DNA from: Candidatus Palauibacter sp.
Lineage (GTDB): Bacteria > Gemmatimonadota > Gemmatimonadetes > Palauibacterales > Palauibacteraceae
Length of the DNA: 64,000 nt
NCBI RefSeq assembly: GCF_965261555.1
Contig: NZ_OZ253465.1
Location: forward strand, 166,633 to 230,632
Reading direction: 5' to 3'
In this document: positions 1-64,000 of the stretch, piece after piece
Position numbering within the stretch: position 1 is the first letter of the stretch
Layout: each line of letters begins with the position of its first letter
Program-made: the position numbers and the translations under genes
The notes under the pieces: generated by a model
The model's input: only the letters and a program-made list of their open reading frames with translations
Databases searched by the model: none
What the model was told of the DNA's origin: nothing

Positions 1-561
1 GCCGTGGAAGAAGCGGCCTTCCTGGCGGCCGTGCGTCCGGTCGTCGGTGCAGTCGATGTCGAGGACGAGGCGCGAGGGGGGCGGTCCGGCCTTCGACTCG
101 ATGAACAGATCGGTGAGCAGGGCCTGCATCGCCTCCGGGTCGTGGCCGATCCTGTGGTACCGGCCCGGCTCACCCTCGGGCGCGTGTTCGAGCCGGTTGA
201 GCGTGCTCTTGCCGGCCAGGGCGGCGCAGTCCTTCCGGGTGGCTCCGGTCTTGTCGCCGAGAAGGCCCAGCACGGGATCGTGGCGCAGGTGGTCGTGATC
301 GTTGAGGTCCTCGAAGCCGAGGGCCAGGGCCACGATGCGCTGGGCCACCAGCGTGGAGACGGAGTGCTCGGTGCGCGCCGGATCGCGGTGGTCGGTGAAG
401 CAGGCCGCGAACCGGTCGAACAGGCTGTCCGCGCGCCCGATCTCCCGGAGCAGCAGCGTTCCGGCGTGGGAGGTGATCGTGCCGCCGTTGAACGCGGCCG
501 TGACTTTACGGCCCCGGAAGCCTTGAAAAGCGAACGATACGGGCTTACGCTGTGTCGGCAC
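1..561 (-). mobile_element. IS1380-family transposase gene, 5' part (runs off the left window edge)
   Basis: Not in the ORF track because there is no stop in the window. Hand translation of the minus strand from GTG at 561, preceded by AAAGGAGG, gives VPTQRKPVSFAFQGFRGRKVTAAFNGGTITSHAGTLLLREIGRADSLFDRFAACFTDHRDPARTEHSVSTLVAQRIVALALGFEDLNDHDHLRHDPVLG...LVLDIDCTDDRTHGRQEGRFFHG. I recognise this N-terminal pattern from IS1380 / DDE group-1 transposases. The + strand ORF 4..660 is its antisense shadow. The IS end should lie in the AT-rich stretch ~580-656, but I cannot define the inverted repeat. Confidence 0.7.
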
Positions 562-656
562 CGGTCCTCCTTTTTTGTAGCCGCCATGTTATTGGGGAAT
601 AACAAATTAGCGACTACTGGAGGCCGGTGCCTACTCCATCCTGTGAGAAATCCGGG

Positions 657-1466
657 CTAGCGTGGTGTCGCGGCAAGATCCGGCGGCAGCGTCGCCGCGG
701 GGCCCGAAGCGGCCGATCGCAGGTACCAATCGAACAGGGCGTCGCCGAACAGGAACGCGAGGGCCGCGCCGAGCGAGAGGAAGGTTCCGAATGGGACGGG
801 CCTCCCGGTGCGAAGTGCGACGGGCCCGAAGACGATGGATCCGGCGAGCGCTCCCAGGAAGATCGTGAGAAGGGCGCCACCGGGGCCGAGGAACGCTCCC
901 ACCATCGCCATCATCTTCACGTCGCCGCCGCCGAGCGCGGGCTTGCGGAATGCTCGTTCGCCGAGCCAGCCCACAATGTACATGAGGCCGAAGCCGAGCA
1001 GGGCCCCGACAAGGGCGGCGGGCGGCGACGCCGGCCCCGGGAGCGCGGAGAGGGCGAGGCCCGCAGCACACCCCCCGAGCGACAGCTCATCGGGGATGAT
1101 GTAGTGGCGCGCATCGATGACCGCGATTCCGATGAGCAGGGTGAAGAGGATCGCGCCCGCCAGCGCGCTCGGCGACGCGCCGTATGCCCAGACCATGCCT
1201 CCCCACACCAGAGCGGTCGCGACCTCGATCGCCGGGTAGCGCCAGGAGATGCGGACGCCGCAGTCGCGGCACCGTCGCCGCAGGAGCAGCCAGGAGAGAA
1301 CGGGGAGATTGTCGCGCCAACGGATCGTGGCCCCGCACGCCGGGCAGCGGCTGCGCGGACGCACGACGCTGTCTCCGGCGGGCATGCGCGTGATGCACAC
1401 GTTGAGGAAGGAGCCGAGCGCCGCGCCGAGCACGGCGGCCGCGCCCAGGGTAGCGGCGCCCGTCAA
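657..1466 (-). CDS. pilD: Prepilin peptidase / N-methyltransferase (peptidase A24, PilD)
   Basis: C-terminal ~270 aa of ORF 657..1790. It has the Cys-box [33 protein letters not shown], the catalytic Asp contexts [12 protein letters not shown] and [16 protein letters not shown], and is multi-TM. The upstream part of the ORF overlaps the trmH-like gene, so I moved the start to TTG 1466 (TTGA overlap with the upstream stop). Start uncertain. Confidence 0.8.
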
Positions 1467-2230
1467 TCGGACGCCCGGGCCAGCAAACGGTCGAGCAGGA
1501 TGGCGCCGGCCGAGGCGACGTTCAGCGACTCCATGCCGCGGGTGAGCGGCACGGAGACGGCGCGGTCGGCGGCGGCGCGGAGAGAGGCGGAGACGCCGTG
1601 TGCCTCGCTCCCCAGCGCGAGCGCCACCGGTCCGGGAGATGGCCCCTCGAGCGGCGGGGCAGCGGCTGCGGCGACCCATATCGGGATCCCCCGCTCGGCG
1701 AGCCGCTCCACCGCCTCCCGGGCGTCCGTGCGGAAGACAGGGCTGCGGAACGACGCTCCCGCCGAGGCCCGCAGCGCCTTCGGCCCCCAAAAATCCGCAG
1801 CCTCCCCAACGCCGATCACGGCGGCTGCTCCGAGCGCGAGCGCGGTGCGCACGAGGGTGCCGACGTTGCCCGGGTCCTGCACGCCATCGAGAAGCACGAT
1901 GGCGCCGTCGCCCACGTCGTCCCAGCCGTACGCCGGGACCTCGCCGATCGCGAGGATGGGCTGGGGCGTGGCGGCATCCGCCAGCGTCCGGACGACGGCT
2001 TCGGGCACCGCCTCCGTGCGCACGCCCCGGGCCGCCGCTCGCGCGAGCAACTTCTCCACGTCCGGCTCATCCCCAACCGCGTCGGCGTGCAGCACGGCGA
2101 CCGTGCGACCCGCCCACTCGAGCATCTCGCCGACGAGCCGCCGCCCCTCGGCCAGGAAACGCCCGGTTTCCCGGCGTCCCTTTCCGCGGTGCAGCGACCG
2201 CCAGGTCTTGATCTCCGCGCGCGTCGGCAT
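1463..2230 (-). CDS. TrmH/SpoU-family RNA 2'-O-methyltransferase
   Basis: ORF 1463..2230. SpoU motifs [27 protein letters not shown] and [20 protein letters not shown], plus an N-terminal substrate-binding-like region. Confidence 0.85.
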
Positions 2231-2329
2231 GCCCTTATTTTACGCCGCGGCGCAACGCACTGTCATCGCGACGCGAGAGCGCACCCGAACTGGCGGACCG
2301 CACAGCCTCACGCGGAGTCGAGGAAGAAC

Positions 2330-3148
2330 GTGACAGGGAAGAACGCAGCCCGGGCGACGGCCCTCACGATCGCGGGAAGCGATTCGGGGGGCGGCGCCGG
2401 CATCCAGGCCGACCTCAAGACCTTCCACGCATTCGGCGTGTTCGGAACGAGTGCGGTCACCGCCGTGACCGCGCAGAACACGCTCGGGGTCCAGGCGGTG
2501 CAGGCGCTCGACCCGTCGATCGTGCGGCGCCAGGTTGAATCGGTGCGGGCGGATCTGCCGCCGGGGGCCGCGAAGACGGGGATGCTCGCCCACGAGGACA
2601 TCGTGCGGGCCGTCGTCGCGGGGCTGCATGGTTTTGAAGCACCGCTGGTCGTCGATCCCGTGATGGTGGCGACGAGCGGCGACCGGCTGCTCGACCCGGC
2701 CGCCGTCGCCGCCATCGTCGAGGAACTACTGCCTCTCGCCGCCCTCGTCACGCCGAACCTGCCGGAGGCCGAGATCCTGGCCGGACGGACCGTGAGCACA
2801 GAAGCCGACATGTCCGCGGCCGCTAGCGCCATCCTCGCGCGCGGAGCCGGGGCCGTGCTCGTGAAGGGCGGGCACCGGGAGGGCGAGGAGGTCGTCGACC
2901 TGTTCCGGGACGGGAATCGCGAGCGCGTGTGGCGGACGCCGCGCATCCGGACGACGGAAACCCACGGGACCGGTTGCACGCTCTCCGCCGCGATCACGGC
3001 CGGGCTGGCCTCGGGGCTCGACCTCGAGTCGGCGATCGAACGAGGGCTCGCCTTCACGCATGCCGCCATCGCGGCGGCGCCGGGTCTCGGCTCCGGCCGC
3101 GGTCCCCTGAATCACTGGGCCGACCCCGGAGCCGGCTCCCGCGACTGA
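2330..3148 (+). CDS. thiD: Hydroxymethylpyrimidine/phosphomethylpyrimidine kinase
   Basis: C-terminal 272 aa of ORF 1598..3148: [22 protein letters not shown]...[13 protein letters not shown]...KTGML...[10 protein letters not shown]...VKGGH...[12 protein letters not shown]. Start set to in-frame GTG 2330 after GGAG..GAGGAAG. The upstream part of the ORF overlaps the trmH-like gene on the opposite strand. Confidence 0.85.
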
Positions 3149-3151
3149 AAA

Positions 3152-5578
3152 CTATTCTCCGTACGGAACCCAGATGTTCTTGATCTGGGAGGCGTGCCGG
3201 AGAAACTCGCGTCCCTCGCCGCCGGAACCGAACCAGTCCCGCCCGTGAACGGTCTCCGTCCACGTGCGCTTCAGATTGGCGGCGGAGCGGCGCTCCACGT
3301 CGGCGGACCCCTCTTCCGTCCCGAAGTACCACATCCCATCCACCGCATCGTGGCCGGCGAGGGTGGGCCGCACTTCCTCCTCGAGGCCCGTAAGGATGTT
3401 GATGACCCCCGGAGGCACGTCCGAGGTCTCGATCACCTGTTGGAAGTCGGTCGCGGGGAGCGGCCAACGCTCCGAGGCGACGGCGACGACGGAGTTCCCG
3501 AGCGCGACCGGCGGGATCACGGTGGAGATGAAGCCCAGGAGGCCGGGTTCCGGCGGACAGACGACCGCCATCACGCCCAGCGGTTCGGGCATGGCGAGGG
3601 TCACGTTGCGGAAGGGCGTCCGGTGGACGGCACCATCCCACTTGTCCGCCCACGCCGCGTAGGTGAAGAGGCGCCCCACCGAGGCCTCGACCTCGCGCCG
3701 GGCCGCCTCCGCATCGCAGCCGGTGAGCGTGCGCAGCCGGTCCTCGAACGCTCCCCGGCGGGCGTCGAGATTCTCGCCCAGGTAGTAGAGGATCTGCGCC
3801 CGCAGGTGCGCCGTCGTCCGGGCCCAACCCGTGGCGAGCGCCGCCTCCACCGCGTTGCGCGCGTCCTTTCTGTTCCCGCGGGCCACATCCCCCGCGGCGC
3901 GTCCCCTGTGGTCGAGGACTTCGAGGCTGTAGCCGCCGTCCGGCCGGGCCTGCCGGCCACCGATGTAGAGCTTCGCCGTCCGGTCTATCGCGGGCAGCGG
4001 CGCCGCGACCGGGGCCGTCTCGCCGGTGTCTTCCCGCCCGTCGCGCACGTCTTCCCGTCCGTCGTCCTCCGCAGTCTCCGCGTGCTTCTCGGGGGTCGGC
4101 TCCTCAGGCTCGGGGCGCCGGCGGACATACTCCCGGAGCCCTTCCCGGCCGCCCTCGCGGCCGAACCCGCTCTCTCGGTAGCCGCCGAACCCGGACGCGG
4201 CGTCGAACACGTTCGTGCAGTTGATCCAGACCGTCCCGGCCTTGATCTGCGAGGCGATGTCGAGGGCGAGGTTCACGTTCTCGGTCCAGACGCTCGCGGC
4301 GAGGCCGTAGCGCGTGTTGTTCGCGAGCGCGACGGCCTCCGCGGGCGTGCGGAACGTCATCTGTACCACGACGGGACCGAAGATCTCGACCTGGGCGATC
4401 CGCGCGGCCGGCGACACGTCGGTGCAAAGCGTCGGCGGGTAGAACCAGCCGTCCTTCGGGACGCTCCAGGAGGGCTGCCAGATCGCGGCGCCCTCCTCGC
4501 GTCCTTCCTCGACGAGCGACTCGATCTTCTGCAACTGGACGGGCGCGATGATCGCGCCGATGTCGATGCCCTTGTCGAGCGGAGCCCCCATGCGGAGCGT
4601 CTCCATGCGGGCGCGCAGTCGGTCGGCGAGCGCGTCGGCGATCCCTTCGTGGGCGAGGATCCGCGAGCCGGCGCAGCACACCTGCCCCTGGTTGAACCAG
4701 ATCGCGTCGACGACGCCCTCGACGACGCTGTCGAGGTCCGCGTCGTCAAAGACGAGGAAGGGCGATTTCCCGCCGAGTTCGAGCGAGATCTTCTTGCCTG
4801 TTCCCGCCGTCGCCTCGCGGATGAGGCGCCCGACCTCCGTCGAGCCCGTGAAGGCGATCTTGTCGACGTCCGGGTGTTCGACGATCGCGGCGCCGGTGCG
4901 GCCATCGCCGGTGACGATGTTCACGACGCCCGGGGGGAGATCGACCTCGCGGCAGAGTTCCGCGAACCGGAGCGCGGTCAGGGACGTGAACTCGGCGGGC
5001 TTGAGGACGACGGTGTTCCCGGTGGCGAGGGCGGGCGCGATCTTCCACGCGAGCATGAGGAGCGGGAAGTTCCAGGGGATGATCTGGCCCGCGACGCCGA
5101 GCGGCTCGCAGTCCGCAAGTTCGGCGTCCATGAGCTGGGCCCAGCCCGCGTGGTGGTAGAAGTGCCGCGCGACGAGCGGAATGTCGATGTCGCGCGATTC
5201 GCGGATGGGCTTCCCGTTGTCGAGCGTCTCGAGCGTCGCGAAGAGCCGGGAGCGCTTCTGCAGGTGGCGGGCGAGCGCGTAGAGGTAGCGCGCCCGTCCG
5301 TGTCCCCCGAGGTCACGCCAGGCCGCCTGGACCGCCCGCGCCGCGGCCACCGCGCGGTCCACATCGCCGGGGCTGCCCTGCGCGATCTCGCCCAGCTGCT
5401 GCTCGTTGCTCGGATCGAGCGTCGCGAAGAACTCCCCGTCCGCCGGTTCGCACCAGGCGCCGCCGATGTAGTGTCCGAAGCGGGGCCCCCGTTCCGCGAT
5501 CCACGCCCGCGCCTCGTCCGCGGCCTCCGGGGCCGGACCGTACTCCATCGTCTCGAACAGTTCCGCGATCTTCGGCAT
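3152..5578 (-). CDS. Two-domain aldehyde dehydrogenase family protein (complete ALDH domain + truncated ALDH-like C-terminal domain)
   Basis: ORF 3152..5587. The N-terminal half has the ALDH motifs ELGGKSP and FNQGQVCCAGSRIL (catalytic Cys). The C-terminal ~300 aa is ALDH-like (VVCPPEPGLLGF..., GNSVVAVAS..., PPGVINILTG) but has no recognisable catalytic Cys. ATG 5578 is preferred over the TTG at 5587. Confidence 0.8.
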   Translation of the reverse strand: MPKIAELFETMEYGPAPEAADEARAWIAERGPRFGHYIGGAWCEPADGEFFATLDPSNEQQLGEIAQGSPGDVDRAVAAARAVQAAWRDLGGHGRARYLYALARHLQKRSRLFATLETLDNGKPIRESRDIDIPLVARHFYHHAGWAQLMDAELADCEPLGVAGQIIPWNFPLLMLAWKIAPALATGNTVVLKPAEFTSLTALRFAELCREVDLPPGVVNIVTGDGRTGAAIVEHPDVDKIAFTGSTEVGRLIREATAGTGKKISLELGGKSPFLVFDDADLDSVVEGVVDAIWFNQGQVCCAGSRILAHEGIADALADRLRARMETLRMGAPLDKGIDIGAIIAPVQLQKIESLVEEGREEGAAIWQPSWSVPKDGWFYPPTLCTDVSPAARIAQVEIFGPVVVQMTFRTPAEAVALANNTRYGLAASVWTENVNLALDIASQIKAGTVWINCTNVFDAASGFGGYRESGFGREGGREGLREYVRRRPEPEEPTPEKHAETAEDDGREDVRDGREDTGETAPVAAPLPAIDRTAKLYIGGRQARPDGGYSLEVLDHRGRAAGDVARGNRKDARNAVEAALATGWARTTAHLRAQILYYLGENLDARRGAFEDRLRTLTGCDAEAARREVEASVGRLFTYAAWADKWDGAVHRTPFRNVTLAMPEPLGVMAVVCPPEPGLLGFISTVIPPVALGNSVVAVASERWPLPATDFQQVIETSDVPPGVINILTGLEEEVRPTLAGHDAVDGMWYFGTEEGSADVERRSAANLKRTWTETVHGRDWFGSGGEGREFLRHASQIKNIWVPYGE

Positions 5579-5618
5579 CTCCCTCAACCCCCTCTCAACC
5601 CGACCCTCGCCCCCGGCC

Positions 5619-6662
5619 TCATCCCAGCGGATGCCGGTGGTAGGCGGAGTACCGCCCCGTCACGTGGTGCTCCAGCTGGCGTTCGATGTCCGCGAGGAGC
5701 GAACTCGCGCCGAAGCGGAACAGCGACCGGTCGAGCCATGCCCCGCCCAGTTCTTCCTTCACGAGAATCAGCCACTCCAGGGCCTGTTTCGCCTTCCCGA
5801 CTCCGCCGGCCGGCTTCAGACCCACGTGGAAGCCGGAGAGTTGCCGGTAGGCGCGGATCGCGCGCGCCATCACGAGCCCGACGGGGAGCGTCGCGTTGAC
5901 CTTCTCCTTGCCCGTCGAGGTCTTGATGAAGTCGGCTCCGGCCATCATGCACGTCCAGCTCGCGCGGGCGACGTTGCGCAGGCTCCCGAGTTCGCCCGTG
6001 GCCATGATCGTCTTCAGGTGTGCTTCGCCGCACGCCTCGCGGAAGGCGCGGACCTCGTCGTACAGCGCCTGCCAGTCGCCGGTGAGCGCGTGGCGGCGGG
6101 TGATGACGATGTCGATCTCGCGCGCCCCCGCCTCGACGGCCTCGTGGATCTCCTCGACGCGCTGGGCGAACGGCGTGAGACCGGCGGGGAAGCCGGCGGC
6201 GACCGCGCACACCGGGATGTCGTCGCCGGCGAGCGCTTCCACGACGGCCGGAACCATCGTCGGATACACGCAGACGGAGGCCACGCGCAGGCCGAGATCT
6301 TCCACGTCCAGCGCGCGGAGCAGGTCGGGACGGACGGGCTGGCGGGCCTTGGCGGCGAGGCGGGCCACGCGTCCCGGGGTGTCGTCGCCGGCGAGCGTCG
6401 TGAGGTCGACCATCGTCACGGCGCGGAGGAGCCAGGCCGCCTGCCACTCCTTCTTGACGCTGCGGCGCTTCCCGAGCGTGGCGGCGCGGCGTTCGATCGC
6501 GCTGCGGTTCGCGGCCTGATCCCGGATCAGGTCCAGGTCGAGCGGGATCCCCGCGTTTCGCGCCCGCATGGGCACCACGGCGGCGCCCCCCGCGCTGCGA
6601 ACAGGAGGGCTGGGCGACGTTGCGGGATTGGGCGAGACGCTCGGTTCCGGTGCCTTGGTCAT
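5619..6662 (-). CDS. deoC: Deoxyribose-phosphate aldolase (long form)
   Basis: ORF 5619..6749. TTLAGDDTPG, VASVCVYP, VCAVAAGFPAG, REIDIVI, LKTIMATGEL and the Schiff-base Lys context ADFIKTSTGK. Start set to ATG 6662 (MTKAPEP...). Confidence 0.8.
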   Translation of the reverse strand: MTKAPEPSVSPNPATSPSPPVRSAGGAAVVPMRARNAGIPLDLDLIRDQAANRSAIERRAATLGKRRSVKKEWQAAWLLRAVTMVDLTTLAGDDTPGRVARLAAKARQPVRPDLLRALDVEDLGLRVASVCVYPTMVPAVVEALAGDDIPVCAVAAGFPAGLTPFAQRVEEIHEAVEAGAREIDIVITRRHALTGDWQALYDEVRAFREACGEAHLKTIMATGELGSLRNVARASWTCMMAGADFIKTSTGKEKVNATLPVGLVMARAIRAYRQLSGFHVGLKPAGGVGKAKQALEWLILVKEELGGAWLDRSLFRFGASSLLADIERQLEHHVTGRYSAYHRHPLG

Positions 6663-6848
6663 GGCTTGAATATCGCGCACTCTCCTCGCACGGGCGAGCG
6701 AACGCCTCCCGCGGCCGCCATCCTCCATTATGAGGACGGCGATGTCCATGACGCGGTCTTGAGCAGATCCCCTTGCACACGGCCGGACGCTACCTTATTC
6801 CGCAGCCGGGCGCCGCTTCATTCCGCAGCGTGCGGCCCGCTACCGTGA

Positions 6849-9014
<2,166 letters not shown>

Positions 9015-9038
9015 TCGCGGAGCGGACGGCGTGGTGCG

Positions 9039-9228
9039 CTACGGCACGATGTCGTAGCGCACCACGTACGGGATGTCGAGCGCGTCCGTCTCCACGACCC
9101 AGACCTCGGTCCGGTTCGCGTAGGACACCCGCGAGGTGGCGGGAAGCCGAAACCAGCCGATACTCTCTGTAGGACGATTGGGGCGCAGAAACTCCCCCCG
9201 CGGATAGTTCGTCCTCGTGCTTGCGCTC
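9039..9228 (-). pseudogene. Relic: last ~55 codons of a 6-bladed beta-propeller paralog (no start, no N-terminal blades)
   Basis: The tail of ORF 9039..9545 reads ...GEFLRPNRPTESIGWFRLPATSRVSYANRTEVWVVETDALDIPYVVRYDIVP*. It aligns with the C-termini of the propeller genes at 12881.. (VWALH.GSLDESSIVALDIEGL*) and 20734.. (...AFGVPSVIRYDR*). It begins immediately after the stop of peptide gene P1. Confidence 0.5.
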
Positions 9229-9483
9229 CTATTCGATGATAATGAGTTCCGGTAGGCAACACCACTCGTATGCCGTAAAGCACGTCGAGCCTTGACAGTT
9301 CCCCAAGTAGACGTGCTGCATGTGCACGCACGGACCCAAGTCCTCCTCCGACTCCTCCGGGCACGCATTCCCGCTCGGCGGTCCGTCCAGCACCGCTGAA
9401 CCGATCGCCATTGGAGCAACCGCGAGGATGAAGACCGCCGCCAGCAGGGTGGCGACGCGGATGATCTGTGCGTAACACCACAT
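9229..9483 (-). CDS. Cys-rich secreted mini-protein P1 (84 aa, 6 Cys after a signal-like segment)
   Basis: Internal ATG of ORF 9229..9594, preceded by GGAGAGGAGG. Sequence: MWCYAQIIRVATLLAAVFILAVAPMAIGSAVLDGPPSGNACPEESEEDLGPCVHMQHVYLGNCQGSTCFTAYEWCCLPELIIIE. About 50% identical to P2, with identical Cys spacing. Confidence 0.65.
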   Translation of the reverse strand: MWCYAQIIRVATLLAAVFILAVAPMAIGSAVLDGPPSGNACPEESEEDLGPCVHMQHVYLGNCQGSTCFTAYEWCCLPELIIIE

Positions 9484-9545
9484 GTTCCTACCTCCTCTCC
9501 GAACTCGATAGGCCTTGGTTCCGGCCCCAGCGCAAGATTCCCCAA

Positions 9546-9573
9546 GCTTGCGCCGGTACGTACCGGCGCAAGC
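9546..9573. promoter_or_regulatory. Perfect 28-nt palindrome GCTTGCGCCGGTAC|GTACCGGCGCAAGC between the propeller gene and P1
   Basis: Read directly from the sequence. The two 14-nt arms are exact reverse complements. Function is unknown (hairpin/attenuator or dimeric-regulator operator). Confidence 0.5.
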
Positions 9574-9636
9574 GTACGGGAGTTGCGACTCCACTGTGTG
9601 CTTCTCCGTCCGAGCCCCGTCGCATCAGTTCAATCG

Positions 9637-10773
9637 TCAATCGGGATTCTCCCTGCGGAAGCTGAGCCTTGCGATCCGCCAAGGCGGGAAACGGGTGTCA
9701 GCGAGGAGGTACAGGTGCCGACCGCCACCCAGAACCCGGGAGTTCTCCGGCAACGGCACGTCCTCGTAGAGCTTGCGGCCGGTGTGCCGGTCGTAGATGT
9801 CGAGGGAGGAATGGTACGCCCCGAAAGGTCCACCGGACTTCGGGTAACCGAAACTGCCGTGCACAACGACGAGGCGGGAACCCACTACGGCGAGGTGCGA
9901 GATCGTGGTGCGCCCCCCAAGCAGGTCCGACACCTGCGTGGCGAACCCAGCTGGCGAGAAGGCGCCCGACTCGAATACGGGAACCAGTTCGAACGCCGCG
10001 GGGGGAACACCGATCTCTCCGATCGAGTCACCTGCCGTGTTCAGAATCGCCACCGGATAGCGCAGCGAAAACGCCATATAGATGGAATCGCCCGCCAAAT
10101 CGAACGAGAGGCGCGCGATCGAATTCCAATAGGGTCTCTCCGCCGGAAGGAACGGCCACATGAATGAACTCCACGTCAGTTCATCCTCTGCGAGGCGATG
10201 CAGCATTAGGGGGCGACGATAGAAGCGTGATCGTGGATCGTCCCCTCCCGATTCGCTGGCAAGCCTCATCTCGAGCAGAAGATCGTCGTCCAAGGTCTTG
10301 ACCCGTGAGGGAACTCCGGGTAGCCGCTTCGTAGTATCCGGCCGCAGGTCTCCGGTAAGCCACGTCAATCGAGCCTGGCGACCATCAACTACGGCTACTC
10401 GTCCGGACGCGGTCTCCGCCAGACCATCGATGCTCTGGAACTCGAACGGGCCCGCTCCAAATCGTCCGAAGGCCGCCTCGAGCCGCCCTTGGGCGTCGTA
10501 GCTCCGGACGCGGGGGAGCTGTCCGTCGCTCAGGAGGAAGCCACCTTCCGCACGTTCCTGAAAGATACCGGGCACGGCGATCGAATCCCGCGCACTCTCC
10601 TCGAGCGCGACAACCGTGGTATCGAACACACTGTCAAGCGCGACTCCGACCGCTGGCTGTGCGGGATCCGGCACCGCGTCGCATGCCGCGATTACCGAAA
10701 CCGTCACTATTACCGCATGGCGGGACAACCACACCCGCTGGCGGAGAGCAGTCAACAGCCTATTGAATGACAA
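9637..10773 (-). CDS. 6-bladed beta-propeller-type lipoprotein (propA)
   Basis: ORF 9637..10773 with a TTG start. Lipobox-like VSVIAAC. Blade-type motif FGRFGAGPFEFQSIDGL and repeated hydrophobic-strand/D-x-G patterns. Paralogous to 12778.., 17232.. and the C-terminal half of 20734... Start uncertain. It overlaps the P2 stop by 14 nt. Confidence 0.75.
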   Translation of the reverse strand: MSFNRLLTALRQRVWLSRHAVIVTVSVIAACDAVPDPAQPAVGVALDSVFDTTVVALEESARDSIAVPGIFQERAEGGFLLSDGQLPRVRSYDAQGRLEAAFGRFGAGPFEFQSIDGLAETASGRVAVVDGRQARLTWLTGDLRPDTTKRLPGVPSRVKTLDDDLLLEMRLASESGGDDPRSRFYRRPLMLHRLAEDELTWSSFMWPFLPAERPYWNSIARLSFDLAGDSIYMAFSLRYPVAILNTAGDSIGEIGVPPAAFELVPVFESGAFSPAGFATQVSDLLGGRTTISHLAVVGSRLVVVHGSFGYPKSGGPFGAYHSSLDIYDRHTGRKLYEDVPLPENSRVLGGGRHLYLLADTRFPPWRIARLSFRRENPD

Positions 10774-11017
10774 CGACTAGTTCCGGGAGGCAGCACCACT
10801 CTTCCGCCGTCCAGCACGACGAGCCCTCGCATTGCCCCTTGTAGTCATGCGCCAGCTCCACGCACGGGCCAAGTTCCTCTTCCCACGCCTCGACGCACGG
10901 GTCGATGCCTTCCTGTCCACCCAACGCCGCTGGACCCACGGTCGTAGATGCAACGGCGAAGATGAAGGCTACCGCTAGCACGGTGGCGATACGTGTGAGC
11001 AGTGCCAACTTGTCCAT
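10760..11017 (-). CDS. Cys-rich secreted mini-protein P2 (85 aa, 6 Cys)
   Basis: ORF 10760..11017 with ATG preceded by AAGGAGGG. Sequence: MDKLALLTRIATVLAVAFIFAVASTTVGPAALGGQEGIDPCVEAWEEELGPCVELAHDYKGQCEGSSCWTAEEWCCLPELVVVIQ. The mature part is acidic. Cys at 41, 52, 63, 68, 75 and 76, the same as in P1. Confidence 0.7.
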   Translation of the reverse strand: MDKLALLTRIATVLAVAFIFAVASTTVGPAALGGQEGIDPCVEAWEEELGPCVELAHDYKGQCEGSSCWTAEEWCCLPELVVVIQ

Positions 11018-11043
11018 GTTGTCCCTCCTTACAGATTCAGGAA

Positions 11044-11631
11044 TCAGCTGCGGATGAGGCTGGTGGCGAGAGTCCCGCGCAAAGCACCAACCTGCGCCTC
11101 GAAGCTCCAGCTACAATCCGAGGCGGCGGTTCTGGAATCGGCCATCAGTACGACTCCAGTGTGATCAACGAGAAGCTTCGTGTTCGGGAGAAGCGGGCCG
11201 AATGCGGTGTCCATGTCTTGCCTCGACGCTGCAATGAACGTCGTGCCGCGCAACGCCCGGCGCGCATCCTGAGGCACCTCGTCGCCACCAAACACCACGA
11301 CGTGACGCTTCAACGACGTATCGTCCCCAAGGGCATTCCACACGGCGACCCCGCCATCCAGGCAGGTTCGGCACCGGGCGAGGTCAACGATCCAGAGCAG
11401 GTGAGCATCCGTCGTATCCGACCTTGCGAGATCGAATGAGGACAGGAACACCGAAGTTCCGACCAGGCGATCCCGGACGCTCGACCGCTCGGCAAGGGGA
11501 CTCGTCACCTGCAGCGTCGCCGCAAGCTCGCGGTTCGACGAGGCCATGTTCCAAACCAGGATCGTGCCGCCAAGCACCAGCCCGAGCAGGGTCCAGTCCA
11601 GCACCGTCCTGGAGAATTTTCGTGCCGCCAT
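11044..11631 (-). CDS. Membrane-anchored thioredoxin-fold (TlpA/redoxin-like) protein with CxxC
   Basis: C-terminal 195 aa of ORF 11044..12579, from ATG 11631. N-terminal TM segment (TVLDWTLLGLVLGGTILVW). LLWIVDLARCRTCLDGGVAVWNAL resembles the beta1-CxxC-alpha1 of redoxins, and later PNTKLLVDHTGVVL resembles the cis-Pro/beta strand region. The fold assignment is motif-level only. Confidence 0.55.
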   Translation of the reverse strand: MAARKFSRTVLDWTLLGLVLGGTILVWNMASSNRELAATLQVTSPLAERSSVRDRLVGTSVFLSSFDLARSDTTDAHLLWIVDLARCRTCLDGGVAVWNALGDDTSLKRHVVVFGGDEVPQDARRALRGTTFIAASRQDMDTAFGPLLPNTKLLVDHTGVVLMADSRTAASDCSWSFEAQVGALRGTLATSLIRS

Positions 11632-11711
11632 GAGCGTCACTCGGCTACGATGAAAACCGGGTTTCTCGCGAACGATAAACTGGCTTCCCCGGGTGGCCGC
11701 AACCAGCAAGG

Positions 11712-12785
11712 AAACAGTATCAATTTGGCTCAAACCGTTTACTCTTGATCCAGAGTGGATACTCCGTCCGATCCGGCCGGGAGAATGGGGCGGACGTGTT
11801 CCGCGGTGAACGCCGCGAACAGCCGCTCCGGGGCCATCCGCTCCAGCTCGCGCGGCGTGCAGCCCGGCCATGTCTTTGTTCTTCGGGCCATGGTGGTCCG
11901 TCCAAGCCCCGTGCGGCGCTCCACGCGTTTCCAGATCAGGCCCGACCGGCGAAGCTCGTACACCCTGAGCACCGAGAGACCGCCGATGAACGCCTTCAGG
12001 GTCGTCGCCCCGTTCGTGCGAGCCCCGAACTGCCGGAACAGCGTGACGCGCGCGTACCCCACGGCTTCGGCCAGTTCCTGCGCGCTGCGGAACGGCCGGT
12101 CGGCGGCATGCCGCGCGGCAAGAACCAGAGCCTTCCCGAGGGCGGGAGGCAGTGAGGAGCGCTCGAGCGTGTCGGCCAGACTCCACAGGCCCCACGTCGC
12201 TCGCACGGCATCGAGGCGAGGTCGCAGATGTGTCCGCAGTTCGGCATACCAGACCAGCGACGCCGCACGCACGCGAAGCAATCGCCTGGCCAACTCGGGA
12301 TCGGGACCTGTCACCAGAACGACCGGCACCCACGGCCGCTCCCGCTCGAGCCTGACCAGGACGTCGACCTGATCGGGCCGAACCCGGCCACCACAAGCGA
12401 CGACCACCGCCTCGATCTGCTGGTCGAAGCTGGCGAACGCTCCGGTCGCGTCCGCCACGCGGGCATCCGGGCCCGCGGCTCCGCATACCTCCTGGGCTGT
12501 CTGAAGCGTGTCCGCGACCACAAGGATCATGGCGGCCTCCTGCATAGGGAACGCGGCTGTCCTCGCGCCTTCGATGCATCTCCGGCGCCTACATCTCCAT
12601 ATGCCGGGAGAGGGCGAACCGTTACGTGAGCCCGTCGACCCGCTCGCGCACCATCGTCGGAGTTCGTGTCGTTCTCTGTTCGTAACAGGCTGCATGACAA
12701 TGGCTTATGAACTTCTATGTCCGACGCGAAGAAGAAAAAGAGCTGTGGTGGTCGTTACCGGTGCACCGCTGGATCGATCACGCGC
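11712..12785. repeat. Copy 1 of a ~1.07-kb dispersed duplication (R gene + 27 nt 3' + ~255 nt 5' region)
   Basis: Collinear with 23491..24566. The sequence is identical just 3' of the stop (AAACAGTATCAATTTGGCTCAAACCGTTTA). The coding part is near-identical, the 5' region is patchily conserved, and similarity stops after the box at 12743-12778. Confidence 0.85.
11739..12530 (-). CDS. Transcription regulator R1: degenerate receiver-like N-domain + AraC-like double HTH
   Basis: Internal ATG 12530 of ORF 11739..12695, preceded by AGGAGG. 263 aa starting MILVVADTLQTAQEV.... The usual phospho-acceptor Asp position reads AVVVACGG. The C-terminus ELAEAVGYARVTLFRQFG...WKRVERRTGLGRTTMARRTKTWPGCTPRELER has the spacing of an AraC-type HTH pair. 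About 87% identical to R2. Confidence 0.7.
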   Translation of the reverse strand: MILVVADTLQTAQEVCGAAGPDARVADATGAFASFDQQIEAVVVACGGRVRPDQVDVLVRLERERPWVPVVLVTGPDPELARRLLRVRAASLVWYAELRTHLRPRLDAVRATWGLWSLADTLERSSLPPALGKALVLAARHAADRPFRSAQELAEAVGYARVTLFRQFGARTNGATTLKAFIGGLSVLRVYELRRSGLIWKRVERRTGLGRTTMARRTKTWPGCTPRELERMAPERLFAAFTAEHVRPILPAGSDGVSTLDQE

Positions 12786-14049
12786 AGCTCGCCAGGAGCT
12801 CTACATCACTCGTTAGGGCGTTCGTGCGCGACTTCATCGCCATGGGGACAAGCCGTGTGGCGATGATCCGGCGCGGGACCTCAGAGTCCTTCGATGTCGA
12901 GGGCGACGATGGAGGATTCGTCGAGGCTGCCGTGTGGAGGGCCCAGACCCTGCGCCCTCTCGCCTCCAGCAACCGTTGATCCTCCGGAAGGCGGATCGAG
13001 CCGAGGAATCGCCCGGACGATAGGAACACGTCGTGCATGGCTCCCGGGGCTCCATGTGGGCCGGCTGCTCCGGGGGGGGCGGGGCGGTCCCGCTGCACCC
13101 AGATCCGTCCGTCCACATCGACGACGATGCGGGAGATGACGGCCGGTAGCGGGGGCTCGCCGGCTTCGGCCAGGGCTTCGCCGAGGGTGCTCCGCCACGC
13201 GTCGGGCAGCTCCTCATCCAGCTCCTCCCCGCGCTCGGCAGGCGAGAGCGGGAGCGGTTCCCCCGGATGACAGAACCGCACGAGGCTCGTGCCGTCCCGG
13301 TCGAAGACCTCCAGTTCGTAACGCCCGTCCGGGTCGGAGACGACCCGGGTCTCCGCACCGACACCGAGCAGCGATCGCGGCCAGGCGGCGAGTGCCACGC
13401 CCGAGGGCACCCTCACGCGGGATCGTGCCACGGTGTCATGCGCGGCCGCGTCGGGAGACCAGCGCACGAAGGACCGCTCCTCCCAGCCATCCTCCACCGG
13501 CCCGGGGGATTCGATCCACACGCTCTGGTCCGGCTGGAGGGAGAGGAACCCGACCTCGCCGGACATGACCGCCGGCATGAGCAACGCCGGATCGACCGCC
13601 GTCACGCTGCTCGAACGCGACGCCAGGTCGAGTGAAGTCAGCCGATTCGTGCCGAGGTCCAGGACGAGGAGGGTGTTGGCATCGACCCAGGTCACCGCTG
13701 CCGGGGCCTGGACCTCGCCCGGGCCTTGGCCCCGTGTCATGACCGGCCCCAGCCACTCTCCATCGGGGTCGACCACGACGACTTCGGCGAGGCCCCAGTC
13801 CGCGATGGCCACCGATCCGTCGGGGCCTACGGCGACGTCAGCCGGAAAGATCAGTTCCTCCGTTTCCTCGGAGCCTCCGGCACGCCACACCTCACGCCAG
13901 GAAAGCTCGGCGGGCCAGGTCCCGACGCCCGTGTTCGTCACGGTCCGACCGTCGGGGTCCACGACTTCACACGCGGGGGATCCCGGCCGGCCGCAACCGG
14001 CGACCGTGGCGGCAAGGAGTGAGGTCAGTGCCCGGGATCCGAGAGTCAT
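12778..14049 (-). CDS. 6-bladed beta-propeller-type lipoprotein (propC), with a probable frameshift near the 3' end
   Basis: ORF 12778..14169 with internal ATG 14049. MTLGSRALTSLLAATVAGCG contains the lipobox VAGC. Blade motif TRGQGPGEVQAP. After ...RRVWALHT the annotated frame gives an unrelated Ser/Pro-rich tail. An alternative frame gives GSLDESSIVALDIEGL* (stop at 12881), which matches paralog C-termini. Confidence 0.7.
   Translation of the reverse strand: MTLGSRALTSLLAATVAGCGRPGSPACEVVDPDGRTVTNTGVGTWPAELSWREVWRAGGSEETEELIFPADVAVGPDGSVAIADWGLAEVVVVDPDGEWLGPVMTRGQGPGEVQAPAAVTWVDANTLLVLDLGTNRLTSLDLASRSSSVTAVDPALLMPAVMSGEVGFLSLQPDQSVWIESPGPVEDGWEERSFVRWSPDAAAHDTVARSRVRVPSGVALAAWPRSLLGVGAETRVVSDPDGRYELEVFDRDGTSLVRFCHPGEPLPLSPAERGEELDEELPDAWRSTLGEALAEAGEPPLPAVISRIVVDVDGRIWVQRDRPAPPGAAGPHGAPGAMHDVFLSSGRFLGSIRLPEDQRLLEARGRRVWALHTAASTNPPSSPSTSKDSEVPRRIIATRLVPMAMKSRTNALTSDVELLASCA
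12817..12841 (+). pseudogene. Relic of a katG 3' end (25 nt, 24/25 identical to katG 8945-8969)
   Basis: GGCGTTCGTGCGCGACTTCaTCGCC versus katG GGCGTTCGTGCGCGACTTCgTCGCC. It translates AFVRDFIA versus AFVRDFVA. Like the real katG end, it lies convergent to a propeller 3' end. Confidence 0.45.
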
Positions 14050-14081
14050 GTACTGACGCCTACCCCGCGATGGGCTCTCCG

Positions 14082-14195
14082 TCAATCGGGATTCGACTCC
14101 AGGAAGCTGGGCCTTGCGATCCGCAAGGGCGGAAAACGGCGGTCCTGGAGAACGTAGAGATACCGCCAATACGGCCTCTCCATGGGAACGAACGG
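14082..14195 (-). pseudogene. Relic: last ~35 codons of a propA-type propeller paralog
   Basis: Hand translation gives (M)ERPYWRYLYVLQDRRFPPLRIARPSFLESNPD*, compared with the propA end GGGRHLYLLADTRFPPWRIARLSFRRENPD*. The nucleotide block ~14082-14140 parallels 9637-9700. Confidence 0.5.
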
Positions 14196-14210
14196 GTAGG
14201 TGTGTAACGT

Positions 14211-14816
14211 TTGGCGGTTTCGCGGCATATACAAGATGGGAGTTTACGTCATCAAGCGGCGGAAGGAATCCATGGCGGGCGACTTGACTTGCTGACGTCC
14301 GAGCAGGAGCGGCGACTGGCCGACGAGGCGGGACGCGGCGATCGCGAGGCTCTGGAGTGCCTGTACAGGGAGTATTCCGACGAGTTGTACGACATTGCGC
14401 GTCGTCTGACCGGATCGTCGGCTGATGCGTACGATGTCGTGCACAGTATGTTCGGTCGGCTTCCCGCTGCCCTTCGGGGCTACGCCCGTCACCGCCCGCT
14501 CAGACCGTGGCTGCACGCTGTGACGGTTCGCGCGGCCCTCTCGCAGATCCGGCGGGAAAGGCGGCGTGGCGAAGTATCGATGCCCGATGATCGGGTCGAT
14601 GAGGCGTCCGTTGGAACGCCCCTCTTGGATTTCATCATGCTTGAACGTGCACTGTCTTCGCTCCCGGAGGGATACAGGTCCGTGATCGTGCTTAAGGAAT
14701 TCCAGGGCTATTCCCACCGGGAGATCGGCAAGCTGCTGGGAATATCGCGTGCCGCTTCGCGCGCGCGGCTATGCAGGGCGCGGATAGAGCTCCGTGCCAT
14801 GCTGGCCGATGAATAA
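14211..14816 (+). CDS. ECF-type RNA polymerase sigma-70 factor
   Basis: ORF 14211..14816. Region 2-like GDREALECLYREYSDELYDIARRLTGSSADAYDVVHSMF. Region 4 YRSVIVLKEFQGYSHREIGKLLGISRAASRARLCRARIELR. The TTG at 14211 is probably too far upstream, so the true start is uncertain. Confidence 0.8.
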   Translation: MAVSRHIQDGSLRHQAAEGIHGGRLDLLTSEQERRLADEAGRGDREALECLYREYSDELYDIARRLTGSSADAYDVVHSMFGRLPAALRGYARHRPLRPWLHAVTVRAALSQIRRERRRGEVSMPDDRVDEASVGTPLLDFIMLERALSSLPEGYRSVIVLKEFQGYSHREIGKLLGISRAASRARLCRARIELRAMLADE

Positions 14817-14827
14817 GGAGATGAGAG

Positions 14828-17011
14828 GTGTTTTCTGACAAGACGGGAGAGCATCCGGACGATCAGGCTCTAAACCGTTTCGCTGACGGCGAATTGAAAG
14901 GACGTGCCGCCCGCCGTGTCCGCTCACACCTTCAATCGTGCGCGGCGTGTCGCGAAGAAGTCCAGTTCATTCGTGACCTGGGGCACGCAATCCGGACGAT
15001 CCCCTCGCCGAGGCCACCGGAAGCTCTGTTCGACGAGATCTTCCGGAAGGAGCCGAAGAGTGCCACGGTTGGCCCCGCGACCGTACCGCAGCCGAGGCTC
15101 ATCGCGTTCTCGCGAAGTCTGCTTCTTGCGGCGGGGATCTGTCTGTTGGTGCTCATCGCGGCAATCGCCGCGTTGACCCTTGGGTCCGACCGGGCCATGG
15201 CCGGCTCGAGCAGATTGAGCTTCGAAGGGGAAGCGCCGGACGCGCTCACACTCCGTTACGAGACGGTCTCACCCTTCGCAGAGGAACGTGCTCTCCGGGC
15301 GCGGTTGCGCTACTGGGTTCCCGATTCGCTCCGCTTCGCGCAGACCGACCCGGGGTACCGCACAGCAGAAATCTCCCGCGAAGGATCCAACGTTTTCGCC
15401 GGCACCGTGGCCCTGCCGTCCGGTACCGTCTACGCCGTCGCCACCGTTGAAGACCTGGACGGAAATTACATCGACAGCAACTTCGGTCGGCTCTGGGAAT
15501 ACGTCGAAGCGGATCCCGGGGGCCGACCGACGTTGCAGGCGCGACGCTACCAACTGCTGGCGACCTCTGCGTTCAGCGTCTCCCGGGCCGCCGCAGTCGC
15601 GGAGGAAGCCGCCTTGCAGTTCCCCGGGCAGCCCGAGTTCCGGGTCCGGCAGTTGTTGTTCGCGCAGAGCGCAATTCCAGCCGCGTCACGCACCGCACTC
15701 CTCCGCCAGCACGCGCTTCGTCTGACGGAACTGGATGGCGCCGCCCGGGAAGGAAATCCGGGCCCCGTGGAACTCGACGCCCTCCAACGCTACGCAGCGC
15801 TCCTCGACCGGCCCGACCTGGCGAGCTACTGGTCGGACCAGCTGGTGCGTCGGTACCCGCAACACGGAGCGGCGGCCATGGCGCACCTGCAGTCGATTGT
15901 CCGTTCTCCCATGACGGCTCCGAGGAAGTTGGAGGATCTTGAGGAGAGCTGGGCGAGGACGGGGGCGCCGGCGACCGCCCAGGTCGGCTTCCGACTCTCG
16001 CTCCAGCTCGCAGATCCCGTCCTGACCAGGAGCTGGTTGGACCGCCACTCCCGGACCTCCGTGTTCCGCGACCTTAGCTACGACACTGAAATAGCCGCGG
16101 ACATGATGGGGGTGCCTGTCCTGTGGCCGATCGCCGAAGCGTGGATCCTCGATCGTCTTGACGACAGCCGCGATGAGATGGGGCCCGAGCGGCCGCTCGA
16201 TCAGTCACGTCGGAACTTCCGGGCCGAAGTGAGCCGGCACCGTGCGCGACTCAACCTCTACCTCGCCCGTCTCCGCCTCGCCCGCGGGCAGTTGGCGGAC
16301 GCGGTGGCGGCAGCAGAGCGGTCGGTCGGGGAGACGTGGAGTCCCCACATCTTTCAGGAAGCCGCCGAGATCCTCCGCGCCGCCGGGTCGGATCTCCGCG
16401 CCGGCGAGTTGCTGGCACTTTCCCGCGTGGATCCGGTGGCCCCCCTGAACTCCCGTCCGGTCTCCGACGGATCGCCGGCCCTCCCCGAGCCTTCGGAGGA
16501 GCAACTCGCGGCGGCTCGGACGACCATGTACGACCGCGTCACGGCCGCACTGCTCGAAGAGTACGTCGACCTCGAAGCACGCGTGCGATCGGCAACCGGC
16601 GAAGAGACGACGCTCCGCGAGGTGGTTGGCGACAGCCTCTTCCTGGTGGTCCAAGCCTATCGGCCAGACTTCGTGCCGGATGACGCATTGGCCCTTCTCG
16701 ACGTGAACTCCAACGAGTTACGCGCAGCCGGCGTGGGGACCCTCCTGATTGCTCAGAGGCCGGCTCCCGCTGAACCGGAACAGCCCGACTCCAGCCTGTC
16801 CAGCCCGAGGTTCCATCACGACGTGGGATACGAGGCGTGGGACAGTCTGCGCGCGTGGCGCCAGGTGCAGTACTTCGTCCTGGATCCGAGTGGCAGGCTC
16901 CGCCACCGCGGGGAGGATCTGGAGACGACTCTCCGCATTCTATTCGTGCTCTCGACGCGAACGGTCGCGTCTTCCGATGTCGCACCAGACCGAAAGGAAA
17001 CGGACACATGA
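14828..17011 (+). CDS. Anti-sigma factor (zf-HC2 N-domain, one TM segment, ~600-aa extracytoplasmic domain)
   Basis: ORF 14828..17011 with GTG start 8 nt after AAGGAG. HLQSCAACREEV is the H-x3-C-x2-C anti-sigma motif. TM segment LLLAAGICLLVLIAAIAAL. The last ~130 aa (TTLREVVGDSLFLVVQAYRPDFVPDDALALL...QYFVLDPSGRLRHRGEDLETTL) resemble a Cys-less redoxin fold, which is a weak call. Confidence 0.75.
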   Translation: MFSDKTGEHPDDQALNRFADGELKGRAARRVRSHLQSCAACREEVQFIRDLGHAIRTIPSPRPPEALFDEIFRKEPKSATVGPATVPQPRLIAFSRSLLLAAGICLLVLIAAIAALTLGSDRAMAGSSRLSFEGEAPDALTLRYETVSPFAEERALRARLRYWVPDSLRFAQTDPGYRTAEISREGSNVFAGTVALPSGTVYAVATVEDLDGNYIDSNFGRLWEYVEADPGGRPTLQARRYQLLATSAFSVSRAAAVAEEAALQFPGQPEFRVRQLLFAQSAIPAASRTALLRQHALRLTELDGAAREGNPGPVELDALQRYAALLDRPDLASYWSDQLVRRYPQHGAAAMAHLQSIVRSPMTAPRKLEDLEESWARTGAPATAQVGFRLSLQLADPVLTRSWLDRHSRTSVFRDLSYDTEIAADMMGVPVLWPIAEAWILDRLDDSRDEMGPERPLDQSRRNFRAEVSRHRARLNLYLARLRLARGQLADAVAAAERSVGETWSPHIFQEAAEILRAAGSDLRAGELLALSRVDPVAPLNSRPVSDGSPALPEPSEEQLAAARTTMYDRVTAALLEEYVDLEARVRSATGEETTLREVVGDSLFLVVQAYRPDFVPDDALALLDVNSNELRAAGVGTLLIAQRPAPAEPEQPDSSLSSPRFHHDVGYEAWDSLRAWRQVQYFVLDPSGRLRHRGEDLETTLRILFVLSTRTVASSDVAPDRKETDT

Positions 17012-17223
17012 CTCGAAAGCGCCTCCTGGCAGCCGCCGTGATCGGACTCACTGCCGCGATCATCCCCGTTACGACCGGGGCCAACGCAAGTCTCGGCGTT
17101 GAATTGTCGACGGCCGCATGCGCGGAAGGGGGTTGTGGAAGGTTGTCGCTGGCCGACTGCTTCTGTCCCGACATGCAATTCCCGAACCTCATGCCGCGGT
17201 GCGATGAGCCTCTCGCGGACTGA
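17008..17223 (+). CDS. Cys-rich secreted mini-protein P3 (71 aa, 5 Cys)
   Basis: Internal ATG of ORF 16837..17223, overlapping the anti-sigma stop (ATGA). Sequence: MTRKRLLAAAVIGLTAAIIPVTTGANA|SLGVELSTAACAEGGCGRLSLADCFCPDMQFPNLMPRCDEPLAD. It has a typical n-h-c signal with an AxA site. The propeller gene starts 8 nt after its stop. Confidence 0.55.
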   Translation: MTRKRLLAAAVIGLTAAIIPVTTGANASLGVELSTAACAEGGCGRLSLADCFCPDMQFPNLMPRCDEPLAD

Positions 17224-17231
17224 GCACCGGA

Positions 17232-18287
17232 TTGCGTAGGTGGACCGTCGGGGCCGTGGCCGGGGTGACGATCTGCGCACTTGCGTTGCTCGGCGGACGT
17301 GGTGGCGAGCCTCGCGCGGCCCCGGCCCCGGCAACCCTCGTTCCTGATGCGGTGTACTCGGACGATTCCCTGGGCTGGATCATAGATCTGGCACTGGCAG
17401 GTGACCGTCTCGTCGGAATCGACGCGCTGCTCGATCCAAGCGTGCACGTGTTCCACCCTCAAAGCGTGGAGCGTCTGGGATCCTACGGAAAACGTGGGGA
17501 CGGGCCGGGGGAGTTCAAGGACCCGGAGCAGATCGTGCCCGCGCCCGACTCGCCGGACGCGGTGTGGATCCTGGACGGCGTCCACCAACGCCTGACGTGG
17601 CTGTCCGTGAGCGAGATTGAAGCGGGATCCGTCGTCGCACCGGAGACGTTCCGCATGGACGGACCGAACGCCGGGTCACTGGTACGCGCCCCAAACGGCC
17701 AGTGGTTCGCGGGTGGCTGGATCACGGGGGGGCGGGTAGCTCGGTACCGGGCGGATCGGAGCTACGATCGCACGATTCTTGGTTTTCCCTCGGGGGTCGA
17801 AGCGCCGGGCATGACGCTCCTGCAGGCGTACGAAAGCCGAGTCGTCGCAAACCCTGCCGGACACCTCCTGGCGGCGGGGACGCTTCTTGGGGGTCTGCTC
17901 GACATCATCGACTACGATGGCACTCTGATCGCTCATGCCGCCGTGTCCGGCGCCTTTCAGCCGGTGTGGCGGCAAGGCCGGTCACGGGGTGGGAGGGCCG
18001 TTATGTCCCTCGGACCGGAGGCGCGCTACGGATTCACGGATCTGGTGGGTACGGAGCGCTACGTTTACGGCCTCTTCTCCGGGCGGAGCGTGGATGGGCC
18101 CGGCACTCCGTGGGCCACGACGCACGTGCAGGTCTACACATGGGATGGCAACTACGTGAAGACGCTGCACCTGGACCGAGCCGCGGAGGCCATCACCGTG
18201 GATGCCTCCGACACGTGGCTGTACGCCACGGGCCCCGACCCCACGCCGTGGGTCGGACGCTTCTTGTTGCAGGGCCACCTGAGATGA
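17232..18287 (+). CDS. 6-bladed beta-propeller-type secreted protein (propD)
   Basis: ORF 17232..18287 with a TTG start. Signal-like VGAVAGVTICALALLGG. Blade motif GKRGDGPGEFKDPEQI. Repeated D-x-x-G-x-hydrophobic strands. Start uncertain. Confidence 0.75.
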   Translation: MRRWTVGAVAGVTICALALLGGRGGEPRAAPAPATLVPDAVYSDDSLGWIIDLALAGDRLVGIDALLDPSVHVFHPQSVERLGSYGKRGDGPGEFKDPEQIVPAPDSPDAVWILDGVHQRLTWLSVSEIEAGSVVAPETFRMDGPNAGSLVRAPNGQWFAGGWITGGRVARYRADRSYDRTILGFPSGVEAPGMTLLQAYESRVVANPAGHLLAAGTLLGGLLDIIDYDGTLIAHAAVSGAFQPVWRQGRSRGGRAVMSLGPEARYGFTDLVGTERYVYGLFSGRSVDGPGTPWATTHVQVYTWDGNYVKTLHLDRAAEAITVDASDTWLYATGPDPTPWVGRFLLQGHLR

Positions 18288-18583
18288 CGCCGACGATTTC
18301 CTTCGCGGACTGGGTGGACTGGCTCGCGATGGAACTGACCGTCGCCCGACTCTACGAGTCGGCGCCTCCGCCTCTGAAGCATGAAATGAAGGCAACGGTC
18401 CGTCGGCTCGCCGAGGGCATCGGCGAAGACGAGATCGAAGCGTTCACGTCGCAGATTCCGAACTTCGGACGAGCGCTGGGCAGTTTCTCGCCCGAAGAAC
18501 AGCGCCGCTTCAACCGTCAGTTCGCGGTATCCGTCACCGAGGTATCCCTCCATTGGGCCACGGTATTCGCCGACCGGGATTGA
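18284..18583 (+). CDS. Hypothetical 99-aa protein, translationally coupled to propD
   Basis: In-frame ATG of ORF 17702..18583, overlapping the propD stop (ATGA). Starts MTPTISFADWVDWLAMELTVARLYE.... No signal peptide and no family recognised. Confidence 0.4.
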   Translation: MTPTISFADWVDWLAMELTVARLYESAPPPLKHEMKATVRRLAEGIGEDEIEAFTSQIPNFGRALGSFSPEEQRRFNRQFAVSVTEVSLHWATVFADRD

Positions 18584-18719
18584 AACATCCGCAGGCCATC
18601 TCCCCGACGCTCGTGTTCCCAACGTCCCGGCCCTCGGAGTCCGTGACTTCATACGCCGGCTTCGGGACGATGAGCGCGCCGTCAACCGATGCAGGCGCCG
18701 CCGGACGACCCTCGCGGAG

Positions 18720-19784
18720 CTACTTCGTCCAGACCACGACCACGCCGCACTGTCCTGTCGGGCCCCCGAATTCCGCGGGTAGCGAGGCGGCGCCCTTGTA
18801 CACTTCGATCCCTGCGACCTCGTGCGGTTTCACCCAGCCAAGGAACCTCTCAACACGCACTCCGTCGAGGTAGTTTGTCATGGGGCAGGAGGATCTTCGG
18901 TTGATCATGCGCCCGTTGCGGTCCACCGAAATGCCCGGGGCCAGCATGCTGACCAGGTGGGCGACTTCCCTCGGACGCCAGAGTTCGATGTAGTCCTCCG
19001 TGATGTACGTTCCGAGTCCGAGAAGCTCACCCCATCGTTTTCGCTCGTAGAACCCCTTGATCTCGAGGCGGCGCGACCGGACCACCGTGGTCACCAGGGG
19101 CTCCATCTCCAGCGGCGCCGGGACAAGGGCGATGCCGACTTCCGTCGTACGACCCTCCTCTACCGAGACCACGTGCCGGAGCGGCGCGTAGCCGATCCGC
19201 CGGGTCTCCAGCACATGCGTGCCGGCGGGCACGCCGCTCATCACGAACCGGCCCTGACGGCCCGTGTCGACCGACCTGGGCTGGCCGGCCAGTGAAACGA
19301 TCACCACATGGACGGGATCATCCGTCAGGGCGTCGCGCACCGAGCCGATGAGGCGCCCCGGCCGGCCCGGGGTACTCGGAGCCGTGGTCGCAACATCGAG
19401 CGGGATGCGGAGGACGACCTCGCGCGCCACCCCCGGCTCGAACAGGACGGACGCTTCGCCGCTCGAATGGTCGCCCAGCTCCGCCCGCACGGCGGCGCGC
19501 TCGGCAGCACGCGGCACGCAAAGGAGGAGCGAGCCATCGGCCCGCGTGGACGCCCGAACGGGCGGCGCGGCCGCGTCACCCCACTCGATGATCACCGTGG
19601 CCCCTGGCAGAGGGATGCTGCCGGACTGGTCCGAGACGGTTACGGCCAGTTCGACTCCGTCCCCGCAGTCGCCCGCCTCCTGTCCCCATGCGCCGCCGCC
19701 CCCGAACGCCAGGCACACCGGGACGAAGATCGCCGCCGTCAGGGAGCGGGGAGTCCGGGCCGTGAACATCGTTCCGCGAACCAT
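18720..19784 (-). CDS. Carboxypeptidase-regulatory-like domain + TonB-dependent-receptor plug-like domain protein (no barrel)
   Basis: ORF 18720..19871. Signal LTAAIFVPVCLAFGGGGAWGQ. GRLIGSVRDALTDDPVHVVIVSLAG...TGRQGRFVMSGVPAGTHVLETRRIGY resembles a CarboxypepD_reg fold. The C-terminus HLVSMLAPGISV...YLDGVRV...EVAGIEVYKGAASLPAEFGG...GVVVVWTK resembles a plug, and the protein ends there. Start at M30 (19784) or M35. Confidence 0.6.
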   Translation of the reverse strand: MVRGTMFTARTPRSLTAAIFVPVCLAFGGGGAWGQEAGDCGDGVELAVTVSDQSGSIPLPGATVIIEWGDAAAPPVRASTRADGSLLLCVPRAAERAAVRAELGDHSSGEASVLFEPGVAREVVLRIPLDVATTAPSTPGRPGRLIGSVRDALTDDPVHVVIVSLAGQPRSVDTGRQGRFVMSGVPAGTHVLETRRIGYAPLRHVVSVEEGRTTEVGIALVPAPLEMEPLVTTVVRSRRLEIKGFYERKRWGELLGLGTYITEDYIELWRPREVAHLVSMLAPGISVDRNGRMINRRSSCPMTNYLDGVRVERFLGWVKPHEVAGIEVYKGAASLPAEFGGPTGQCGVVVVWTK

Positions 19785-20424
19785 CAGTCTCTCCGATCTC
19801 GCCCGGCCGGCCACGCAGGACGCCAGCCCGTAATCGCAGGAAGGTCGAGCTCGTCGCGGCTCACCGTCCATAGCATACCTCCGGTTGCGGTCAGCAGAGC
19901 GTGAGCGGGGGGCAGATCCACGGACCCGATGAACCCATCGTCAAATCGATATGCGGCCCACCGCTCGGCATCGCGCGGCGCACGCGCACTTGCGCGAAAC
20001 CAGACCGTCCCGGCCTCGCTCGCGGTCATTGCATCTACCGCCGTCTCGGCGGGGCGAGGGATCTGCTGCAGGAAAGCTCGCGCCAAAGTCCCTGACGATA
20101 CGCGGGAACGGAACGAATCCGGCATCCCGCCGTGAAGTCCTTGGGCGAACGATCGAACCTCTTCCCGATGTAGCGGGCGCCGCCCCGTGAGAAAACCCGT
20201 ACTGTAGCGTCCTCCGGCAGCAGCACGAACACGCGCTCGGCATCGGCGAGCACCCCGCCGACCCTTGTCAGTCCGTAAACCGGATCGTCGACGCTTCCGA
20301 TCATGACGCCATGCTTGAGCGTCCGCTCCGGGACCTGGCCCGCGACCGGACCGGATACCGGAGCGGCACCGAGCGCCAGCGCGTATCCCAGAAGAATGCT
20401 CCTCATAATGGGCTTCCCGCTCAT
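19784..20424 (-). pseudogene. Degraded propeller paralog (two overlapping ORFs in different frames, internal blades missing)
   Basis: ORF 20035..20490 has a signal (MRSILLGYALALGAAPVSG), a first blade and a decayed GPGEF site (GKRFDRSPKDF). ORF 19784..20125 has the last blades (...YRFDDGFIGSVDLPPAHALLTATGGMLWTVSRDELDLPAITGW...). Together they give ~210 aa, compared with ~350 aa in intact paralogs. Confidence 0.45.
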
Positions 20425-20439
20425 TCGCTGGCCTGTCTT

Positions 20440-20725
20440 TCTTCTACAATCGCAGTTGTGCCGTGGCGCTTCGAATCGCGCTCGTCTCACTCTGCCGGTA
20501 CGCCACCCTCTGCGACGCCAGCCGTGATCTCCACGGAGACCTGCATCGATAACAACGCCAGCGTGTCGCGGATCGTGCCCGCCGTGTCCAACACGACGAG
20601 GGGGCGACCTCGGGTCTCGAGGGTCGGGCCGGGTATCGCCGTGTAGACGCCTCGTGGAGCATGTGGCTCAGTTCGACCGCCGCTTCGGGCACGATCATGC
20701 GTAGTTCGCGGTCGTATATCGCCGC
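20440..20725 (-). pseudogene. Relic of a purine nucleoside phosphorylase 3' part (frameshifted)
   Basis: 20600-20722 aligns by eye at roughly 80% with 24880-24990 of the intact PNP gene (…GTAGACGCCT.CGTGGAGC.TGTGG.CCAGTTCG.CCGC…GCACGATC.TGCG.AGTTCGCGGTCGTA). Translations YDRELRMIVPEAAVELSHMLHE / GVYTAIPGP.LET / VSVEITAGVAEGGV parallel PNP YDRELRTIVRETAAELGHTLHE / GVYAAMHGPAFET / ISCLTNYAAGVLDEPL. They are split over ORFs 20444..20698 and 20487..20744. Confidence 0.55.
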
Positions 20726-20733
20726 AACTTAAG

Positions 20734-22593
20734 CTAACGGTCATAGCGGATCACCGATGGAACGCCAAAGGCGTTTTCTTCGACGGCGATGAAGAAGCTG
20801 CGCGTCGCAGCCGCGACTCGTTGCCGACGTGGAAGCGCCACGACGTCTTGAACCTCGCCAGACGGGGACAGGACAGTCCACACTACGTTCTCCTCGCCAC
20901 GGTCCTCGCGCCTTAGCCAGACCGAACCGTCGCGGCCGACTGCCAGAGCCGTGATCGGAGGGAGCGTCGCCGGAATCAGCCCTCCCTCTCGCAAGGCTTG
21001 TTCAAACTCCGGCCCTTCGGGTGCTTCCTGCTCCCCGGTGGGGAATACGCTCAACTCTTGTAGCGTTCGCTCGATCGCGCGCCTGGTCAGCGGAACCGGC
21101 TCGTAGCCGTAGGCGCGGTGGAACACCGTGTCTCCCTTCATGTCCCTCCGTGTTATTGTAACCAGCCCCTCGGCGGGATCTGTCCAGCGAGCGATGATCG
21201 CGCCTTGGCCGTTCGGCATGACCGCCGTCTTCGAGAAACCTTCGTATGGTGCCTGTACCTGAAACAGCCGGTTCCCCCGCACTATCCCAACGATAGCTCC
21301 GGAGACTTCCCTCCACGCCACGGTATCAATGACCATGCCGAGCGAATCGATTCTCAACAGAGGGATGCGAGAATGCTCCTGCTGGACACCCGCTTCTGGC
21401 AATGCTGGCGCGCCCAAGAGGTGCGGTTCAGCTATGGCGTGTCCACCCTCGAGAAGGACCACGGGCCAACCGCCAGTGATGAATAGTCCATCGCGAACGG
21501 ATTGCATTTCCAGCTTCGCCGCCAAGCGTCGTGTAGCCAGAAAGTGTCCGTCCGTCGAGAACAGGCTCACCCGTCCCTGGTCGGAGTCACTGACGAAGAC
21601 CGTATCATCCAAAACTCCGACCGCCGAGATTGCCGAAAATTCGCCGGGCCCCTCGCCTCGACCCCCGGCCTGCCACAGCACTTCGCCACTGGAATCGAGG
21701 CGCATTATGCGGAGATCCCACGGTTGCGCCACATAGACTTCACCAGCCTCGCCGATGGCCACGTCGTCCAAGCGCCAGGGAAGCAACCCCGCTTGGCCGA
21801 CACCATCAATCGTCCATACCGGTTTCACCTCAGCGGAGATCGCCTTGCTCGCCAACATCGGCAGGGCTCGAGTCCATCGGTCCGCCACCATCTCTGCAAT
21901 CGTGGTTCTTAGCTGGCTCTCAGAGGGGGGCGTCCCGTATCGCCAGCCATTGACCAATACGGTCGGGGTGCCTTCCACGCCAAGCTGCTGACCGAGTTTG
22001 AGTGTCGTCGCGATGCGCTCATCTCGCGTAGTTCCTTCCTCTCGCGCACAGTGCGAGATCCGAGCCGTGTCGCGAATCCCCGCCTCAATGGCCAACGTGC
22101 CCCATCCCATCAAGCCAAGAGACTGCTGATTCCGGTATACCGAGTCGATCCACTCCCGAAAGAACCCCAGTTCGTGCGCGCAGTCCGCAGCGCGCGCCCC
22201 GGGCGTGGAGTGCTCATGATAATCGAGCGGGTGGTTCACATAGAAGACGCGAACCGGCAGCGTATCGGTCGCGATCTTCTGCACGGTCTCGTGAAATAGT
22301 GCGCAGAACGGACACTCCGAATCCATGAACACGACGACATCGACCGGCGGCCGGCCTCCCCCGCTAACGTCGCGAGTCTCGAAGAGGAGGAAACCTTCAT
22401 CGCGCGCGCTCTCCCATCCAGTTTCGAAAACCATCGAAGGATTGTCGGGCTGATGGCTTGGGCCACGAGCTGGGGCGAACACGAGACGGTATCCGACGAT
22501 GACAACCGTCGCCAAGGCGCAAATCGCGAGCAGGATGGTCAAGAGCTGGTCACGTCTCGCGGATCGGCAACTATGCGACATGGCAATCCCCAT
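20734..22593 (-). CDS. Fusion protein: N-terminal TM anchor + DsbA-like thioredoxin domain (CPFC) + 6-bladed beta-propeller
   Basis: ORF 20734..22674, with the start probably at ATG 22593 or 22581. TM segment LLTILLAICALATVVIVGY. VDVVVFMDSECPFCALFHETV...ADCAHELGFFREW...LGVEGTPTVLVNGWRYG is a classical DsbA/BdbD-type pattern. The C-terminal ~350 aa carry GGRGEGPGEFSAISAV and blade repeats and end ...AFGVPSVIRYDR. Confidence 0.75.
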   Translation of the reverse strand: MGIAMSHSCRSARRDQLLTILLAICALATVVIVGYRLVFAPARGPSHQPDNPSMVFETGWESARDEGFLLFETRDVSGGGRPPVDVVVFMDSECPFCALFHETVQKIATDTLPVRVFYVNHPLDYHEHSTPGARAADCAHELGFFREWIDSVYRNQQSLGLMGWGTLAIEAGIRDTARISHCAREEGTTRDERIATTLKLGQQLGVEGTPTVLVNGWRYGTPPSESQLRTTIAEMVADRWTRALPMLASKAISAEVKPVWTIDGVGQAGLLPWRLDDVAIGEAGEVYVAQPWDLRIMRLDSSGEVLWQAGGRGEGPGEFSAISAVGVLDDTVFVSDSDQGRVSLFSTDGHFLATRRLAAKLEMQSVRDGLFITGGWPVVLLEGGHAIAEPHLLGAPALPEAGVQQEHSRIPLLRIDSLGMVIDTVAWREVSGAIVGIVRGNRLFQVQAPYEGFSKTAVMPNGQGAIIARWTDPAEGLVTITRRDMKGDTVFHRAYGYEPVPLTRRAIERTLQELSVFPTGEQEAPEGPEFEQALREGGLIPATLPPITALAVGRDGSVWLRREDRGEENVVWTVLSPSGEVQDVVALPRRQRVAAATRSFFIAVEENAFGVPSVIRYDR

Positions 22594-22697
22594 TTGGTTG
22601 CGGAAAGAAGCTCTTGCCCGGCGAACACAGTGGCGCTTCGGCTGCGCTGCGAGAAAGCAGCACAGCCGAAGCAAGGTGCGCGAATACGGCGGTCAGA

Positions 22698-23006
22698 TCA
22701 ATAAAGGTCGCCGCCACCACTTCCCCCGCCGCCCGGGGAGGCACATCGGATCGTCTTGGCGAGCTGATAGCCCGGCAGGACGCAGGCCCTGCTTTCGCAC
22801 GATCCGCTCTCGCCGCAGCCTACATTCTTGCAATACGTCTCCATGCTGTTGGGGCAGAAGGTCGCACAGATCCGCTGGCAACCGCCGGCGGTACTTGCAG
22901 ACGTCCGACTAGCCAGTACGGTTCCGCCCAGAATCACGAGCAGACAAACGACCTGGATGATGCGACGCGCAGCGGGAGACGACGGAAGCTTCGTTCCTAC
23001 GGACAT
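22698..23006 (-). CDS. Cys-rich secreted mini-protein P4 (102 aa, 8 Cys after the signal, Gly-rich tail)
   Basis: ORF 22698..23006 with ATG preceded by AGGAGGAAAAA. Sequence: MSVGTKLPSSPAARRIIQVVCLLVILGGTVLASRTSASTAGGCQRICATFCPNSMETYCKNVGCGESGSCESRACVLPGYQLAKTIRCASPGGGGSGGGDLY. Confidence 0.6.
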   Translation of the reverse strand: MSVGTKLPSSPAARRIIQVVCLLVILGGTVLASRTSASTAGGCQRICATFCPNSMETYCKNVGCGESGSCESRACVLPGYQLAKTIRCASPGGGGSGGGDLY

Positions 23007-23490
23007 TTTTTCCTCCTAGGTTGGGAACGATAAGCCCCGAAACAATTCCGGGACGCGGTGGTGACGGCTGCGAGGAATAACTTCGCATGCACTCACGGGC
23101 AGCAATCTGAGTTCCCCTGCGGGCTGACGAACACGATCCGCAGCCATCAGCGATCGCAGCAAAAGCCCGCGGCCATGGGGACGATGCCGAAGGGCGAAAG
23201 GCCCTGACGAGACAACGCGCCTTCCGCCCGAGAATCGGGCTGACACACACCCGACCGCGTGAACCAACCAGCTTGAAGACGCCGTAGCGGTGGATCACAG
23301 GCCGGAACTCTGGGCATCTACCTACAGCCAACAGATGCTCGATTGTAGCGTCCGCGGAGCGTCGCATCGGAGGCCACGCCCTTCCTGACCTTGAGCTCCG
23401 GCATGCGTTCGTCCTCCTATCTGGAGATTCGACTCGACGACGACTCTGGCATGGGAAACTGGCGGTTCCCGGGACCTGCATCTAGAACAC

Positions 23491-24566
23491 AAACAGTATC
23501 AATTTGGCTCAAACCGTTTACTCTTGATCCAGAGTGGACACTCCGTCCGATCCGGCCGGGAGAACGGGCCGAACGTGTTCCGCGGTGAACGCGGCGAACA
23601 GCCGGTCCGGGGCCATCCGCTCCAGCTCGCGCGGCGTGCAGCCCGGCCATGTCTTTGTTCTTCGGACCATGGTGCGCCGTCCAAGTCCCGTGCGGCGCTC
23701 CACGCGTTTCCAGATCAGGCCCAACCGGCGAAGCTCGTACACCCTGAGCACCGAGAGACCGCCGATGAACGCCTTCAGGGTCGTCGCGCCGTTCGCGCGA
23801 GCCCCGAACTGCCGGAACAGCGTGACGGGCGCGTACCCCACGGCTTCGGCCAGTTCCCGCGCGTTGCGGAATGGCCGGTCGGCGGCATGCCGCGCCGCAA
23901 GAACGAGCGCCTTCCCGAGGGCGGGAGACAGTGAGGAGCGCTCGAACGTGTCGGCCAGAGTCCACAGGCCCCACGTCGCTCGCACGGCATCGAGGCGAGA
24001 TCGCAGATGTGTCCGCAGTTCGGAATACCCGACCAGCGACGCCGCCCGCACGCGAAGCAATCGCTTGGCCAACTCGGGATCGGGATCCGTCACCAGAACG
24101 ACCGGCACCCACGGCCGCTCGCGCTCGAGCCTGGCCAATAGGTCGACTTGCTCGGGCCGAACGCGGCCGGGGCTCGCGACCACCACCGCATCGACCACCG
24201 CATCGAGGCGAGTGAGCGCTCCGTTCGCGACCGCCACGCGGGCATCCGGGCCCGCGGCTCGGCATACCTCTTGGGCTGTCTGAAGCGTGTCCGCGACCAC
24301 AAGGATCATCGCGACCTCTCTTGAACAGGAACGCGAGAGCGCCCGCGTCCTCGATGTATCTCCACCCTCTACTAGTTAATGGCCCGCTCAAGGGCGAAAC
24401 TTCGTTCGGGTCGAGCGGATCGGCTGGTGCGTGATCGTCGGATGTCACCTCGTAGCCGAATCGTAAGACTCTTTATGGCAATCGATCAGGAACCTCGATG
24501 TCCGAGGCCAGGAAGAAAAAATGGCTTTGGTGGTCGTTACCAATGCACCGTTGGATCGACTCCGCG
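23491..24566. repeat. Copy 2 of the ~1.07-kb dispersed duplication
   Basis: See copy 1 (11712..12785). Confidence 0.85.
23518..24309 (-). CDS. Transcription regulator R2 (paralog of R1)
   Basis: ORF 23518..24309, 263 aa. I count about 33 differences from R1 by hand alignment, clustered at residues 27-59. The HTH region is almost identical. Confidence 0.7.
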   Translation of the reverse strand: MILVVADTLQTAQEVCRAAGPDARVAVANGALTRLDAVVDAVVVASPGRVRPEQVDLLARLERERPWVPVVLVTDPDPELAKRLLRVRAASLVGYSELRTHLRSRLDAVRATWGLWTLADTFERSSLSPALGKALVLAARHAADRPFRNARELAEAVGYAPVTLFRQFGARANGATTLKAFIGGLSVLRVYELRRLGLIWKRVERRTGLGRRTMVRRTKTWPGCTPRELERMAPDRLFAAFTAEHVRPVLPAGSDGVSTLDQE

Positions 24567-24630
24567 AATCCAACTCGAGAACGAGGCACGCACGCTTCAA
24601 CCGCTCACGCCCGCAAGGACGTTCGAGGGG

Positions 24631-25476
24631 TTACGGGAACCGGCGGATCGACTCGGCGACGAGGCGCTGGAATCCGGCTTGGGCGAGTTTTGTCGTCTCG
24701 AGGACTTCCTCGTGATTCAGCGGTTCGTCGAGGACTCCCGCGGCGTAGTTCGTGAGGCAGGAGATGGCGACGCAGCGCATGCCGAGGGCGCGGGCCGCGA
24801 TGACCTCCGGCACCGTGGACATACCGACGGCGTCGGCGCCCAGCATCCGGAGCATGCGGATCTCGGCGGGCGTCTCGAAGGCGGGGCCGTGCATCGCCGC
24901 GTAGACGCCTTCGTGGAGCGTGTGGCCCAGTTCGGCCGCGGTTTCGCGCACGATCGTGCGCAGTTCGCGGTCGTAGGCGAACGTCAGGTCGGGGAAGCGG
25001 CTCTCCGTCCCCACGACGGGGCCGATGAGCGGGCTCGTGCCGGTCAGGTTCAGGTGGTCCGAGATCAGCATCAGTTCGCCGGGGTGCCAGCCCTCCCGGA
25101 TCGCCCCGGCCGCGTTCGAGAGGAAGAGTACCGGGATCCCCAGCGCCGCCGCGACCCGCACGTAGAAGACGACGCGGTCCGGCGGGCCGCCCTCGTAGAG
25201 GTGGACGCGGCCGCTGAGGCCCAGCACGGGTCGGCCGCCGAGCGTCCCGATCAATGCGTGCCCGGCGTGCCCGATCACCGTGGGACGCGGCCAGCCGGGA
25301 AGATCCACGTACGGCACCCGCACCGGATCCTCGATCTCCTCGCCGAGGCCGCCGAGTCCGGAGCCCATCGTGATCACGACGTGCGGCATGGCACCGTCCA
25401 GCCGGTCCCCGATGCGGGCCCGCAGCGCCTCAGCCGCCGCTTCGACGCCGGCCCGGATGTCGGCGGCGCGGGTCAC
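24631..25476 (-). CDS. Purine nucleoside phosphorylase (trimeric PNP/PunA type)
   Basis: C-terminal 281 aa of the composite ORF 24631..27450: ...VVITMGSGLGGL...GHAGHALIGTLGGRPVLGLSGRVHLYEG...FLSNAAGAI...GPAFETPAEIRMLRMLGADAVGMSTVPEVIAARALGMRCVAISCLTNYAAG. GTG 25476 overlaps the nupC stop (GTGA). Confidence 0.85.
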   Translation of the reverse strand: MTRAADIRAGVEAAAEALRARIGDRLDGAMPHVVITMGSGLGGLGEEIEDPVRVPYVDLPGWPRPTVIGHAGHALIGTLGGRPVLGLSGRVHLYEGGPPDRVVFYVRVAAALGIPVLFLSNAAGAIREGWHPGELMLISDHLNLTGTSPLIGPVVGTESRFPDLTFAYDRELRTIVRETAAELGHTLHEGVYAAMHGPAFETPAEIRMLRMLGADAVGMSTVPEVIAARALGMRCVAISCLTNYAAGVLDEPLNHEEVLETTKLAQAGFQRLVAESIRRFP

Positions 25477-26891
25477 GCGAGGACTCCGGCCAGCGTCGCC
25501 GTCATCCAGGTCGCGACCGTCCCCCCGAGCATCGCCCGCAGGCCGAGCTTCGACAGGTCCTCGCGGCGGCCGGGCGCGATCCCGCCGATGCCCCCGATCT
25601 GGATCGCGATCGAGCTGAAGTTCGCGAATCCCGTCAGTGCGTACGTGCAGATGATGAGCGACTTGTTCGAGAGCTGAAGGTCGCCGCCGAGGCCGGCCCC
25701 GAGGTTCGTGAAGGCGAGGAACTCGTTCGCGACCATCTTCACCCCGAACAGCGTCCCGACGTCGATCGCGTCGGCCCACGGGACTCCGATGAGCCAGGCC
25801 ACGGGGGCGAAGACCCAGCCGAAGATCCGCTCGAGCGTGATCCCCTCCACGCCGAACAGTCCCGTCACCCAGCCGATGATGCCGTTCCCCATGGCGATGA
25901 TGGCGAGGAAGGCGAGGAGCATGGCCCCCACGTTCAGGGCGAGCTTCAGCCCGTCCCCCGCTCCTCCGGCCGCCGCGTCGATCACGTTCGCGTGCGCCTG
26001 CGGCGGGTCGATGTCCAGCGTGCCGCGCGTCTCGGGTTCTTCCGTCTCGGGCATCAGCATCTTGCTCACCACGATCCCCGCCGGCGCCGCCATGATGCTC
26101 GCCGCCAGGAGGTGTCCGGCGATACCCGGGAACACGCCCACGAGGATCGCGACGTAGGCGGCCAGCGCTCCGCCCGCCACGGTCGCGAACCCTCCCGTCA
26201 TGACCGTGTTGAGTTCCGACATCGTCATGCGGTCCACGAAGGGCCGGATGAGGAGAGGCGCCTCCGTCTGGCCGACGAAGATGTTGCCGGCCGCCGAGGT
26301 CGTCTCCGCGCCGCTCGTCCCGAGGGTCCGCTGCATCGCCCACGCCACGCCGCGCACGACGCGCTGCATGAACCCCAGGTGATAGGCGAGGGCCATGAGA
26401 GAGGAGAAGAAGATGATCGTGGGCAGGACGCTGAAGGCGAAATTCGCGCCGATGTTCACGACGCCGCCCGCGCCCCCGTCGACCGGGGTCCCGTAATCGA
26501 CGAGCGACCCGAACACGAAGCGCGACCCGGCGTTCGTGTACCCGATGAGCGCGACGAACACGTCGTTGACCGCACTGAAGAAGCCTCGCCCGATCCCGGT
26601 CTTGAGGACAAGGAGGGCGAAGACGATCTGAAGCCCGAGCCCCTTTGCGACGAGCGGCCACGAGATCGACTTCCGGTGCGCGGAACAGAGCCACACGGCC
26701 GTGAGCAGGAAGGCGATCCCGACAAGGCCCCGCAGGAGGCGGGAAAAGAACGGTTCGTCGATCGCGCCGCCCACCCCCTCGAGTCCCTGTGCCGCCAGCG
26801 GCGCCGCGCCCGCGGCCAGCAGGACGCAGAGGGCGGCCGTTGCGGCCGCCGCGGCCACTGCGGAGCGGGGTGGGTCTCGACGCTGGGACAT
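25473..26891 (-). CDS. nupC: NupC/CNT-family nucleoside transporter
   Basis: ORF 25473..27188 with start set to ATG 26891 (MSQRRDPP...). Multi-[37 protein letters not shown] and [22 protein letters not shown] are CNT hallmarks. Confidence 0.8.
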
Positions 26892-27187
26892 CGGCGCACT
26901 CCGGCTGGGGTTCGGGGCGACGGGAACGGCGGAAACATACCCCGTCCCGTCTTCCGCGCCACGCCATGCACGCTTCCATGCCAATTTGGCACCCCGCGCC
27001 GGCCGACGGCCCCGGCGAGTGCCATTTTGTCGGAAAACACGGCCTACGGGCGGGCTGCGGCGCGGCACGGCGCTTGCAATGTGTTTGTGCGTTCGCGGGC
27101 GCGTTGCTGGAGGCGAAGCGAGGCGCCGCGCCGCGCGACTCGGGTCTGGGACGGAAACAGCGGACAAGCACAAGCCAAGGAAAACCA

Positions 27188-29134
27188 ATGGGCAAGATCA
27201 TCGGAATCGATCTCGGGACGACGAACTCGGTCGTCGCCGTAATGGAAGGTGGAGACCCCGTCGTCATCCCGAGCGCGGAGGGCGCGCGCACGACGCCCTC
27301 GGTGGTCGCCTTCACGAAGGAGGGAGAGCGGCTCGTCGGGCAGGTCGCCAAGCGGCAGGCCGTCACGAACCCGCTCAACACCGTCGCCTCGATCAAGCGC
27401 TTCATGGGCCGCAAGCGGTCCGAGGTGGGCGAGGAGATGAAGCTCGTCACCTACGACATCCAGGGCGACAACCAGGACCGCGTGCAGGTGCGGATTGCGC
27501 ACGCGGACAAGACGTTCACGCCGCCCGAACTCTCGGCCATGGTGCTGCAGAAGATGAAGCAGACCGCCGAGGACTACCTGGGACAGGAAGTGACCGAGGC
27601 CGTGATCACGGTCCCGGCCTACTTCAACGACGCCCAGCGGCAGGCGACGAAGGACGCGGGCCGCGTGGCCGGCCTCACCGTCCGCCGGATCATCAACGAG
27701 CCCACGGCGGCGGCGCTCGCGTACGGCCTCGACAAGAAGTCGGACGAGAAGATCGCCGTGTTCGACCTCGGCGGCGGCACCTACGACATCTCCGTGCTCG
27801 AACTCGGGGACGGCGTGTTCGAGGTGAAGGCCACCAACGGCGACACGCATCTCGGTGGAGACGACTTCGACCAGCGCCTCATCAACTGGCTCGTGGACGA
27901 GTTCAAGAAGGACCAGGGGATCGATCTCTCGGCAGACCCGATGGCCCTGCAGCGCCTCAAGGAGGCGGCGGAGAAGGCGAAGATCGAGCTCAGCTCCACG
28001 ATGCAGACCGACATCAACCTCCCCTTCATCACCGCCGACGCGTCGGGACCCAAGCACCTCAACCTCGCCCTCACGCGGGCGAAGTTCGAGCAGCTGGTGG
28101 ACGACCTGATCCAGCGCACGATCCCGCCGATGGAGAAGGCGCTGGGGGACGCCGGTCTCTCGGTGGACGAGATCGACGAGGTGATTCTCGTCGGCGGCTC
28201 GACCCGGATCCCCAAGATCCAGGACGTCGTGAAGGATTTCTTCGGGCAGGACCCGCACAGGGGCGTGAACCCGGACGAGGTCGTGGGCATCGGGGCCGCG
28301 ATCCAGGGCGGCGTGCTCGGGGGCGACGTGAAGGACGTCCTCCTTCTCGACGTCACCCCGCTCTCGCTCGGGATCGAGACGCTGGGCGGCGTCATGACGT
28401 CGCTCATCGAGCGCAACACGACGATCCCCACGAAGAAGTCGGAGATCTTCTCGACCGCGGAGGACAACCAGAACACCGTCGACATCCACGTGCTCCAGGG
28501 CGAGCGGAAGATGGCGAGCGGCAACAAGACGATCGGCCGCTTCCAGCTCACCGGCATCCCGCCCGCGCCGCGCGGCGTGCCCCAGGTCGAGGTCACCTTC
28601 GACATCGACGCGAACGGCATCCTGCACGTGAGCGCCAGGGACAAGGCGACGGGCAAGGAGCAGAAGATCCGCATCGAGGCGTCTTCGGGGCTCTCCGACG
28701 CCGAGATCGAGAGCATGGTGAGGGACGCGGAGTCGCACGCGGCGGAGGACCAGGAGCGTCGCGAGACCGTCGAAGCCCGCAACCGGCTCGACTCCCTCGT
28801 CTACCAGACGGAGAAGAACCTCGAAGACTGGAAGGAGTCGCTCGACGACGCGGACCGGTCCGCGATCGAGGAGACGCTGGAGCGGGGACGGGCCGCGCTC
28901 AAGCAGGACGACACCGAGGAGGTGGCCGCGGCGAGCACCGCCATCCAGGAGGCGGTCGGCGCGGCGGCGCAGAAGATGTACGCCGCGGCCGGGATGGGGG
29001 CCGACGCCGCGCCGGGCGACATGCCGGGCGCCGGCGACGAAGAGGCCGAAGTCGAGGTGGAGGCGGACGACGCCGGTGAAGAGGAAGTCGTCGAGGCGGA
29101 TTACGAGATCGTCGAGGAGTCCGACGACAAGTAG
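27188..29134 (+). CDS. dnaK: Molecular chaperone DnaK (Hsp70)
   Basis: [18 protein letters not shown]..., [27 protein letters not shown]. In frame within ORF 26789..29134. Confidence 0.97.
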
Positions 29135-29156
29135 CCCTCCGGCGCGGTCTGGCACG

Positions 29157-29199
29157 GCGCGACCCGGGGCCCGTTTCCACGGGCAACCCCGGGTCGCGC
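29157..29199 (+). terminator. GC-rich hairpin 3' of dnaK (13-bp stem GCGCGACCCGGGG / CCCCGGGTCGCGC, with a nested inner stem)
   Basis: Read from the sequence. There is no U-tract, so calling it a terminator is an inference. Confidence 0.4.
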
Positions 29200-29368
29200 G
29201 CCGTTCATCCCATGGTTCGGCGTTCCGGTGTGGTGTCGGCACCACACCGGGTGACGGCTCGGGTCTCGCCGCCGTCATCGGTGCAGGAGTTGAAGGAACG
29301 CCAATCGGGTCTGCTATATTGGTATCTTCGGCCGTGGAGTCGCGGCCGGTGATGAGGGAGACAGAGTG

Positions 29369-30997
29369 ATGAGCGAATCGTTGCGTACTCGACTGAATCT
29401 GCTGATCGCCACGGCGATCGCATTCGCGTTCGGCGTGGGGTTGGCTTCGGTGCTGGACCTGACCCCGGTTTCGATCGCGGCGGACACGGACAGCGATCCG
29501 GGGTGGGTAGTCGGAGCCCCCTCGGGCGCCGCGGTGACGATGGAGGACGGCTTCTCCGAAGTGGCCCGGCGCGTGGCTCCCGCCGTCGTGACCATCTACC
29601 TCACGGCCGTCCGGGAGGTGAGCACGGCCGACTTCCCGCCCGGGTTTCCCCCCGGCTTCGAGTTCCCGCCCGGCTTCGAGTTCCCACCCGGTGTCCGGCC
29701 GCCCTCCGGCGATGAGCCCCCACCCGACGATGCGCCGCCCGAGGCCGACCCGCCCGTGCGAAGGGACTCCTGGAGCGGATCCGGGTTCATCGTCTCCGAG
29801 GACGGCTACGTGGTCACGAACAATCACGTCGTCGCGGGCGCCGAGCGCATCGACATCGAACTCCACGACGGACGGGTGTTCGAGGACGTGGAACTGGTGG
29901 GGCGAGATCCGCAGACGGACGTGGCTCTGCTTCGCCTCGACGTGGATGACATCGCCGTCCTGCCGATCGGCTCCAGCGACCAGACGGGGGTCGGGGAATG
30001 GGTGCTCGCCATCGGGAGCCCCGGTTTCCGCCCGCAGGCGGGACCGCTCCTCTCTTCGGTGACCGCGGGGATCGTCTCCGCCAAGGGGCGAAACATCCGG
30101 ATTCTGCAGAACAGCTCCCCTCTCGCGATCGAGGACTTCATCCAGACGGACGCGGTCATCAACCGGGGCAACTCGGGCGGTCCGCTCGTGAATGCCGCGG
30201 GGGAGGTGATCGGCATCAACACCGCGATTCTCTCGACGTCCGGGAACTACCAGGGGTACGGTTTCGCCGTGCCGATCGAACTCGCGCGGGAGGTCGTCGA
30301 CGATCTCATCGAGTTCGGCGAGGTCCGCCGGGCCCTCATCGGCGTCTCGATCACGGACGTGAACGCAGCGGACGCCGCCTTCTACGGACTCGATCGGGTC
30401 GGGGGGGCGAAGATCCAGACCTTTTCCTTCGATGACAGTCCCGCCCGGCTGGCCGGACTCGAAGGCGGGGACGTCATCGTGGGCGTGGCGGGGCAACCGG
30501 TCTCCGGCGTGTCGGAACTCCAGCGGCGGATCCGCGCCTTCGAGCCGGGGGAGACGGTGGAACTGGACGTGGTGCGGCGCGCCACCCTCGAGCGCGATCA
30601 GGCGCGCGTCCGCCTGATCCCGGCGGAGGACGATTCGCCTCCCCGGATCGCGGCGCGCCCCGAAGCGCCTGAAGCGATGGGCGACGTCCTCGGTCTCGAA
30701 GTTCAGGATGACGCCCAGCTGGAAGCGCGGGACCATGCGCGGTATCGGATCGATCCCGGATTCACGGGCGTCATCATCGTCGACGCCGATTCGCGGGGCG
30801 CGGCGGGACGGGCGGGCATCCTTCCCGGCGCGCTCATCGTCGACATCAACGGCGAGGAGATCCGCACGTCGGCCGACTACGAGCGAATCATCTCCGGACT
30901 CGGGCCCGGGGACGCCCTCAGCCTGCAGTACAGCTTCCCCACGCCCGATGGGGGCCGGCTGAGCCGGTTCCGGAGCGTCGTGATCCCGGAGCGTTGA
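29369..30997 (+). CDS. HtrA/DegP-family periplasmic serine protease with two PDZ domains
   Basis: ORF 29366..30997. GSGFIVSEDGYVVTNNHV, DVALLRL and GNSGGPLVN form the catalytic triad contexts. Two PDZ-like segments follow. N-terminal anchor present. Confidence 0.85.
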   Translation: MSESLRTRLNLLIATAIAFAFGVGLASVLDLTPVSIAADTDSDPGWVVGAPSGAAVTMEDGFSEVARRVAPAVVTIYLTAVREVSTADFPPGFPPGFEFPPGFEFPPGVRPPSGDEPPPDDAPPEADPPVRRDSWSGSGFIVSEDGYVVTNNHVVAGAERIDIELHDGRVFEDVELVGRDPQTDVALLRLDVDDIAVLPIGSSDQTGVGEWVLAIGSPGFRPQAGPLLSSVTAGIVSAKGRNIRILQNSSPLAIEDFIQTDAVINRGNSGGPLVNAAGEVIGINTAILSTSGNYQGYGFAVPIELAREVVDDLIEFGEVRRALIGVSITDVNAADAAFYGLDRVGGAKIQTFSFDDSPARLAGLEGGDVIVGVAGQPVSGVSELQRRIRAFEPGETVELDVVRRATLERDQARVRLIPAEDDSPPRIAARPEAPEAMGDVLGLEVQDDAQLEARDHARYRIDPGFTGVIIVDADSRGAAGRAGILPGALIVDINGEEIRTSADYERIISGLGPGDALSLQYSFPTPDGGRLSRFRSVVIPER

Positions 30998-31102
30998 ACC
31001 GCCGGGGCCGAACGGGCGGGGGCGGGCGCTTGCTTGCCCCTGCCCCAGTCGGTCCCGAGATTCCCGCCCGATCCGGCGCCGCGCCGGGCCGAGCGGAGTC
31101 GC

Positions 31103-31185
31103 GCGAAAGTGGCGGAACTGGCAGACGCGCCAGCCTTAGGAGCTGGTGGCCCTTGGCCGTGGGGGTTCGAGTCCCCCCTTTCGCA
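31103..31185 (+). tRNA. tRNA-Leu (anticodon TAG)
   Basis: Hand-folded. Acceptor GCGAAAG/CTTTCGC, D-arm GCGGAACTGGCAGACGC, anticodon stem CCAGC/GCTGG with loop CTTAGGA, a long variable arm, T-arm GGGGG-TTCGAGT-CCCCC and discriminator A. No encoded CCA. Confidence 0.85.
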
Positions 31186-31232
31186 CTTCGCCACTCGAAG
31201 GCAGCAGGGCACGAGCGGGAGCCATACCGACC

Positions 31233-32504
31233 TTGACCGCAGCCGATTCACAAGCCACCGCGACGGATCCGTTCGACATCGCGATCAAGCGGGAGAACGA
31301 CTACCTGCGCCGTCTCGATGTGTCCGTGGACCCCGCGCAGGTAGCGGCGGCCCGTCGCCGGGAAGCCGCCAGACTCCGGAAGACGACCCGCATCAAGGGA
31401 TTCCGGAAGGGGAAGGTCCCGGTGCGGATCATCGAGGAACGTTACGGGCCCCTCATCGACGAACGGACGGTCGATGCGCTCGTCAACCGGGCGTACCGGA
31501 ACGCCGTACAGCGGCACGAGCTCTCCACCATCGGGGAACCCGTGGTGAGCGAACTGGATTACCGGCCGGGGGAGCGGCTCTCCTTCCGCGTCGACGTGGA
31601 GGTGATGCCGGTGGTCGAACTCGCGCGGACCGGAGGGTTCCGGGTCAAGCGGCGCGAGGTGGCCGTCGAGGACGCGGACGTCGATGAGGTCATCGAGAAC
31701 ATCCGCAAGGAAAACGCCGTGCTCCAGCCCGTGGACCGGGCGCCGCAGAGCGGCGATGTCGTCGCCGTGGCCATCAGGGAACGCGAGGGAGGCGACGGCG
31801 CCGAGGAGAAACCGTACCGGTTCGAGCTGGGCGCGGGCTACGCGATTCCGGACGTGGAGGACGCGATCCTCGCGCTGGCGCCCGGCGAGGAAGGCACGTT
31901 CACGGTCTCCTACCCGGATGATTTCGGGGCCGCGGAACTCGCGGGAACGACCCGGTCGCTGCAGATCCGTCTCGACGAGGTCCGTGCCAGCGAGCTGCCG
32001 GAGCTCACGGACGAATTCGCGAGCGAGATCGGCAATTTCGGGACGCTGGCGGAATTTCGTGAAGCGGTCGAAAAGGAACTCCTGGCGCGCGGTGAACGTC
32101 AGGCGGACGAGGAGGTCGGCGAACGACTTCTCGACGCGGTGATCGAAGCCAACGCCTTCGAGGTGCCGCCGAGTCTCACGTCGCGTTATCTTGACCGGGT
32201 GATCGACGCCCCCGAGGGAGCGGATCCCGGGCAGGTCGAGGAGGCCCGCAAGTCCGTGACCCCCCAGGTGGAGCGTCAGATAAAGCGGGATCTGGTGCTC
32301 GAACGACTCATCGAGGATCAGGGACTCGATCTGTCGAGCGAGGAGTTCGACGAGCGCCTGTCGGAACTGGGGAAGGCGAGGGGCAAGAGCCTGGTGGAGA
32401 TGCGCCGGCAGCTCGCGAAGGAGAAGCAGCTCGACCCGCTCCGCCGCCGTTTCGCCATCGACAAGGCGTTCCGGTTTCTGATCGACGGCTCGGACGTGAG
32501 CTGA
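31233..32504 (+). CDS. tig: Trigger factor
   Basis: In ORF 31146..32504. GFRKGKVPVRIIEERYG is the ribosome-binding signature, followed by a PPIase-like middle and a C-terminal arm domain. Start set to TTG 31233, downstream of the tRNA. Uncertain. Confidence 0.85.
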   Translation: MTAADSQATATDPFDIAIKRENDYLRRLDVSVDPAQVAAARRREAARLRKTTRIKGFRKGKVPVRIIEERYGPLIDERTVDALVNRAYRNAVQRHELSTIGEPVVSELDYRPGERLSFRVDVEVMPVVELARTGGFRVKRREVAVEDADVDEVIENIRKENAVLQPVDRAPQSGDVVAVAIREREGGDGAEEKPYRFELGAGYAIPDVEDAILALAPGEEGTFTVSYPDDFGAAELAGTTRSLQIRLDEVRASELPELTDEFASEIGNFGTLAEFREAVEKELLARGERQADEEVGERLLDAVIEANAFEVPPSLTSRYLDRVIDAPEGADPGQVEEARKSVTPQVERQIKRDLVLERLIEDQGLDLSSEEFDERLSELGKARGKSLVEMRRQLAKEKQLDPLRRRFAIDKAFRFLIDGSDVS

Positions 32505-32534
32505 TGGACTTCGCAAACCACGTGAGGGACTGAC

Positions 32535-33170
32535 TTGAGCACGATATTCGCACCGTACGTCATCGAACGGTCGAGCCGCGGGGAACGCACGTACGACATC
32601 TTCTCGCGTCTCCTCATGGACCGGATCGTCTTCCTCGGAGCTCCGATCAACGACGATGTGGCGAACGTGGTGATCGCCCAGTTGCTCTTCCTGGAGGCGG
32701 ACAACCCGGAGCGCGAGATCAACATCTACATCAACTCGCCGGGGGGGAGCGTCCAGGCGGGACTCGCGATCTACGACACGATGCAGTTCCTGAACGCCCC
32801 GGTGGCGACGATGTGCATGGGGATGGCGGCGTCGATGGGAGCGTTCCTGCTCGCCGCCGGCACGCCCGGCAGGCGGCGCTCGCTGCCGAACGCGCGGATC
32901 ATGATCCACCAGCCTTCCGGCGGCTCCTACGGGACGGCGGCGGACATCGAGATCCAGGCGAAGGAGATCCTCAACGCCCGCGAGCGGCTGAACGGGATCC
33001 TCGCCGAACACACCGGGCAGGATCTCGATCGGATCGCCGAGGATGTCGACCGCGACCGCTTCATGTCCCCCGAGGAAGCGCGGGACTACGGGCTCATCGA
33101 CCTCGTGGTCGTGCGCGAGGCGGAGGTCGACGGCAAGAACGGCCGACCCGGCCCCGCCGTGGCGGAGTAG
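32535..33170 (+). CDS. clpP: ATP-dependent Clp protease proteolytic subunit
   Basis: [42 protein letters not shown]. Confidence 0.95.
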
Positions 33171-33206
33171 CGCCGGAGCAACCCGAGGGACCGAGGGGAG
33201 GCGACG

Positions 33207-34454
<1,248 letters not shown>

Positions 34455-34461
34455 CGGGCCC

Positions 34462-35082
34462 GTGCCGCCGACGGACCGGGGCGTCGCGCGCGTCAGGACG
34501 GTCGAGTTTGTCGGCGCCATCGGCGCGGCCGGCCAGAAGCCGCCGCGCGACCTCCCGCAGATCGCGATCGCGGGGCGCTCGAACGTCGGGAAGTCCTCGC
34601 TGCTCAACCGGCTTGTGGGGCGGAAGAGCCTCGCGCGAACCTCGAAGCAGCCCGGGCGCACGCGCGAGATCAACTTCTTCCTCGTCGACGACCGCTACAT
34701 GCTCGTCGATCTGCCGGGCTACGGGTTCGCGAAGGCGCCGAAGACCGTGCGGAAGAAGTGGGGACGGCTGATCGACGGATACCTGCGCCGGACGCCGAAG
34801 CTGCTCGGGCTCGTGCTGCTCGTGGACGCGCGCCGCGGACTCACGGACGACGATGAGCGGATGATCGAGTTCCTGGGGGCGACCGGGACGCCGACGCTCT
34901 TCGCGCTCACGAAGGCGGACAAGCTGAACCGGTCCGCGCGCCGGCGGGCGACGAAGAAGCTGCGCGAGACGCTCGATCTCGATGCGGATCAGCTGGTCGA
35001 GACGTCTGCCCGCACCGGCGCCGGTATCGACACGCTGCGGGAGAGCATCGCCGCCCTCATCGCCGAGGCGGCGCCCGACTAG
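34462..35082 (+). CDS. engB: Ribosome biogenesis GTPase YihA/YsxC (EngB)
   Basis: GRSNVGKSSLLN, DLPGYGFA, TKADK. Confidence 0.85.
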   Translation: MPPTDRGVARVRTVEFVGAIGAAGQKPPRDLPQIAIAGRSNVGKSSLLNRLVGRKSLARTSKQPGRTREINFFLVDDRYMLVDLPGYGFAKAPKTVRKKWGRLIDGYLRRTPKLLGLVLLVDARRGLTDDDERMIEFLGATGTPTLFALTKADKLNRSARRRATKKLRETLDLDADQLVETSARTGAGIDTLRESIAALIAEAAPD

Positions 35083-35150
35083 CCGATCCGACTCATCGCC
35101 CGCGGCACCCGGCACGTCGAGGCCACGGGCGCGGGCCGAAAGGAGACGCG

Positions 35151-36347
35151 ATGAGAGGGCTCGTCATCGGACTGCTCGGGTTCTTTCGGCGCCTCTCGCT
35201 CGCGGCGCAGAAGCTTCGGGGCCGGACCCCGGCGGACACGGCCGCGCAGCGCGTGGTGAGCGGGAAGTCGTGGGATGAATTCTGCGACACGCTCAAGGCG
35301 GCCGGAGCCGCGCTCACCTTCCCGGGCGCACCCCGCGATCCGTTCAACCAGGCGGAGGGATACCGGTATCTCAGCCGCCTGACCCGCGGGGGGCTCATGG
35401 CTTTCGTGGAACACGCCGACCCGCGGGCGCCCGTGCTGCACCGCGTGGCCCACGAGACCGTGAAGCTGGGGAGCGACAACCCGGACAACTACTACCAGAC
35501 CGCCGCGATTCACGGCGACTTCGAGTACAGGATCTCGGGGCGGCGCAACACCGTGAGGTACCTCGGCTTCGGCACGCAGGCCGGCCACTACGGGCAGAGC
35601 GGGGGTCTGCCCCCCACGGGCTACGTCGAGGCGAGCGAGATCGAGATCGGCGAGGACGGGACCTTCGAACTCATCGTCAGCACCCGGCGCCACGAAGGAA
35701 ACTGGCTCCCGATGACGGCGGAGAGCCGGACGCTGATCGTGCGCCAGACCTTCCTCGACCGGGAGACCGAGGAGCCGGCCGAGTTGCACATCGAGCGCAT
35801 CGGCTGTCCGGACGACGAGAAGCAGCCTCATTCCCTCACGCCGGAGCAGATCGACGAGGGGTTGAAGTCCGCCGGGACGCTGGTCGCGGGCGCGGCGATG
35901 CTGTTCGCGAACTGGGCCCGCGGCTTCAGGAAGCACTCGAACACGCTGCCCATGTTCGATCCGGACGTGTCGCTCCAGGCGGGGGGCGACCCGAATATCG
36001 TCTACTATCACAGCCACTGGGCGGTGGCCGAGGACGAGGCCCTGGTGATCGTGGCCGTGCCCCCCGAGTGCGAGCACTGGAACTTCCAGCTGAACAACTA
36101 CTGGATGGAGTCGCTCGACTACCGCTATCACACCATCCACACGAACAAGCACCTCGCGCACCACGAAGCGGACGGCTCCGTGCGCCTGGTGGTGGCCCAC
36201 GAGGACCCCGGGCTCCCGAACTGGATCGAGACCGCGGGCCACACGTCCGGGACGATGTGCTTCCGCTGGATCCGGGCGGAGGCGCATCCGCAGCCGCAAA
36301 CCCGGCTCGTGAAGTTCTCGGAGCTGGACGCGCGCGGCGACTCGTAG
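35151..36347 (+). CDS. Conserved hypothetical protein (reminds me of DUF1214-type proteins)
   Basis: ORF 35151..36347 with AAAGGAG 6 nt upstream. Coding-like composition. WNFQLNNYWMESLDY is the motif behind the tentative family call. Confidence 0.55.
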   Translation: MRGLVIGLLGFFRRLSLAAQKLRGRTPADTAAQRVVSGKSWDEFCDTLKAAGAALTFPGAPRDPFNQAEGYRYLSRLTRGGLMAFVEHADPRAPVLHRVAHETVKLGSDNPDNYYQTAAIHGDFEYRISGRRNTVRYLGFGTQAGHYGQSGGLPPTGYVEASEIEIGEDGTFELIVSTRRHEGNWLPMTAESRTLIVRQTFLDRETEEPAELHIERIGCPDDEKQPHSLTPEQIDEGLKSAGTLVAGAAMLFANWARGFRKHSNTLPMFDPDVSLQAGGDPNIVYYHSHWAVAEDEALVIVAVPPECEHWNFQLNNYWMESLDYRYHTIHTNKHLAHHEADGSVRLVVAHEDPGLPNWIETAGHTSGTMCFRWIRAEAHPQPQTRLVKFSELDARGDS

Positions 36348-36366
36348 CCGGGGGGACGAGAACCCG

Positions 36367-37659
36367 GTGCAGACCTCGACGGAGTACCGCAGACCTTACC
36401 GGCCCCTGCCGGTGTCGATCTTCAACGCCGCGGGGCGCGCGGCCCGCAGGCTCGGCTTCGGCGGCCCTCTGAACGTCGACCGGATGGTCGCCGCGGCGAG
36501 GCGAAAGACGGGGCTCTCCGACTTCGGCGATGAGTGGTTCCTGGAGCCGCTCGAGGTCCTCGTGGGATCGATGAACGCCGAGGCGAGGCTGACGCCGCTC
36601 GGGGCGCGGATCCAGCACGTGCGGATCGTATCGGCGCTCTCCACCCGGCTGCGGGTGGAGCGGCTGCTGCGGGAGAAGCCGGAGATTCTCGACATCGGGC
36701 TCGGGAAGGTCATCCTCATCGCGGGTCTTCAGCGGACGGCCACGACGCTGCTGCACCGGCTGATCGCGGCGGGTCCCGGGATCCGCTCGCTGAAGTCGTG
36801 GGAGGCGCTGAATCCCCTCCCCCTCCCCGGTGAGCGGACCGGCGACCCGCGGGGCCGCATCGGGCGGGCGAAGCTGGCGGTCCGGACGATCCGCTTTCTG
36901 GCCCCCGAGTTCCTGGCGATCCATCCCATCGCCCACGATGCGCCGGAGGAAGATGTCCTGCTCCTCGACCTCTCGTTCATGAGCCAGTCGGCGGAAGCGG
37001 CGATGCACGTGCCGGGCTATTCCGCGTGGCTCGAAGCGCAGGATCACACGAGGTGCTACGAGTACCTGCGCACGGTGCTCAAGATCCTGCACTGGCAGCG
37101 TCCGGGCGCCGGCTGGGTGCTGAAGACGCCCCACCACGTGGAGTATCTCGACGTCATCCGCGGTGTCTTCCCCGGCGTCTGCGTCGTCCAGACGCACCGG
37201 GACCCAAAGAAATCCATTCCCTCATTCTGGAGCATGGTGGCCCACGGCCGAGGGATCTTCAGCGACCACGTCGACCCGGAGGAGATCGGGACGCACTGGA
37301 TGCGGAAGACGCGCCGCCTGATCGAGCGCTCCATGTCAGTGCGAAGGAACGCCGGGAATCGGGGGTTCGTCGATGTGTCCTACTACGATCTGCTTGCCGA
37401 CCCGCTCGCGGAGTTGCGAAGGATATACCGGGCCGCGGGGATCGATTTCACGGCGGAGGCCGAGGCCGCCGCGGAGGCCGTGTCGCGGGGCGGTCCCGCG
37501 GGTCGCCATGGCCGACACGTGTATTCGGCGACCCACTTCGGTTTCGACGACGGCACGATTGACGAGTACTGCGACGCCTACCTGCGGGAGTATCGCATCC
37601 CCGACGAGACCGCGATGCTCGATGGCACCTCGCCGGGAACCCGCGACGAGGAACGGTGA
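36367..37659 (+). CDS. Sulfotransferase-family protein
   Basis: ILIAGLQRTATTLLHRL is PAPS 5'-phosphosulfate-binding-loop-like. LKTPHHVEYLD follows later. Confidence 0.65.
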   Translation: MQTSTEYRRPYRPLPVSIFNAAGRAARRLGFGGPLNVDRMVAAARRKTGLSDFGDEWFLEPLEVLVGSMNAEARLTPLGARIQHVRIVSALSTRLRVERLLREKPEILDIGLGKVILIAGLQRTATTLLHRLIAAGPGIRSLKSWEALNPLPLPGERTGDPRGRIGRAKLAVRTIRFLAPEFLAIHPIAHDAPEEDVLLLDLSFMSQSAEAAMHVPGYSAWLEAQDHTRCYEYLRTVLKILHWQRPGAGWVLKTPHHVEYLDVIRGVFPGVCVVQTHRDPKKSIPSFWSMVAHGRGIFSDHVDPEEIGTHWMRKTRRLIERSMSVRRNAGNRGFVDVSYYDLLADPLAELRRIYRAAGIDFTAEAEAAAEAVSRGGPAGRHGRHVYSATHFGFDDGTIDEYCDAYLREYRIPDETAMLDGTSPGTRDEER

Positions 37660-37662
37660 GAC

Positions 37663-38694
37663 ATGCGAACCACGAACTACAACAGGAAGTTCAGCGCCTT
37701 CGCCAGCGGGGTCGTCGATCGTTTCTCCCAGCGTGCCACGCTCAGGCCGCTCCCGGAGAACGTCCGCCTCGACGGCAGGGTGTGCCTCGTCACCGGGGCG
37801 AACCGGGGGCTGGGCAGGGCGGTGGCCGTCGACCTGGCGAAACGCGGCGGGGAGGTGCTCATGGCCTGCCGGAGCGGTCATCCCGATGCCGGTGAGGAGG
37901 TTCGGCGCCTCGCCGGTTCCGATGCGGTCGACATGCTGCACGTGGACCTGGCCGACCTCGACTCCGTACACGCGCTGTGCGACCGCCTCGAACGCGAGCG
38001 CCGCAGGGTGGACATCCTCGTCCTGAACGCCGGCGTGATGCCGGCGAAGGCACGCAGGTCGGCCCAGGGCTACGAGCTGATGTTCGCGGTTCACTTCCTG
38101 GCCAACCGCGTACTGATCGACCGGCTCCTGGCGGACGGCACGATTCGACCCGCCGGCCGCGACGGTGAGACTCCCAGAATCGTTTTCATCGTGTCCGAAA
38201 CGCACCGGGCCGCCGATTCGATCGACTTCGGCAATTTCGGCGCGTTCACCGACTACGGCCTGAAGGACGGCCTTAAGTACTATGCGTTGAGCAAACTGCA
38301 CCTGTGCACCTACGCCCAGGAGCTGTCGCGCCGGCTGAACCCGGAAGGAGAGGTGAGGATCGCCGTGAACTCGCTGTGCCCGGGGGCGGTCGACTCCGAC
38401 CTGATGCGGGAAGCGCCGTGGTTCCTGAAACCCCTGCTCCACCCGACGAGACGCCTGCTCTTCGCGGCGCCCGACAAGGCGGTGGCGCCCGTGGCCCATG
38501 CGTGCTGCGCGGAGGACATGGGTCGGCGCAGCGGGGTCTATCTGCACCTGATGCGGGAGAAGGAGATGTCCGCGCCGGCCATGGACGCCGCGGCGGGCGC
38601 ACGACTGTGGCGGGAGAGCGAGGCCCTGCTGGCGCGACATCCGCGACCGGGCGAAGAGGGTCCCCGCGGGCTCGCCACGGGTGAATCGGAGTGA
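37663..38694 (+). CDS. SDR-family oxidoreductase
   Basis: VTGANRGLGRA (TGxxxGxG), NAGV, and YALSK matching the YxxxK catalytic context. Confidence 0.8.
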   Translation: MRTTNYNRKFSAFASGVVDRFSQRATLRPLPENVRLDGRVCLVTGANRGLGRAVAVDLAKRGGEVLMACRSGHPDAGEEVRRLAGSDAVDMLHVDLADLDSVHALCDRLERERRRVDILVLNAGVMPAKARRSAQGYELMFAVHFLANRVLIDRLLADGTIRPAGRDGETPRIVFIVSETHRAADSIDFGNFGAFTDYGLKDGLKYYALSKLHLCTYAQELSRRLNPEGEVRIAVNSLCPGAVDSDLMREAPWFLKPLLHPTRRLLFAAPDKAVAPVAHACCAEDMGRRSGVYLHLMREKEMSAPAMDAAAGARLWRESEALLARHPRPGEEGPRGLATGESE

Positions 38695-39167
38695 AATCGC
38701 AGCGGGAGGGCTTCGCCGTGTTCAAGGGGCATGTGAGTTCGGAAACCGTGGAAATCGACGCGCCGATCGAACGGGCGTGGGAGGTCCTCACCGACTTCGA
38801 GCGCTACGGCGAATGGAATCCATTCACGCCCTCGGTCGCCACGGACTTCGAGATCGGCTCGCCGGTCGAACTGTACGTCAGGATGGGACCCTGGAGACTG
38901 AAGCAGATCGAACGGATCGAGGCCGTCGAACCGCCGCACCTCATCGCCTGGAGCACGACGATGGGGCACCGCTTTCTGATCTGCGCCCTGCGGGAGCAGC
39001 GTCTCGAGGCGGTGGGTAATGGACGCTGCCGGTACCGCACGACGGACGATTTTTCCGGCCTTCTGATCCCGCTCGTGATGCTGCTCTTCGGAGGGTTCGT
39101 GCGCCGCGGCTTCAACGACGTCGCACGAGAGCTGAAGGCCCGCGCGGAGACCGGTTCGGCGGAGTGA
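38691..39167 (+). CDS. SRPBCC (START/polyketide-cyclase-like) family protein
   Basis: ETVEIDAPIERAWEVLTDFERYGEWNPF is a typical SRPBCC N-terminus. The GTG start overlaps the upstream stop. Confidence 0.6.
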   Translation: MKSQREGFAVFKGHVSSETVEIDAPIERAWEVLTDFERYGEWNPFTPSVATDFEIGSPVELYVRMGPWRLKQIERIEAVEPPHLIAWSTTMGHRFLICALREQRLEAVGNGRCRYRTTDDFSGLLIPLVMLLFGGFVRRGFNDVARELKARAETGSAE

Positions 39168-39201
39168 CGAGGCCCGCGCCGGTGCGGGGCGCGACGCCAC
39201 G

Positions 39202-40824
39202 CTAGTGTTCGATGCCGTACTTCCGGATCTTGCGGTAGATCGTGCGCTCGCCGATGCCCAGAGCCTCCGCGGCCCTGCGCCGGTTGCCGCCGGACTGGCG
39301 GAGCACGGCGATGATCGCCTCGCGCTCGATCTCCTCCATCGTCATCCCGGGTCGGATCGCGATCATGTCCGCCTCCTCCGGCTCCCGGCCTTCCCCGGCT
39401 GGCGAGACGACTTCGGCCCCGGTCGCATCGATCGCGATCGCGTCGACCGCGTCGGTGATGTCGATCTCGATCGCGTCCTCGATGTCGTTCCCCGCCCCGC
39501 TCCGGGAAGGGGCCGGGAGTCGGCGAGCGCCGAGCCTGTAGGCTTCGAACTCCCGCTTGAGGTCGTCGATGTCCACCTTGAGGTCGACGAGCGTGCGGAA
39601 GACGAACGCGAGTTGCGGTGAACTCGGGATGGACCCGGCGCCCGCGTCGACCGGAGGCGCGATGTGCGCGGGGGACGGCACGAGGCTCACGCCGCCGGAC
39701 CGGATCTCCGGCGGGATGTCCTCCGGGCGGATGACGGAGCCGGGGGCGAGCACGACCATGGACTCGATCAGGTTGCGGAGTTCACGGACGTTCCCCGGCC
39801 AGTCGTAGTCGAGGAGGATCTGGAGCGCTTCCGGCGCGAGTCCGCGGAACTCCCGGTCGTGCTGGCGGCTGAACTCCGAGATGAAGCGGCGGATGAGGAC
39901 GGGGATATCGCGGCGCCGTTCCCGGAGCGGGGGGACGTGGACGCTGAGGACGTTCAGACGGTAGTACAGGTCGCGGCGGAACTCCCCCATCTCGACGGCC
40001 TGCCTGAGGTCGCGGTTCGTGGCGGCGACGACGCGTACGCTGACCTGGATCTCGTGGTCCCCGCCCACCCTCATGAAGCGGCGGCTCTCGAGGATCCTCA
40101 GGAGCCGCGTCTGGGTGGGGAGCGGCATCTCTGCGATCTCGTCGAGGAGGAGCGTGCCGCCATCGGCGAGTTCGAACATCCCCCGCCGCAGCGAGGTCGC
40201 TCCGGTGAAGGCGCCCTTCTCGTGCCCGAACAGTTCGGATTCGAGCAGCGACTCCGGGAGGGCGGCGCAGTTCACCGCGATGAAGGCCCTGGCGCGCCTC
40301 GGGGAGAGCCGGTGGAAGGCGCGCGCCACGAGTTCCTTTCCGGTTCCGCTCTCGCCGGTGAGGAGAACGGTGCTCATCACGGGGGCGATCATGTGCACCC
40401 GCTCGAGGATCTCGCGCACGGCCTCGGTGCGCCCGATGATCCCTGTCTTTCGCTGGAGGTCGTAGCGGTCGAGGTGCGTCTGCAGGACGACCCGCATCTC
40501 GTCGGTATCGAGGGGAAGCGCGAGCGCCTCGTCGAGGTCGAAGGACCGTGCCAGCTGCCGGCGCGCGTCGGGGTGGGTCTCCTCCGTGAGTCCGAGCACG
40601 GGGGGGCGCGGGATCTCCGCCTCGAACAGGCCCCGCATCGCGGCGGCGCGCGATTCGTCGGGAGGGCCCGTGAGGACCAGCGCGACCTCGGCCGCTCCGC
40701 CCAGCCGCCCCTCGAGTTCGCGCACGGACTCCACGAACTCGACCTCGTGCCCATCGGCCTGCGCCGCCTGGCGGACGGCGATGGCGGCCTCGACCGCGCG
40801 CCCGTCGACGAAGACGCGCGCCAT
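39202..40824 (-). CDS. Sigma-54-dependent transcriptional activator (degenerate receiver + AAA+ + Fis-type HTH)
   Basis: GESGTGKELVARAFH, GAFTGA, ESELFGHEKGAFTGA and the C-terminal AAEALGIGERTIYRKIRKYGI. A long acidic linker lies between the AAA+ and HTH domains. Confidence 0.85.
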   Translation of the reverse strand: MARVFVDGRAVEAAIAVRQAAQADGHEVEFVESVRELEGRLGGAAEVALVLTGPPDESRAAAMRGLFEAEIPRPPVLGLTEETHPDARRQLARSFDLDEALALPLDTDEMRVVLQTHLDRYDLQRKTGIIGRTEAVREILERVHMIAPVMSTVLLTGESGTGKELVARAFHRLSPRRARAFIAVNCAALPESLLESELFGHEKGAFTGATSLRRGMFELADGGTLLLDEIAEMPLPTQTRLLRILESRRFMRVGGDHEIQVSVRVVAATNRDLRQAVEMGEFRRDLYYRLNVLSVHVPPLRERRRDIPVLIRRFISEFSRQHDREFRGLAPEALQILLDYDWPGNVRELRNLIESMVVLAPGSVIRPEDIPPEIRSGGVSLVPSPAHIAPPVDAGAGSIPSSPQLAFVFRTLVDLKVDIDDLKREFEAYRLGARRLPAPSRSGAGNDIEDAIEIDITDAVDAIAIDATGAEVVSPAGEGREPEEADMIAIRPGMTMEEIEREAIIAVLRQSGGNRRRAAEALGIGERTIYRKIRKYGIEH

Positions 40825-42413
40825 CAGCCGCCGGGAGACGCGAGTACGGTATCGCCGCGCAGCAGGTCGACAGCGTGGTCGACCACCCGCTCGAGCGCGA
40901 CGAGGCCTTCGGAGACGCCCTGCGGGCTTCCCGGCAGATTGACGATGAGCGTCTCGCCGCGAATGCCGGCCAGCCCGCGGCCAAGCGCGGCGTACGGCGT
41001 CGACTCGGCGCCGATGCGACGCAGCATTTCAGCGATGCCCGGCGCCTCGCGCTCCAGGACGGAACGCGTCGCCTCCGGGGTCACGTCGCGCGGGGCGAGC
41101 CCGGTGCCGCCGGTCGTGAGGACGACGTCGACCCCCTGCACATCGCACCAGTGCAGGAGCCGCGAGGCAATGGCCTCGCCCTCGTCGGGCACGATGTCCG
41201 CGCCGGCGAGCGAGTACGCGCTTCTCCTGATCCACGCCTTGATGAGGTCCCCGGAACCATCTTCCCGCTCTCCGGCGAACACGGCGTCGGACACCGTCAC
41301 GACGGCGATCCGCGGCGCGATGCGGTGCAGCGAGCCGCGCGGGTAGAAGGGCGGACGCACAACCTCGGCCGCGATTGCCTTCCCCCGGATCATGATTTCG
41401 ACCGCGTCGCCGAACCCGGCGGCCACCGGAAGATAGACCGTGGCGATCCCGTGCCCCATGGAAGGGCTCACGGTGCCGCTGCGGACCACACCGACAGCCT
41501 CCCCCTCGAACCGGACGTCGTACCCCGGCCGCGGGAAGCCCCGCTCGAGCAGTCGCAGGAAACGGAGCTTGCGGGTGAGGCCCTCGGCACGCTGCGCCGC
41601 AAGCGCTTCCCCGCCCACGAAGTCGCCCTTGGCGTGCTTCACGAGCCACCCGAGTCCGGCCTCGAGCGCGGTCGTCTCGTCGTCCACGTCGTTGCCGTAG
41701 AGCGCGTAGCCCATCTCGAGCCGGAGCGAGTCGCGGGCGCCCAGGCCCGTGGGGACGGCGCCGGCCGTGACGAGCGCCCGCCACGTCGGCACCGCGTATT
41801 GGTTGGGCAGGTAGAGTTCGAACCCGATCTCGCCCGTGTACCCGGTCCGGCTGATGACGCACGGCGCGCCGGCCACCTCGCCGCGCGCGAAGCGGTAGTA
41901 CTCGATGTCCGCCAGCGGGTACTCGGTCAGCGGCTCCAGCATCACCTCGGCCAGGGGCCCCTGGAGAGCGAGGAGGGCGATCTCATCGCTCTCGTCCGTC
42001 ATCTCCACGTCGAAGTCCTGCGCGAGCCCGCTGAGGTGCGCCCAATCCTTCGCCATGTTGGCGGCGTTCACGACGAGTCGATAATCCGCCTCGCCCATGC
42101 AGTAGACGATGAGGTCGTCGATCACGCCGCCGGTCGCGTGGCACATCGCGCTGTACTGCGCGTCTCCCGGCTCCAGGCCCGAAGGGTCGTTCGTCGTCGC
42201 GTAGGCCACGAACGCCCGTGCGTCTTCGCCGCGCACGCGGAACTCTCCCATGTGGGAGACGTCGAACAGGCCCGCCTTCTCGCGCACGGCGCGGTGTTCG
42301 GCCCGGATGCCGGTCGGATACTGGACGGGCATCGCGTAGCCGGCGAAGGGGACGATCTTCCCGCCCAGCCGGACGTGTTCTTCGAATAGCGGCGTCTCTT
42401 TCAGGTCCTTCAC
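40824..42413 (-). CDS. gcvT: Aminomethyltransferase (glycine cleavage T protein) fused to a MogA/MoaB-type molybdopterin domain
   Basis: Single ORF 40824..42935 with start set to GTG 42413 (GTGA overlap with the argF stop). The GcvT part runs TPLFEEH...FAGYAMPVQY...GLFDVSHMG...RTGYTGEIGFEL...PFYPRG. It continues without a stop into RIAVVTVSD...GEREDGSGD...VVLTTGGTGLAPRDVTPEAT...LIVNLPGSPQGV (Mog-like). Confidence 0.7.
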   Translation of the reverse strand: MKDLKETPLFEEHVRLGGKIVPFAGYAMPVQYPTGIRAEHRAVREKAGLFDVSHMGEFRVRGEDARAFVAYATTNDPSGLEPGDAQYSAMCHATGGVIDDLIVYCMGEADYRLVVNAANMAKDWAHLSGLAQDFDVEMTDESDEIALLALQGPLAEVMLEPLTEYPLADIEYYRFARGEVAGAPCVISRTGYTGEIGFELYLPNQYAVPTWRALVTAGAVPTGLGARDSLRLEMGYALYGNDVDDETTALEAGLGWLVKHAKGDFVGGEALAAQRAEGLTRKLRFLRLLERGFPRPGYDVRFEGEAVGVVRSGTVSPSMGHGIATVYLPVAAGFGDAVEIMIRGKAIAAEVVRPPFYPRGSLHRIAPRIAVVTVSDAVFAGEREDGSGDLIKAWIRRSAYSLAGADIVPDEGEAIASRLLHWCDVQGVDVVLTTGGTGLAPRDVTPEATRSVLEREAPGIAEMLRRIGAESTPYAALGRGLAGIRGETLIVNLPGSPQGVSEGLVALERVVDHAVDLLRGDTVLASPGG

Positions 42414-43327
42414 GCTGCGGCTCCCATGAGCATGGTGAGGATCGCCTTCTGCGAGTGGAGCCGGTTCTCCGCCTCGTCCCACACGCGCGACGCCGGCCCG
42501 TCGATGACTTCGGCGGCGACCTCCTCGCCGCGGTGGGCGGGCAGGCAGTGGAGAAAGATCGCATCGTCGGCGGTCCGGGCCATGACCTCCGCGCCCACAT
42601 GGTATCCCTCGAAAGCCCGTGCGCGTTCCGCGGCTTCCTCCTCCTGTCCCATCGAGGCCCAGACGTCCGTCGTCACGACGTGCGCCCCCTCGGCCGCCTC
42701 CGCGGGCGCCCGGAAAAGATCGACCTGCGTCGCACGTCCCGCGGCGGCGAGGATCGCGGAGTCCGGATCGTAGCCCTCGGGGCAGGCGAGACGGAGCCGG
42801 AAACCGAGCTTCGCCGCCGCGTTCAACCACGAGTTCGCGACGTTGTTGCCGTCGCCGATCCAGGCGACGGTCCGTCCGGAGAGATCGGGGCCGAACTCGT
42901 CGCGCGCGGTCTGCAGATCCGCCATGATCTGGCACGGGTGCAGCAGATCCGTGAGTCCGTTGATGACGGGAATCGAACCGTGCTCGGCCAGCGCCTCGAC
43001 ATCGGACTGCGCGAACGTCCGGATCATGATCCCGTGCACGAAGCGCGACAGAACCCGCGCCGTATCGGAGAGCGGTTCCCCGCGCCCGATCTGGATGTCG
43101 CGCGATGACAGGAATAGCGCCTGCCCGCCCAGTTGGTGCGTCCCCACCTGGAAGGAAACCCGGGTGCGGGTCGAACTCTTGGTGAAGATCATGGCGAGCG
43201 TCTTCCCGGTGAGGGGACGGCCCGCCGCGTCGGGATCGGCCTTGAGGCGGTCGGCGAGATCGAGGGCCTCGCGCAGCCGCTCGGGCGACCAGTCGGCGAT
43301 CGAGAGAAAGTGTCGGGTCCGGTCCAT
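42410..43327 (-). CDS. argF: Ornithine carbamoyltransferase
   Basis: FTKSSTRTRVSF, HPCQIMAD, HCLPAHRGEE. Confidence 0.9.
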   Translation of the reverse strand: MDRTRHFLSIADWSPERLREALDLADRLKADPDAAGRPLTGKTLAMIFTKSSTRTRVSFQVGTHQLGGQALFLSSRDIQIGRGEPLSDTARVLSRFVHGIMIRTFAQSDVEALAEHGSIPVINGLTDLLHPCQIMADLQTARDEFGPDLSGRTVAWIGDGNNVANSWLNAAAKLGFRLRLACPEGYDPDSAILAAAGRATQVDLFRAPAEAAEGAHVVTTDVWASMGQEEEAAERARAFEGYHVGAEVMARTADDAIFLHCLPAHRGEEVAAEVIDGPASRVWDEAENRLHSQKAILTMLMGAAA

Positions 43328-43353
43328 GGCTTCGTGAGTCCTCGGCTCTCCGT

Positions 43354-44838
43354 TCAGAGGATATATCGTCTCAGATCTTCGTCGTCGGCGATGCGCGACA
43401 GACGATCCCGCACGAAGTCCGCGTCGACGATGATCGTCTCGTCCGCCCGCGCTTCCGGCAGATCGAAGAGGATCTTCTCCAGGAGCGTGCTGAGCACGGT
43501 ATGGAGGCGCCGGGCGCCGATGTTCTCCGTCCTTTCGTTCACATGGCTGGCGATGCGGGCGATCTCGCGCACCGCGCTCTCCTCGAACTCGAGCCGGACG
43601 GACTCGGTCTCCACGAGTGCCTGGTACTGCGCGAGGAGGGCGTAGCGAGGTTCCTGGAGGATGCGCGTGAACGCCTCCGCGTCCAGACTCTCGAGTTCCA
43701 CGCGGATCGGGAACCGGCCCTGGAGTTCGGGGATCAGGTCCGAGGGCTTCGCGATGTGGAAGGCCCCGGCCGCGATGAACAGGATGTGATCCGTGCGGAC
43801 CATCCCGTGTCGCGTCTTGACGGTGGATCCCTCGACGATGGGCAGGAGGTCGCGCTGCACGCCCTCGCGCGAAACGTCGGGTCCGGAGCCGCCGTGCTTC
43901 CCGGCGACCTTGTCGATCTCGTCGAGGAAGACGATCCCCATGCTCTCGGTCCGGCGGAGCGCCTGCTCCGTGACCTCCTCCATGTCCACGAGGTTCGCGA
44001 GTTCCTCGGAGCGGAGGATCCGGCGGGCGTCCGCGACCGTGACCCGGCGGCGGCGCGTCTTCTTCGGCAGCACCCCCTTGAGGACTTCCCCGACGTTGAA
44101 GTCCACGCCCTCCATGCCGCCCCCCACATCGAGCATCGGGATCGAGCTGTCGCTGACCTCGACTTCTACCTCCCGCTCATCGAGCATCCCGTCGCGCAGG
44201 AGGCCGCGGAGCTTCTCTCGCGTGCGCTGCTTGCGCTGCTCGGAAGGCTCATCGGAGCGGGTCTCCGATGCCTGTCCCGCGAGCGACACGACGAACTGCC
44301 GCTGCGCGCCGCCGCCGGAACCCGCCGCGGGCTCGCCCTCCGCCACGGGAGGGAGAAGCAGGTCGAGCAGGCGCTCCTCGACCCGCCGGTCGGCGGTCTC
44401 TCCGTGCCGGGCCTCCTGTTCCTCGCGAACGAGCTTGATCGCGATCTCGAGGAGGTCGCGGATCATCGATTCCACATCGCGGCCGACGTAGCCCACTTCG
44501 GTGAACTTCGAGGCCTCGACCTTGATGAACGGAGCCCCGGCGAGCCGCGAGAGGCGGCGGGCGATCTCGGTCTTCCCCACGCCGGTGGGGCCGATGAGGA
44601 TGATGTTGTTGGGGAGGATCTCCTCCCGCATCCCCTCGTCGACGTTCTGCCGGCGCCAGCGGTTGCGGAGCGCGATCGCGACGGCCTTCTTCGCCTCGTC
44701 CTGTCCGATGATGTATTGGTCGAGTTCCTCGACGATCTGTCGCGGGGTGAGCGCCGCCGCGATGCCGGGGTCGCCGGGATCCGGGGCGGGGCTGATGTCG
44801 GGGCGGTGCGTCACCTGTCCGCCATCGCTCGTCGTCAT
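43354..44838 (-). CDS. hslU: ATP-dependent protease ATPase subunit HslU
   Basis: In ORF 43354..45141 from ATG 44838. [48 protein letters not shown]. Confidence 0.93.
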
Positions 44839-45404
44839 GGCTCCTTCCCGTTGCTGTCGGCGCTGCCCGAAAGCTCGAGCACCGTGATCTCCCGGTTCGT
44901 GTACACGCAGATCTCCGCCGCGATCTCGAGGGCCTGCCGCGCCACCTCCGCGGCCGGCAGATCCGTCCGGCGGGCGAGGGCCCGCGCGGCGGCGAGCGCG
45001 TGCGGCCCTCCGGAACCGAGCGCCAGAATGCCGTCGTCCGGTTCGATGACTTCTCCCGTGCCGGCGATCAGCAGGCTCGTCTCCCGGTCGGCGACGGCGA
45101 GCAGCGCCTCGAGCCGCCGAAGATAGCGGTCGCTCCGCCACTCCTTCGCGAGTTCCACCGCCGCGCGGGTGAGGTGGCGAGGGTAGCGCTCGAGTTGCGC
45201 CTCGAACTTCTCGAACAGGGTGAGCGCATCGGCGACGCCGCCGGCGAAGCCCGCGAGGATCCGGCCATCGCGCATCGTGCGGAGCTTGCTCGCCTTCGCC
45301 TTGACGACGGTTTCTCCCATGGTCACCTGGCCGTCGCCCGCCATCGCGACCTCGCCCCCGACCCGAACGCAGAGGATCGTCGTGGCTCGTATCATTCTCT
45401 TCAT
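44835..45404 (-). CDS. hslV: ATP-dependent protease subunit HslV
   Basis: [21 protein letters not shown]..., [18 protein letters not shown] overlap with hslU. Confidence 0.93.
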
Positions 45405-46345
45405 TCTCCTCCGCGCGGATGGGCCCGGGAGTGTACGCGCTTGAGGCGGTCCACGGATGTGTGCGTGTAGATCCGGGTCGTGCTCAGACTCGCGTGCCCC
45501 AGCATCTCCTTCACCGAGACGAGGTCCGCCCCCCGGTCGAGAAGGTGGGTCGCGAAGGAGTGGCGCAGCGAGTGAGTGGTCAGCCGCTCACCGTCCGCGA
45601 CCCGCGCGAGTTGGGCCGTCACGTCGCGCTGGATCTGCCGCCGCGAGAGGCGGGTGCCGCGAACGGAGAGGAACGCGGCGCGGGAGTCGCCCTCCCCCCG
45701 CTTCCCGAAATAGGCGCCGAGCGCCTCCGAGGCGCGCCGGCCGAGAGGGACGACGCGCTCCTTCCCGCCCTTGCCGAGAGCGCGAACCTGCCCGGTGCCG
45801 CGATCCACGGCGGTCACATCGAGACCGTGCACCTCCGCCAGCCGCAGGCCGCAGGAGTACAGCAACTCGAGGAGGGCCCAGCGCCGGAGCGCCACCGCGG
45901 ATCCGTCCCGGCGCGCCGCTTCGCCGGCGGAGTCGAGCAGTTCGCGGGCGTCCTCTTCGCTCAGAAAGGAGGGGAGCGTCCGGTCCTTCCGCGGCGTGCG
46001 GATCAGCAGCGCCGGGCTGGAGTCCACGCGGTCCGTGCGCTGGAGGAAGGCGAAGAAGGCGCGCACGGCGGCGAGCTTGCGGGCGATCGAGGAACGCTTC
46101 AGCCGGCGCAACTCAAGGTCCCCCATGAATGACCGGATGGACACGCGATGTACGTCGGCCCAACCCCAGTCGTGCGTACCCTCGTACCCGCTCACGAAGG
46201 CCTCGAACTGATCGAGGTCACGGCGGTACGCGGACACTGTGCGAGTGGACAGCCGACGCTCCGCACGGGCGTAGCGAAGGAAGTCGTCGACCCATGCGCG
46301 CCGGGCTCGCGCTCGTGCATCGGCGGGCGCGGACGTTCGGGTCAT
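45401..46345 (-). CDS. xerC: Tyrosine recombinase XerC/XerD family
   Basis: Has an N-terminal SAM-like domain. Catalytic residues lie in [19 protein letters not shown] and [14 protein letters not shown]. Confidence 0.85.
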
Positions 46346-48897
46346 TTTCTCGGCGACTTCTTTCGGGGGCCGCCGCGCCGTCCCCCCGCCTTTCTGGTCG
46401 CGTCGCGCTCCTTCCGCTTCTTCAGCAGGTCCAGCGCCACGTCGAGCGTGACCTCGTCGGGTTCCGTCCCCTTCGGCAGCGAAGCGTTCGTCTTGCCGTG
46501 CTTCACGTAGGGACCGTAGCGACCCTTGTAGATCGCGATCGACTCGCCGTCATTCGGGTGCGCACCGACTTCCCGCAGCGGCGTGGCGCTCGCACGGCGG
46601 CCCCGCGTCTTGGGCGCGGAGAGCAGCTCCATGGCGCGCTCGAAGGTCATCTCGAGCGGATCGTCGTTCTCCGTCAGCGAGCGATAGTCCCGCTGGTGGA
46701 CGACGTACGGGCCGTAGCGCCCGATTCCCACCTTCACGGGATCGCCGCTCTCCGGGTGCGGGCCGAGCGGGGCCGGCATGGCAAGCAGCTTGAGCGCCGT
46801 CGCCAGCGACACCTCTTCGGGCCGAAGGTTCTTCGGGAGGGACGCGCGTTTCGGCTTCTTTCCGTCCGCCCGCTCGCCTCGCTGGACGTAGGGGCCGAAG
46901 CGCCCCTCCATGAGGTAGATGTCCTCTCCGGAATCGGGGTCCTCCCCCAGACGATCCGGCCCTTCCGCCCGCTTCCGGAGGAGATCGATCGCCTGCTCCT
47001 CGCTGAGATCGGCCGGGGCCACGTCGTCGGGGAGGGACGCGGTGAGCCGGTCGCCGTTGCTCTCGAGTTCGAGGAAGGGCCCGTAGCGGCCGATCCGCAC
47101 GCGGGGAGTGAGGTCCTGCAGCCGCACGGTCGAGGCCTCGCGCGGGTCGATGGCCGCTTCGCGCTCGACAAGTCGCGCCTCGAGACCCTCTCCCCCGCTG
47201 TAGAACTCCCCGAGGTAGGCGCGCCAGTCCACGTTGCCGCGAGCGATTTCGTCCAGCGCCTCCTCCATCTCGGACGTGAACCCGGTGTCGACGAGGTTCG
47301 GGAAGTGATCTTCCAGGAGACCGGTCACCGCGAAGGCGATGAAGGTGGGGACGAGTTGCTTGTTCTGTCGTACGGCATACCCTCGATCGACGACGGTCGA
47401 GATGATGGCGGCGTAGGTGGATGGACGCCCGATTCCATCCGCCTCCAGTTCCTTCACGAGCGCCGCATCCGTGAAGCGGGGAGGCGGCTTCGTCTCGTGT
47501 TTCCGACTCTCCAGCTTGCGGTTCTCGAGCGTCTGGCCTTCCCGCATGTCGGGGAGCACCGTTTCCTGGTTCTCCAGCGCCGCGTCCGGGTCGTCCGAGC
47601 CTTCGACGTAGGCGCGGAAGAATCCGGGGAACTCGATGACCTTCCCCGCGGCGCGGAAGCGCGCCTCCTCCGCATCCACCTGCACGTTCAGGTGCCGCAG
47701 CCGGGCATCCGCCATCTGCGTGGCGACGGCGCGTCTCCAGATCAGTTCGTAGAGCGCTTTCTGCCGGCCGGTGAGTCCGAGTTCGTCGGCCGTCCGCATG
47801 TCGGTGCCGGCCGGGCGAATCGCCTCGTGGGCCTCCTGCGCCGAGCGCGACTTCGTCTTGTAGCGCCGTGGGGCCGGGCTCAGGTATTCCTGGCCGTACC
47901 GGGTCGCCACGCGGCTTCGAATCGCCGTGATCGCGGCTTCGGAGAGGGTGACGGAATCGGTCCTCATGTAGGTGATGCGGCCGGCTTCGTAGAGCGCCTG
48001 GGCGATCCGCATCGTCTCTCGGGCTCCGAGGTTCAGCTTGCGGTTGGCCTCCTGCTGGAGCGTCGCCGTCGTGAACGGAGGATACGGGCTCCGCTTCGAC
48101 CGCTTCTCCTGCAGGCTGACGACCGTGAAGGTCGCGCCGGACAACCGCGCGCGGAGCGCTTCGGCGCGCTCCCGGTCCAGCAGGACGACCCTGCGACCGG
48201 ACTTGAGGGCGCCGGTGCGCTCATCGAAGTCCCGCCCTCTCGCGATCGCCACCCCGTCGAGCGCAGCCAGATCGGCCGTGAAGGCGCCTCCGTCCGCAGC
48301 GAGGTGCGCGCGCAGCCGCCACCATGCGCCGCTCCGGAAGGCGCGCCGCTCCCGTTCGCGCTCCACGAGCAGGCGGACGGCGACCGATTGCACGCGGCCC
48401 GCGGAGAGTCCGGGCCTGATCTTCTTCCACAGGAGCGGGGAGACCCTGTACCCGACGAGACGATCCAGAATCCTGCGCGCCTGCTGGGCCTCGATGCGGG
48501 GGAGGTCGATCTCTCCCGGCCGCTCGAGCGCCTCGAGCACGGCACTCTTCGTGATCTCATTGAACGTGATGCGGTGGAAGCGCTCTCGAAGCGCCCGCTT
48601 CCGTGCGGTCAGGGCCTCCACGATGTGGTAGGCGATCGCCTCGCCCTCCCGGTCGGGGTCCGTGGCGAGAAGGATGGAATCCGCCTTCGCCGCCGCAGCG
48701 CGCAGCTTCCGGAGGACGGGTTCCTTTCCCTCGATCGTGACGTACTCCGGTTCGAACCCCTTTTCGACGTCGACGCCGAGGCCGCTCCGGGGGAGGTCCC
48801 GGACGTGCCCGACGGATGCCTGCACGCTGAAGCCGGCCCCGAGATACGACTCGAGGGTGCGGGCCTTCGCGGGCGACTCCACGATGACGAGATTCAC
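46342..48897 (-). CDS. topA: DNA topoisomerase I
   Basis: MNLVIVESPAKARTLE (TOPRIM), ITYMRTDS (active-site Tyr), repeated C-terminal GRYGPY modules and a Lys/Arg tail. Confidence 0.95.
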   Translation of the reverse strand: MNLVIVESPAKARTLESYLGAGFSVQASVGHVRDLPRSGLGVDVEKGFEPEYVTIEGKEPVLRKLRAAAAKADSILLATDPDREGEAIAYHIVEALTARKRALRERFHRITFNEITKSAVLEALERPGEIDLPRIEAQQARRILDRLVGYRVSPLLWKKIRPGLSAGRVQSVAVRLLVERERERRAFRSGAWWRLRAHLAADGGAFTADLAALDGVAIARGRDFDERTGALKSGRRVVLLDRERAEALRARLSGATFTVVSLQEKRSKRSPYPPFTTATLQQEANRKLNLGARETMRIAQALYEAGRITYMRTDSVTLSEAAITAIRSRVATRYGQEYLSPAPRRYKTKSRSAQEAHEAIRPAGTDMRTADELGLTGRQKALYELIWRRAVATQMADARLRHLNVQVDAEEARFRAAGKVIEFPGFFRAYVEGSDDPDAALENQETVLPDMREGQTLENRKLESRKHETKPPPRFTDAALVKELEADGIGRPSTYAAIISTVVDRGYAVRQNKQLVPTFIAFAVTGLLEDHFPNLVDTGFTSEMEEALDEIARGNVDWRAYLGEFYSGGEGLEARLVEREAAIDPREASTVRLQDLTPRVRIGRYGPFLELESNGDRLTASLPDDVAPADLSEEQAIDLLRKRAEGPDRLGEDPDSGEDIYLMEGRFGPYVQRGERADGKKPKRASLPKNLRPEEVSLATALKLLAMPAPLGPHPESGDPVKVGIGRYGPYVVHQRDYRSLTENDDPLEMTFERAMELLSAPKTRGRRASATPLREVGAHPNDGESIAIYKGRYGPYVKHGKTNASLPKGTEPDEVTLDVALDLLKKRKERDATRKAGGRRGGPRKKSPRK

Positions 48898-48907
48898 GGG
48901 CGGTCTC

Positions 48908-49483
48908 TCAACTCTCCTGTTGTCCTTCCGTTCGTCCTTCCCTGTCCGCCGGCGGACAGGCGGCGAAACGCCGTAGACTTCTCAGCGCCAACTCCACGAC
49001 ATCTTCCGGTTCCCGTCCATCCGTCTCCAGCACGACCTCGGCCTCCGCGTAGGCGGCCTCCCGGGCCGCGAGTAGCGTGGCGAGCGCGGCCGCGGGGTCG
49101 GGTCCGGCCAGCAGCGGCCGGGCTTCGGCACCCTCCCGGGAGAGGCGATGGATCGCGGTCTCGGGGCGAACGCGCAACCAGACGCGCACGCGGCCGCCGG
49201 ATGTGCGGTCGATGTCCCGGCGCGCCATCCACCCGCCCCCGGTCGCCACGACGACATCCGTTTCCCGCGCCGCCCGGGACGCGGCCGTGGCCTCGAGCCG
49301 TCGGAACCCGGCTTCCCCGCCGTCGCGAAACAGGCGAGGGATCGTCGTTCCCGCCAGCTCCTCGACCTCGCGGTCGAGATCCACATAGCGATACTCCAAC
49401 CGCCGCGCGAGGAGGGGACCTATCGTGCTCTTCCCCGCCCCGGACAGGCCGACGAGCCAGATCCTTCGGGGCACGCCCGACAC
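48908..49483 (-). CDS. aroK: Shikimate kinase
   Basis: VGLSGAGKSTIG, DLD..VE, GGG. Confidence 0.85.
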   Translation of the reverse strand: MSGVPRRIWLVGLSGAGKSTIGPLLARRLEYRYVDLDREVEELAGTTIPRLFRDGGEAGFRRLEATAASRAARETDVVVATGGGWMARRDIDRTSGGRVRVWLRVRPETAIHRLSREGAEARPLLAGPDPAAALATLLAAREAAYAEAEVVLETDGREPEDVVELALRSLRRFAACPPADREGRTEGQQES

Positions 49484-49484
49484 G

Positions 49485-50672
49485 TCACGTCCCGAGCCGG
49501 GCGAGATAGCTCTCCACGTTGGACCGCATCTCCGCGACGCTGTCGCCGCCGAACTTCTCGATCCACGCGTCCGCGAGCACCAGCGCCATCATCGCCTCCC
49601 CGACGACCCCGGCGGCCGGCACCGAGCACACATCGCTGCGCTCGAGGAACGCCTTGGCGGGTTCTCCGGTCCGGGTGTCCACGCTGTCCAGGGGGCGGCG
49701 CAGCGAGCTGAGCGGCTTCATCGCCACGCGAGCGACGATGTCGCCTCCCGTCGACATCCCCCCTTCCAGGCCTCCCGCGTTGTTCCGCCGTCGCCTGTAG
49801 CCTCCGCTCTCGCGGCACGCCGGATCCCGTTCGATCTCGTCGTGGACATCGGACCCGCGGCGGCGTGCGGCCTCGAATCCCATCCCGATCTCGACGCCCT
49901 TCATCGCGTGGATCGACATCATCGCGCCGCCGATCCGGCCGCCCAGACGGGTCTCCCACGTGACGTGACTCCCGAGCCCCACCGGCACGCCGCGAGCGAC
50001 GACCTCGAACACGCCTCCCAGCGAGTCGCCGGCGCGGCGGGCGGCGTCGATCGCGTCGACCATCGCGGCGGTCGCATCCGGGTCGATGCAGCGCACGGGC
50101 GAGGCGTCGGCCACGGCGAGAAGGTCGTCCGGCAGCGGCAGCTCCGGCGGCGCCTCCACCGGACCGATCGACACCACGTGACTCTCGACGCGCACGCCGA
50201 ACTCGCCGAGCAGCCGCTTGGCGACGGCTCCGGCGGCGACGCGGGCGGCGGTCTCGCGCGCGCTCGCCCGCTCGAGGATGTCGCGCGCGTCCTTGCGCCC
50301 GTACTTGAGCATCCCCGCGAGGTCGGCGTGACCCGGCCGCGGCAGGTACGCCCGGCGCAGGAGTTCATCGTCGTCCACCTCCGGCGCCTCGACCGCCATC
50401 GCGACACCCCAGTTTCTGAAGTCGCGGTTGGGGATCCGGATCGCGAGCGGAGACCCCAGCGTCTCCCCGAGGCGCACGCCGCCGAAGATCTCGCCCTCAT
50501 CCTTCTCGATCTTCATGCGGCCCCCGCGGCCGTGACCGCCCTGCCGGCGCGCGAGTTCCCGCGCGATATCGTCGGGCTCGAGCGCCAATCCGGCGGGGAT
50601 CCCCTCCAGCACGGCGACCACGGCGGGGCCGTGCGTTTCGCCTGCCGTGGTCAGCCTCAGGCACCTCAGCAT
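49485..50672 (-). CDS. aroC: Chorismate synthase
   Basis: MLRCLRLTTAGETHG..., RPGHADL, GRSSARETA-like ASARETAARV. Start set to ATG 50672 within ORF 49485..50702. Confidence 0.9.
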   Translation of the reverse strand: MLRCLRLTTAGETHGPAVVAVLEGIPAGLALEPDDIARELARRQGGHGRGGRMKIEKDEGEIFGGVRLGETLGSPLAIRIPNRDFRNWGVAMAVEAPEVDDDELLRRAYLPRPGHADLAGMLKYGRKDARDILERASARETAARVAAGAVAKRLLGEFGVRVESHVVSIGPVEAPPELPLPDDLLAVADASPVRCIDPDATAAMVDAIDAARRAGDSLGGVFEVVARGVPVGLGSHVTWETRLGGRIGGAMMSIHAMKGVEIGMGFEAARRRGSDVHDEIERDPACRESGGYRRRRNNAGGLEGGMSTGGDIVARVAMKPLSSLRRPLDSVDTRTGEPAKAFLERSDVCSVPAAGVVGEAMMALVLADAWIEKFGGDSVAEMRSNVESYLARLGT

Positions 50673-50767
50673 TCTGTCAGCATCGCGTGGATCTCTCCTC
50701 ATCGAACGGCCGTTCCAACGGCGGGAAAAGGATTCGCCGAGGGCGGAAGCCGCAACTACGGCCCCCG

Positions 50768-52531
50768 CTACGACCCTTCAGGGAAGGGCCGAATGATGTG
50801 GGGAGTGACGAGGATGATGAGGTCCTGCTTCACTTCCTTCTCCTTCGTGCTCCGGAACAGGGTCCCGAGCACCGGGAGGTTCATGAGGCCGGGAATGCCG
50901 CTGAGGTTCCGAGTCACTTCGCTCAGCGTGAGTCCTCCGATGACGGCCGTCTCCCCATCCTCGAGCAGCAGGGTCGTCTCTCCGATCTGTTTCTCGAACA
51001 CGAAACCCACGTCCGACAGACCGAGCTTCAGGCCGGACCGCTCCGCCATCAACTCCAGCCGGATCTGGTTGTTGTTCGTCACGTGCGGGACGACATCCAG
51101 AATGATCCCGGTGTCCTGGAAGTCGACGTTTACGCGCGCGGACTCGGTCTGGGCTCCCGGCTCCAGGACCCGGATCGGGGTCCGTTCGCCCACCTGGATC
51201 CTTGCATGCGCGTGGTCCACGACCCGGATGGAGGGCGCCGCCTGCACGTCCGACAACTGGTGGGACTCGAGCGCTTCGAGGAACGAGAAGAGCGAGAACT
51301 CGCCGAACGCCACGGCCGTCAGGATCTGGAGCGCCGGTCCGATCGGCCGATCGTTCGCGTTCGCCAGCGCCGCGACCGCCGTGCCTCCCAGGCTCACGAG
51401 CGTTTCGTTCGTCCGCCTGACGAACCCCTGATCGCCCGTCCCATCGCCGTCCACGTCGACGACCTGGGGCGGCGAGTCGGGGTCGGGCACCGCGATGACA
51501 TCGTTGATGCCCTGCTCCACGAAACCGCCGTCGCGTTCCTTGAGGTCGTACACAATCCCCAGCTGCTGTACGTCCGTCCGATCGACGAACACGATTTTCG
51601 CCTCGATCGCGACCTGGGGGAGACGCCGGTCCAGCGTCGCGATGATCGTGTCCATCCGCGCGACGACGGATGGTGCGTCGGTGACGATGACGGTGTTGCT
51701 GCCGGAGAACGACACCACCTGACCGCGGTCGGGCGTCGCCAGATGCCGGAGCGTCTCCGCCACCGAATCCGCCCGCGCATAGTTGACCCGGATCACGCGC
51801 GTTTCGCTGAGCAGTTGATCGCGCGCCTGGAGGTTCTCCAGCCAGTCGACGACGATGATCCCGCTCTCGGTCCTGTGCCAGCCGAGGTTCTGGGCCGACA
51901 GGATCGCGTTGAGCGCCACATCCCATGGCTGGTCTCGGATGTCGATGCCTCGCACGACGACGGACGCGACCTCGCCGTTCGGAACAACCGATATGTCTGC
52001 GAACTCCGAGAAGCCGGCGAGGACGTCGAGCATGCTGGCGCTGTCGTACACGACGGAGATCCGGGCCAAGGCCTGCTCGGGAAGCTGTGGCGACCGGATG
52101 TCCGGCGTTCCGCGGAGCTCGGGTGTCGCGACGGCGTCCGAGGTCGACCAGGGAGGGAAAGGCGGCCCGGGATTCAGGAAGGTCACGCGAACCGCACCGG
52201 AGTCCGCGGTTACGTGGTAGGCGATTTCTCGATCGAGGTCGAATACGAGTCGCACCGTCTCGGGCCGGAACTGGGTTGAACGCATGCCGAGAACTCCGCC
52301 ACGGTCGATCCGATCGTAGTGGCGGCGCGCCAGTCCCCGGCTCACACCGTCGATGTCCAGGAGCAGCCGCGGAGGATTGGCGAGCATCATGTGGCGGGGC
52401 GTGGACCGTCCGCCGACGATCACCGTGATTTCGGTTTCCGTCCCCTCGGACGCGATCCTCACTTCCCGCATCTCGGTCGGGGACGCCGTCGCGACCGCTA
52501 CGGCGAACGCGAGAATTGTCCGGGATATCAT
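50768..52531 (-). CDS. pilQ: Type IV pilus secretin PilQ (AMIN domain + secretin)
   Basis: AMIN-like N-terminus. The C-terminus GETAVIGGL...IPGLMNLPVLGTLFRS...DLIILVTPHII is the secretin signature. Confidence 0.85.
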   Translation of the reverse strand: MISRTILAFAVAVATASPTEMREVRIASEGTETEITVIVGGRSTPRHMMLANPPRLLLDIDGVSRGLARRHYDRIDRGGVLGMRSTQFRPETVRLVFDLDREIAYHVTADSGAVRVTFLNPGPPFPPWSTSDAVATPELRGTPDIRSPQLPEQALARISVVYDSASMLDVLAGFSEFADISVVPNGEVASVVVRGIDIRDQPWDVALNAILSAQNLGWHRTESGIIVVDWLENLQARDQLLSETRVIRVNYARADSVAETLRHLATPDRGQVVSFSGSNTVIVTDAPSVVARMDTIIATLDRRLPQVAIEAKIVFVDRTDVQQLGIVYDLKERDGGFVEQGINDVIAVPDPDSPPQVVDVDGDGTGDQGFVRRTNETLVSLGGTAVAALANANDRPIGPALQILTAVAFGEFSLFSFLEALESHQLSDVQAAPSIRVVDHAHARIQVGERTPIRVLEPGAQTESARVNVDFQDTGIILDVVPHVTNNNQIRLELMAERSGLKLGLSDVGFVFEKQIGETTLLLEDGETAVIGGLTLSEVTRNLSGIPGLMNLPVLGTLFRSTKEKEVKQDLIILVTPHIIRPFPEGS

Positions 52532-52935
52532 TCGCCCGTCCCCCGTTCACGCCTTGCCCGCAGCGTCTCCTGACGGCTGACACCGAAGCTCGTGATCACG
52601 AAATCCACCTCCTCCATGCGAATCCGCACGACGCGGGCCGTGCCGATGATGTCGCGTTCCCGGGCTCGATACCGCCGACCCGTCGATCGATCAGTCAGAA
52701 TCGCCACGCTCCCCAGTTGCGGGTTGTACAGAACGCCGGCCAGCGCAAGGTCTCCGAAACGGGGCCCCGCCTGCGTATCGAGGTGAAGCGGCTGGAACGG
52801 GTCGCGTCGGTCGAAGGCGGGGTAGCTGAAGACCTCCCGCTCGTAGATCGGTGGCGGCCGTGTCTGCGCCGCGACCTCCAATGGCCCGGCCCGGAACGCC
52901 GCGGCGAGTACGGCGGCGAAGATCAAGCGAGTCAT
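52528..52935 (-). CDS. pilP: Pilus assembly protein PilP-like
   Basis: 135 aa from ATG 52935 (GGAGGAAGG upstream, ATGA overlap with pilO). RRDPFQPL motif. Sits between pilO and pilQ. Confidence 0.6.
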   Translation of the reverse strand: MTRLIFAAVLAAAFRAGPLEVAAQTRPPPIYEREVFSYPAFDRRDPFQPLHLDTQAGPRFGDLALAGVLYNPQLGSVAILTDRSTGRRYRARERDIIGTARVVRIRMEEVDFVITSFGVSRQETLRARRERGTGE

Positions 52936-53522
52936 CCTTCCTCCGGCGAAGTGCTGTTTTCCGGCGGAAGCACGAAGGTCTCGAGGCTGAAGCGCGCGTG
53001 AACGAGTTGCCGTCCCGAGTTGGTGATCCGCGAGGGTATGATCTCTTCGACCTCGGGCCGGACGATGCGGGCGAAGCCGGCGATTCGCGTCAGGAGCGTC
53101 CCGACATCGTGGTACGCACCCTCCACCTGGAGCGCCCACTGTTGCCGCACGAAGTAGCCGGTGGAGTCGGCCACGGGGTCGGCGGGCAAGGCGTGGACGA
53201 GTTCGAGACCCAGCGACTGCGTTTCGGCCGCGATGGCTTCGTAGATGGCCTCGACTTCACCCTCCCGCGGGACGAGTCGTTTCAGCACAGCGAGTTGCCG
53301 TTCACCGAGTACGAGACTCTCGCGTATCGCGTCCAGGTCGCTCGCAGGCAGCTCGGCGAGGGCGTTGGTCCGCTCCGCCCGCTCGACCCGCTCCGCCAAC
53401 TCGGCCAGTTCCACCCTGCGCGGGTTCCCGAAGTACAGATGGAAGGCCGTCCCGCCGCCCAGCAGGAGTACGAGTCCGAGCACCCGGTACTGCGCGCGGG
53501 AATCCATGGCCAGCACGGTCAA
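52932..53522 (-). CDS. pilO: Pilus assembly protein PilO
   Basis: ORF 52932..53522. N-terminal TM, a coiled-coil and a ferredoxin-like C-domain. Assigned from its position in the pilMNOPQ order. Start at TTG 53522 or ATG 53507. Confidence 0.7.
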   Translation of the reverse strand: MTVLAMDSRAQYRVLGLVLLLGGGTAFHLYFGNPRRVELAELAERVERAERTNALAELPASDLDAIRESLVLGERQLAVLKRLVPREGEVEAIYEAIAAETQSLGLELVHALPADPVADSTGYFVRQQWALQVEGAYHDVGTLLTRIAGFARIVRPEVEEIIPSRITNSGRQLVHARFSLETFVLPPENSTSPEEG

Positions 53523-54139
53523 GTGGGTTCGATCCGCCGGAGGGCGGACGCATGGGCGAACCGAAGAACGAGCGTGAAGGCCTGCCGGGAACCATGATCG
53601 GGGCCGGATCCCTGCCGCTGGCTGCCGACGATCTTCACATCGGCGATATAGTCCGAGATCCCCAGGCTACGGACGAATTCCGTGATCGCGAGCGGATTGC
53701 CCGCCACTCCCTGGAGTTCGACGGCAAGGTCGGGCGGCGGCGACAGTTGGCGCAGGGAAACCAGCCACGCCGGCGGCGGGAGCGCGCGGCTGATTTCATC
53801 CATCATGTGCGGCCACGCGAACCGGTCGCGGTCCAGTTGTTCGACCAGGACGACGCGCTCCCGGATCTCGCGGGACCGCTCCGACAGACTGTCGCTTGCG
53901 GCCCGGAGGTCGGCGAGCCTCGCCGAGTCCGCCATCACCGCTTCAAGACGCGCCCGGAGTTCGAGAGCTTCGGCCCGTTGCGACCACCACAGCGCGACCG
54001 TGCCCGGCGGGATGGTCAGTGCCGAGATCAGCAGTGCGACACCCCAAACGTCGATGTGGAGCCCGCCTTCGGCGTGCCGGTTGGTCGCGATTCCTTGCCG
54101 AGCGCGCAGGGATTCGGGCAGAAGATTGATCTCGATCAT
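53519..54139 (-). CDS. pilN: Pilus assembly protein PilN
   Basis: MIEINLLPE... is the conserved PilN N-terminus, followed by a TM segment. It is residue 101 onward of ORF 53519..54439. Confidence 0.75.
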   Translation of the reverse strand: MIEINLLPESLRARQGIATNRHAEGGLHIDVWGVALLISALTIPPGTVALWWSQRAEALELRARLEAVMADSARLADLRAASDSLSERSREIRERVVLVEQLDRDRFAWPHMMDEISRALPPPAWLVSLRQLSPPPDLAVELQGVAGNPLAITEFVRSLGISDYIADVKIVGSQRQGSGPDHGSRQAFTLVLRFAHASALRRIEPT

Positions 54140-54161
54140 GGTCGTACACCCGCCTCCACGT

Positions 54162-55121
54162 TCAGCCGCCCCGGGCCGGGGACCGAAGAGCCAGCCCGAC
54201 GGAGAGCATGAGCATCGGCGCCACCGAGCCCAGATCCGTTCGGTCCGCGACCTCCGGCGCGACCTCGATGCGTTCGAACGCACTCGCGAGGCGCGTTTCC
54301 ACGCCGGTTGTTTCCGCGAGAATCTCGACGAGTCCGGACGCCGTGGCTCCGCCCCCGCACAGGTATACGCGTGCGATCCCCGGTCCCATCTCGACGAGCG
54401 CCCCCGTCCGGTCGATACCGCGCGCGATCCGGCGGGCACACTCTTCCAGCTCGTCCGCGGCCGGGGCGCCGACAGCCAGTTCGCGGGTCACCAGGGGAAG
54501 TCCGTTCCGCAACAGGTGAATGGCGGTCGAATGGACCCCGATGTCGGCCAGCACGGTCACGTCCTTCATTGCGATCGGATGGTTCGCCTCGAACGCGTTG
54601 CGAAGGGCCAGGGCCTCCACGTCGACGATCGTCGGGTTCAGGTCCGCCCGCCGCAGGAGTGCGACGCGCGACTCGATGACGTCGCGCTTCGCCGCCGCCA
54701 GCAGCACGGTCATCGTCGAGCTCTCTCCGTTCGGATCGATGATCGCGAAGTCCAGTTCGGCGTTCTTCATGTCGAAGGGGACGTGCTGCTCCGCCTCCCA
54801 CGGCATCACGGCGCGGGCCTCCGCCTCATCCATCCGGTCGATCTCGATCACCTTGCTCAGGACATCGCGCCCACCGATGCCGATGGTCACATTGCGGGGC
54901 TTGATTCGCTCTCGCTTGAACAGGGCGGAAAGCGTGTCGGCGACCCGCTCCGGATCCCTGATCGCCCCACCGCGCACGGTGCCCGTCTCGTTCGGGGCGG
55001 TCGCGAGCCCTGTCAGGCATGGCCCGCTCTCGCCATGGTCGATTACCGCCGCCTTGCTGAAGCCGGTGCCGATATCGACGCCCACGGTCGTCTTCCGACG
55101 CCGCAATCCGAATCCCCTCAT
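54162..55121 (-). CDS. pilM: Pilus assembly ATPase-like protein PilM
   Basis: VGVDIGTGFSKAAV is actin-like ATPase phosphate 1. LADIGVHSTAI and YLCGGGA follow. Confidence 0.85.
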   Translation of the reverse strand: MRGFGLRRRKTTVGVDIGTGFSKAAVIDHGESGPCLTGLATAPNETGTVRGGAIRDPERVADTLSALFKRERIKPRNVTIGIGGRDVLSKVIEIDRMDEAEARAVMPWEAEQHVPFDMKNAELDFAIIDPNGESSTMTVLLAAAKRDVIESRVALLRRADLNPTIVDVEALALRNAFEANHPIAMKDVTVLADIGVHSTAIHLLRNGLPLVTRELAVGAPAADELEECARRIARGIDRTGALVEMGPGIARVYLCGGGATASGLVEILAETTGVETRLASAFERIEVAPEVADRTDLGSVAPMLMLSVGLALRSPARGG

Positions 55122-55124
55122 GTC

Positions 55125-55973
55125 TCAGTTGCGGAGCGGCATCGCGTAGACGACTCGCCGACCCGCTGCACGTCCGTTTCGGCCGATCCCCGTACCGATC
55201 AGCCGGATCTCGCGCACGCGGGAAAGGTCGCCGGACGCTACGCGGGCCTGAATGGCGCCGCTCGACAATCGGTACTCGAACGCGGCGCCGGACTCGAGGG
55301 GGGACACGAACTCCTGGCCGTTGCGCCGGATGGACACCGTTCCCGACTCGGAATCGGATGAGTGGATGGCGTAGGTGAGCCGTCCATAGACGCGAGCGAG
55401 CGAGCCGGCCGCGGGCATCGCCGCGAAGCCTCCGCTCCAGCCGCTTGTGCGGCGGAACCACCGCGTCGACACCCGATTCGCCCGATCCGCTCCGGCCGCC
55501 CTGCAAGCGGTCTCCGCTGCCGTCGAGACACTGGAAGCGGGCGCAAATCCGTCCGCGTAGACCCAGGCCGCCTGGTACGGCCCGGAAAGCGCCGTGCCGC
55601 GCCACCCGGACTGAAGATTCGCGGCGGTGGAATCGTAGGCGAAGAGATCGATGGAGCCGCCGCTCGCCGTGCCGCATACGATCGCCTTCAAGATGTCCAC
55701 GCGGACGGACACCGTGTCGGGCGTCGCAAGGAGCAGGTCGCCCGGCCCGGCGCCGCGGATCTCCGCTCCCATTCCGTCGGACAGCGCGCGTGCAATCTGC
55801 GACGCCTGGATGGCATCCTCATTACGCAGGTGAAAGCGGCTCTGACTCGCCAGCAGGCCTACGAGCAGGCCGATGAGCAAACCGGCGCCCGTCAGCGCGA
55901 CGAGCATCTCGGCGAGCGTGAACCCTTCCTGGCCGCAGACCCCGGCGGGCGCGAGACGGCGTGGAACGCTCAT
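55125..55973 (-). CDS. Minor pilin (PilW-like), prepilin-type N-terminal methylation motif
   Basis: From M85 of ORF 55125..56225: MSVPRRLAPAGVCGQEG|FTLAEMLVALTGAGLLIGL. Confidence 0.6.
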   Translation of the reverse strand: MSVPRRLAPAGVCGQEGFTLAEMLVALTGAGLLIGLLVGLLASQSRFHLRNEDAIQASQIARALSDGMGAEIRGAGPGDLLLATPDTVSVRVDILKAIVCGTASGGSIDLFAYDSTAANLQSGWRGTALSGPYQAAWVYADGFAPASSVSTAAETACRAAGADRANRVSTRWFRRTSGWSGGFAAMPAAGSLARVYGRLTYAIHSSDSESGTVSIRRNGQEFVSPLESGAAFEYRLSSGAIQARVASGDLSRVREIRLIGTGIGRNGRAAGRRVVYAMPLRN

Positions 55974-56344
55974 GGCGCCGCGGGCAGCGGGCGGGGCCGC
56001 GAGAGAACGATCTCGAGTTCCGCCTCCGGGGCCGTGGCCGGAGGCAGCGACACCGTCACGTGGGCGTGCTTGAGCCGCGGCGACCGTTCGGCCACGTCGT
56101 GCGACACGTCGAATCGACGTCCGCCGACGTCGACGACGCTCGTGTGGGAAGCCGCGGCCGCGTAACCGGCCCGGACGAGCGATTCCACGGCGTTTCGACC
56201 CGCGAGTGCGTGCTCCGTGTCCCACGCCGCCCGGAGCGCCTGCGAACCGACCCCGAGCACTACGCCCGCCGCTCCGAGGACCCCGACGGACGTCACGACG
56301 ATGGCCAGCAGGACTTCGACCAGACTGAAGCCGGCGGTCTTCAA
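55970..56344 (-). CDS. Minor pilin (PilV-like)
   Basis: MKTAG|FSLVEVLLAIVVTSVGVLG. TTG start. Confidence 0.6.
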   Translation of the reverse strand: MKTAGFSLVEVLLAIVVTSVGVLGAAGVVLGVGSQALRAAWDTEHALAGRNAVESLVRAGYAAAASHTSVVDVGGRRFDVSHDVAERSPRLKHAHVTVSLPPATAPEAELEIVLSRPRPLPAAP

Positions 56345-56832
56345 TGTTGAAAAGGCGCCGGGCGAACCCGGCCCAGGAAGTTCGACACCAGCCGAATTCC
56401 CCGGTCGCCGCGATACAGGTAGACGCTACCGGGGGATCCGTGTCCCCGCGCGTTGAAACGGAGCGTGGAGGGCTGCAACCGCACCGAGTCGAGCCGGCCG
56501 AGCGTGTGTCTCCCGAGGTCGACGCGAGACAGCAGCGATCCCCCGTGCCGCGACACCTCGAGCCGGGTCCCCGCGAGCGTCACCGCCGTCGGCGCATGGG
56601 TCGCCATCGCGTGGAGGCGTGCCAGCGTGAGCTGCGACTCCGCCACCCGGGCGGCTCGCGTCAGGCTGAAACGGTCGAGGGGTTCGCGAGAGATGATGAA
56701 GGCCGCGGCCAGGCCAGTGACCGCCAGCGCGACCGCGACCTCCACCAGACTGAACCCACTCCGCCCTCTATGCGATCTACGTGATCCGTCTTGCTGCACG
56801 GGGTGCTCCCTTTCCTGAACGAGCGTTGGCAA
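56341..56832 (-). CDS. Minor pilin (GspH/FimT-like)
   Basis: ...RGRSG|FSLVEVAVALAVTGLAAAFII. Start uncertain. Confidence 0.55.
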   Translation of the reverse strand: MPTLVQEREHPVQQDGSRRSHRGRSGFSLVEVAVALAVTGLAAAFIISREPLDRFSLTRAARVAESQLTLARLHAMATHAPTAVTLAGTRLEVSRHGGSLLSRVDLGRHTLGRLDSVRLQPSTLRFNARGHGSPGSVYLYRGDRGIRLVSNFLGRVRPAPFQH

Positions 56833-56877
56833 CTCTGTCCGTAAGGATCGTCCCCCCTATCAACGGCGCATCAACGG

Positions 56878-57303
56878 CTAACAACTGGTGGCCTCGACGA
56901 TCTGCCCGATGGCTCCCGAGGCGTTCGCGGCCGAGGAATTCACGCACCACGTGTTCGGCGAAGATGCGTGTTTCGCCGTGATCCGGTAGCCGTCCGTATA
57001 GGCGGTCACCGCCAGCGAGATGTTCGTGCTGGCCTGAAAGTCCCGGGTCCCGTCGCCATCCAGGTCCGCCCCTCCGCCTGCGGCCACGCTGACTGCAGCA
57101 TAGGCCTGGTGGTTGAAGAAGTACGCTTCTTCCGCCGTCATCAGGTTGCGAATGTCGCTCTGCGCGGCGGCATCGAACGCCTTTTCCTTCGTGCTTGTGA
57201 ACTGCGGAATCGCGATGGCCGCGAGAATGCCGATGATGACGACCACGATCAGCAGTTCGATCAGCGTGAACCCCTCCGTACCACCCCTCGTCGTTCTCCT
57301 CAT
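56878..57303 (-). CDS. pilA: Major type IV pilin
   Basis: MRRTTRGGTEG|FTLIELLIVVVIIGILAAIAIPQF. C-terminal Cys pair (WCVN...ATSC). ATG 57303 after GAGGAGAGGG is preferred over GTG 57315. Confidence 0.75.
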   Translation of the reverse strand: MRRTTRGGTEGFTLIELLIVVVIIGILAAIAIPQFTSTKEKAFDAAAQSDIRNLMTAEEAYFFNHQAYAAVSVAAGGGADLDGDGTRDFQASTNISLAVTAYTDGYRITAKHASSPNTWCVNSSAANASGAIGQIVEATSC

Positions 57304-57411
57304 CCCTCTCCTCACTTCCGCCCGGGTTGGATCTTCGGCAGCACCTCCAGTGGGGCTGCGCGGGCCGCGGCTCCGGCGGCGCGCCGGCGACCGCGGACGG
57401 TTACCCCATAA

Positions 57412-57873
57412 TTAGACGTCGTCCAGCAACGGGGTCTCAACGTCCCATTCCGGCGCTTCGTCAAAACCGGTGGCCGCACGGATCCGGCCACTCCGCACCG
57501 ACAGAGTCAGCGAATGCACCCGTCCGGCGCCGTCACACAGCGGCCGGCGGATCTCCTCTGTTCCGACCGACGGCTCCGGAGGCGGCAACCCCAGCGCCCG
57601 CAACGCCTCCGGCACGGTGTCGAACCCCTCCGCGAAGGCGGCCGTCCACGACCGGACGAGTGCCGGACCGCCGACCCGGTCCGGCCTGGCTCGCAGACGC
57701 AACGTCCAGTTCGGAGCCTCGAAGCGCAGCCACCGATCCTCCCCGGCGCGCCGATCCGTCTCCGGGCGTCCGTACCGCTCGAAGGCCGCGTCGACCGACT
57801 GGCCGAGGAGGTCCCGCACGCAGGGAGCCGTCCCGCCGTGGATCGAGTCTTCGTCGTTTCTGTTCGCAGACAT
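57412..57873 (-). CDS. Hypothetical protein between pilA and pilC
   Basis: ORF 57412..57960 from M30. No family recognised. Confidence 0.35.
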   Translation of the reverse strand: MSANRNDEDSIHGGTAPCVRDLLGQSVDAAFERYGRPETDRRAGEDRWLRFEAPNWTLRLRARPDRVGGPALVRSWTAAFAEGFDTVPEALRALGLPPPEPSVGTEEIRRPLCDGAGRVHSLTLSVRSGRIRAATGFDEAPEWDVETPLLDDV

Positions 57874-57946
57874 GCGGCAAGAAGAGGAACGAGGTGAAGC
57901 CCCGCAAGCCGCGAGGCGCGTACCTCCCGCGATGTCGACGGCGGCG

Positions 57947-59044
57947 TCACTGGATCGCATTGATGAGTTCGAAGATCGGGAGGTACATGGAGATGATCAT
58001 CCCACCGACGAGACCTCCGAGGACCACGATGAGAACGGGCTCCAGGATCCTCAGCAGACTCTCGGCACCGGCATCGACTTCGTCGTCGTAGAAGTCGGCG
58101 ATCCGGGTCAGCATCCCATCGAGATCTCCGGTCTCTTCTCCGACGTGGATCATTCGGGCCACCATGGGTGGGAAGGCCCCGGTTTCGCGCAGTGGCCGGG
58201 CAATGGAATCACCCCGCCGGATCGCGGCCCGACTCGCCTGTATCGCATCCTGGATCACGCAGTTCCCAGCCGTCCGCGCCGTGATCTCGAGTCCTTCCAG
58301 AATCGGAACGCCCGACGAGAGCAGCGTTCCCAGGGTCCGCGTGACGCGGGACACCGCGGTTTTCCGGATCAGAGAACCGAGAACCGGCAGTTGCAGCAGC
58401 GTACGGTCGAAGTGCCGCCGACCCGCGTCCGTGGCGATCCAGCGGCGCAGTATCAGGACTACGCCGGCCGCCACAGCGAGCAGCGCCCACCACCAGTTCT
58501 GGACGATCCCCGAGAGACCGATGACCACGCGTGTCGGAAGGGGGAGCGTCGCGCCAAGGCTCGCGAACACGGTCTCGAACGTCGGGATCACAAAGAGAAG
58601 GAGTGTCGCGACGACGGCCATGGCCACGGCGAGCACGACGGCGGGATAGAGCATGGCGCCCTTCACCTTGCGGCGGATCTCTTCGCTCTTTTCGAGGAAG
58701 GTCGCGAGGCGGTCGAGAATCCCGTCCAACCTGCTCCCCGACTCCCCGGCATGGACCATGTTCACGTAGAGCCGTGAGAAGACGCGGGGATGCCTGCCGA
58801 GCGCGCCGGCCAGCGTGTTCCCGGCCTCGACATCGCGAAGCGTGTCGCGGGCCACGTGCCGAAGCACGGCGTTTTCCGCCTGGAGCGCGAGGATCTCGAG
58901 CGTCCGGGTGAGCGGCAACCCGGCGCTGGTCATCACCGAGAACTGCCGCGTGAAGAGCACGAGATCACGCGTCTTCACCCGTGCCGATGGCGCGGAGATA
59001 CTGCGCCGCACGCGCCGGCTCATGTTCGCCAGGACGGACGTCAC
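57947..59044 (-). CDS. pilC: Type IV pilus platform protein PilC (GspF family)
   Basis: LFTRQFSVMTSAGLPL..., a second repeat TRTLGTLLSSGVPILEGL, and a C-terminal TM. Confidence 0.85.
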   Translation of the reverse strand: MTSVLANMSRRVRRSISAPSARVKTRDLVLFTRQFSVMTSAGLPLTRTLEILALQAENAVLRHVARDTLRDVEAGNTLAGALGRHPRVFSRLYVNMVHAGESGSRLDGILDRLATFLEKSEEIRRKVKGAMLYPAVVLAVAMAVVATLLLFVIPTFETVFASLGATLPLPTRVVIGLSGIVQNWWWALLAVAAGVVLILRRWIATDAGRRHFDRTLLQLPVLGSLIRKTAVSRVTRTLGTLLSSGVPILEGLEITARTAGNCVIQDAIQASRAAIRRGDSIARPLRETGAFPPMVARMIHVGEETGDLDGMLTRIADFYDDEVDAGAESLLRILEPVLIVVLGGLVGGMIISMYLPIFELINAIQ

Positions 59045-59149
59045 GGGCTCTCGACCCGGAGAGAGGCGGACCGACCGCCAGCCCCCACATCATCCACCCC
59101 ACGCCATCGCCGGCGGCCGGTCCCTGCTGCCCCCCTCACGTCGACTCCG

Positions 59150-60238
59150 TCACCGTGCGGATCCTTCCGACGCCGACGTGTCCGCCATGCGACGGAATTC
59201 GGCGGCATCGGAGGTGATCCGGAGGCATTCGTCGAAGTCCACCTGCCGCCGGACATACAGCCGGTGAAGCGCATCGTTGAGCGTCCGCATGCCGAACCTT
59301 CGCGCGGCCTGCATCGCGGAATGGATCTGATGGACCTTCGCCTCCCGAATCAAAGCCCGAACCGCGGGCGTCGCGACGAGAATCTCGCAGGCCACGACGC
59401 GTCCGCTGCCCTGCGCCCGGCGAAGCAGCGTCTGGGTGATGACCCCCTCGAAGACGTGGGCGAACTGCGCCCGTACCTGCTCCTGCCGGTGGGCCGCGAA
59501 AGCATCGATGATCCGGTGGATGGACTCCGCCGCCGAACGCGTGTGCAGGGTGCCGAGCGCAAGGTGCCCGGTCTCCGCGACCGTGAGCGCAGCCTGGATC
59601 GTCTCGGGATCCCGCAGTTCGCCGATGAGGATGACGTCGGGGTCCTGGCGCAGGGCGTAGCGGAGGGCGCTGGCGAAGTCGGGCGTGTCCTGCCCGATCT
59701 CGCGCTGGTTCACGATGCAGCGTTTGTGCGGATGTACGAATTCGATCGGATCCTCGATCGTCACGATGTGGCCCGCACGGGCCGTGTTGATGCGGTCCAC
59801 CATCGCCGCCAGCGTCGTCGATTTGCCCGAGCCGGTGGGGCCCGTGACCAGCACGAGTCCGCGCGGTTTGTCCGCCAGCCGGCCGACGACCGATGGAACG
59901 CCGAGTTCGCGCAGGCTCGGGATCTCCACCGGCACCCGGCGGATGGCGCACGCCACGCTCCCTCGCTGCCGGAACAGGTTCGCGCGAAAGCGGGAGAGGC
60001 CGGGAATCGCGAAGCCGAAATCGAAGTCGGGCTCGCCCGCGAAACGCGCGCGCTGGTCGCCGGAGAGCATCGAACGGCCGAGAGACGCGGTATCCTCTGG
60101 TTCCAGCACGCCGCCCGCGCGACTGTCCGTGAGGTCGCCGTCGATCCGGAGCTTCGGGCGTTCGCCCGCCGTAAGGTGCAGGTCGGAGGCACCCCGTTCG
60201 ACCATCTCGCTCAGCAGTTCAACCAGACGTGCGTCCAT
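59150..60238 (-). CDS. pilT: Twitching motility ATPase PilT
   Basis: GASDLHL, GPTGSGKSTT, AALRQDPDVILIGELRD, LGTLHT. Confidence 0.9.
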   Translation of the reverse strand: MDARLVELLSEMVERGASDLHLTAGERPKLRIDGDLTDSRAGGVLEPEDTASLGRSMLSGDQRARFAGEPDFDFGFAIPGLSRFRANLFRQRGSVACAIRRVPVEIPSLRELGVPSVVGRLADKPRGLVLVTGPTGSGKSTTLAAMVDRINTARAGHIVTIEDPIEFVHPHKRCIVNQREIGQDTPDFASALRYALRQDPDVILIGELRDPETIQAALTVAETGHLALGTLHTRSAAESIHRIIDAFAAHRQEQVRAQFAHVFEGVITQTLLRRAQGSGRVVACEILVATPAVRALIREAKVHQIHSAMQAARRFGMRTLNDALHRLYVRRQVDFDECLRITSDAAEFRRMADTSASEGSAR

Positions 60239-60249
60239 GCGGCCCCCGC

Positions 60250-61761
60250 CTACGCCGGCGTCTCTCTGAGCACATCTTCGAGCGTCGCGATCCCCCTGCT
60301 CACCTTGGCGAACCCGTCCTGCCGCAGGGTGATCATCCCTTCGTCGACGGCGCAGCGCCCGATCTCCTCCGAGGATGCGCCCGCCAGGACCAGCCGGCGG
60401 ATCGCGGGAGACATCGGAAGGACCTCATACAGGCCTTGACGACCCGAATACCCCGAACCGCCGCATGAATCGCAGCCTGCGCCGCGGTAGAAGGCGCCCT
60501 TGCCGCGTCTGCCCGTTTCCAGTCCGACCGAATTCAGGATCTCGGGGGCATAGCTCGTCTCGACCCGACAGTCGGGACAGATCCGACCGACGAGCCGCTG
60601 GGCGGTGATGACCTTTACGGCGACGGCCACGTTGAACGCTTCGATCCCCATGTCCACCAGCCGCGTCGCGGTCGAAGCGGCGTCATTGGTGTGGAGCGTG
60701 GAGAGGACGAGGTGGCCGGTGAGCGCAGCCTTCACGGCGATACCGCCCGTCTCGCGGTCACGGATCTCGCCCACCATGAGGATGTTGGGGTCCTGCCGCA
60801 GGAAGGCGCGAAGCGTCGTGGCGAACGTAAGACCGATCTTCGGACGGATCTGGACCTGGTTGATGCCCTCGAGGCTGTACTCGACCGGATCCTCGGCGGT
60901 CATGATGTTCGCCTCGGACGTGTTGAGTCTCGCGAGCGCGCTGTAGAGCGTCGTGGTCTTCCCGGATCCTGTGGGACCTGTGACCAGAACCATACCCGAG
61001 GTTTGCGCGATCGCCGCGAGCAGCGCTTGCTCCGCACGCGCCTCCATCCCGAAGGATTCGAGGTCGAAGGCCTGCCGCTCCCTGTCGAGGATTCGAAGGA
61101 CGACCTTCTCACCGAACAGCGTGGGAAGCGTCGAGACCCGGAAGTCGATGACCCGGTCGGCGACCGGCATGCGGATCCGGCCATCCTGGGGTATCCGGCG
61201 CTCCGCGATGTTCAGGTCCGCCAGGATCTTGAGGCGAGACGTAAGGGCCGCCGCCATCCGGAAGGGCGGGCGCATGATCTCGCGCAGTCTCCCATCCAGG
61301 CGATAGCGGACGCGGAGTTCGCCTTCGTACGGCTCGAAGTGAACATCCGAAGCGCCACGATGTACCGCATCGCCGAGGATGTCGTTGATGAGCCTGACGG
61401 CCGGTTCCTCACCGGCTTCGGCCGCATCGGTTTCGGCCGGCGATGCCTCGGCCGCTCCCTCCGCGCGCCCGCCGCCCCGCGTGGTGGCGGCTTCGTAGCT
61501 CCGGTCGATCCGTTGGCGGAGGGTGTTTTCCCCTGCTCTCACCGCTTCGATCTCGAACTGGGTGAGGAACTTCAGGTCGTCGATGAGCGCCGCGTCCGAC
61601 GGGTCCGCCATTGCCACGGAGAGCGTCCGACCGGCGCGCCGCAACGGGAGCACGAGGTGCCGGCTCGCGAATTCCGCCGGGATGAGGCGAAGGACCCTGG
61701 GATCCGACGAGAGCCGCATCCATCTCGGGGCCGGGGTGTCCGTGGCTGGCGTGGGAGTCAT
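60250..61761 (-). CDS. pilB: Type IV pilus assembly ATPase PilB (GspE family)
   Basis: In ORF 60250..62442. N-terminal T2SSE_N-like part (LVLPLRRAGRTLSVAMADP), GPTGSGKTTT, and the tetra-Cys CPDC...CDSCGGSGY. ATG 61761 overlaps the comEA stop. ATG 61776 is an alternative. Confidence 0.9.
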   Translation of the reverse strand: MTPTPATDTPAPRWMRLSSDPRVLRLIPAEFASRHLVLPLRRAGRTLSVAMADPSDAALIDDLKFLTQFEIEAVRAGENTLRQRIDRSYEAATTRGGGRAEGAAEASPAETDAAEAGEEPAVRLINDILGDAVHRGASDVHFEPYEGELRVRYRLDGRLREIMRPPFRMAAALTSRLKILADLNIAERRIPQDGRIRMPVADRVIDFRVSTLPTLFGEKVVLRILDRERQAFDLESFGMEARAEQALLAAIAQTSGMVLVTGPTGSGKTTTLYSALARLNTSEANIMTAEDPVEYSLEGINQVQIRPKIGLTFATTLRAFLRQDPNILMVGEIRDRETGGIAVKAALTGHLVLSTLHTNDAASTATRLVDMGIEAFNVAVAVKVITAQRLVGRICPDCRVETSYAPEILNSVGLETGRRGKGAFYRGAGCDSCGGSGYSGRQGLYEVLPMSPAIRRLVLAGASSEEIGRCAVDEGMITLRQDGFAKVSRGIATLEDVLRETPA

Positions 61762-62435
61762 CGCGCCCCCGTGCATACCCGTTCCCGGAAGCGGGCGAGG
61801 GTGCGTGCCCCGATGCCCCGGACGCGGGTGACGGCCTCGGGCGTCTCGAACGCCCCGTTCTCGCTTCGGTCCTCGATGATGCGGGCCGCGAGGGCGGGCC
61901 CGATGCCGGACAGGCTCTCGAGTTGTGCGGGAGTCGCTCGATTGAGATCGATCCGTGCGCCTCCGGGCGGACATCCCGTCGACACCGGCGCGGCGGGAGC
62001 GGGGGCGGGAGCCGAGCGGGGCGCCCCGCGCTCGAAACGGAGATGCGGCGCGAGGCGACGCGCCGTGACCTCCCCCACGCCAGGGACCCGCTCCAGGTCG
62101 GCGGTTCCGCTGAACGGGGCACGTTCCCGCTCCTCGATGAGAGCCTCCGCGAGGCTCGGCCCGACGCCGGGCAGCCGGCGCAGTTCGTCGGCCGGCGCGC
62201 GGTTCACATCGATCTGCTCCCCGTCGGCGAGTGGCGTCTGTGCTCGCTGCTCCCGGGTCAGGGCGGCGACAACCTCGCTCTCGATGCCGTCCAGATCCGT
62301 CGCGGGGTCGATCGTTTCGAGACCGTGTACCCGCCCGGGCTCGGGCGCGAGGAGGGTGCGAGAGATAAGGCTCACCCCCACGAGTACCAGCGCCGCGCCC
62401 AGCGCCTTGCGTTCCGCGCGATTCAGATCCCACAC
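61758..62435 (-). CDS. comEA: ComEA-family helix-hairpin-helix DNA-binding protein (two HhH modules)
   Basis: N-terminal TM, then IDVNRAPADELRRLPGVGPSLAEALIE and IDLNRATPAQLESLSGIGPALAARIIEDR. Confidence 0.75.
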   Translation of the reverse strand: MWDLNRAERKALGAALVLVGVSLISRTLLAPEPGRVHGLETIDPATDLDGIESEVVAALTREQRAQTPLADGEQIDVNRAPADELRRLPGVGPSLAEALIEERERAPFSGTADLERVPGVGEVTARRLAPHLRFERGAPRSAPAPAPAAPVSTGCPPGGARIDLNRATPAQLESLSGIGPALAARIIEDRSENGAFETPEAVTRVRGIGARTLARFRERVCTGAR

Positions 62436-62531
62436 CCCGCACCTCCCCGCCTGATCGGGACCGATTCCTGTTCCTGCCCGAGGATCGGAGAGCGGATCAA
62501 CCCGCCGTCAAACGGTCTCCGCGGACGTGTG

Positions 62532-62586
62532 GGAAAGCGTCAGAAAGCGTCGGGAGGCGTCGGGAGGCGCCGGAAGGCGTCAGAAG
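62532..62586. repeat. Tandem array of ~5.5 copies of a 10-bp unit (RGRARGCGYC)
   Basis: GGAAAGCGTC AGAAAGCGTC GGGAGGCGTC GGGAGGCGCC GGAAGGCGTC AGAAG. It spans the stop of the TonB-like gene and lies ~100-150 nt upstream of comEA. Confidence 0.6.
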
Positions 62587-63260
62587 ATGAAGGTGATCTC
62601 GGCCCAGCCGTCGACGGGGGTCCCGTCGCGCAGCGCGGGCCGGTACTCCCACGCCCGCACCTGGCGCATGATGTCGCGGTTGAACCCCTCGTCCGGGGTC
62701 GGGGGATCCAGTTCGACGAGGCCCGGGCGCCCGGTGGCGTCGACGAAGACGCGCACCGTCACCTCCATGCCGCGCACGGAGCCGGGGGGGTCCCAGTGCG
62801 GCACGACGGATCTCGGCACGGGCGACACGTAGCCGTCGCCCTCGCCCCCGCCCACGCCCTCTTCGCCGGGACCGATCCCCGCCCCGCGCCCGGGCGACGG
62901 CGCCGGCGCGCCGACGGGGAGCAGTTCGGAGGACACCTCGATCTCCGTCTCCCGGATCTCGATCTCGGGCATGTCGACGGCGAGGACGGGCCGCGGAGGA
63001 GGAGGGATCTCGATCCGCCGGGGCACGGAGACCCGCAACGCCCTCAGCCCGCCCCCGCCGGCGGGGAGGTCCGGGTCCACGCCGGGCCGGGCCGCCGCCT
63101 CGAACTCGGGCGCCGGGCGAACCCACGCGAAGAGGAGGAACGCGTGCAGGAGCGCGGAGGCGAGCATCCCGCCCCACCACACGGCCCGCTCCCGGCCGCG
63201 GGAGCGCGATGACGCCCCCCGGTATCGCCAGTCCGGCCGTTTTCTTGTCGTCGTGCGCAC
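62580..63260 (-). CDS. TonB-like energy transducer
   Basis: N-terminal TM (MLASALLHAFLLFAWV), a Pro-rich spacer, and a C-terminal TonB_C-like part (VTVRVFVDATGRPGLVEL...AWEYRPALRDGTPVDGWAEITFIF). Confidence 0.6.
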   Translation of the reverse strand: MRTTTRKRPDWRYRGASSRSRGRERAVWWGGMLASALLHAFLLFAWVRPAPEFEAAARPGVDPDLPAGGGGLRALRVSVPRRIEIPPPPRPVLAVDMPEIEIRETEIEVSSELLPVGAPAPSPGRGAGIGPGEEGVGGGEGDGYVSPVPRSVVPHWDPPGSVRGMEVTVRVFVDATGRPGLVELDPPTPDEGFNRDIMRQVRAWEYRPALRDGTPVDGWAEITFIF

Positions 63261-63450
63261 AGCTCCGATCCGACTCCAGAAGGGTCCCGAGGCCGCCGGG
63301 ACGGCGTCACGGGGCGGTCAGCGGCTCCCCGCCAAGACATCGTACGGAACGCCGCCGTTCCGGGTTCCCGGCGCTTGCCGGCCGGTCAGACTCTCCGGCA
63401 CATTGTGCGCCACCCGACACGTCTCCATCCAGGAGCCATCTTCCGCCTCC

Positions 63451-64000
63451 ATGAAAGCGATCCGCAAACCCGGGCCGGCCCCCGGCCTCGTGATGTGCGA
63501 CGCGCCGGTGCCCGAGATTCGTTCGCGCGACGTGCTGGTCAAGGTGCGGCGGGCGGGGATCTGCGGCACGGATCTCCACATTCACCAGTGGGACCGCTGG
63601 TCGCAGCACCGGGTGAATCCGCCGGTCATCCTCGGCCATGAATTCATGGGAGAAGTCGTCGAGACCGGCCGGCTGGTCCGGAACATCGAGATCGGCGACC
63701 GCGTCTCGGCGGAAGGGCACCTGGTCTGCGGGCACTGCGAGTACTGCGGCACCGAGCAGGCGCACGTGTGCCGGGACACCCGGATCATCGGCATCGACCG
63801 GGACGGCGCGTTCGCCGAGTACGTCTCCATCCCGGCGGCGAACATCATCCACGTCCCCGATGCCATCGACGACGATCTGGCGGCGGTGTTCGACCCGTTG
63901 GGCAACGCTTTCCACACGGTTTTGCACACGGAGGTGGCGGGTCGGGTCGTCGCCGTGGTCGGCTGCGGCCCGATCGGCCTGTTCGCCATCGGGATCGCGC
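63451..64000 (+). CDS. tdh: L-threonine 3-dehydrogenase, 5' part (runs off the right edge)
   Basis: Not in the track because there is no stop. Hand translation gives MKAIRKPGPAPGLVMCDAPVPEIRSRDVLVKVRRAGICGTDLHIHQWDRWSQ...ILGHEFMGEVVETG...GDRVSAEGHLVCGHCEYCGTEQAHVC...FDPLGNAFHT...VVGCGPIGLFA. It closely parallels known Tdh proteins. Confidence 0.85.
   Translation, partial: MKAIRKPGPAPGLVMCDAPVPEIRSRDVLVKVRRAGICGTDLHIHQWDRWSQHRVNPPVILGHEFMGEVVETGRLVRNIEIGDRVSAEGHLVCGHCEYCGTEQAHVCRDTRIIGIDRDGAFAEYVSIPAANIIHVPDAIDDDLAAVFDPLGNAFHTVLHTEVAGRVVAVVGCGPIGLFAIGIA

Follow-up and report, generated by a model that had tools for sequence, protein, structure and literature searches.

MauB, the large subunit of methylamine dehydrogenase, is a seven-bladed propeller. 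[quoted passage not shown] Likewise, bdbA and bdbB are Dsb genes of the sublancin operon and lie beside a Cys-rich client (PMC4336743). Disulfide machinery can also be coupled to a beta-propeller: DsbI combines a DsbB-like membrane domain and a periplasmic beta-propeller in one protein (PMC5403849, PMC4460558), and PMC5403849 points in its reference list to a DsbL/DsbI-arylsulfate sulfotransferase system. In NHLRC2 and SOQ1 the redox motif of a thioredoxin-like domain faces the cup of an NHL propeller (PMC6107167; 10.1101/2021.03.16.435614). A literature search for DsbA-NHL fusions returned only an unrelated paper, and searches on Gemmatimonadota with cysteine-rich, propeller or DsbA returned nothing relevant. 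No paper was found on NVEALA, DUF5128 or BF3164, and the phrase '6-bladed beta-propeller' matched unrelated work.

Here we analyse a 64,000-nucleotide stretch of the genome of a Candidatus Palauibacter sp. (contig NZ_OZ253465.1, positions 166,633 to 230,632; hereafter the window), in which one gene joins a membrane anchor, a DsbA-class thioredoxin domain and an NHL-type beta-propeller and follows a gene for a small Cys-rich protein, P4. The module to which these genes belong, found mostly in Gemmatimonadota, is previously undescribed. We establish its architecture, its conservation and a statistically strong three-way gene linkage in both fused and split forms. Because the three parts, thiol oxidoreductase, propeller and Cys-rich small protein, recur as separate neighbours across Gemmatimonadota, they are very probably linked in function and work together. 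For a poorly studied phylum this provides a concrete, testable module of three or four parts (Cys-rich mini-protein, dedicated DsbA, NHL propeller and CarboxypepD_reg protein) and a clear prediction, that P4 is a client of the DsbA domain.

The fusion gene (20734 to 22593, minus strand) encodes 619 residues counted from the ATG at 22593; orthologue starts suggest the ATG at 22581 ('MSHSC...') as the likelier initiation codon. An earlier note on this DNA had described a transmembrane anchor, a DsbA-like domain (FMDSECPFC, GTPTVLVNG) and a propeller in a single open reading frame, and Pfam, PDB and sequence comparisons uphold this description. P0002, L005, P0080, P0200 and P0208 are full-length homologues. 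The signal-anchor (type II) segment occupies residues 17 to 39 (22477 to 22545), with an AlphaFold2 helix at 10 to 38, and follows a positively charged N-terminus that is predicted to be cytoplasmic. This anchor is conserved in P0002 and L005 and also in the standalone DsbAs P0123 and P0160.

Residues 80 to 232 (21898 to 22356) constitute the DsbA-class thioredoxin domain. The same note had proposed Pfam as a check on the fold, and both relevant models exceed their curated cut-offs: Thioredoxin_4 (PF13462) matches residues 80 to 232 at E 1.2e-16, with a score of 61.8 bits (cut-off 23.2) that spans model positions 11-163 of 165, and DSBA (PF01323) scores 33.3 bits against 25.6. Residues 81 to 234 align by sequence to solved DsbA/BdbD-type PDB chains. 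The active-site motif CPFC lies at residues 94 to 97 (22303 to 22314), and every fused and split homologue has a CxxC at this place in the form of CPFC, CPAC, CAFC, CPYC or CSYC. A cis-Pro loop, GTPT, can be located at sequence level at about residues 209 to 212; the invariant columns of the domain are C, P, C, C, C and G-T-P-T, with a second Cys pair conserved. The domain thus shares with DsbA/BdbD oxidases the Pfam models exceeded, the CPxC motif, the T-P cis-Pro loop and the similarity to solved structures. It differs from them in carrying a C-terminal propeller and a second conserved Cys pair, and in belonging to a clade that tracks an 8-Cys ORF family. Going by its family, the domain would work as an oxidase and not as an isomerase or reductase.

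The NHL-type beta-propeller extends from about residue 255 to residue 619 (20737 to 21831). Using phmmer against PDB, it matches the NHL domains of Thin and TRIM proteins at E 3e-17, and with a family profile the NHL matches reach E 5e-37. The AlphaFold2 model of the fusion, made from a 7-sequence alignment, has a pLDDT of 53.6 and stays below 50 across most of residues 31 to 253, which leaves its DsbA part of no use; the propeller region contains blocks of pLDDT 60-86 and is indicative only. With this low-confidence model as the query, the best Foldseek matches of the propeller are all six-bladed NHL domains. The final blade forms the C-terminus of the protein, with no C-terminal beta-stranded domain beyond it. 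The absence of Cys from the propeller in the fusions of the window, L001, L005 and L018 obliges the DsbA domain to work in trans. Invariant residues of the propeller family are the structural ones of the NHL repeat (G-x-G-P-G-E-F, D, R, W), and no His/Tyr metal-site-like cluster is found among the invariant columns. The propeller is of the same broad type as the six-bladed DUF5128 (PF17170) and TolB_like (PF15869), families likewise expanded into several loci per genome. Weak DUF5128 matches, with E no higher than 0.01 and 5.8e-8 as the best value, are found in 35 of 43 members of the propeller family; the fused propeller itself, at 15.2-16.2 bits, remains below the DUF5128 cut-off of 22.9, and fusion or linkage to DsbA is absent from the descriptions of these families. 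Several propeller loci occur per genome, one genome holding 4 of the 80 propeller-family loci, and many members are lipoproteins.

P4 is encoded on the same strand (22698 to 23006) as a 102-aa precursor of a putatively secreted 8-Cys mini-protein, with an AGGAGG Shine-Dalgarno sequence 6 nt ahead of its ATG. The fusion gene begins 105 nt downstream, so the earlier placement of the fusion directly after P4 is borne out, and no terminator-like site was found in the interval. The orthologue of P4 in L001 is 66-68 % identical with all Cys kept. P4 probably starts with a signal peptide, and its tail is Gly-rich with DLY as the last residues. More generally, to judge from sequence, the small proteins begin with hydrophobic segments that resemble Sec signal peptides cleaved at AxA-type sites and do not resemble anchors. 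A profile built from 15 independent 8-Cys ORFs gives P4 19.1 bits, a score that none of 500 shuffles attains; judged by this profile, P4 and the ORFs adjoining split DsbAs are members of one 8-Cys family. The mini-proteins are hypervariable outside their cysteines, with 8 or 10 Cys in 50-70 residues. Searches of Pfam and NCBIfam with P1 to P4 gave no match except a meaningless one to TIGR04117 (E 0.076), and mature P4 has no significant match in PDB; these bacterial disulfide-rich mini-protein families lie outside the current Pfam and NCBIfam models. Upstream of P4 is a regulator with a C-terminal helix-turn-helix (23518 to 24309, minus strand; weak TetR_N match) that is 87 % identical to a paralogue at 11739-12695. 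A homologue takes the same position at L001 (weak HTH_18 match), and similar regulators are present in L018, L105 and L101.

The fusion was found in the independent assemblies L001-L005 and L017-L019 and is therefore not an assembly artefact. It is rare: 1.84 billion representative proteins contain about 6 clusters of it at 50 % identity. Whether such fusions are ever accompanied by a Cys-rich ORF had been left as a check in the earlier note; an 8-Cys ORF lies immediately upstream in four of six distinct fused loci (window, L001, L018 and L019), and no Cys-rich ORF was detected by the rule-based small-ORF screen near the other two, L005 and L017. Homologues of both fused domains are found elsewhere as separate neighbouring genes, so that by sequence homology the Rosetta-stone relation holds in other genomes. 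Genuine split counterparts are L101, L038, L055, L059, L050, L048, L063 and L042, and also L100, where a CarboxypepD_reg protein is present at the DsbA locus as well. The standalone DsbAs match the fused-domain profile at E 1e-34 to 1e-58 and have a propeller gene beside them in the same orientation in L038, L042, L048, L050, L055, L059 and L063; L101 and L100 agree with this. Besides L101, the gene order of the fusion is retained in split form in L038, L055, L059, L050, L048, L063 and L044. At L101 an 8-Cys ORF is followed by a TM-DsbA that shares 43 % identity with the fused domain, and then by a lipoprotein propeller; as called, the DsbA gene ends on the same base at which the propeller gene starts. 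The fused propeller of the window has nearer relatives in P0004 and P0005 (about 55-63 %, depending on the measure) than in the distant fusions. Both P0004 and P0005 have lost the DsbA domain, of which P0004 retains only the final helix TIAEMGAGRWT, and no Cys-rich or P4-like ORF was found at their loci: domain and peptide ORF have been lost together. In a neighbor-joining tree of the DsbA domains, which is rough and carries no support values, fused forms occupy at least two places, a hint that fusion or fission occurred more than once.

The linkage was quantified in two surveys with a rule-based small-ORF screen and loci that are not phylogenetically independent. The DsbA-centred survey of metagenome contigs compared close and distant homologues of the fused domain for a Cys-rich ORF with signal peptide at most 900 nt upstream. 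Such an ORF precedes 23 of 34 close unfused DsbA genes versus 2 of 29 distant DsbAs (p 5e-7), and the opposite-strand control at the close DsbAs gave 1 of 34. These 23 ORFs have 6, 8, 10 or 13 Cys, 15 of them having 8. Downstream, a propeller or CarboxypepD_reg gene follows 16/20 close homologues versus 1/20 distant DsbAs, the CarboxypepD_reg protein being present in 7 of the 20 close loci; this sample contains no fusion (0/20). In the propeller-centred survey, a nearby oxidoreductase predicts a Cys-rich ORF ([[15,7],[8,139]], odds ratio 37, p 5.5e-11), as it does in the GTDB-only subset (6/7 vs 5/68, p 1.5e-5). Only about 10 % of the propeller genes of this family have a Cys-rich ORF upstream and 90 % are without a peptide gene, therefore the propeller does not generally depend on one. 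With a Cys-rich ORF ahead of 23/34 close DsbAs and 4/6 fusions, the Cys-rich peptide, already named as a candidate substrate in the earlier note, is the best candidate available.

A further set of genes on the minus strand of the window, cassette 1, independently links an oxidoreductase of a second class with a Cys-rich protein of a second family and with a propeller. Its order is as previously described: a free CxxC protein, trx195 (11044 to 11631), the 85-aa secreted 6-Cys protein P2 (10760 to 11017) and the propeller lipoprotein prop378 (9637 to 10773; lipobox VIAAC), the 3' end of P2 overlapping the start of prop378 by 14 nt. This three-gene operon is conserved in four distinct genomes, and the slot of P2 is filled likewise in L011, L013 and L015. 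The trx195 protein has no match in Pfam and no sequence match in PDB. Its AlphaFold2 model (pLDDT 83.8) has a long N-terminal helix followed by beta-alpha-beta-alpha-beta-alpha-beta-beta-alpha, the Foldseek top 50 contain ResA, TlpA, DsbE, StoA and peroxiredoxins, and C87, C90 and C173 are invariant among 63 homologues. The predicted structure thus places trx195, a membrane-anchored protein, in the ResA/TlpA class, without the DsbA helical domain and with the CxxC at a helix N-terminus. The thioredoxin fold assigned to it earlier is confirmed by this model; a DsbA-like nature is not.

Cassette 1 was considered as the split form of the cassette that contains the fusion and was rejected as such. 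Between trx195 and the fused DsbA domain, BLASTP gives E 0.48 and profile searches give E >0.05 in both directions (Z=1). The propeller prop378 matches the fusion-clade profile at E 2.4e-11 over blades 1-2 only, as a distant paralogue, and P2 has no match to the P4-family profile, the two being separate peptide families. Since trx195 is not homologous to the DsbA domain and has another fold class, the two cassettes are analogous modules and not a fused and split pair. The Rosetta-stone pair that the earlier note saw within the window therefore falls. Its conclusion that oxidoreductase, propeller and peptide are linked stands, now through the split loci of other genomes and the surveys.

Both window cassettes, with a thioredoxin-like protein, a Cys-rich protein and a propeller, mirror the mau trio, in which the small subunit ends up on the propeller subunit. 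As in the mau and sublancin operons, a specialised thioredoxin-fold oxidoreductase gene shares an operon with the gene of a small disulfide-rich secreted protein. In contrast to those systems, no sequence relationship to Mau or Sun proteins was found here, there are no MauG-like cofactor-maturation genes, ABC transporter or glycosyltransferase, and the propeller is of NHL type, probably with six blades, not the seven of MauB. DsbI, and DsbL/DsbI with the sulfotransferase, are further natural cases in which disulfide machinery is coupled to a beta-propeller, be it by fusion or through a dedicated operon. DsbI differs in fusing the quinone-linked, DsbB-type component, whereas the window fusion is of DsbA type; in the DsbL/AssT system the enzyme itself is the client, whereas the propeller here is Cys-free.

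We consider it somewhat better than an even chance that the fusion represents, in a rare fused state, a module recurring in Gemmatimonadota, with the DsbA domain folding P4 and the propeller holding it. The typical module would be made of a dedicated regulator, a secreted mini-protein with 8, sometimes 6 or 10, Cys, an anchored DsbA, and a propeller lipoprotein and/or CarboxypepD_reg protein, with cassette 1 (the ResA/TlpA-like protein, then 6-Cys P2, then the propeller) as a parallel module. The fusion product would be anchored in the inner membrane and face the periplasm, its CPFC thiol oxidase domain tethered to the Cys-free propeller. P4 would be exported by Sec, its four disulfides would be introduced by the DsbA domain, and the propeller, as a protein-binding platform, would hold the mini-protein, serving it as scaffold, receptor or partner. 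Folding and capture of P4 would in this way take place on a single polypeptide. P4 is here the presumed client, its binding by the propeller is likewise presumed, and so is the role of the complex.

Several other explanations have to be weighed. The propeller could cleave or modify the mini-protein in a RiPP-like maturation, with the DsbA supplying disulfides only and a secreted bioactive peptide (bacteriocin or signal) as the product. Six-bladed propellers are known to act on peptides, PAL and streptogramin B lyase, and PAL and Vgb lyase are among the weaker sequence and fold matches of this propeller; mini-proteins hypervariable except in their cysteines, a regulator for each module, and the sublancin precedent for Dsb genes within a peptide cluster (PMC4336743) all fit. 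Against this, the propeller invariants described above are structural and include no metal-site-like cluster, genes for a transporter, a protease or immunity do not recur consistently at the loci examined, and the large majority of propeller paralogues have no peptide gene; we judge such maturation unlikely. Equally improbable to us is that the DsbA serves another client, a CarboxypepD_reg outer-membrane protein or envelope proteins generally, and that the mini-protein is a co-regulated passenger or accessory. CarboxypepD_reg proteins do follow 7 of 20 close DsbAs, and one is encoded downstream of the fusion (18720 to 19871, minus strand; Pfam PF13620, E 1.1e-14); its sequence contains several cysteines, so it could also be a client. 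L005 and L017, moreover, retain the fusion without a peptide gene. Yet of all neighbours of the DsbA clade the Cys-rich ORF is the most constant, above either downstream partner, it disappeared jointly with the DsbA domain in P0004 and P0005, and a housekeeping DsbA is not expected to follow one small ORF family.

The likeness to NHLRC2 and SOQ1 suggests instead a redox switch, in which disulfide exchange controls a propeller-bound partner, with the mini-protein serving as redox relay or sensor. The domain order is the same, a thioredoxin-fold domain N-terminal to an NHL propeller in a single chain; SOQ1, too, is anchored in the membrane and exposes both domains on the non-cytoplasmic face, and a redox motif directed toward the binding face of the propeller, placed at the domain interface in the known proteins, is the geometry that we propose for the fusion. 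These proteins, however, have a DipZ/TlpA-class domain with CC(I/V)NC (PMC6107167), whereas the domain here is DsbA-class, matching Thioredoxin_4, with a predicted helical insertion and a classical CPxC; the fusion lacks their C-terminal beta-stranded domain, and no NHLRC2 entry is among the PDB matches listed. Bacterial NHLRC2 homologues are reported to have no conserved neighbour genes (PMC6107167), unlike the fusion clade with its recurrent Cys-rich ORF. The Cys density of the mini-proteins points more to a structural disulfide core than to a relay, and a switch of this kind is very unlikely. Least credible, and disfavoured, is a fortuitous fusion of adjacent genes without functional meaning. 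The fusion is indeed rare, absent from the DsbA-centred sample, and mutationally easy where called genes meet at one base as in L101. Its parts, though, have stayed adjacent across many lineages and in differing gene orders, the fused forms fall in more than one place of the rough tree, and CxxC, cis-Pro loop and second Cys pair are preserved in fusions down to 26-31 % identity.

Returning to the favoured reading, folding of P4 by the DsbA domain and its capture by the propeller, a broader version of it is possible and is offered tentatively. Gemmatimonadota may hold a hitherto unrecognised multi-copy envelope system in which a hypervariable, secreted, disulfide-knotted mini-protein (8-, 10- or 6-Cys families) has its own DsbA- or TlpA-class oxidoreductase and is captured by a cognate NHL propeller lipoprotein and/or CarboxypepD_reg outer-membrane protein, which would amount to a new ligand-receptor system for signalling, uptake or antagonism. 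The DsbA-propeller fusion may then be its most compact form. Since duplicated host-gene fragments flank the cassettes on both sides in two genomes, the cassettes may also be mobile. As a DsbA-class example, the fusion joins the few known proteins that combine a thioredoxin fold with an NHL propeller, NHLRC2 and SOQ1, and as the adjacent gene names a likely substrate it could help to understand this type of architecture.

The window contains further relatives of these genes. By eye, the C-terminus of the CarboxypepD_reg protein downstream of the fusion looks Plug-like. A degenerate propeller remnant at 19784-20490 has no similarity to the propeller downstream of the L001 fusion. P1 (9229 to 9483, minus strand), a paralogue of P2 with 52 % identity, has no propeller gene after it. 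On the plus strand, a third module consists of the 71-aa secreted 5-Cys protein P3 (17008 to 17223), placed after an ECF sigma factor (14211-14816) and an anti-sigma factor (14828-17011), and the propeller prop351 (17232 to 18287), which matches TolB_like PF15869 at E 4.7e-16 with 59.4 bits against a cut-off of 29.2; this four-gene arrangement is repeated in L015. Among the propellers of the window, the one nearest to the fused propeller (E 5.9e-20) is the paralogous lipoprotein prop463 (12778 to 14169, minus strand; lipobox VAGC).

The minus-strand gene at 20734-22593 runs uninterrupted for 619 codons, and its predicted product is, by Pfam criteria, a DsbA-family member with an NHL-type propeller. 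Residues 80-232 match Pfam Thioredoxin_4 over nearly the entire model (E 1.2e-16; 61.8 bits, cut-off 23.2), also match DSBA, and resemble solved DsbA/BdbD-type proteins in a PDB sequence search; CPFC at residues 94-97 forms the active site and GTPT the cis-Pro loop, and an additional cysteine pair is conserved among homologues. Residues ~255-619 match NHL-repeat propellers in the same type of search (E 3e-17), as does a profile built from 43 propeller family members (E 5e-37), while the score of the fused propeller against Pfam DUF5128 is under the cut-off. The AlphaFold2 model of the fusion is poor (pLDDT 53.6) and its Foldseek matches, six-bladed NHL domains, are supportive only. Three close full-length homologues, among them P0002 (78 % identity) and the protein of L005 (64 %), a fused locus in another assembly, begin at the counterpart of the ATG at 22581; P0003 corresponds to the L005 protein, truncated in gene calling. 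The N-terminus is positively charged and continues into a 23-residue hydrophobic segment (residues 17-39), with a helix predicted by AlphaFold2 at 10-38. This segment is the predicted signal anchor, which would place the remaining protein in the periplasm. Thus the membrane anchor, DsbA/BdbD-like domain and propeller that an earlier note had read in one polypeptide are borne out.

Directly 5′ of the fusion lies P4 (22698-23006, minus strand), a small gene preceded by a strong AGGAGG ribosome-binding site and encoding a hydrophobic N-terminus, a plausible site for signal peptidase and a predicted mature portion, from about residue 39, that contains eight cysteines. No terminator-like site was found in the P4-fusion interval. 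The P4 orthologue at L001, another fused locus, is 66-68 % identical with all cysteines conserved and likewise has a homologous regulator on one side and the fusion gene on the other. Against a profile made solely from 15 independent 8-Cys ORFs of a DsbA-centred scan, P4 scores 19.1 bits; composition-preserving shuffles of P4 average -2.2 (sd 3.1, maximum 10.0) and none of 500 matches the observed score.

A word-indexed search returned three fused clusters only. An exhaustive search across 1.84 billion representatives, with roughly 350 homologues below E 1e-30, brought in the distant full-length fusions P0080, P0200, P0190 and P0208 (26-33 % identity, varying with the alignment), all with CxxC and cis-Pro loop intact, together with many propeller-only proteins of ~400 aa and membrane-anchored DsbA-only proteins of ~220 aa (40-47 % identity). 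Scanning GTDB genomes with a propeller motif as seed gave 80 loci, nearly all from Gemmatimonadota (Longimicrobiales, Gemmatimonadales, Palauibacter). The window itself is placed in Gemmatimonadota on the basis of its relatives. Standalone homologues of the fused DsbA domain in GTDB loci reach E 1e-34 to 1e-58 with our own profiles, and at L038, L042, L048, L050, L055, L059 and L063 they directly adjoin same-strand propeller genes. The two closest standalone DsbAs are at L100, where DsbA is followed by a CarboxypepD_reg protein and a lipoprotein propeller, and at L101, which reads HTH regulator, 91-aa 8-Cys ORF, membrane-anchored DsbA and lipoprotein propeller, the called end of the DsbA gene being the starting base of the propeller gene. 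This order at L101 exactly mirrors, in unfused form, the P4-fusion arrangement of the window. The Rosetta-stone relation proposed by the earlier note, fused in one place and separate in another, therefore holds outside the window, as at L101, L038 and L055.

Within the window it does not. The split partner had been sought in cassette 1, which comprises on the minus strand a CxxC protein (11044-11631), the 6-Cys protein P2 (10760-11017) and a lipoprotein propeller (9637-10773). The CxxC protein has no match in Pfam, NCBIfam or PDB sequences and no similarity to the fused DsbA domain by sequence or profile. Its family of 63 proteins has C87, C90 and C173 invariant, and its AlphaFold2 model is a thioredoxin fold (pLDDT 83.8) whose closest solved structures by Foldseek are ResA, TlpA, DsbE and StoA, of the membrane-anchored reductase/isomerase class and not DsbA. 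The propeller of cassette 1 is distantly paralogous to the fused one (E 2.4e-11 across two blades), and P2 gives no match to the P4 family profile. Because the oxidoreductases are not homologous, the propellers are distant and P2 lies outside the P4 family, the window holds no fused/split pair of the same genes, and cassette 1 is ruled out as the split form of cassette 2 (the fusion and P4). Cassette 1 is a conserved operon in its own right: in three other genomes a CxxC homologue (49-60 % identity) precedes a 6-Cys protein of 76-78 aa and a ~380-aa propeller-sized gene, which matches the propeller profile in two of the three, the exception being L013.

The association with Cys-rich genes was surveyed by a heuristic six-frame screen for 45-140-aa ORFs whose N-terminus is hydrophobic and is followed by at least four cysteines. 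Of 154 propellers, 15 have such an ORF upstream on their own strand at a distance of up to 900 nt, compared with 0/154 on the opposite strand and 2/124 in zones shifted by 2.5 kb. Its presence near a propeller tracks that of an oxidoreductase ([[15,7],[8,139]], odds ratio 37, p 5.5e-11), also in GTDB loci only (6/7 loci with and 5/68 without an oxidoreductase, p 1.5e-5); the surveyed loci are mutually related, so these p-values overstate independence. In the DsbA-centred scan of metagenome contigs, often short, 23 of 34 close DsbAs (145 bits or more against the profile of the fused domain) have an upstream Cys-rich ORF, compared with 1/34 on the opposite strand and 2/29 for more distant DsbAs (p 5e-7, for related loci). 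In the survey of fusions called for by the earlier note, an 8-Cys ORF lies directly upstream in four of six loci, the window, L001, L018 and L019, and none was found there at L005 and L017. Relatives of the fusion show the DsbA domain at different stages of loss: P0086 (551 aa), also from the exhaustive search, retains its C-terminal half without CxxC, P0004 (L006-L009) its last helix and P0005 (L010) nothing. P0004 and P0005 resemble the window's propeller more closely than do the distant fusions, and the ORF screen found no Cys-rich small ORF at their loci; thus domain and peptide gene vanish together.

Since the fused propeller contains no cysteine, the DsbA domain must have its target in another protein. 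The neighbour that accompanies this DsbA clade most constantly is a secreted protein whose cysteine count is even, mostly 8 but also 6 or 10, and the neighbours often include a membrane-tethered propeller, a lipoprotein if separate and sharing the DsbA anchor if fused. In our best reading, in which we infer the substrate, the redox direction and the propeller binding, the module is dedicated to oxidative folding of the mini-protein: the DsbA domain would oxidise it and the propeller would bind it. This would parallel MauD, encoded with MauA (10.64898/2026.03.05.709764), and bdbA/bdbB in the sublancin operon (PMC4336743), dedicated Dsb proteins beside a Cys-rich client. The fusion itself parallels Trx-like-NHL proteins, in which the redox motif faces the propeller cup (PMC6107167; SOQ1 preprint 10.1101/2021.03.16.435614). 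That likeness also raises an NHLRC2-like redox switch; however, the fusion is not a member of NHLRC2/SOQ1, since its thioredoxin class and motif differ from theirs, the C-terminal domain is absent, and no NHLRC2 entry is among the PDB matches listed for the fusion and the propeller profile.

The propeller might instead be an enzyme acting on the peptide. The DsbA domain might also have a different client, such as the CarboxypepD_reg protein: with sufficient downstream sequence, 16 of 20 close DsbAs are followed either by a propeller (9 cases) or by a CarboxypepD_reg protein (7 cases), compared with 1/20 distant ones, the Cys-rich ORF being the more constant neighbour. These downstream CarboxypepD_reg proteins are confirmed by Pfam. 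The short ones, ~180-400 aa, in the window (18720-19871, minus strand, downstream of the fusion) and downstream of DsbA genes at L100 (981-1514), L108 (5550-6422; a weak match, under the cut-off) and L123 (1967-3181), have no Plug or beta-barrel domain by Pfam. Among longer relatives, Pfam detects a Plug domain at L137 and, weakly, an outer-membrane barrel at L128, and by eye the C-terminus of the window protein looks Plug-like. Finally, and least probably, the joining could be accidental. None of those 20 close DsbAs is fused; in a rough neighbour-joining tree of the DsbA domain, fused forms fall in at least two clades with split ones interleaved. Precedents exist both for dedicated Dsb proteins encoded next to Cys-rich clients and for fusions of a thioredoxin fold to NHL repeats. 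Our literature search found no description of a DsbA-propeller fusion or of the module; what is new is an undescribed, mostly Gemmatimonadota gene module and its families of disulfide-rich mini-proteins.

A third module (14211-18287, plus strand) comprises an ECF sigma factor, a zf-HC2 anti-sigma of ~725 aa, the 5-Cys P3 and a TolB_like propeller. All four genes recur at L015 (330-4352), which suggests that a sigma factor controls the expression of one or more peptide-propeller pairs. P1 (9229-9483, minus strand), 3′ of the cassette-1 propeller, is a paralogue of P2 (52 % identical) without its own oxidoreductase or propeller gene before the convergent gene 6876-9014, presumably a catalase-peroxidase. 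The same genomes encode a separate small secreted family with paired cysteines (CC...CC...CC, 8 Cys in ~35 residues), at L035 (13189-13368), L063 (3604-3798, minus strand) and L011 (16150-16371, minus strand).

The window has a G+C of ~68 %, and the cassettes are 4-6 points lower: 0.62-0.64 at 10001-12000, 14001-16000 and 20001-24000 versus 0.67-0.72 in flanking housekeeping regions, consistent with accessory or recently acquired DNA. Direct repeats of 65 nt (88 %; 20652-20716 and 24911-24975) flank the 4.26-kb cassette of fusion, P4 and regulator, which looks inserted or mobile. One copy lies within an ORF whose translation we read as purine-nucleoside phosphorylase-like; the other copy, a relic fragment, sits immediately 3′ of the fusion. 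The L005 fusion gene is also flanked by repeats (116-160 nt; 3854-4010 and 6521-6670), which duplicate the 3′ end of another gene, by eye presumably a PLP-dependent enzyme. A ~1.1-kb duplication (11677-12784 and 23456-24566, 82-91 % DNA identity) spans a helix-turn-helix regulator, 87 % identical at the protein level, together with the region upstream of it, so cassettes 1 and 2 share a recently duplicated regulator, their structural genes being otherwise unrelated. At 19784-20490 (minus strand), two overlapping ORFs in different frames resemble a degenerate, internally deleted propeller gene, whose C-terminal part matches the fusion-clade propeller profile (E 7.6e-9). This degenerate gene is no orthologue of the propeller 3′ of the L001 fusion. 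An 86-nt direct repeat (77 %; 14080-14165 and 9635-9720) matches the 3′ end of the cassette-1 propeller gene, its copy at 14080-14165 being a relic propeller C-terminus (FPPLRIARPSF...) upstream of another propeller gene (12778-14169, minus strand).
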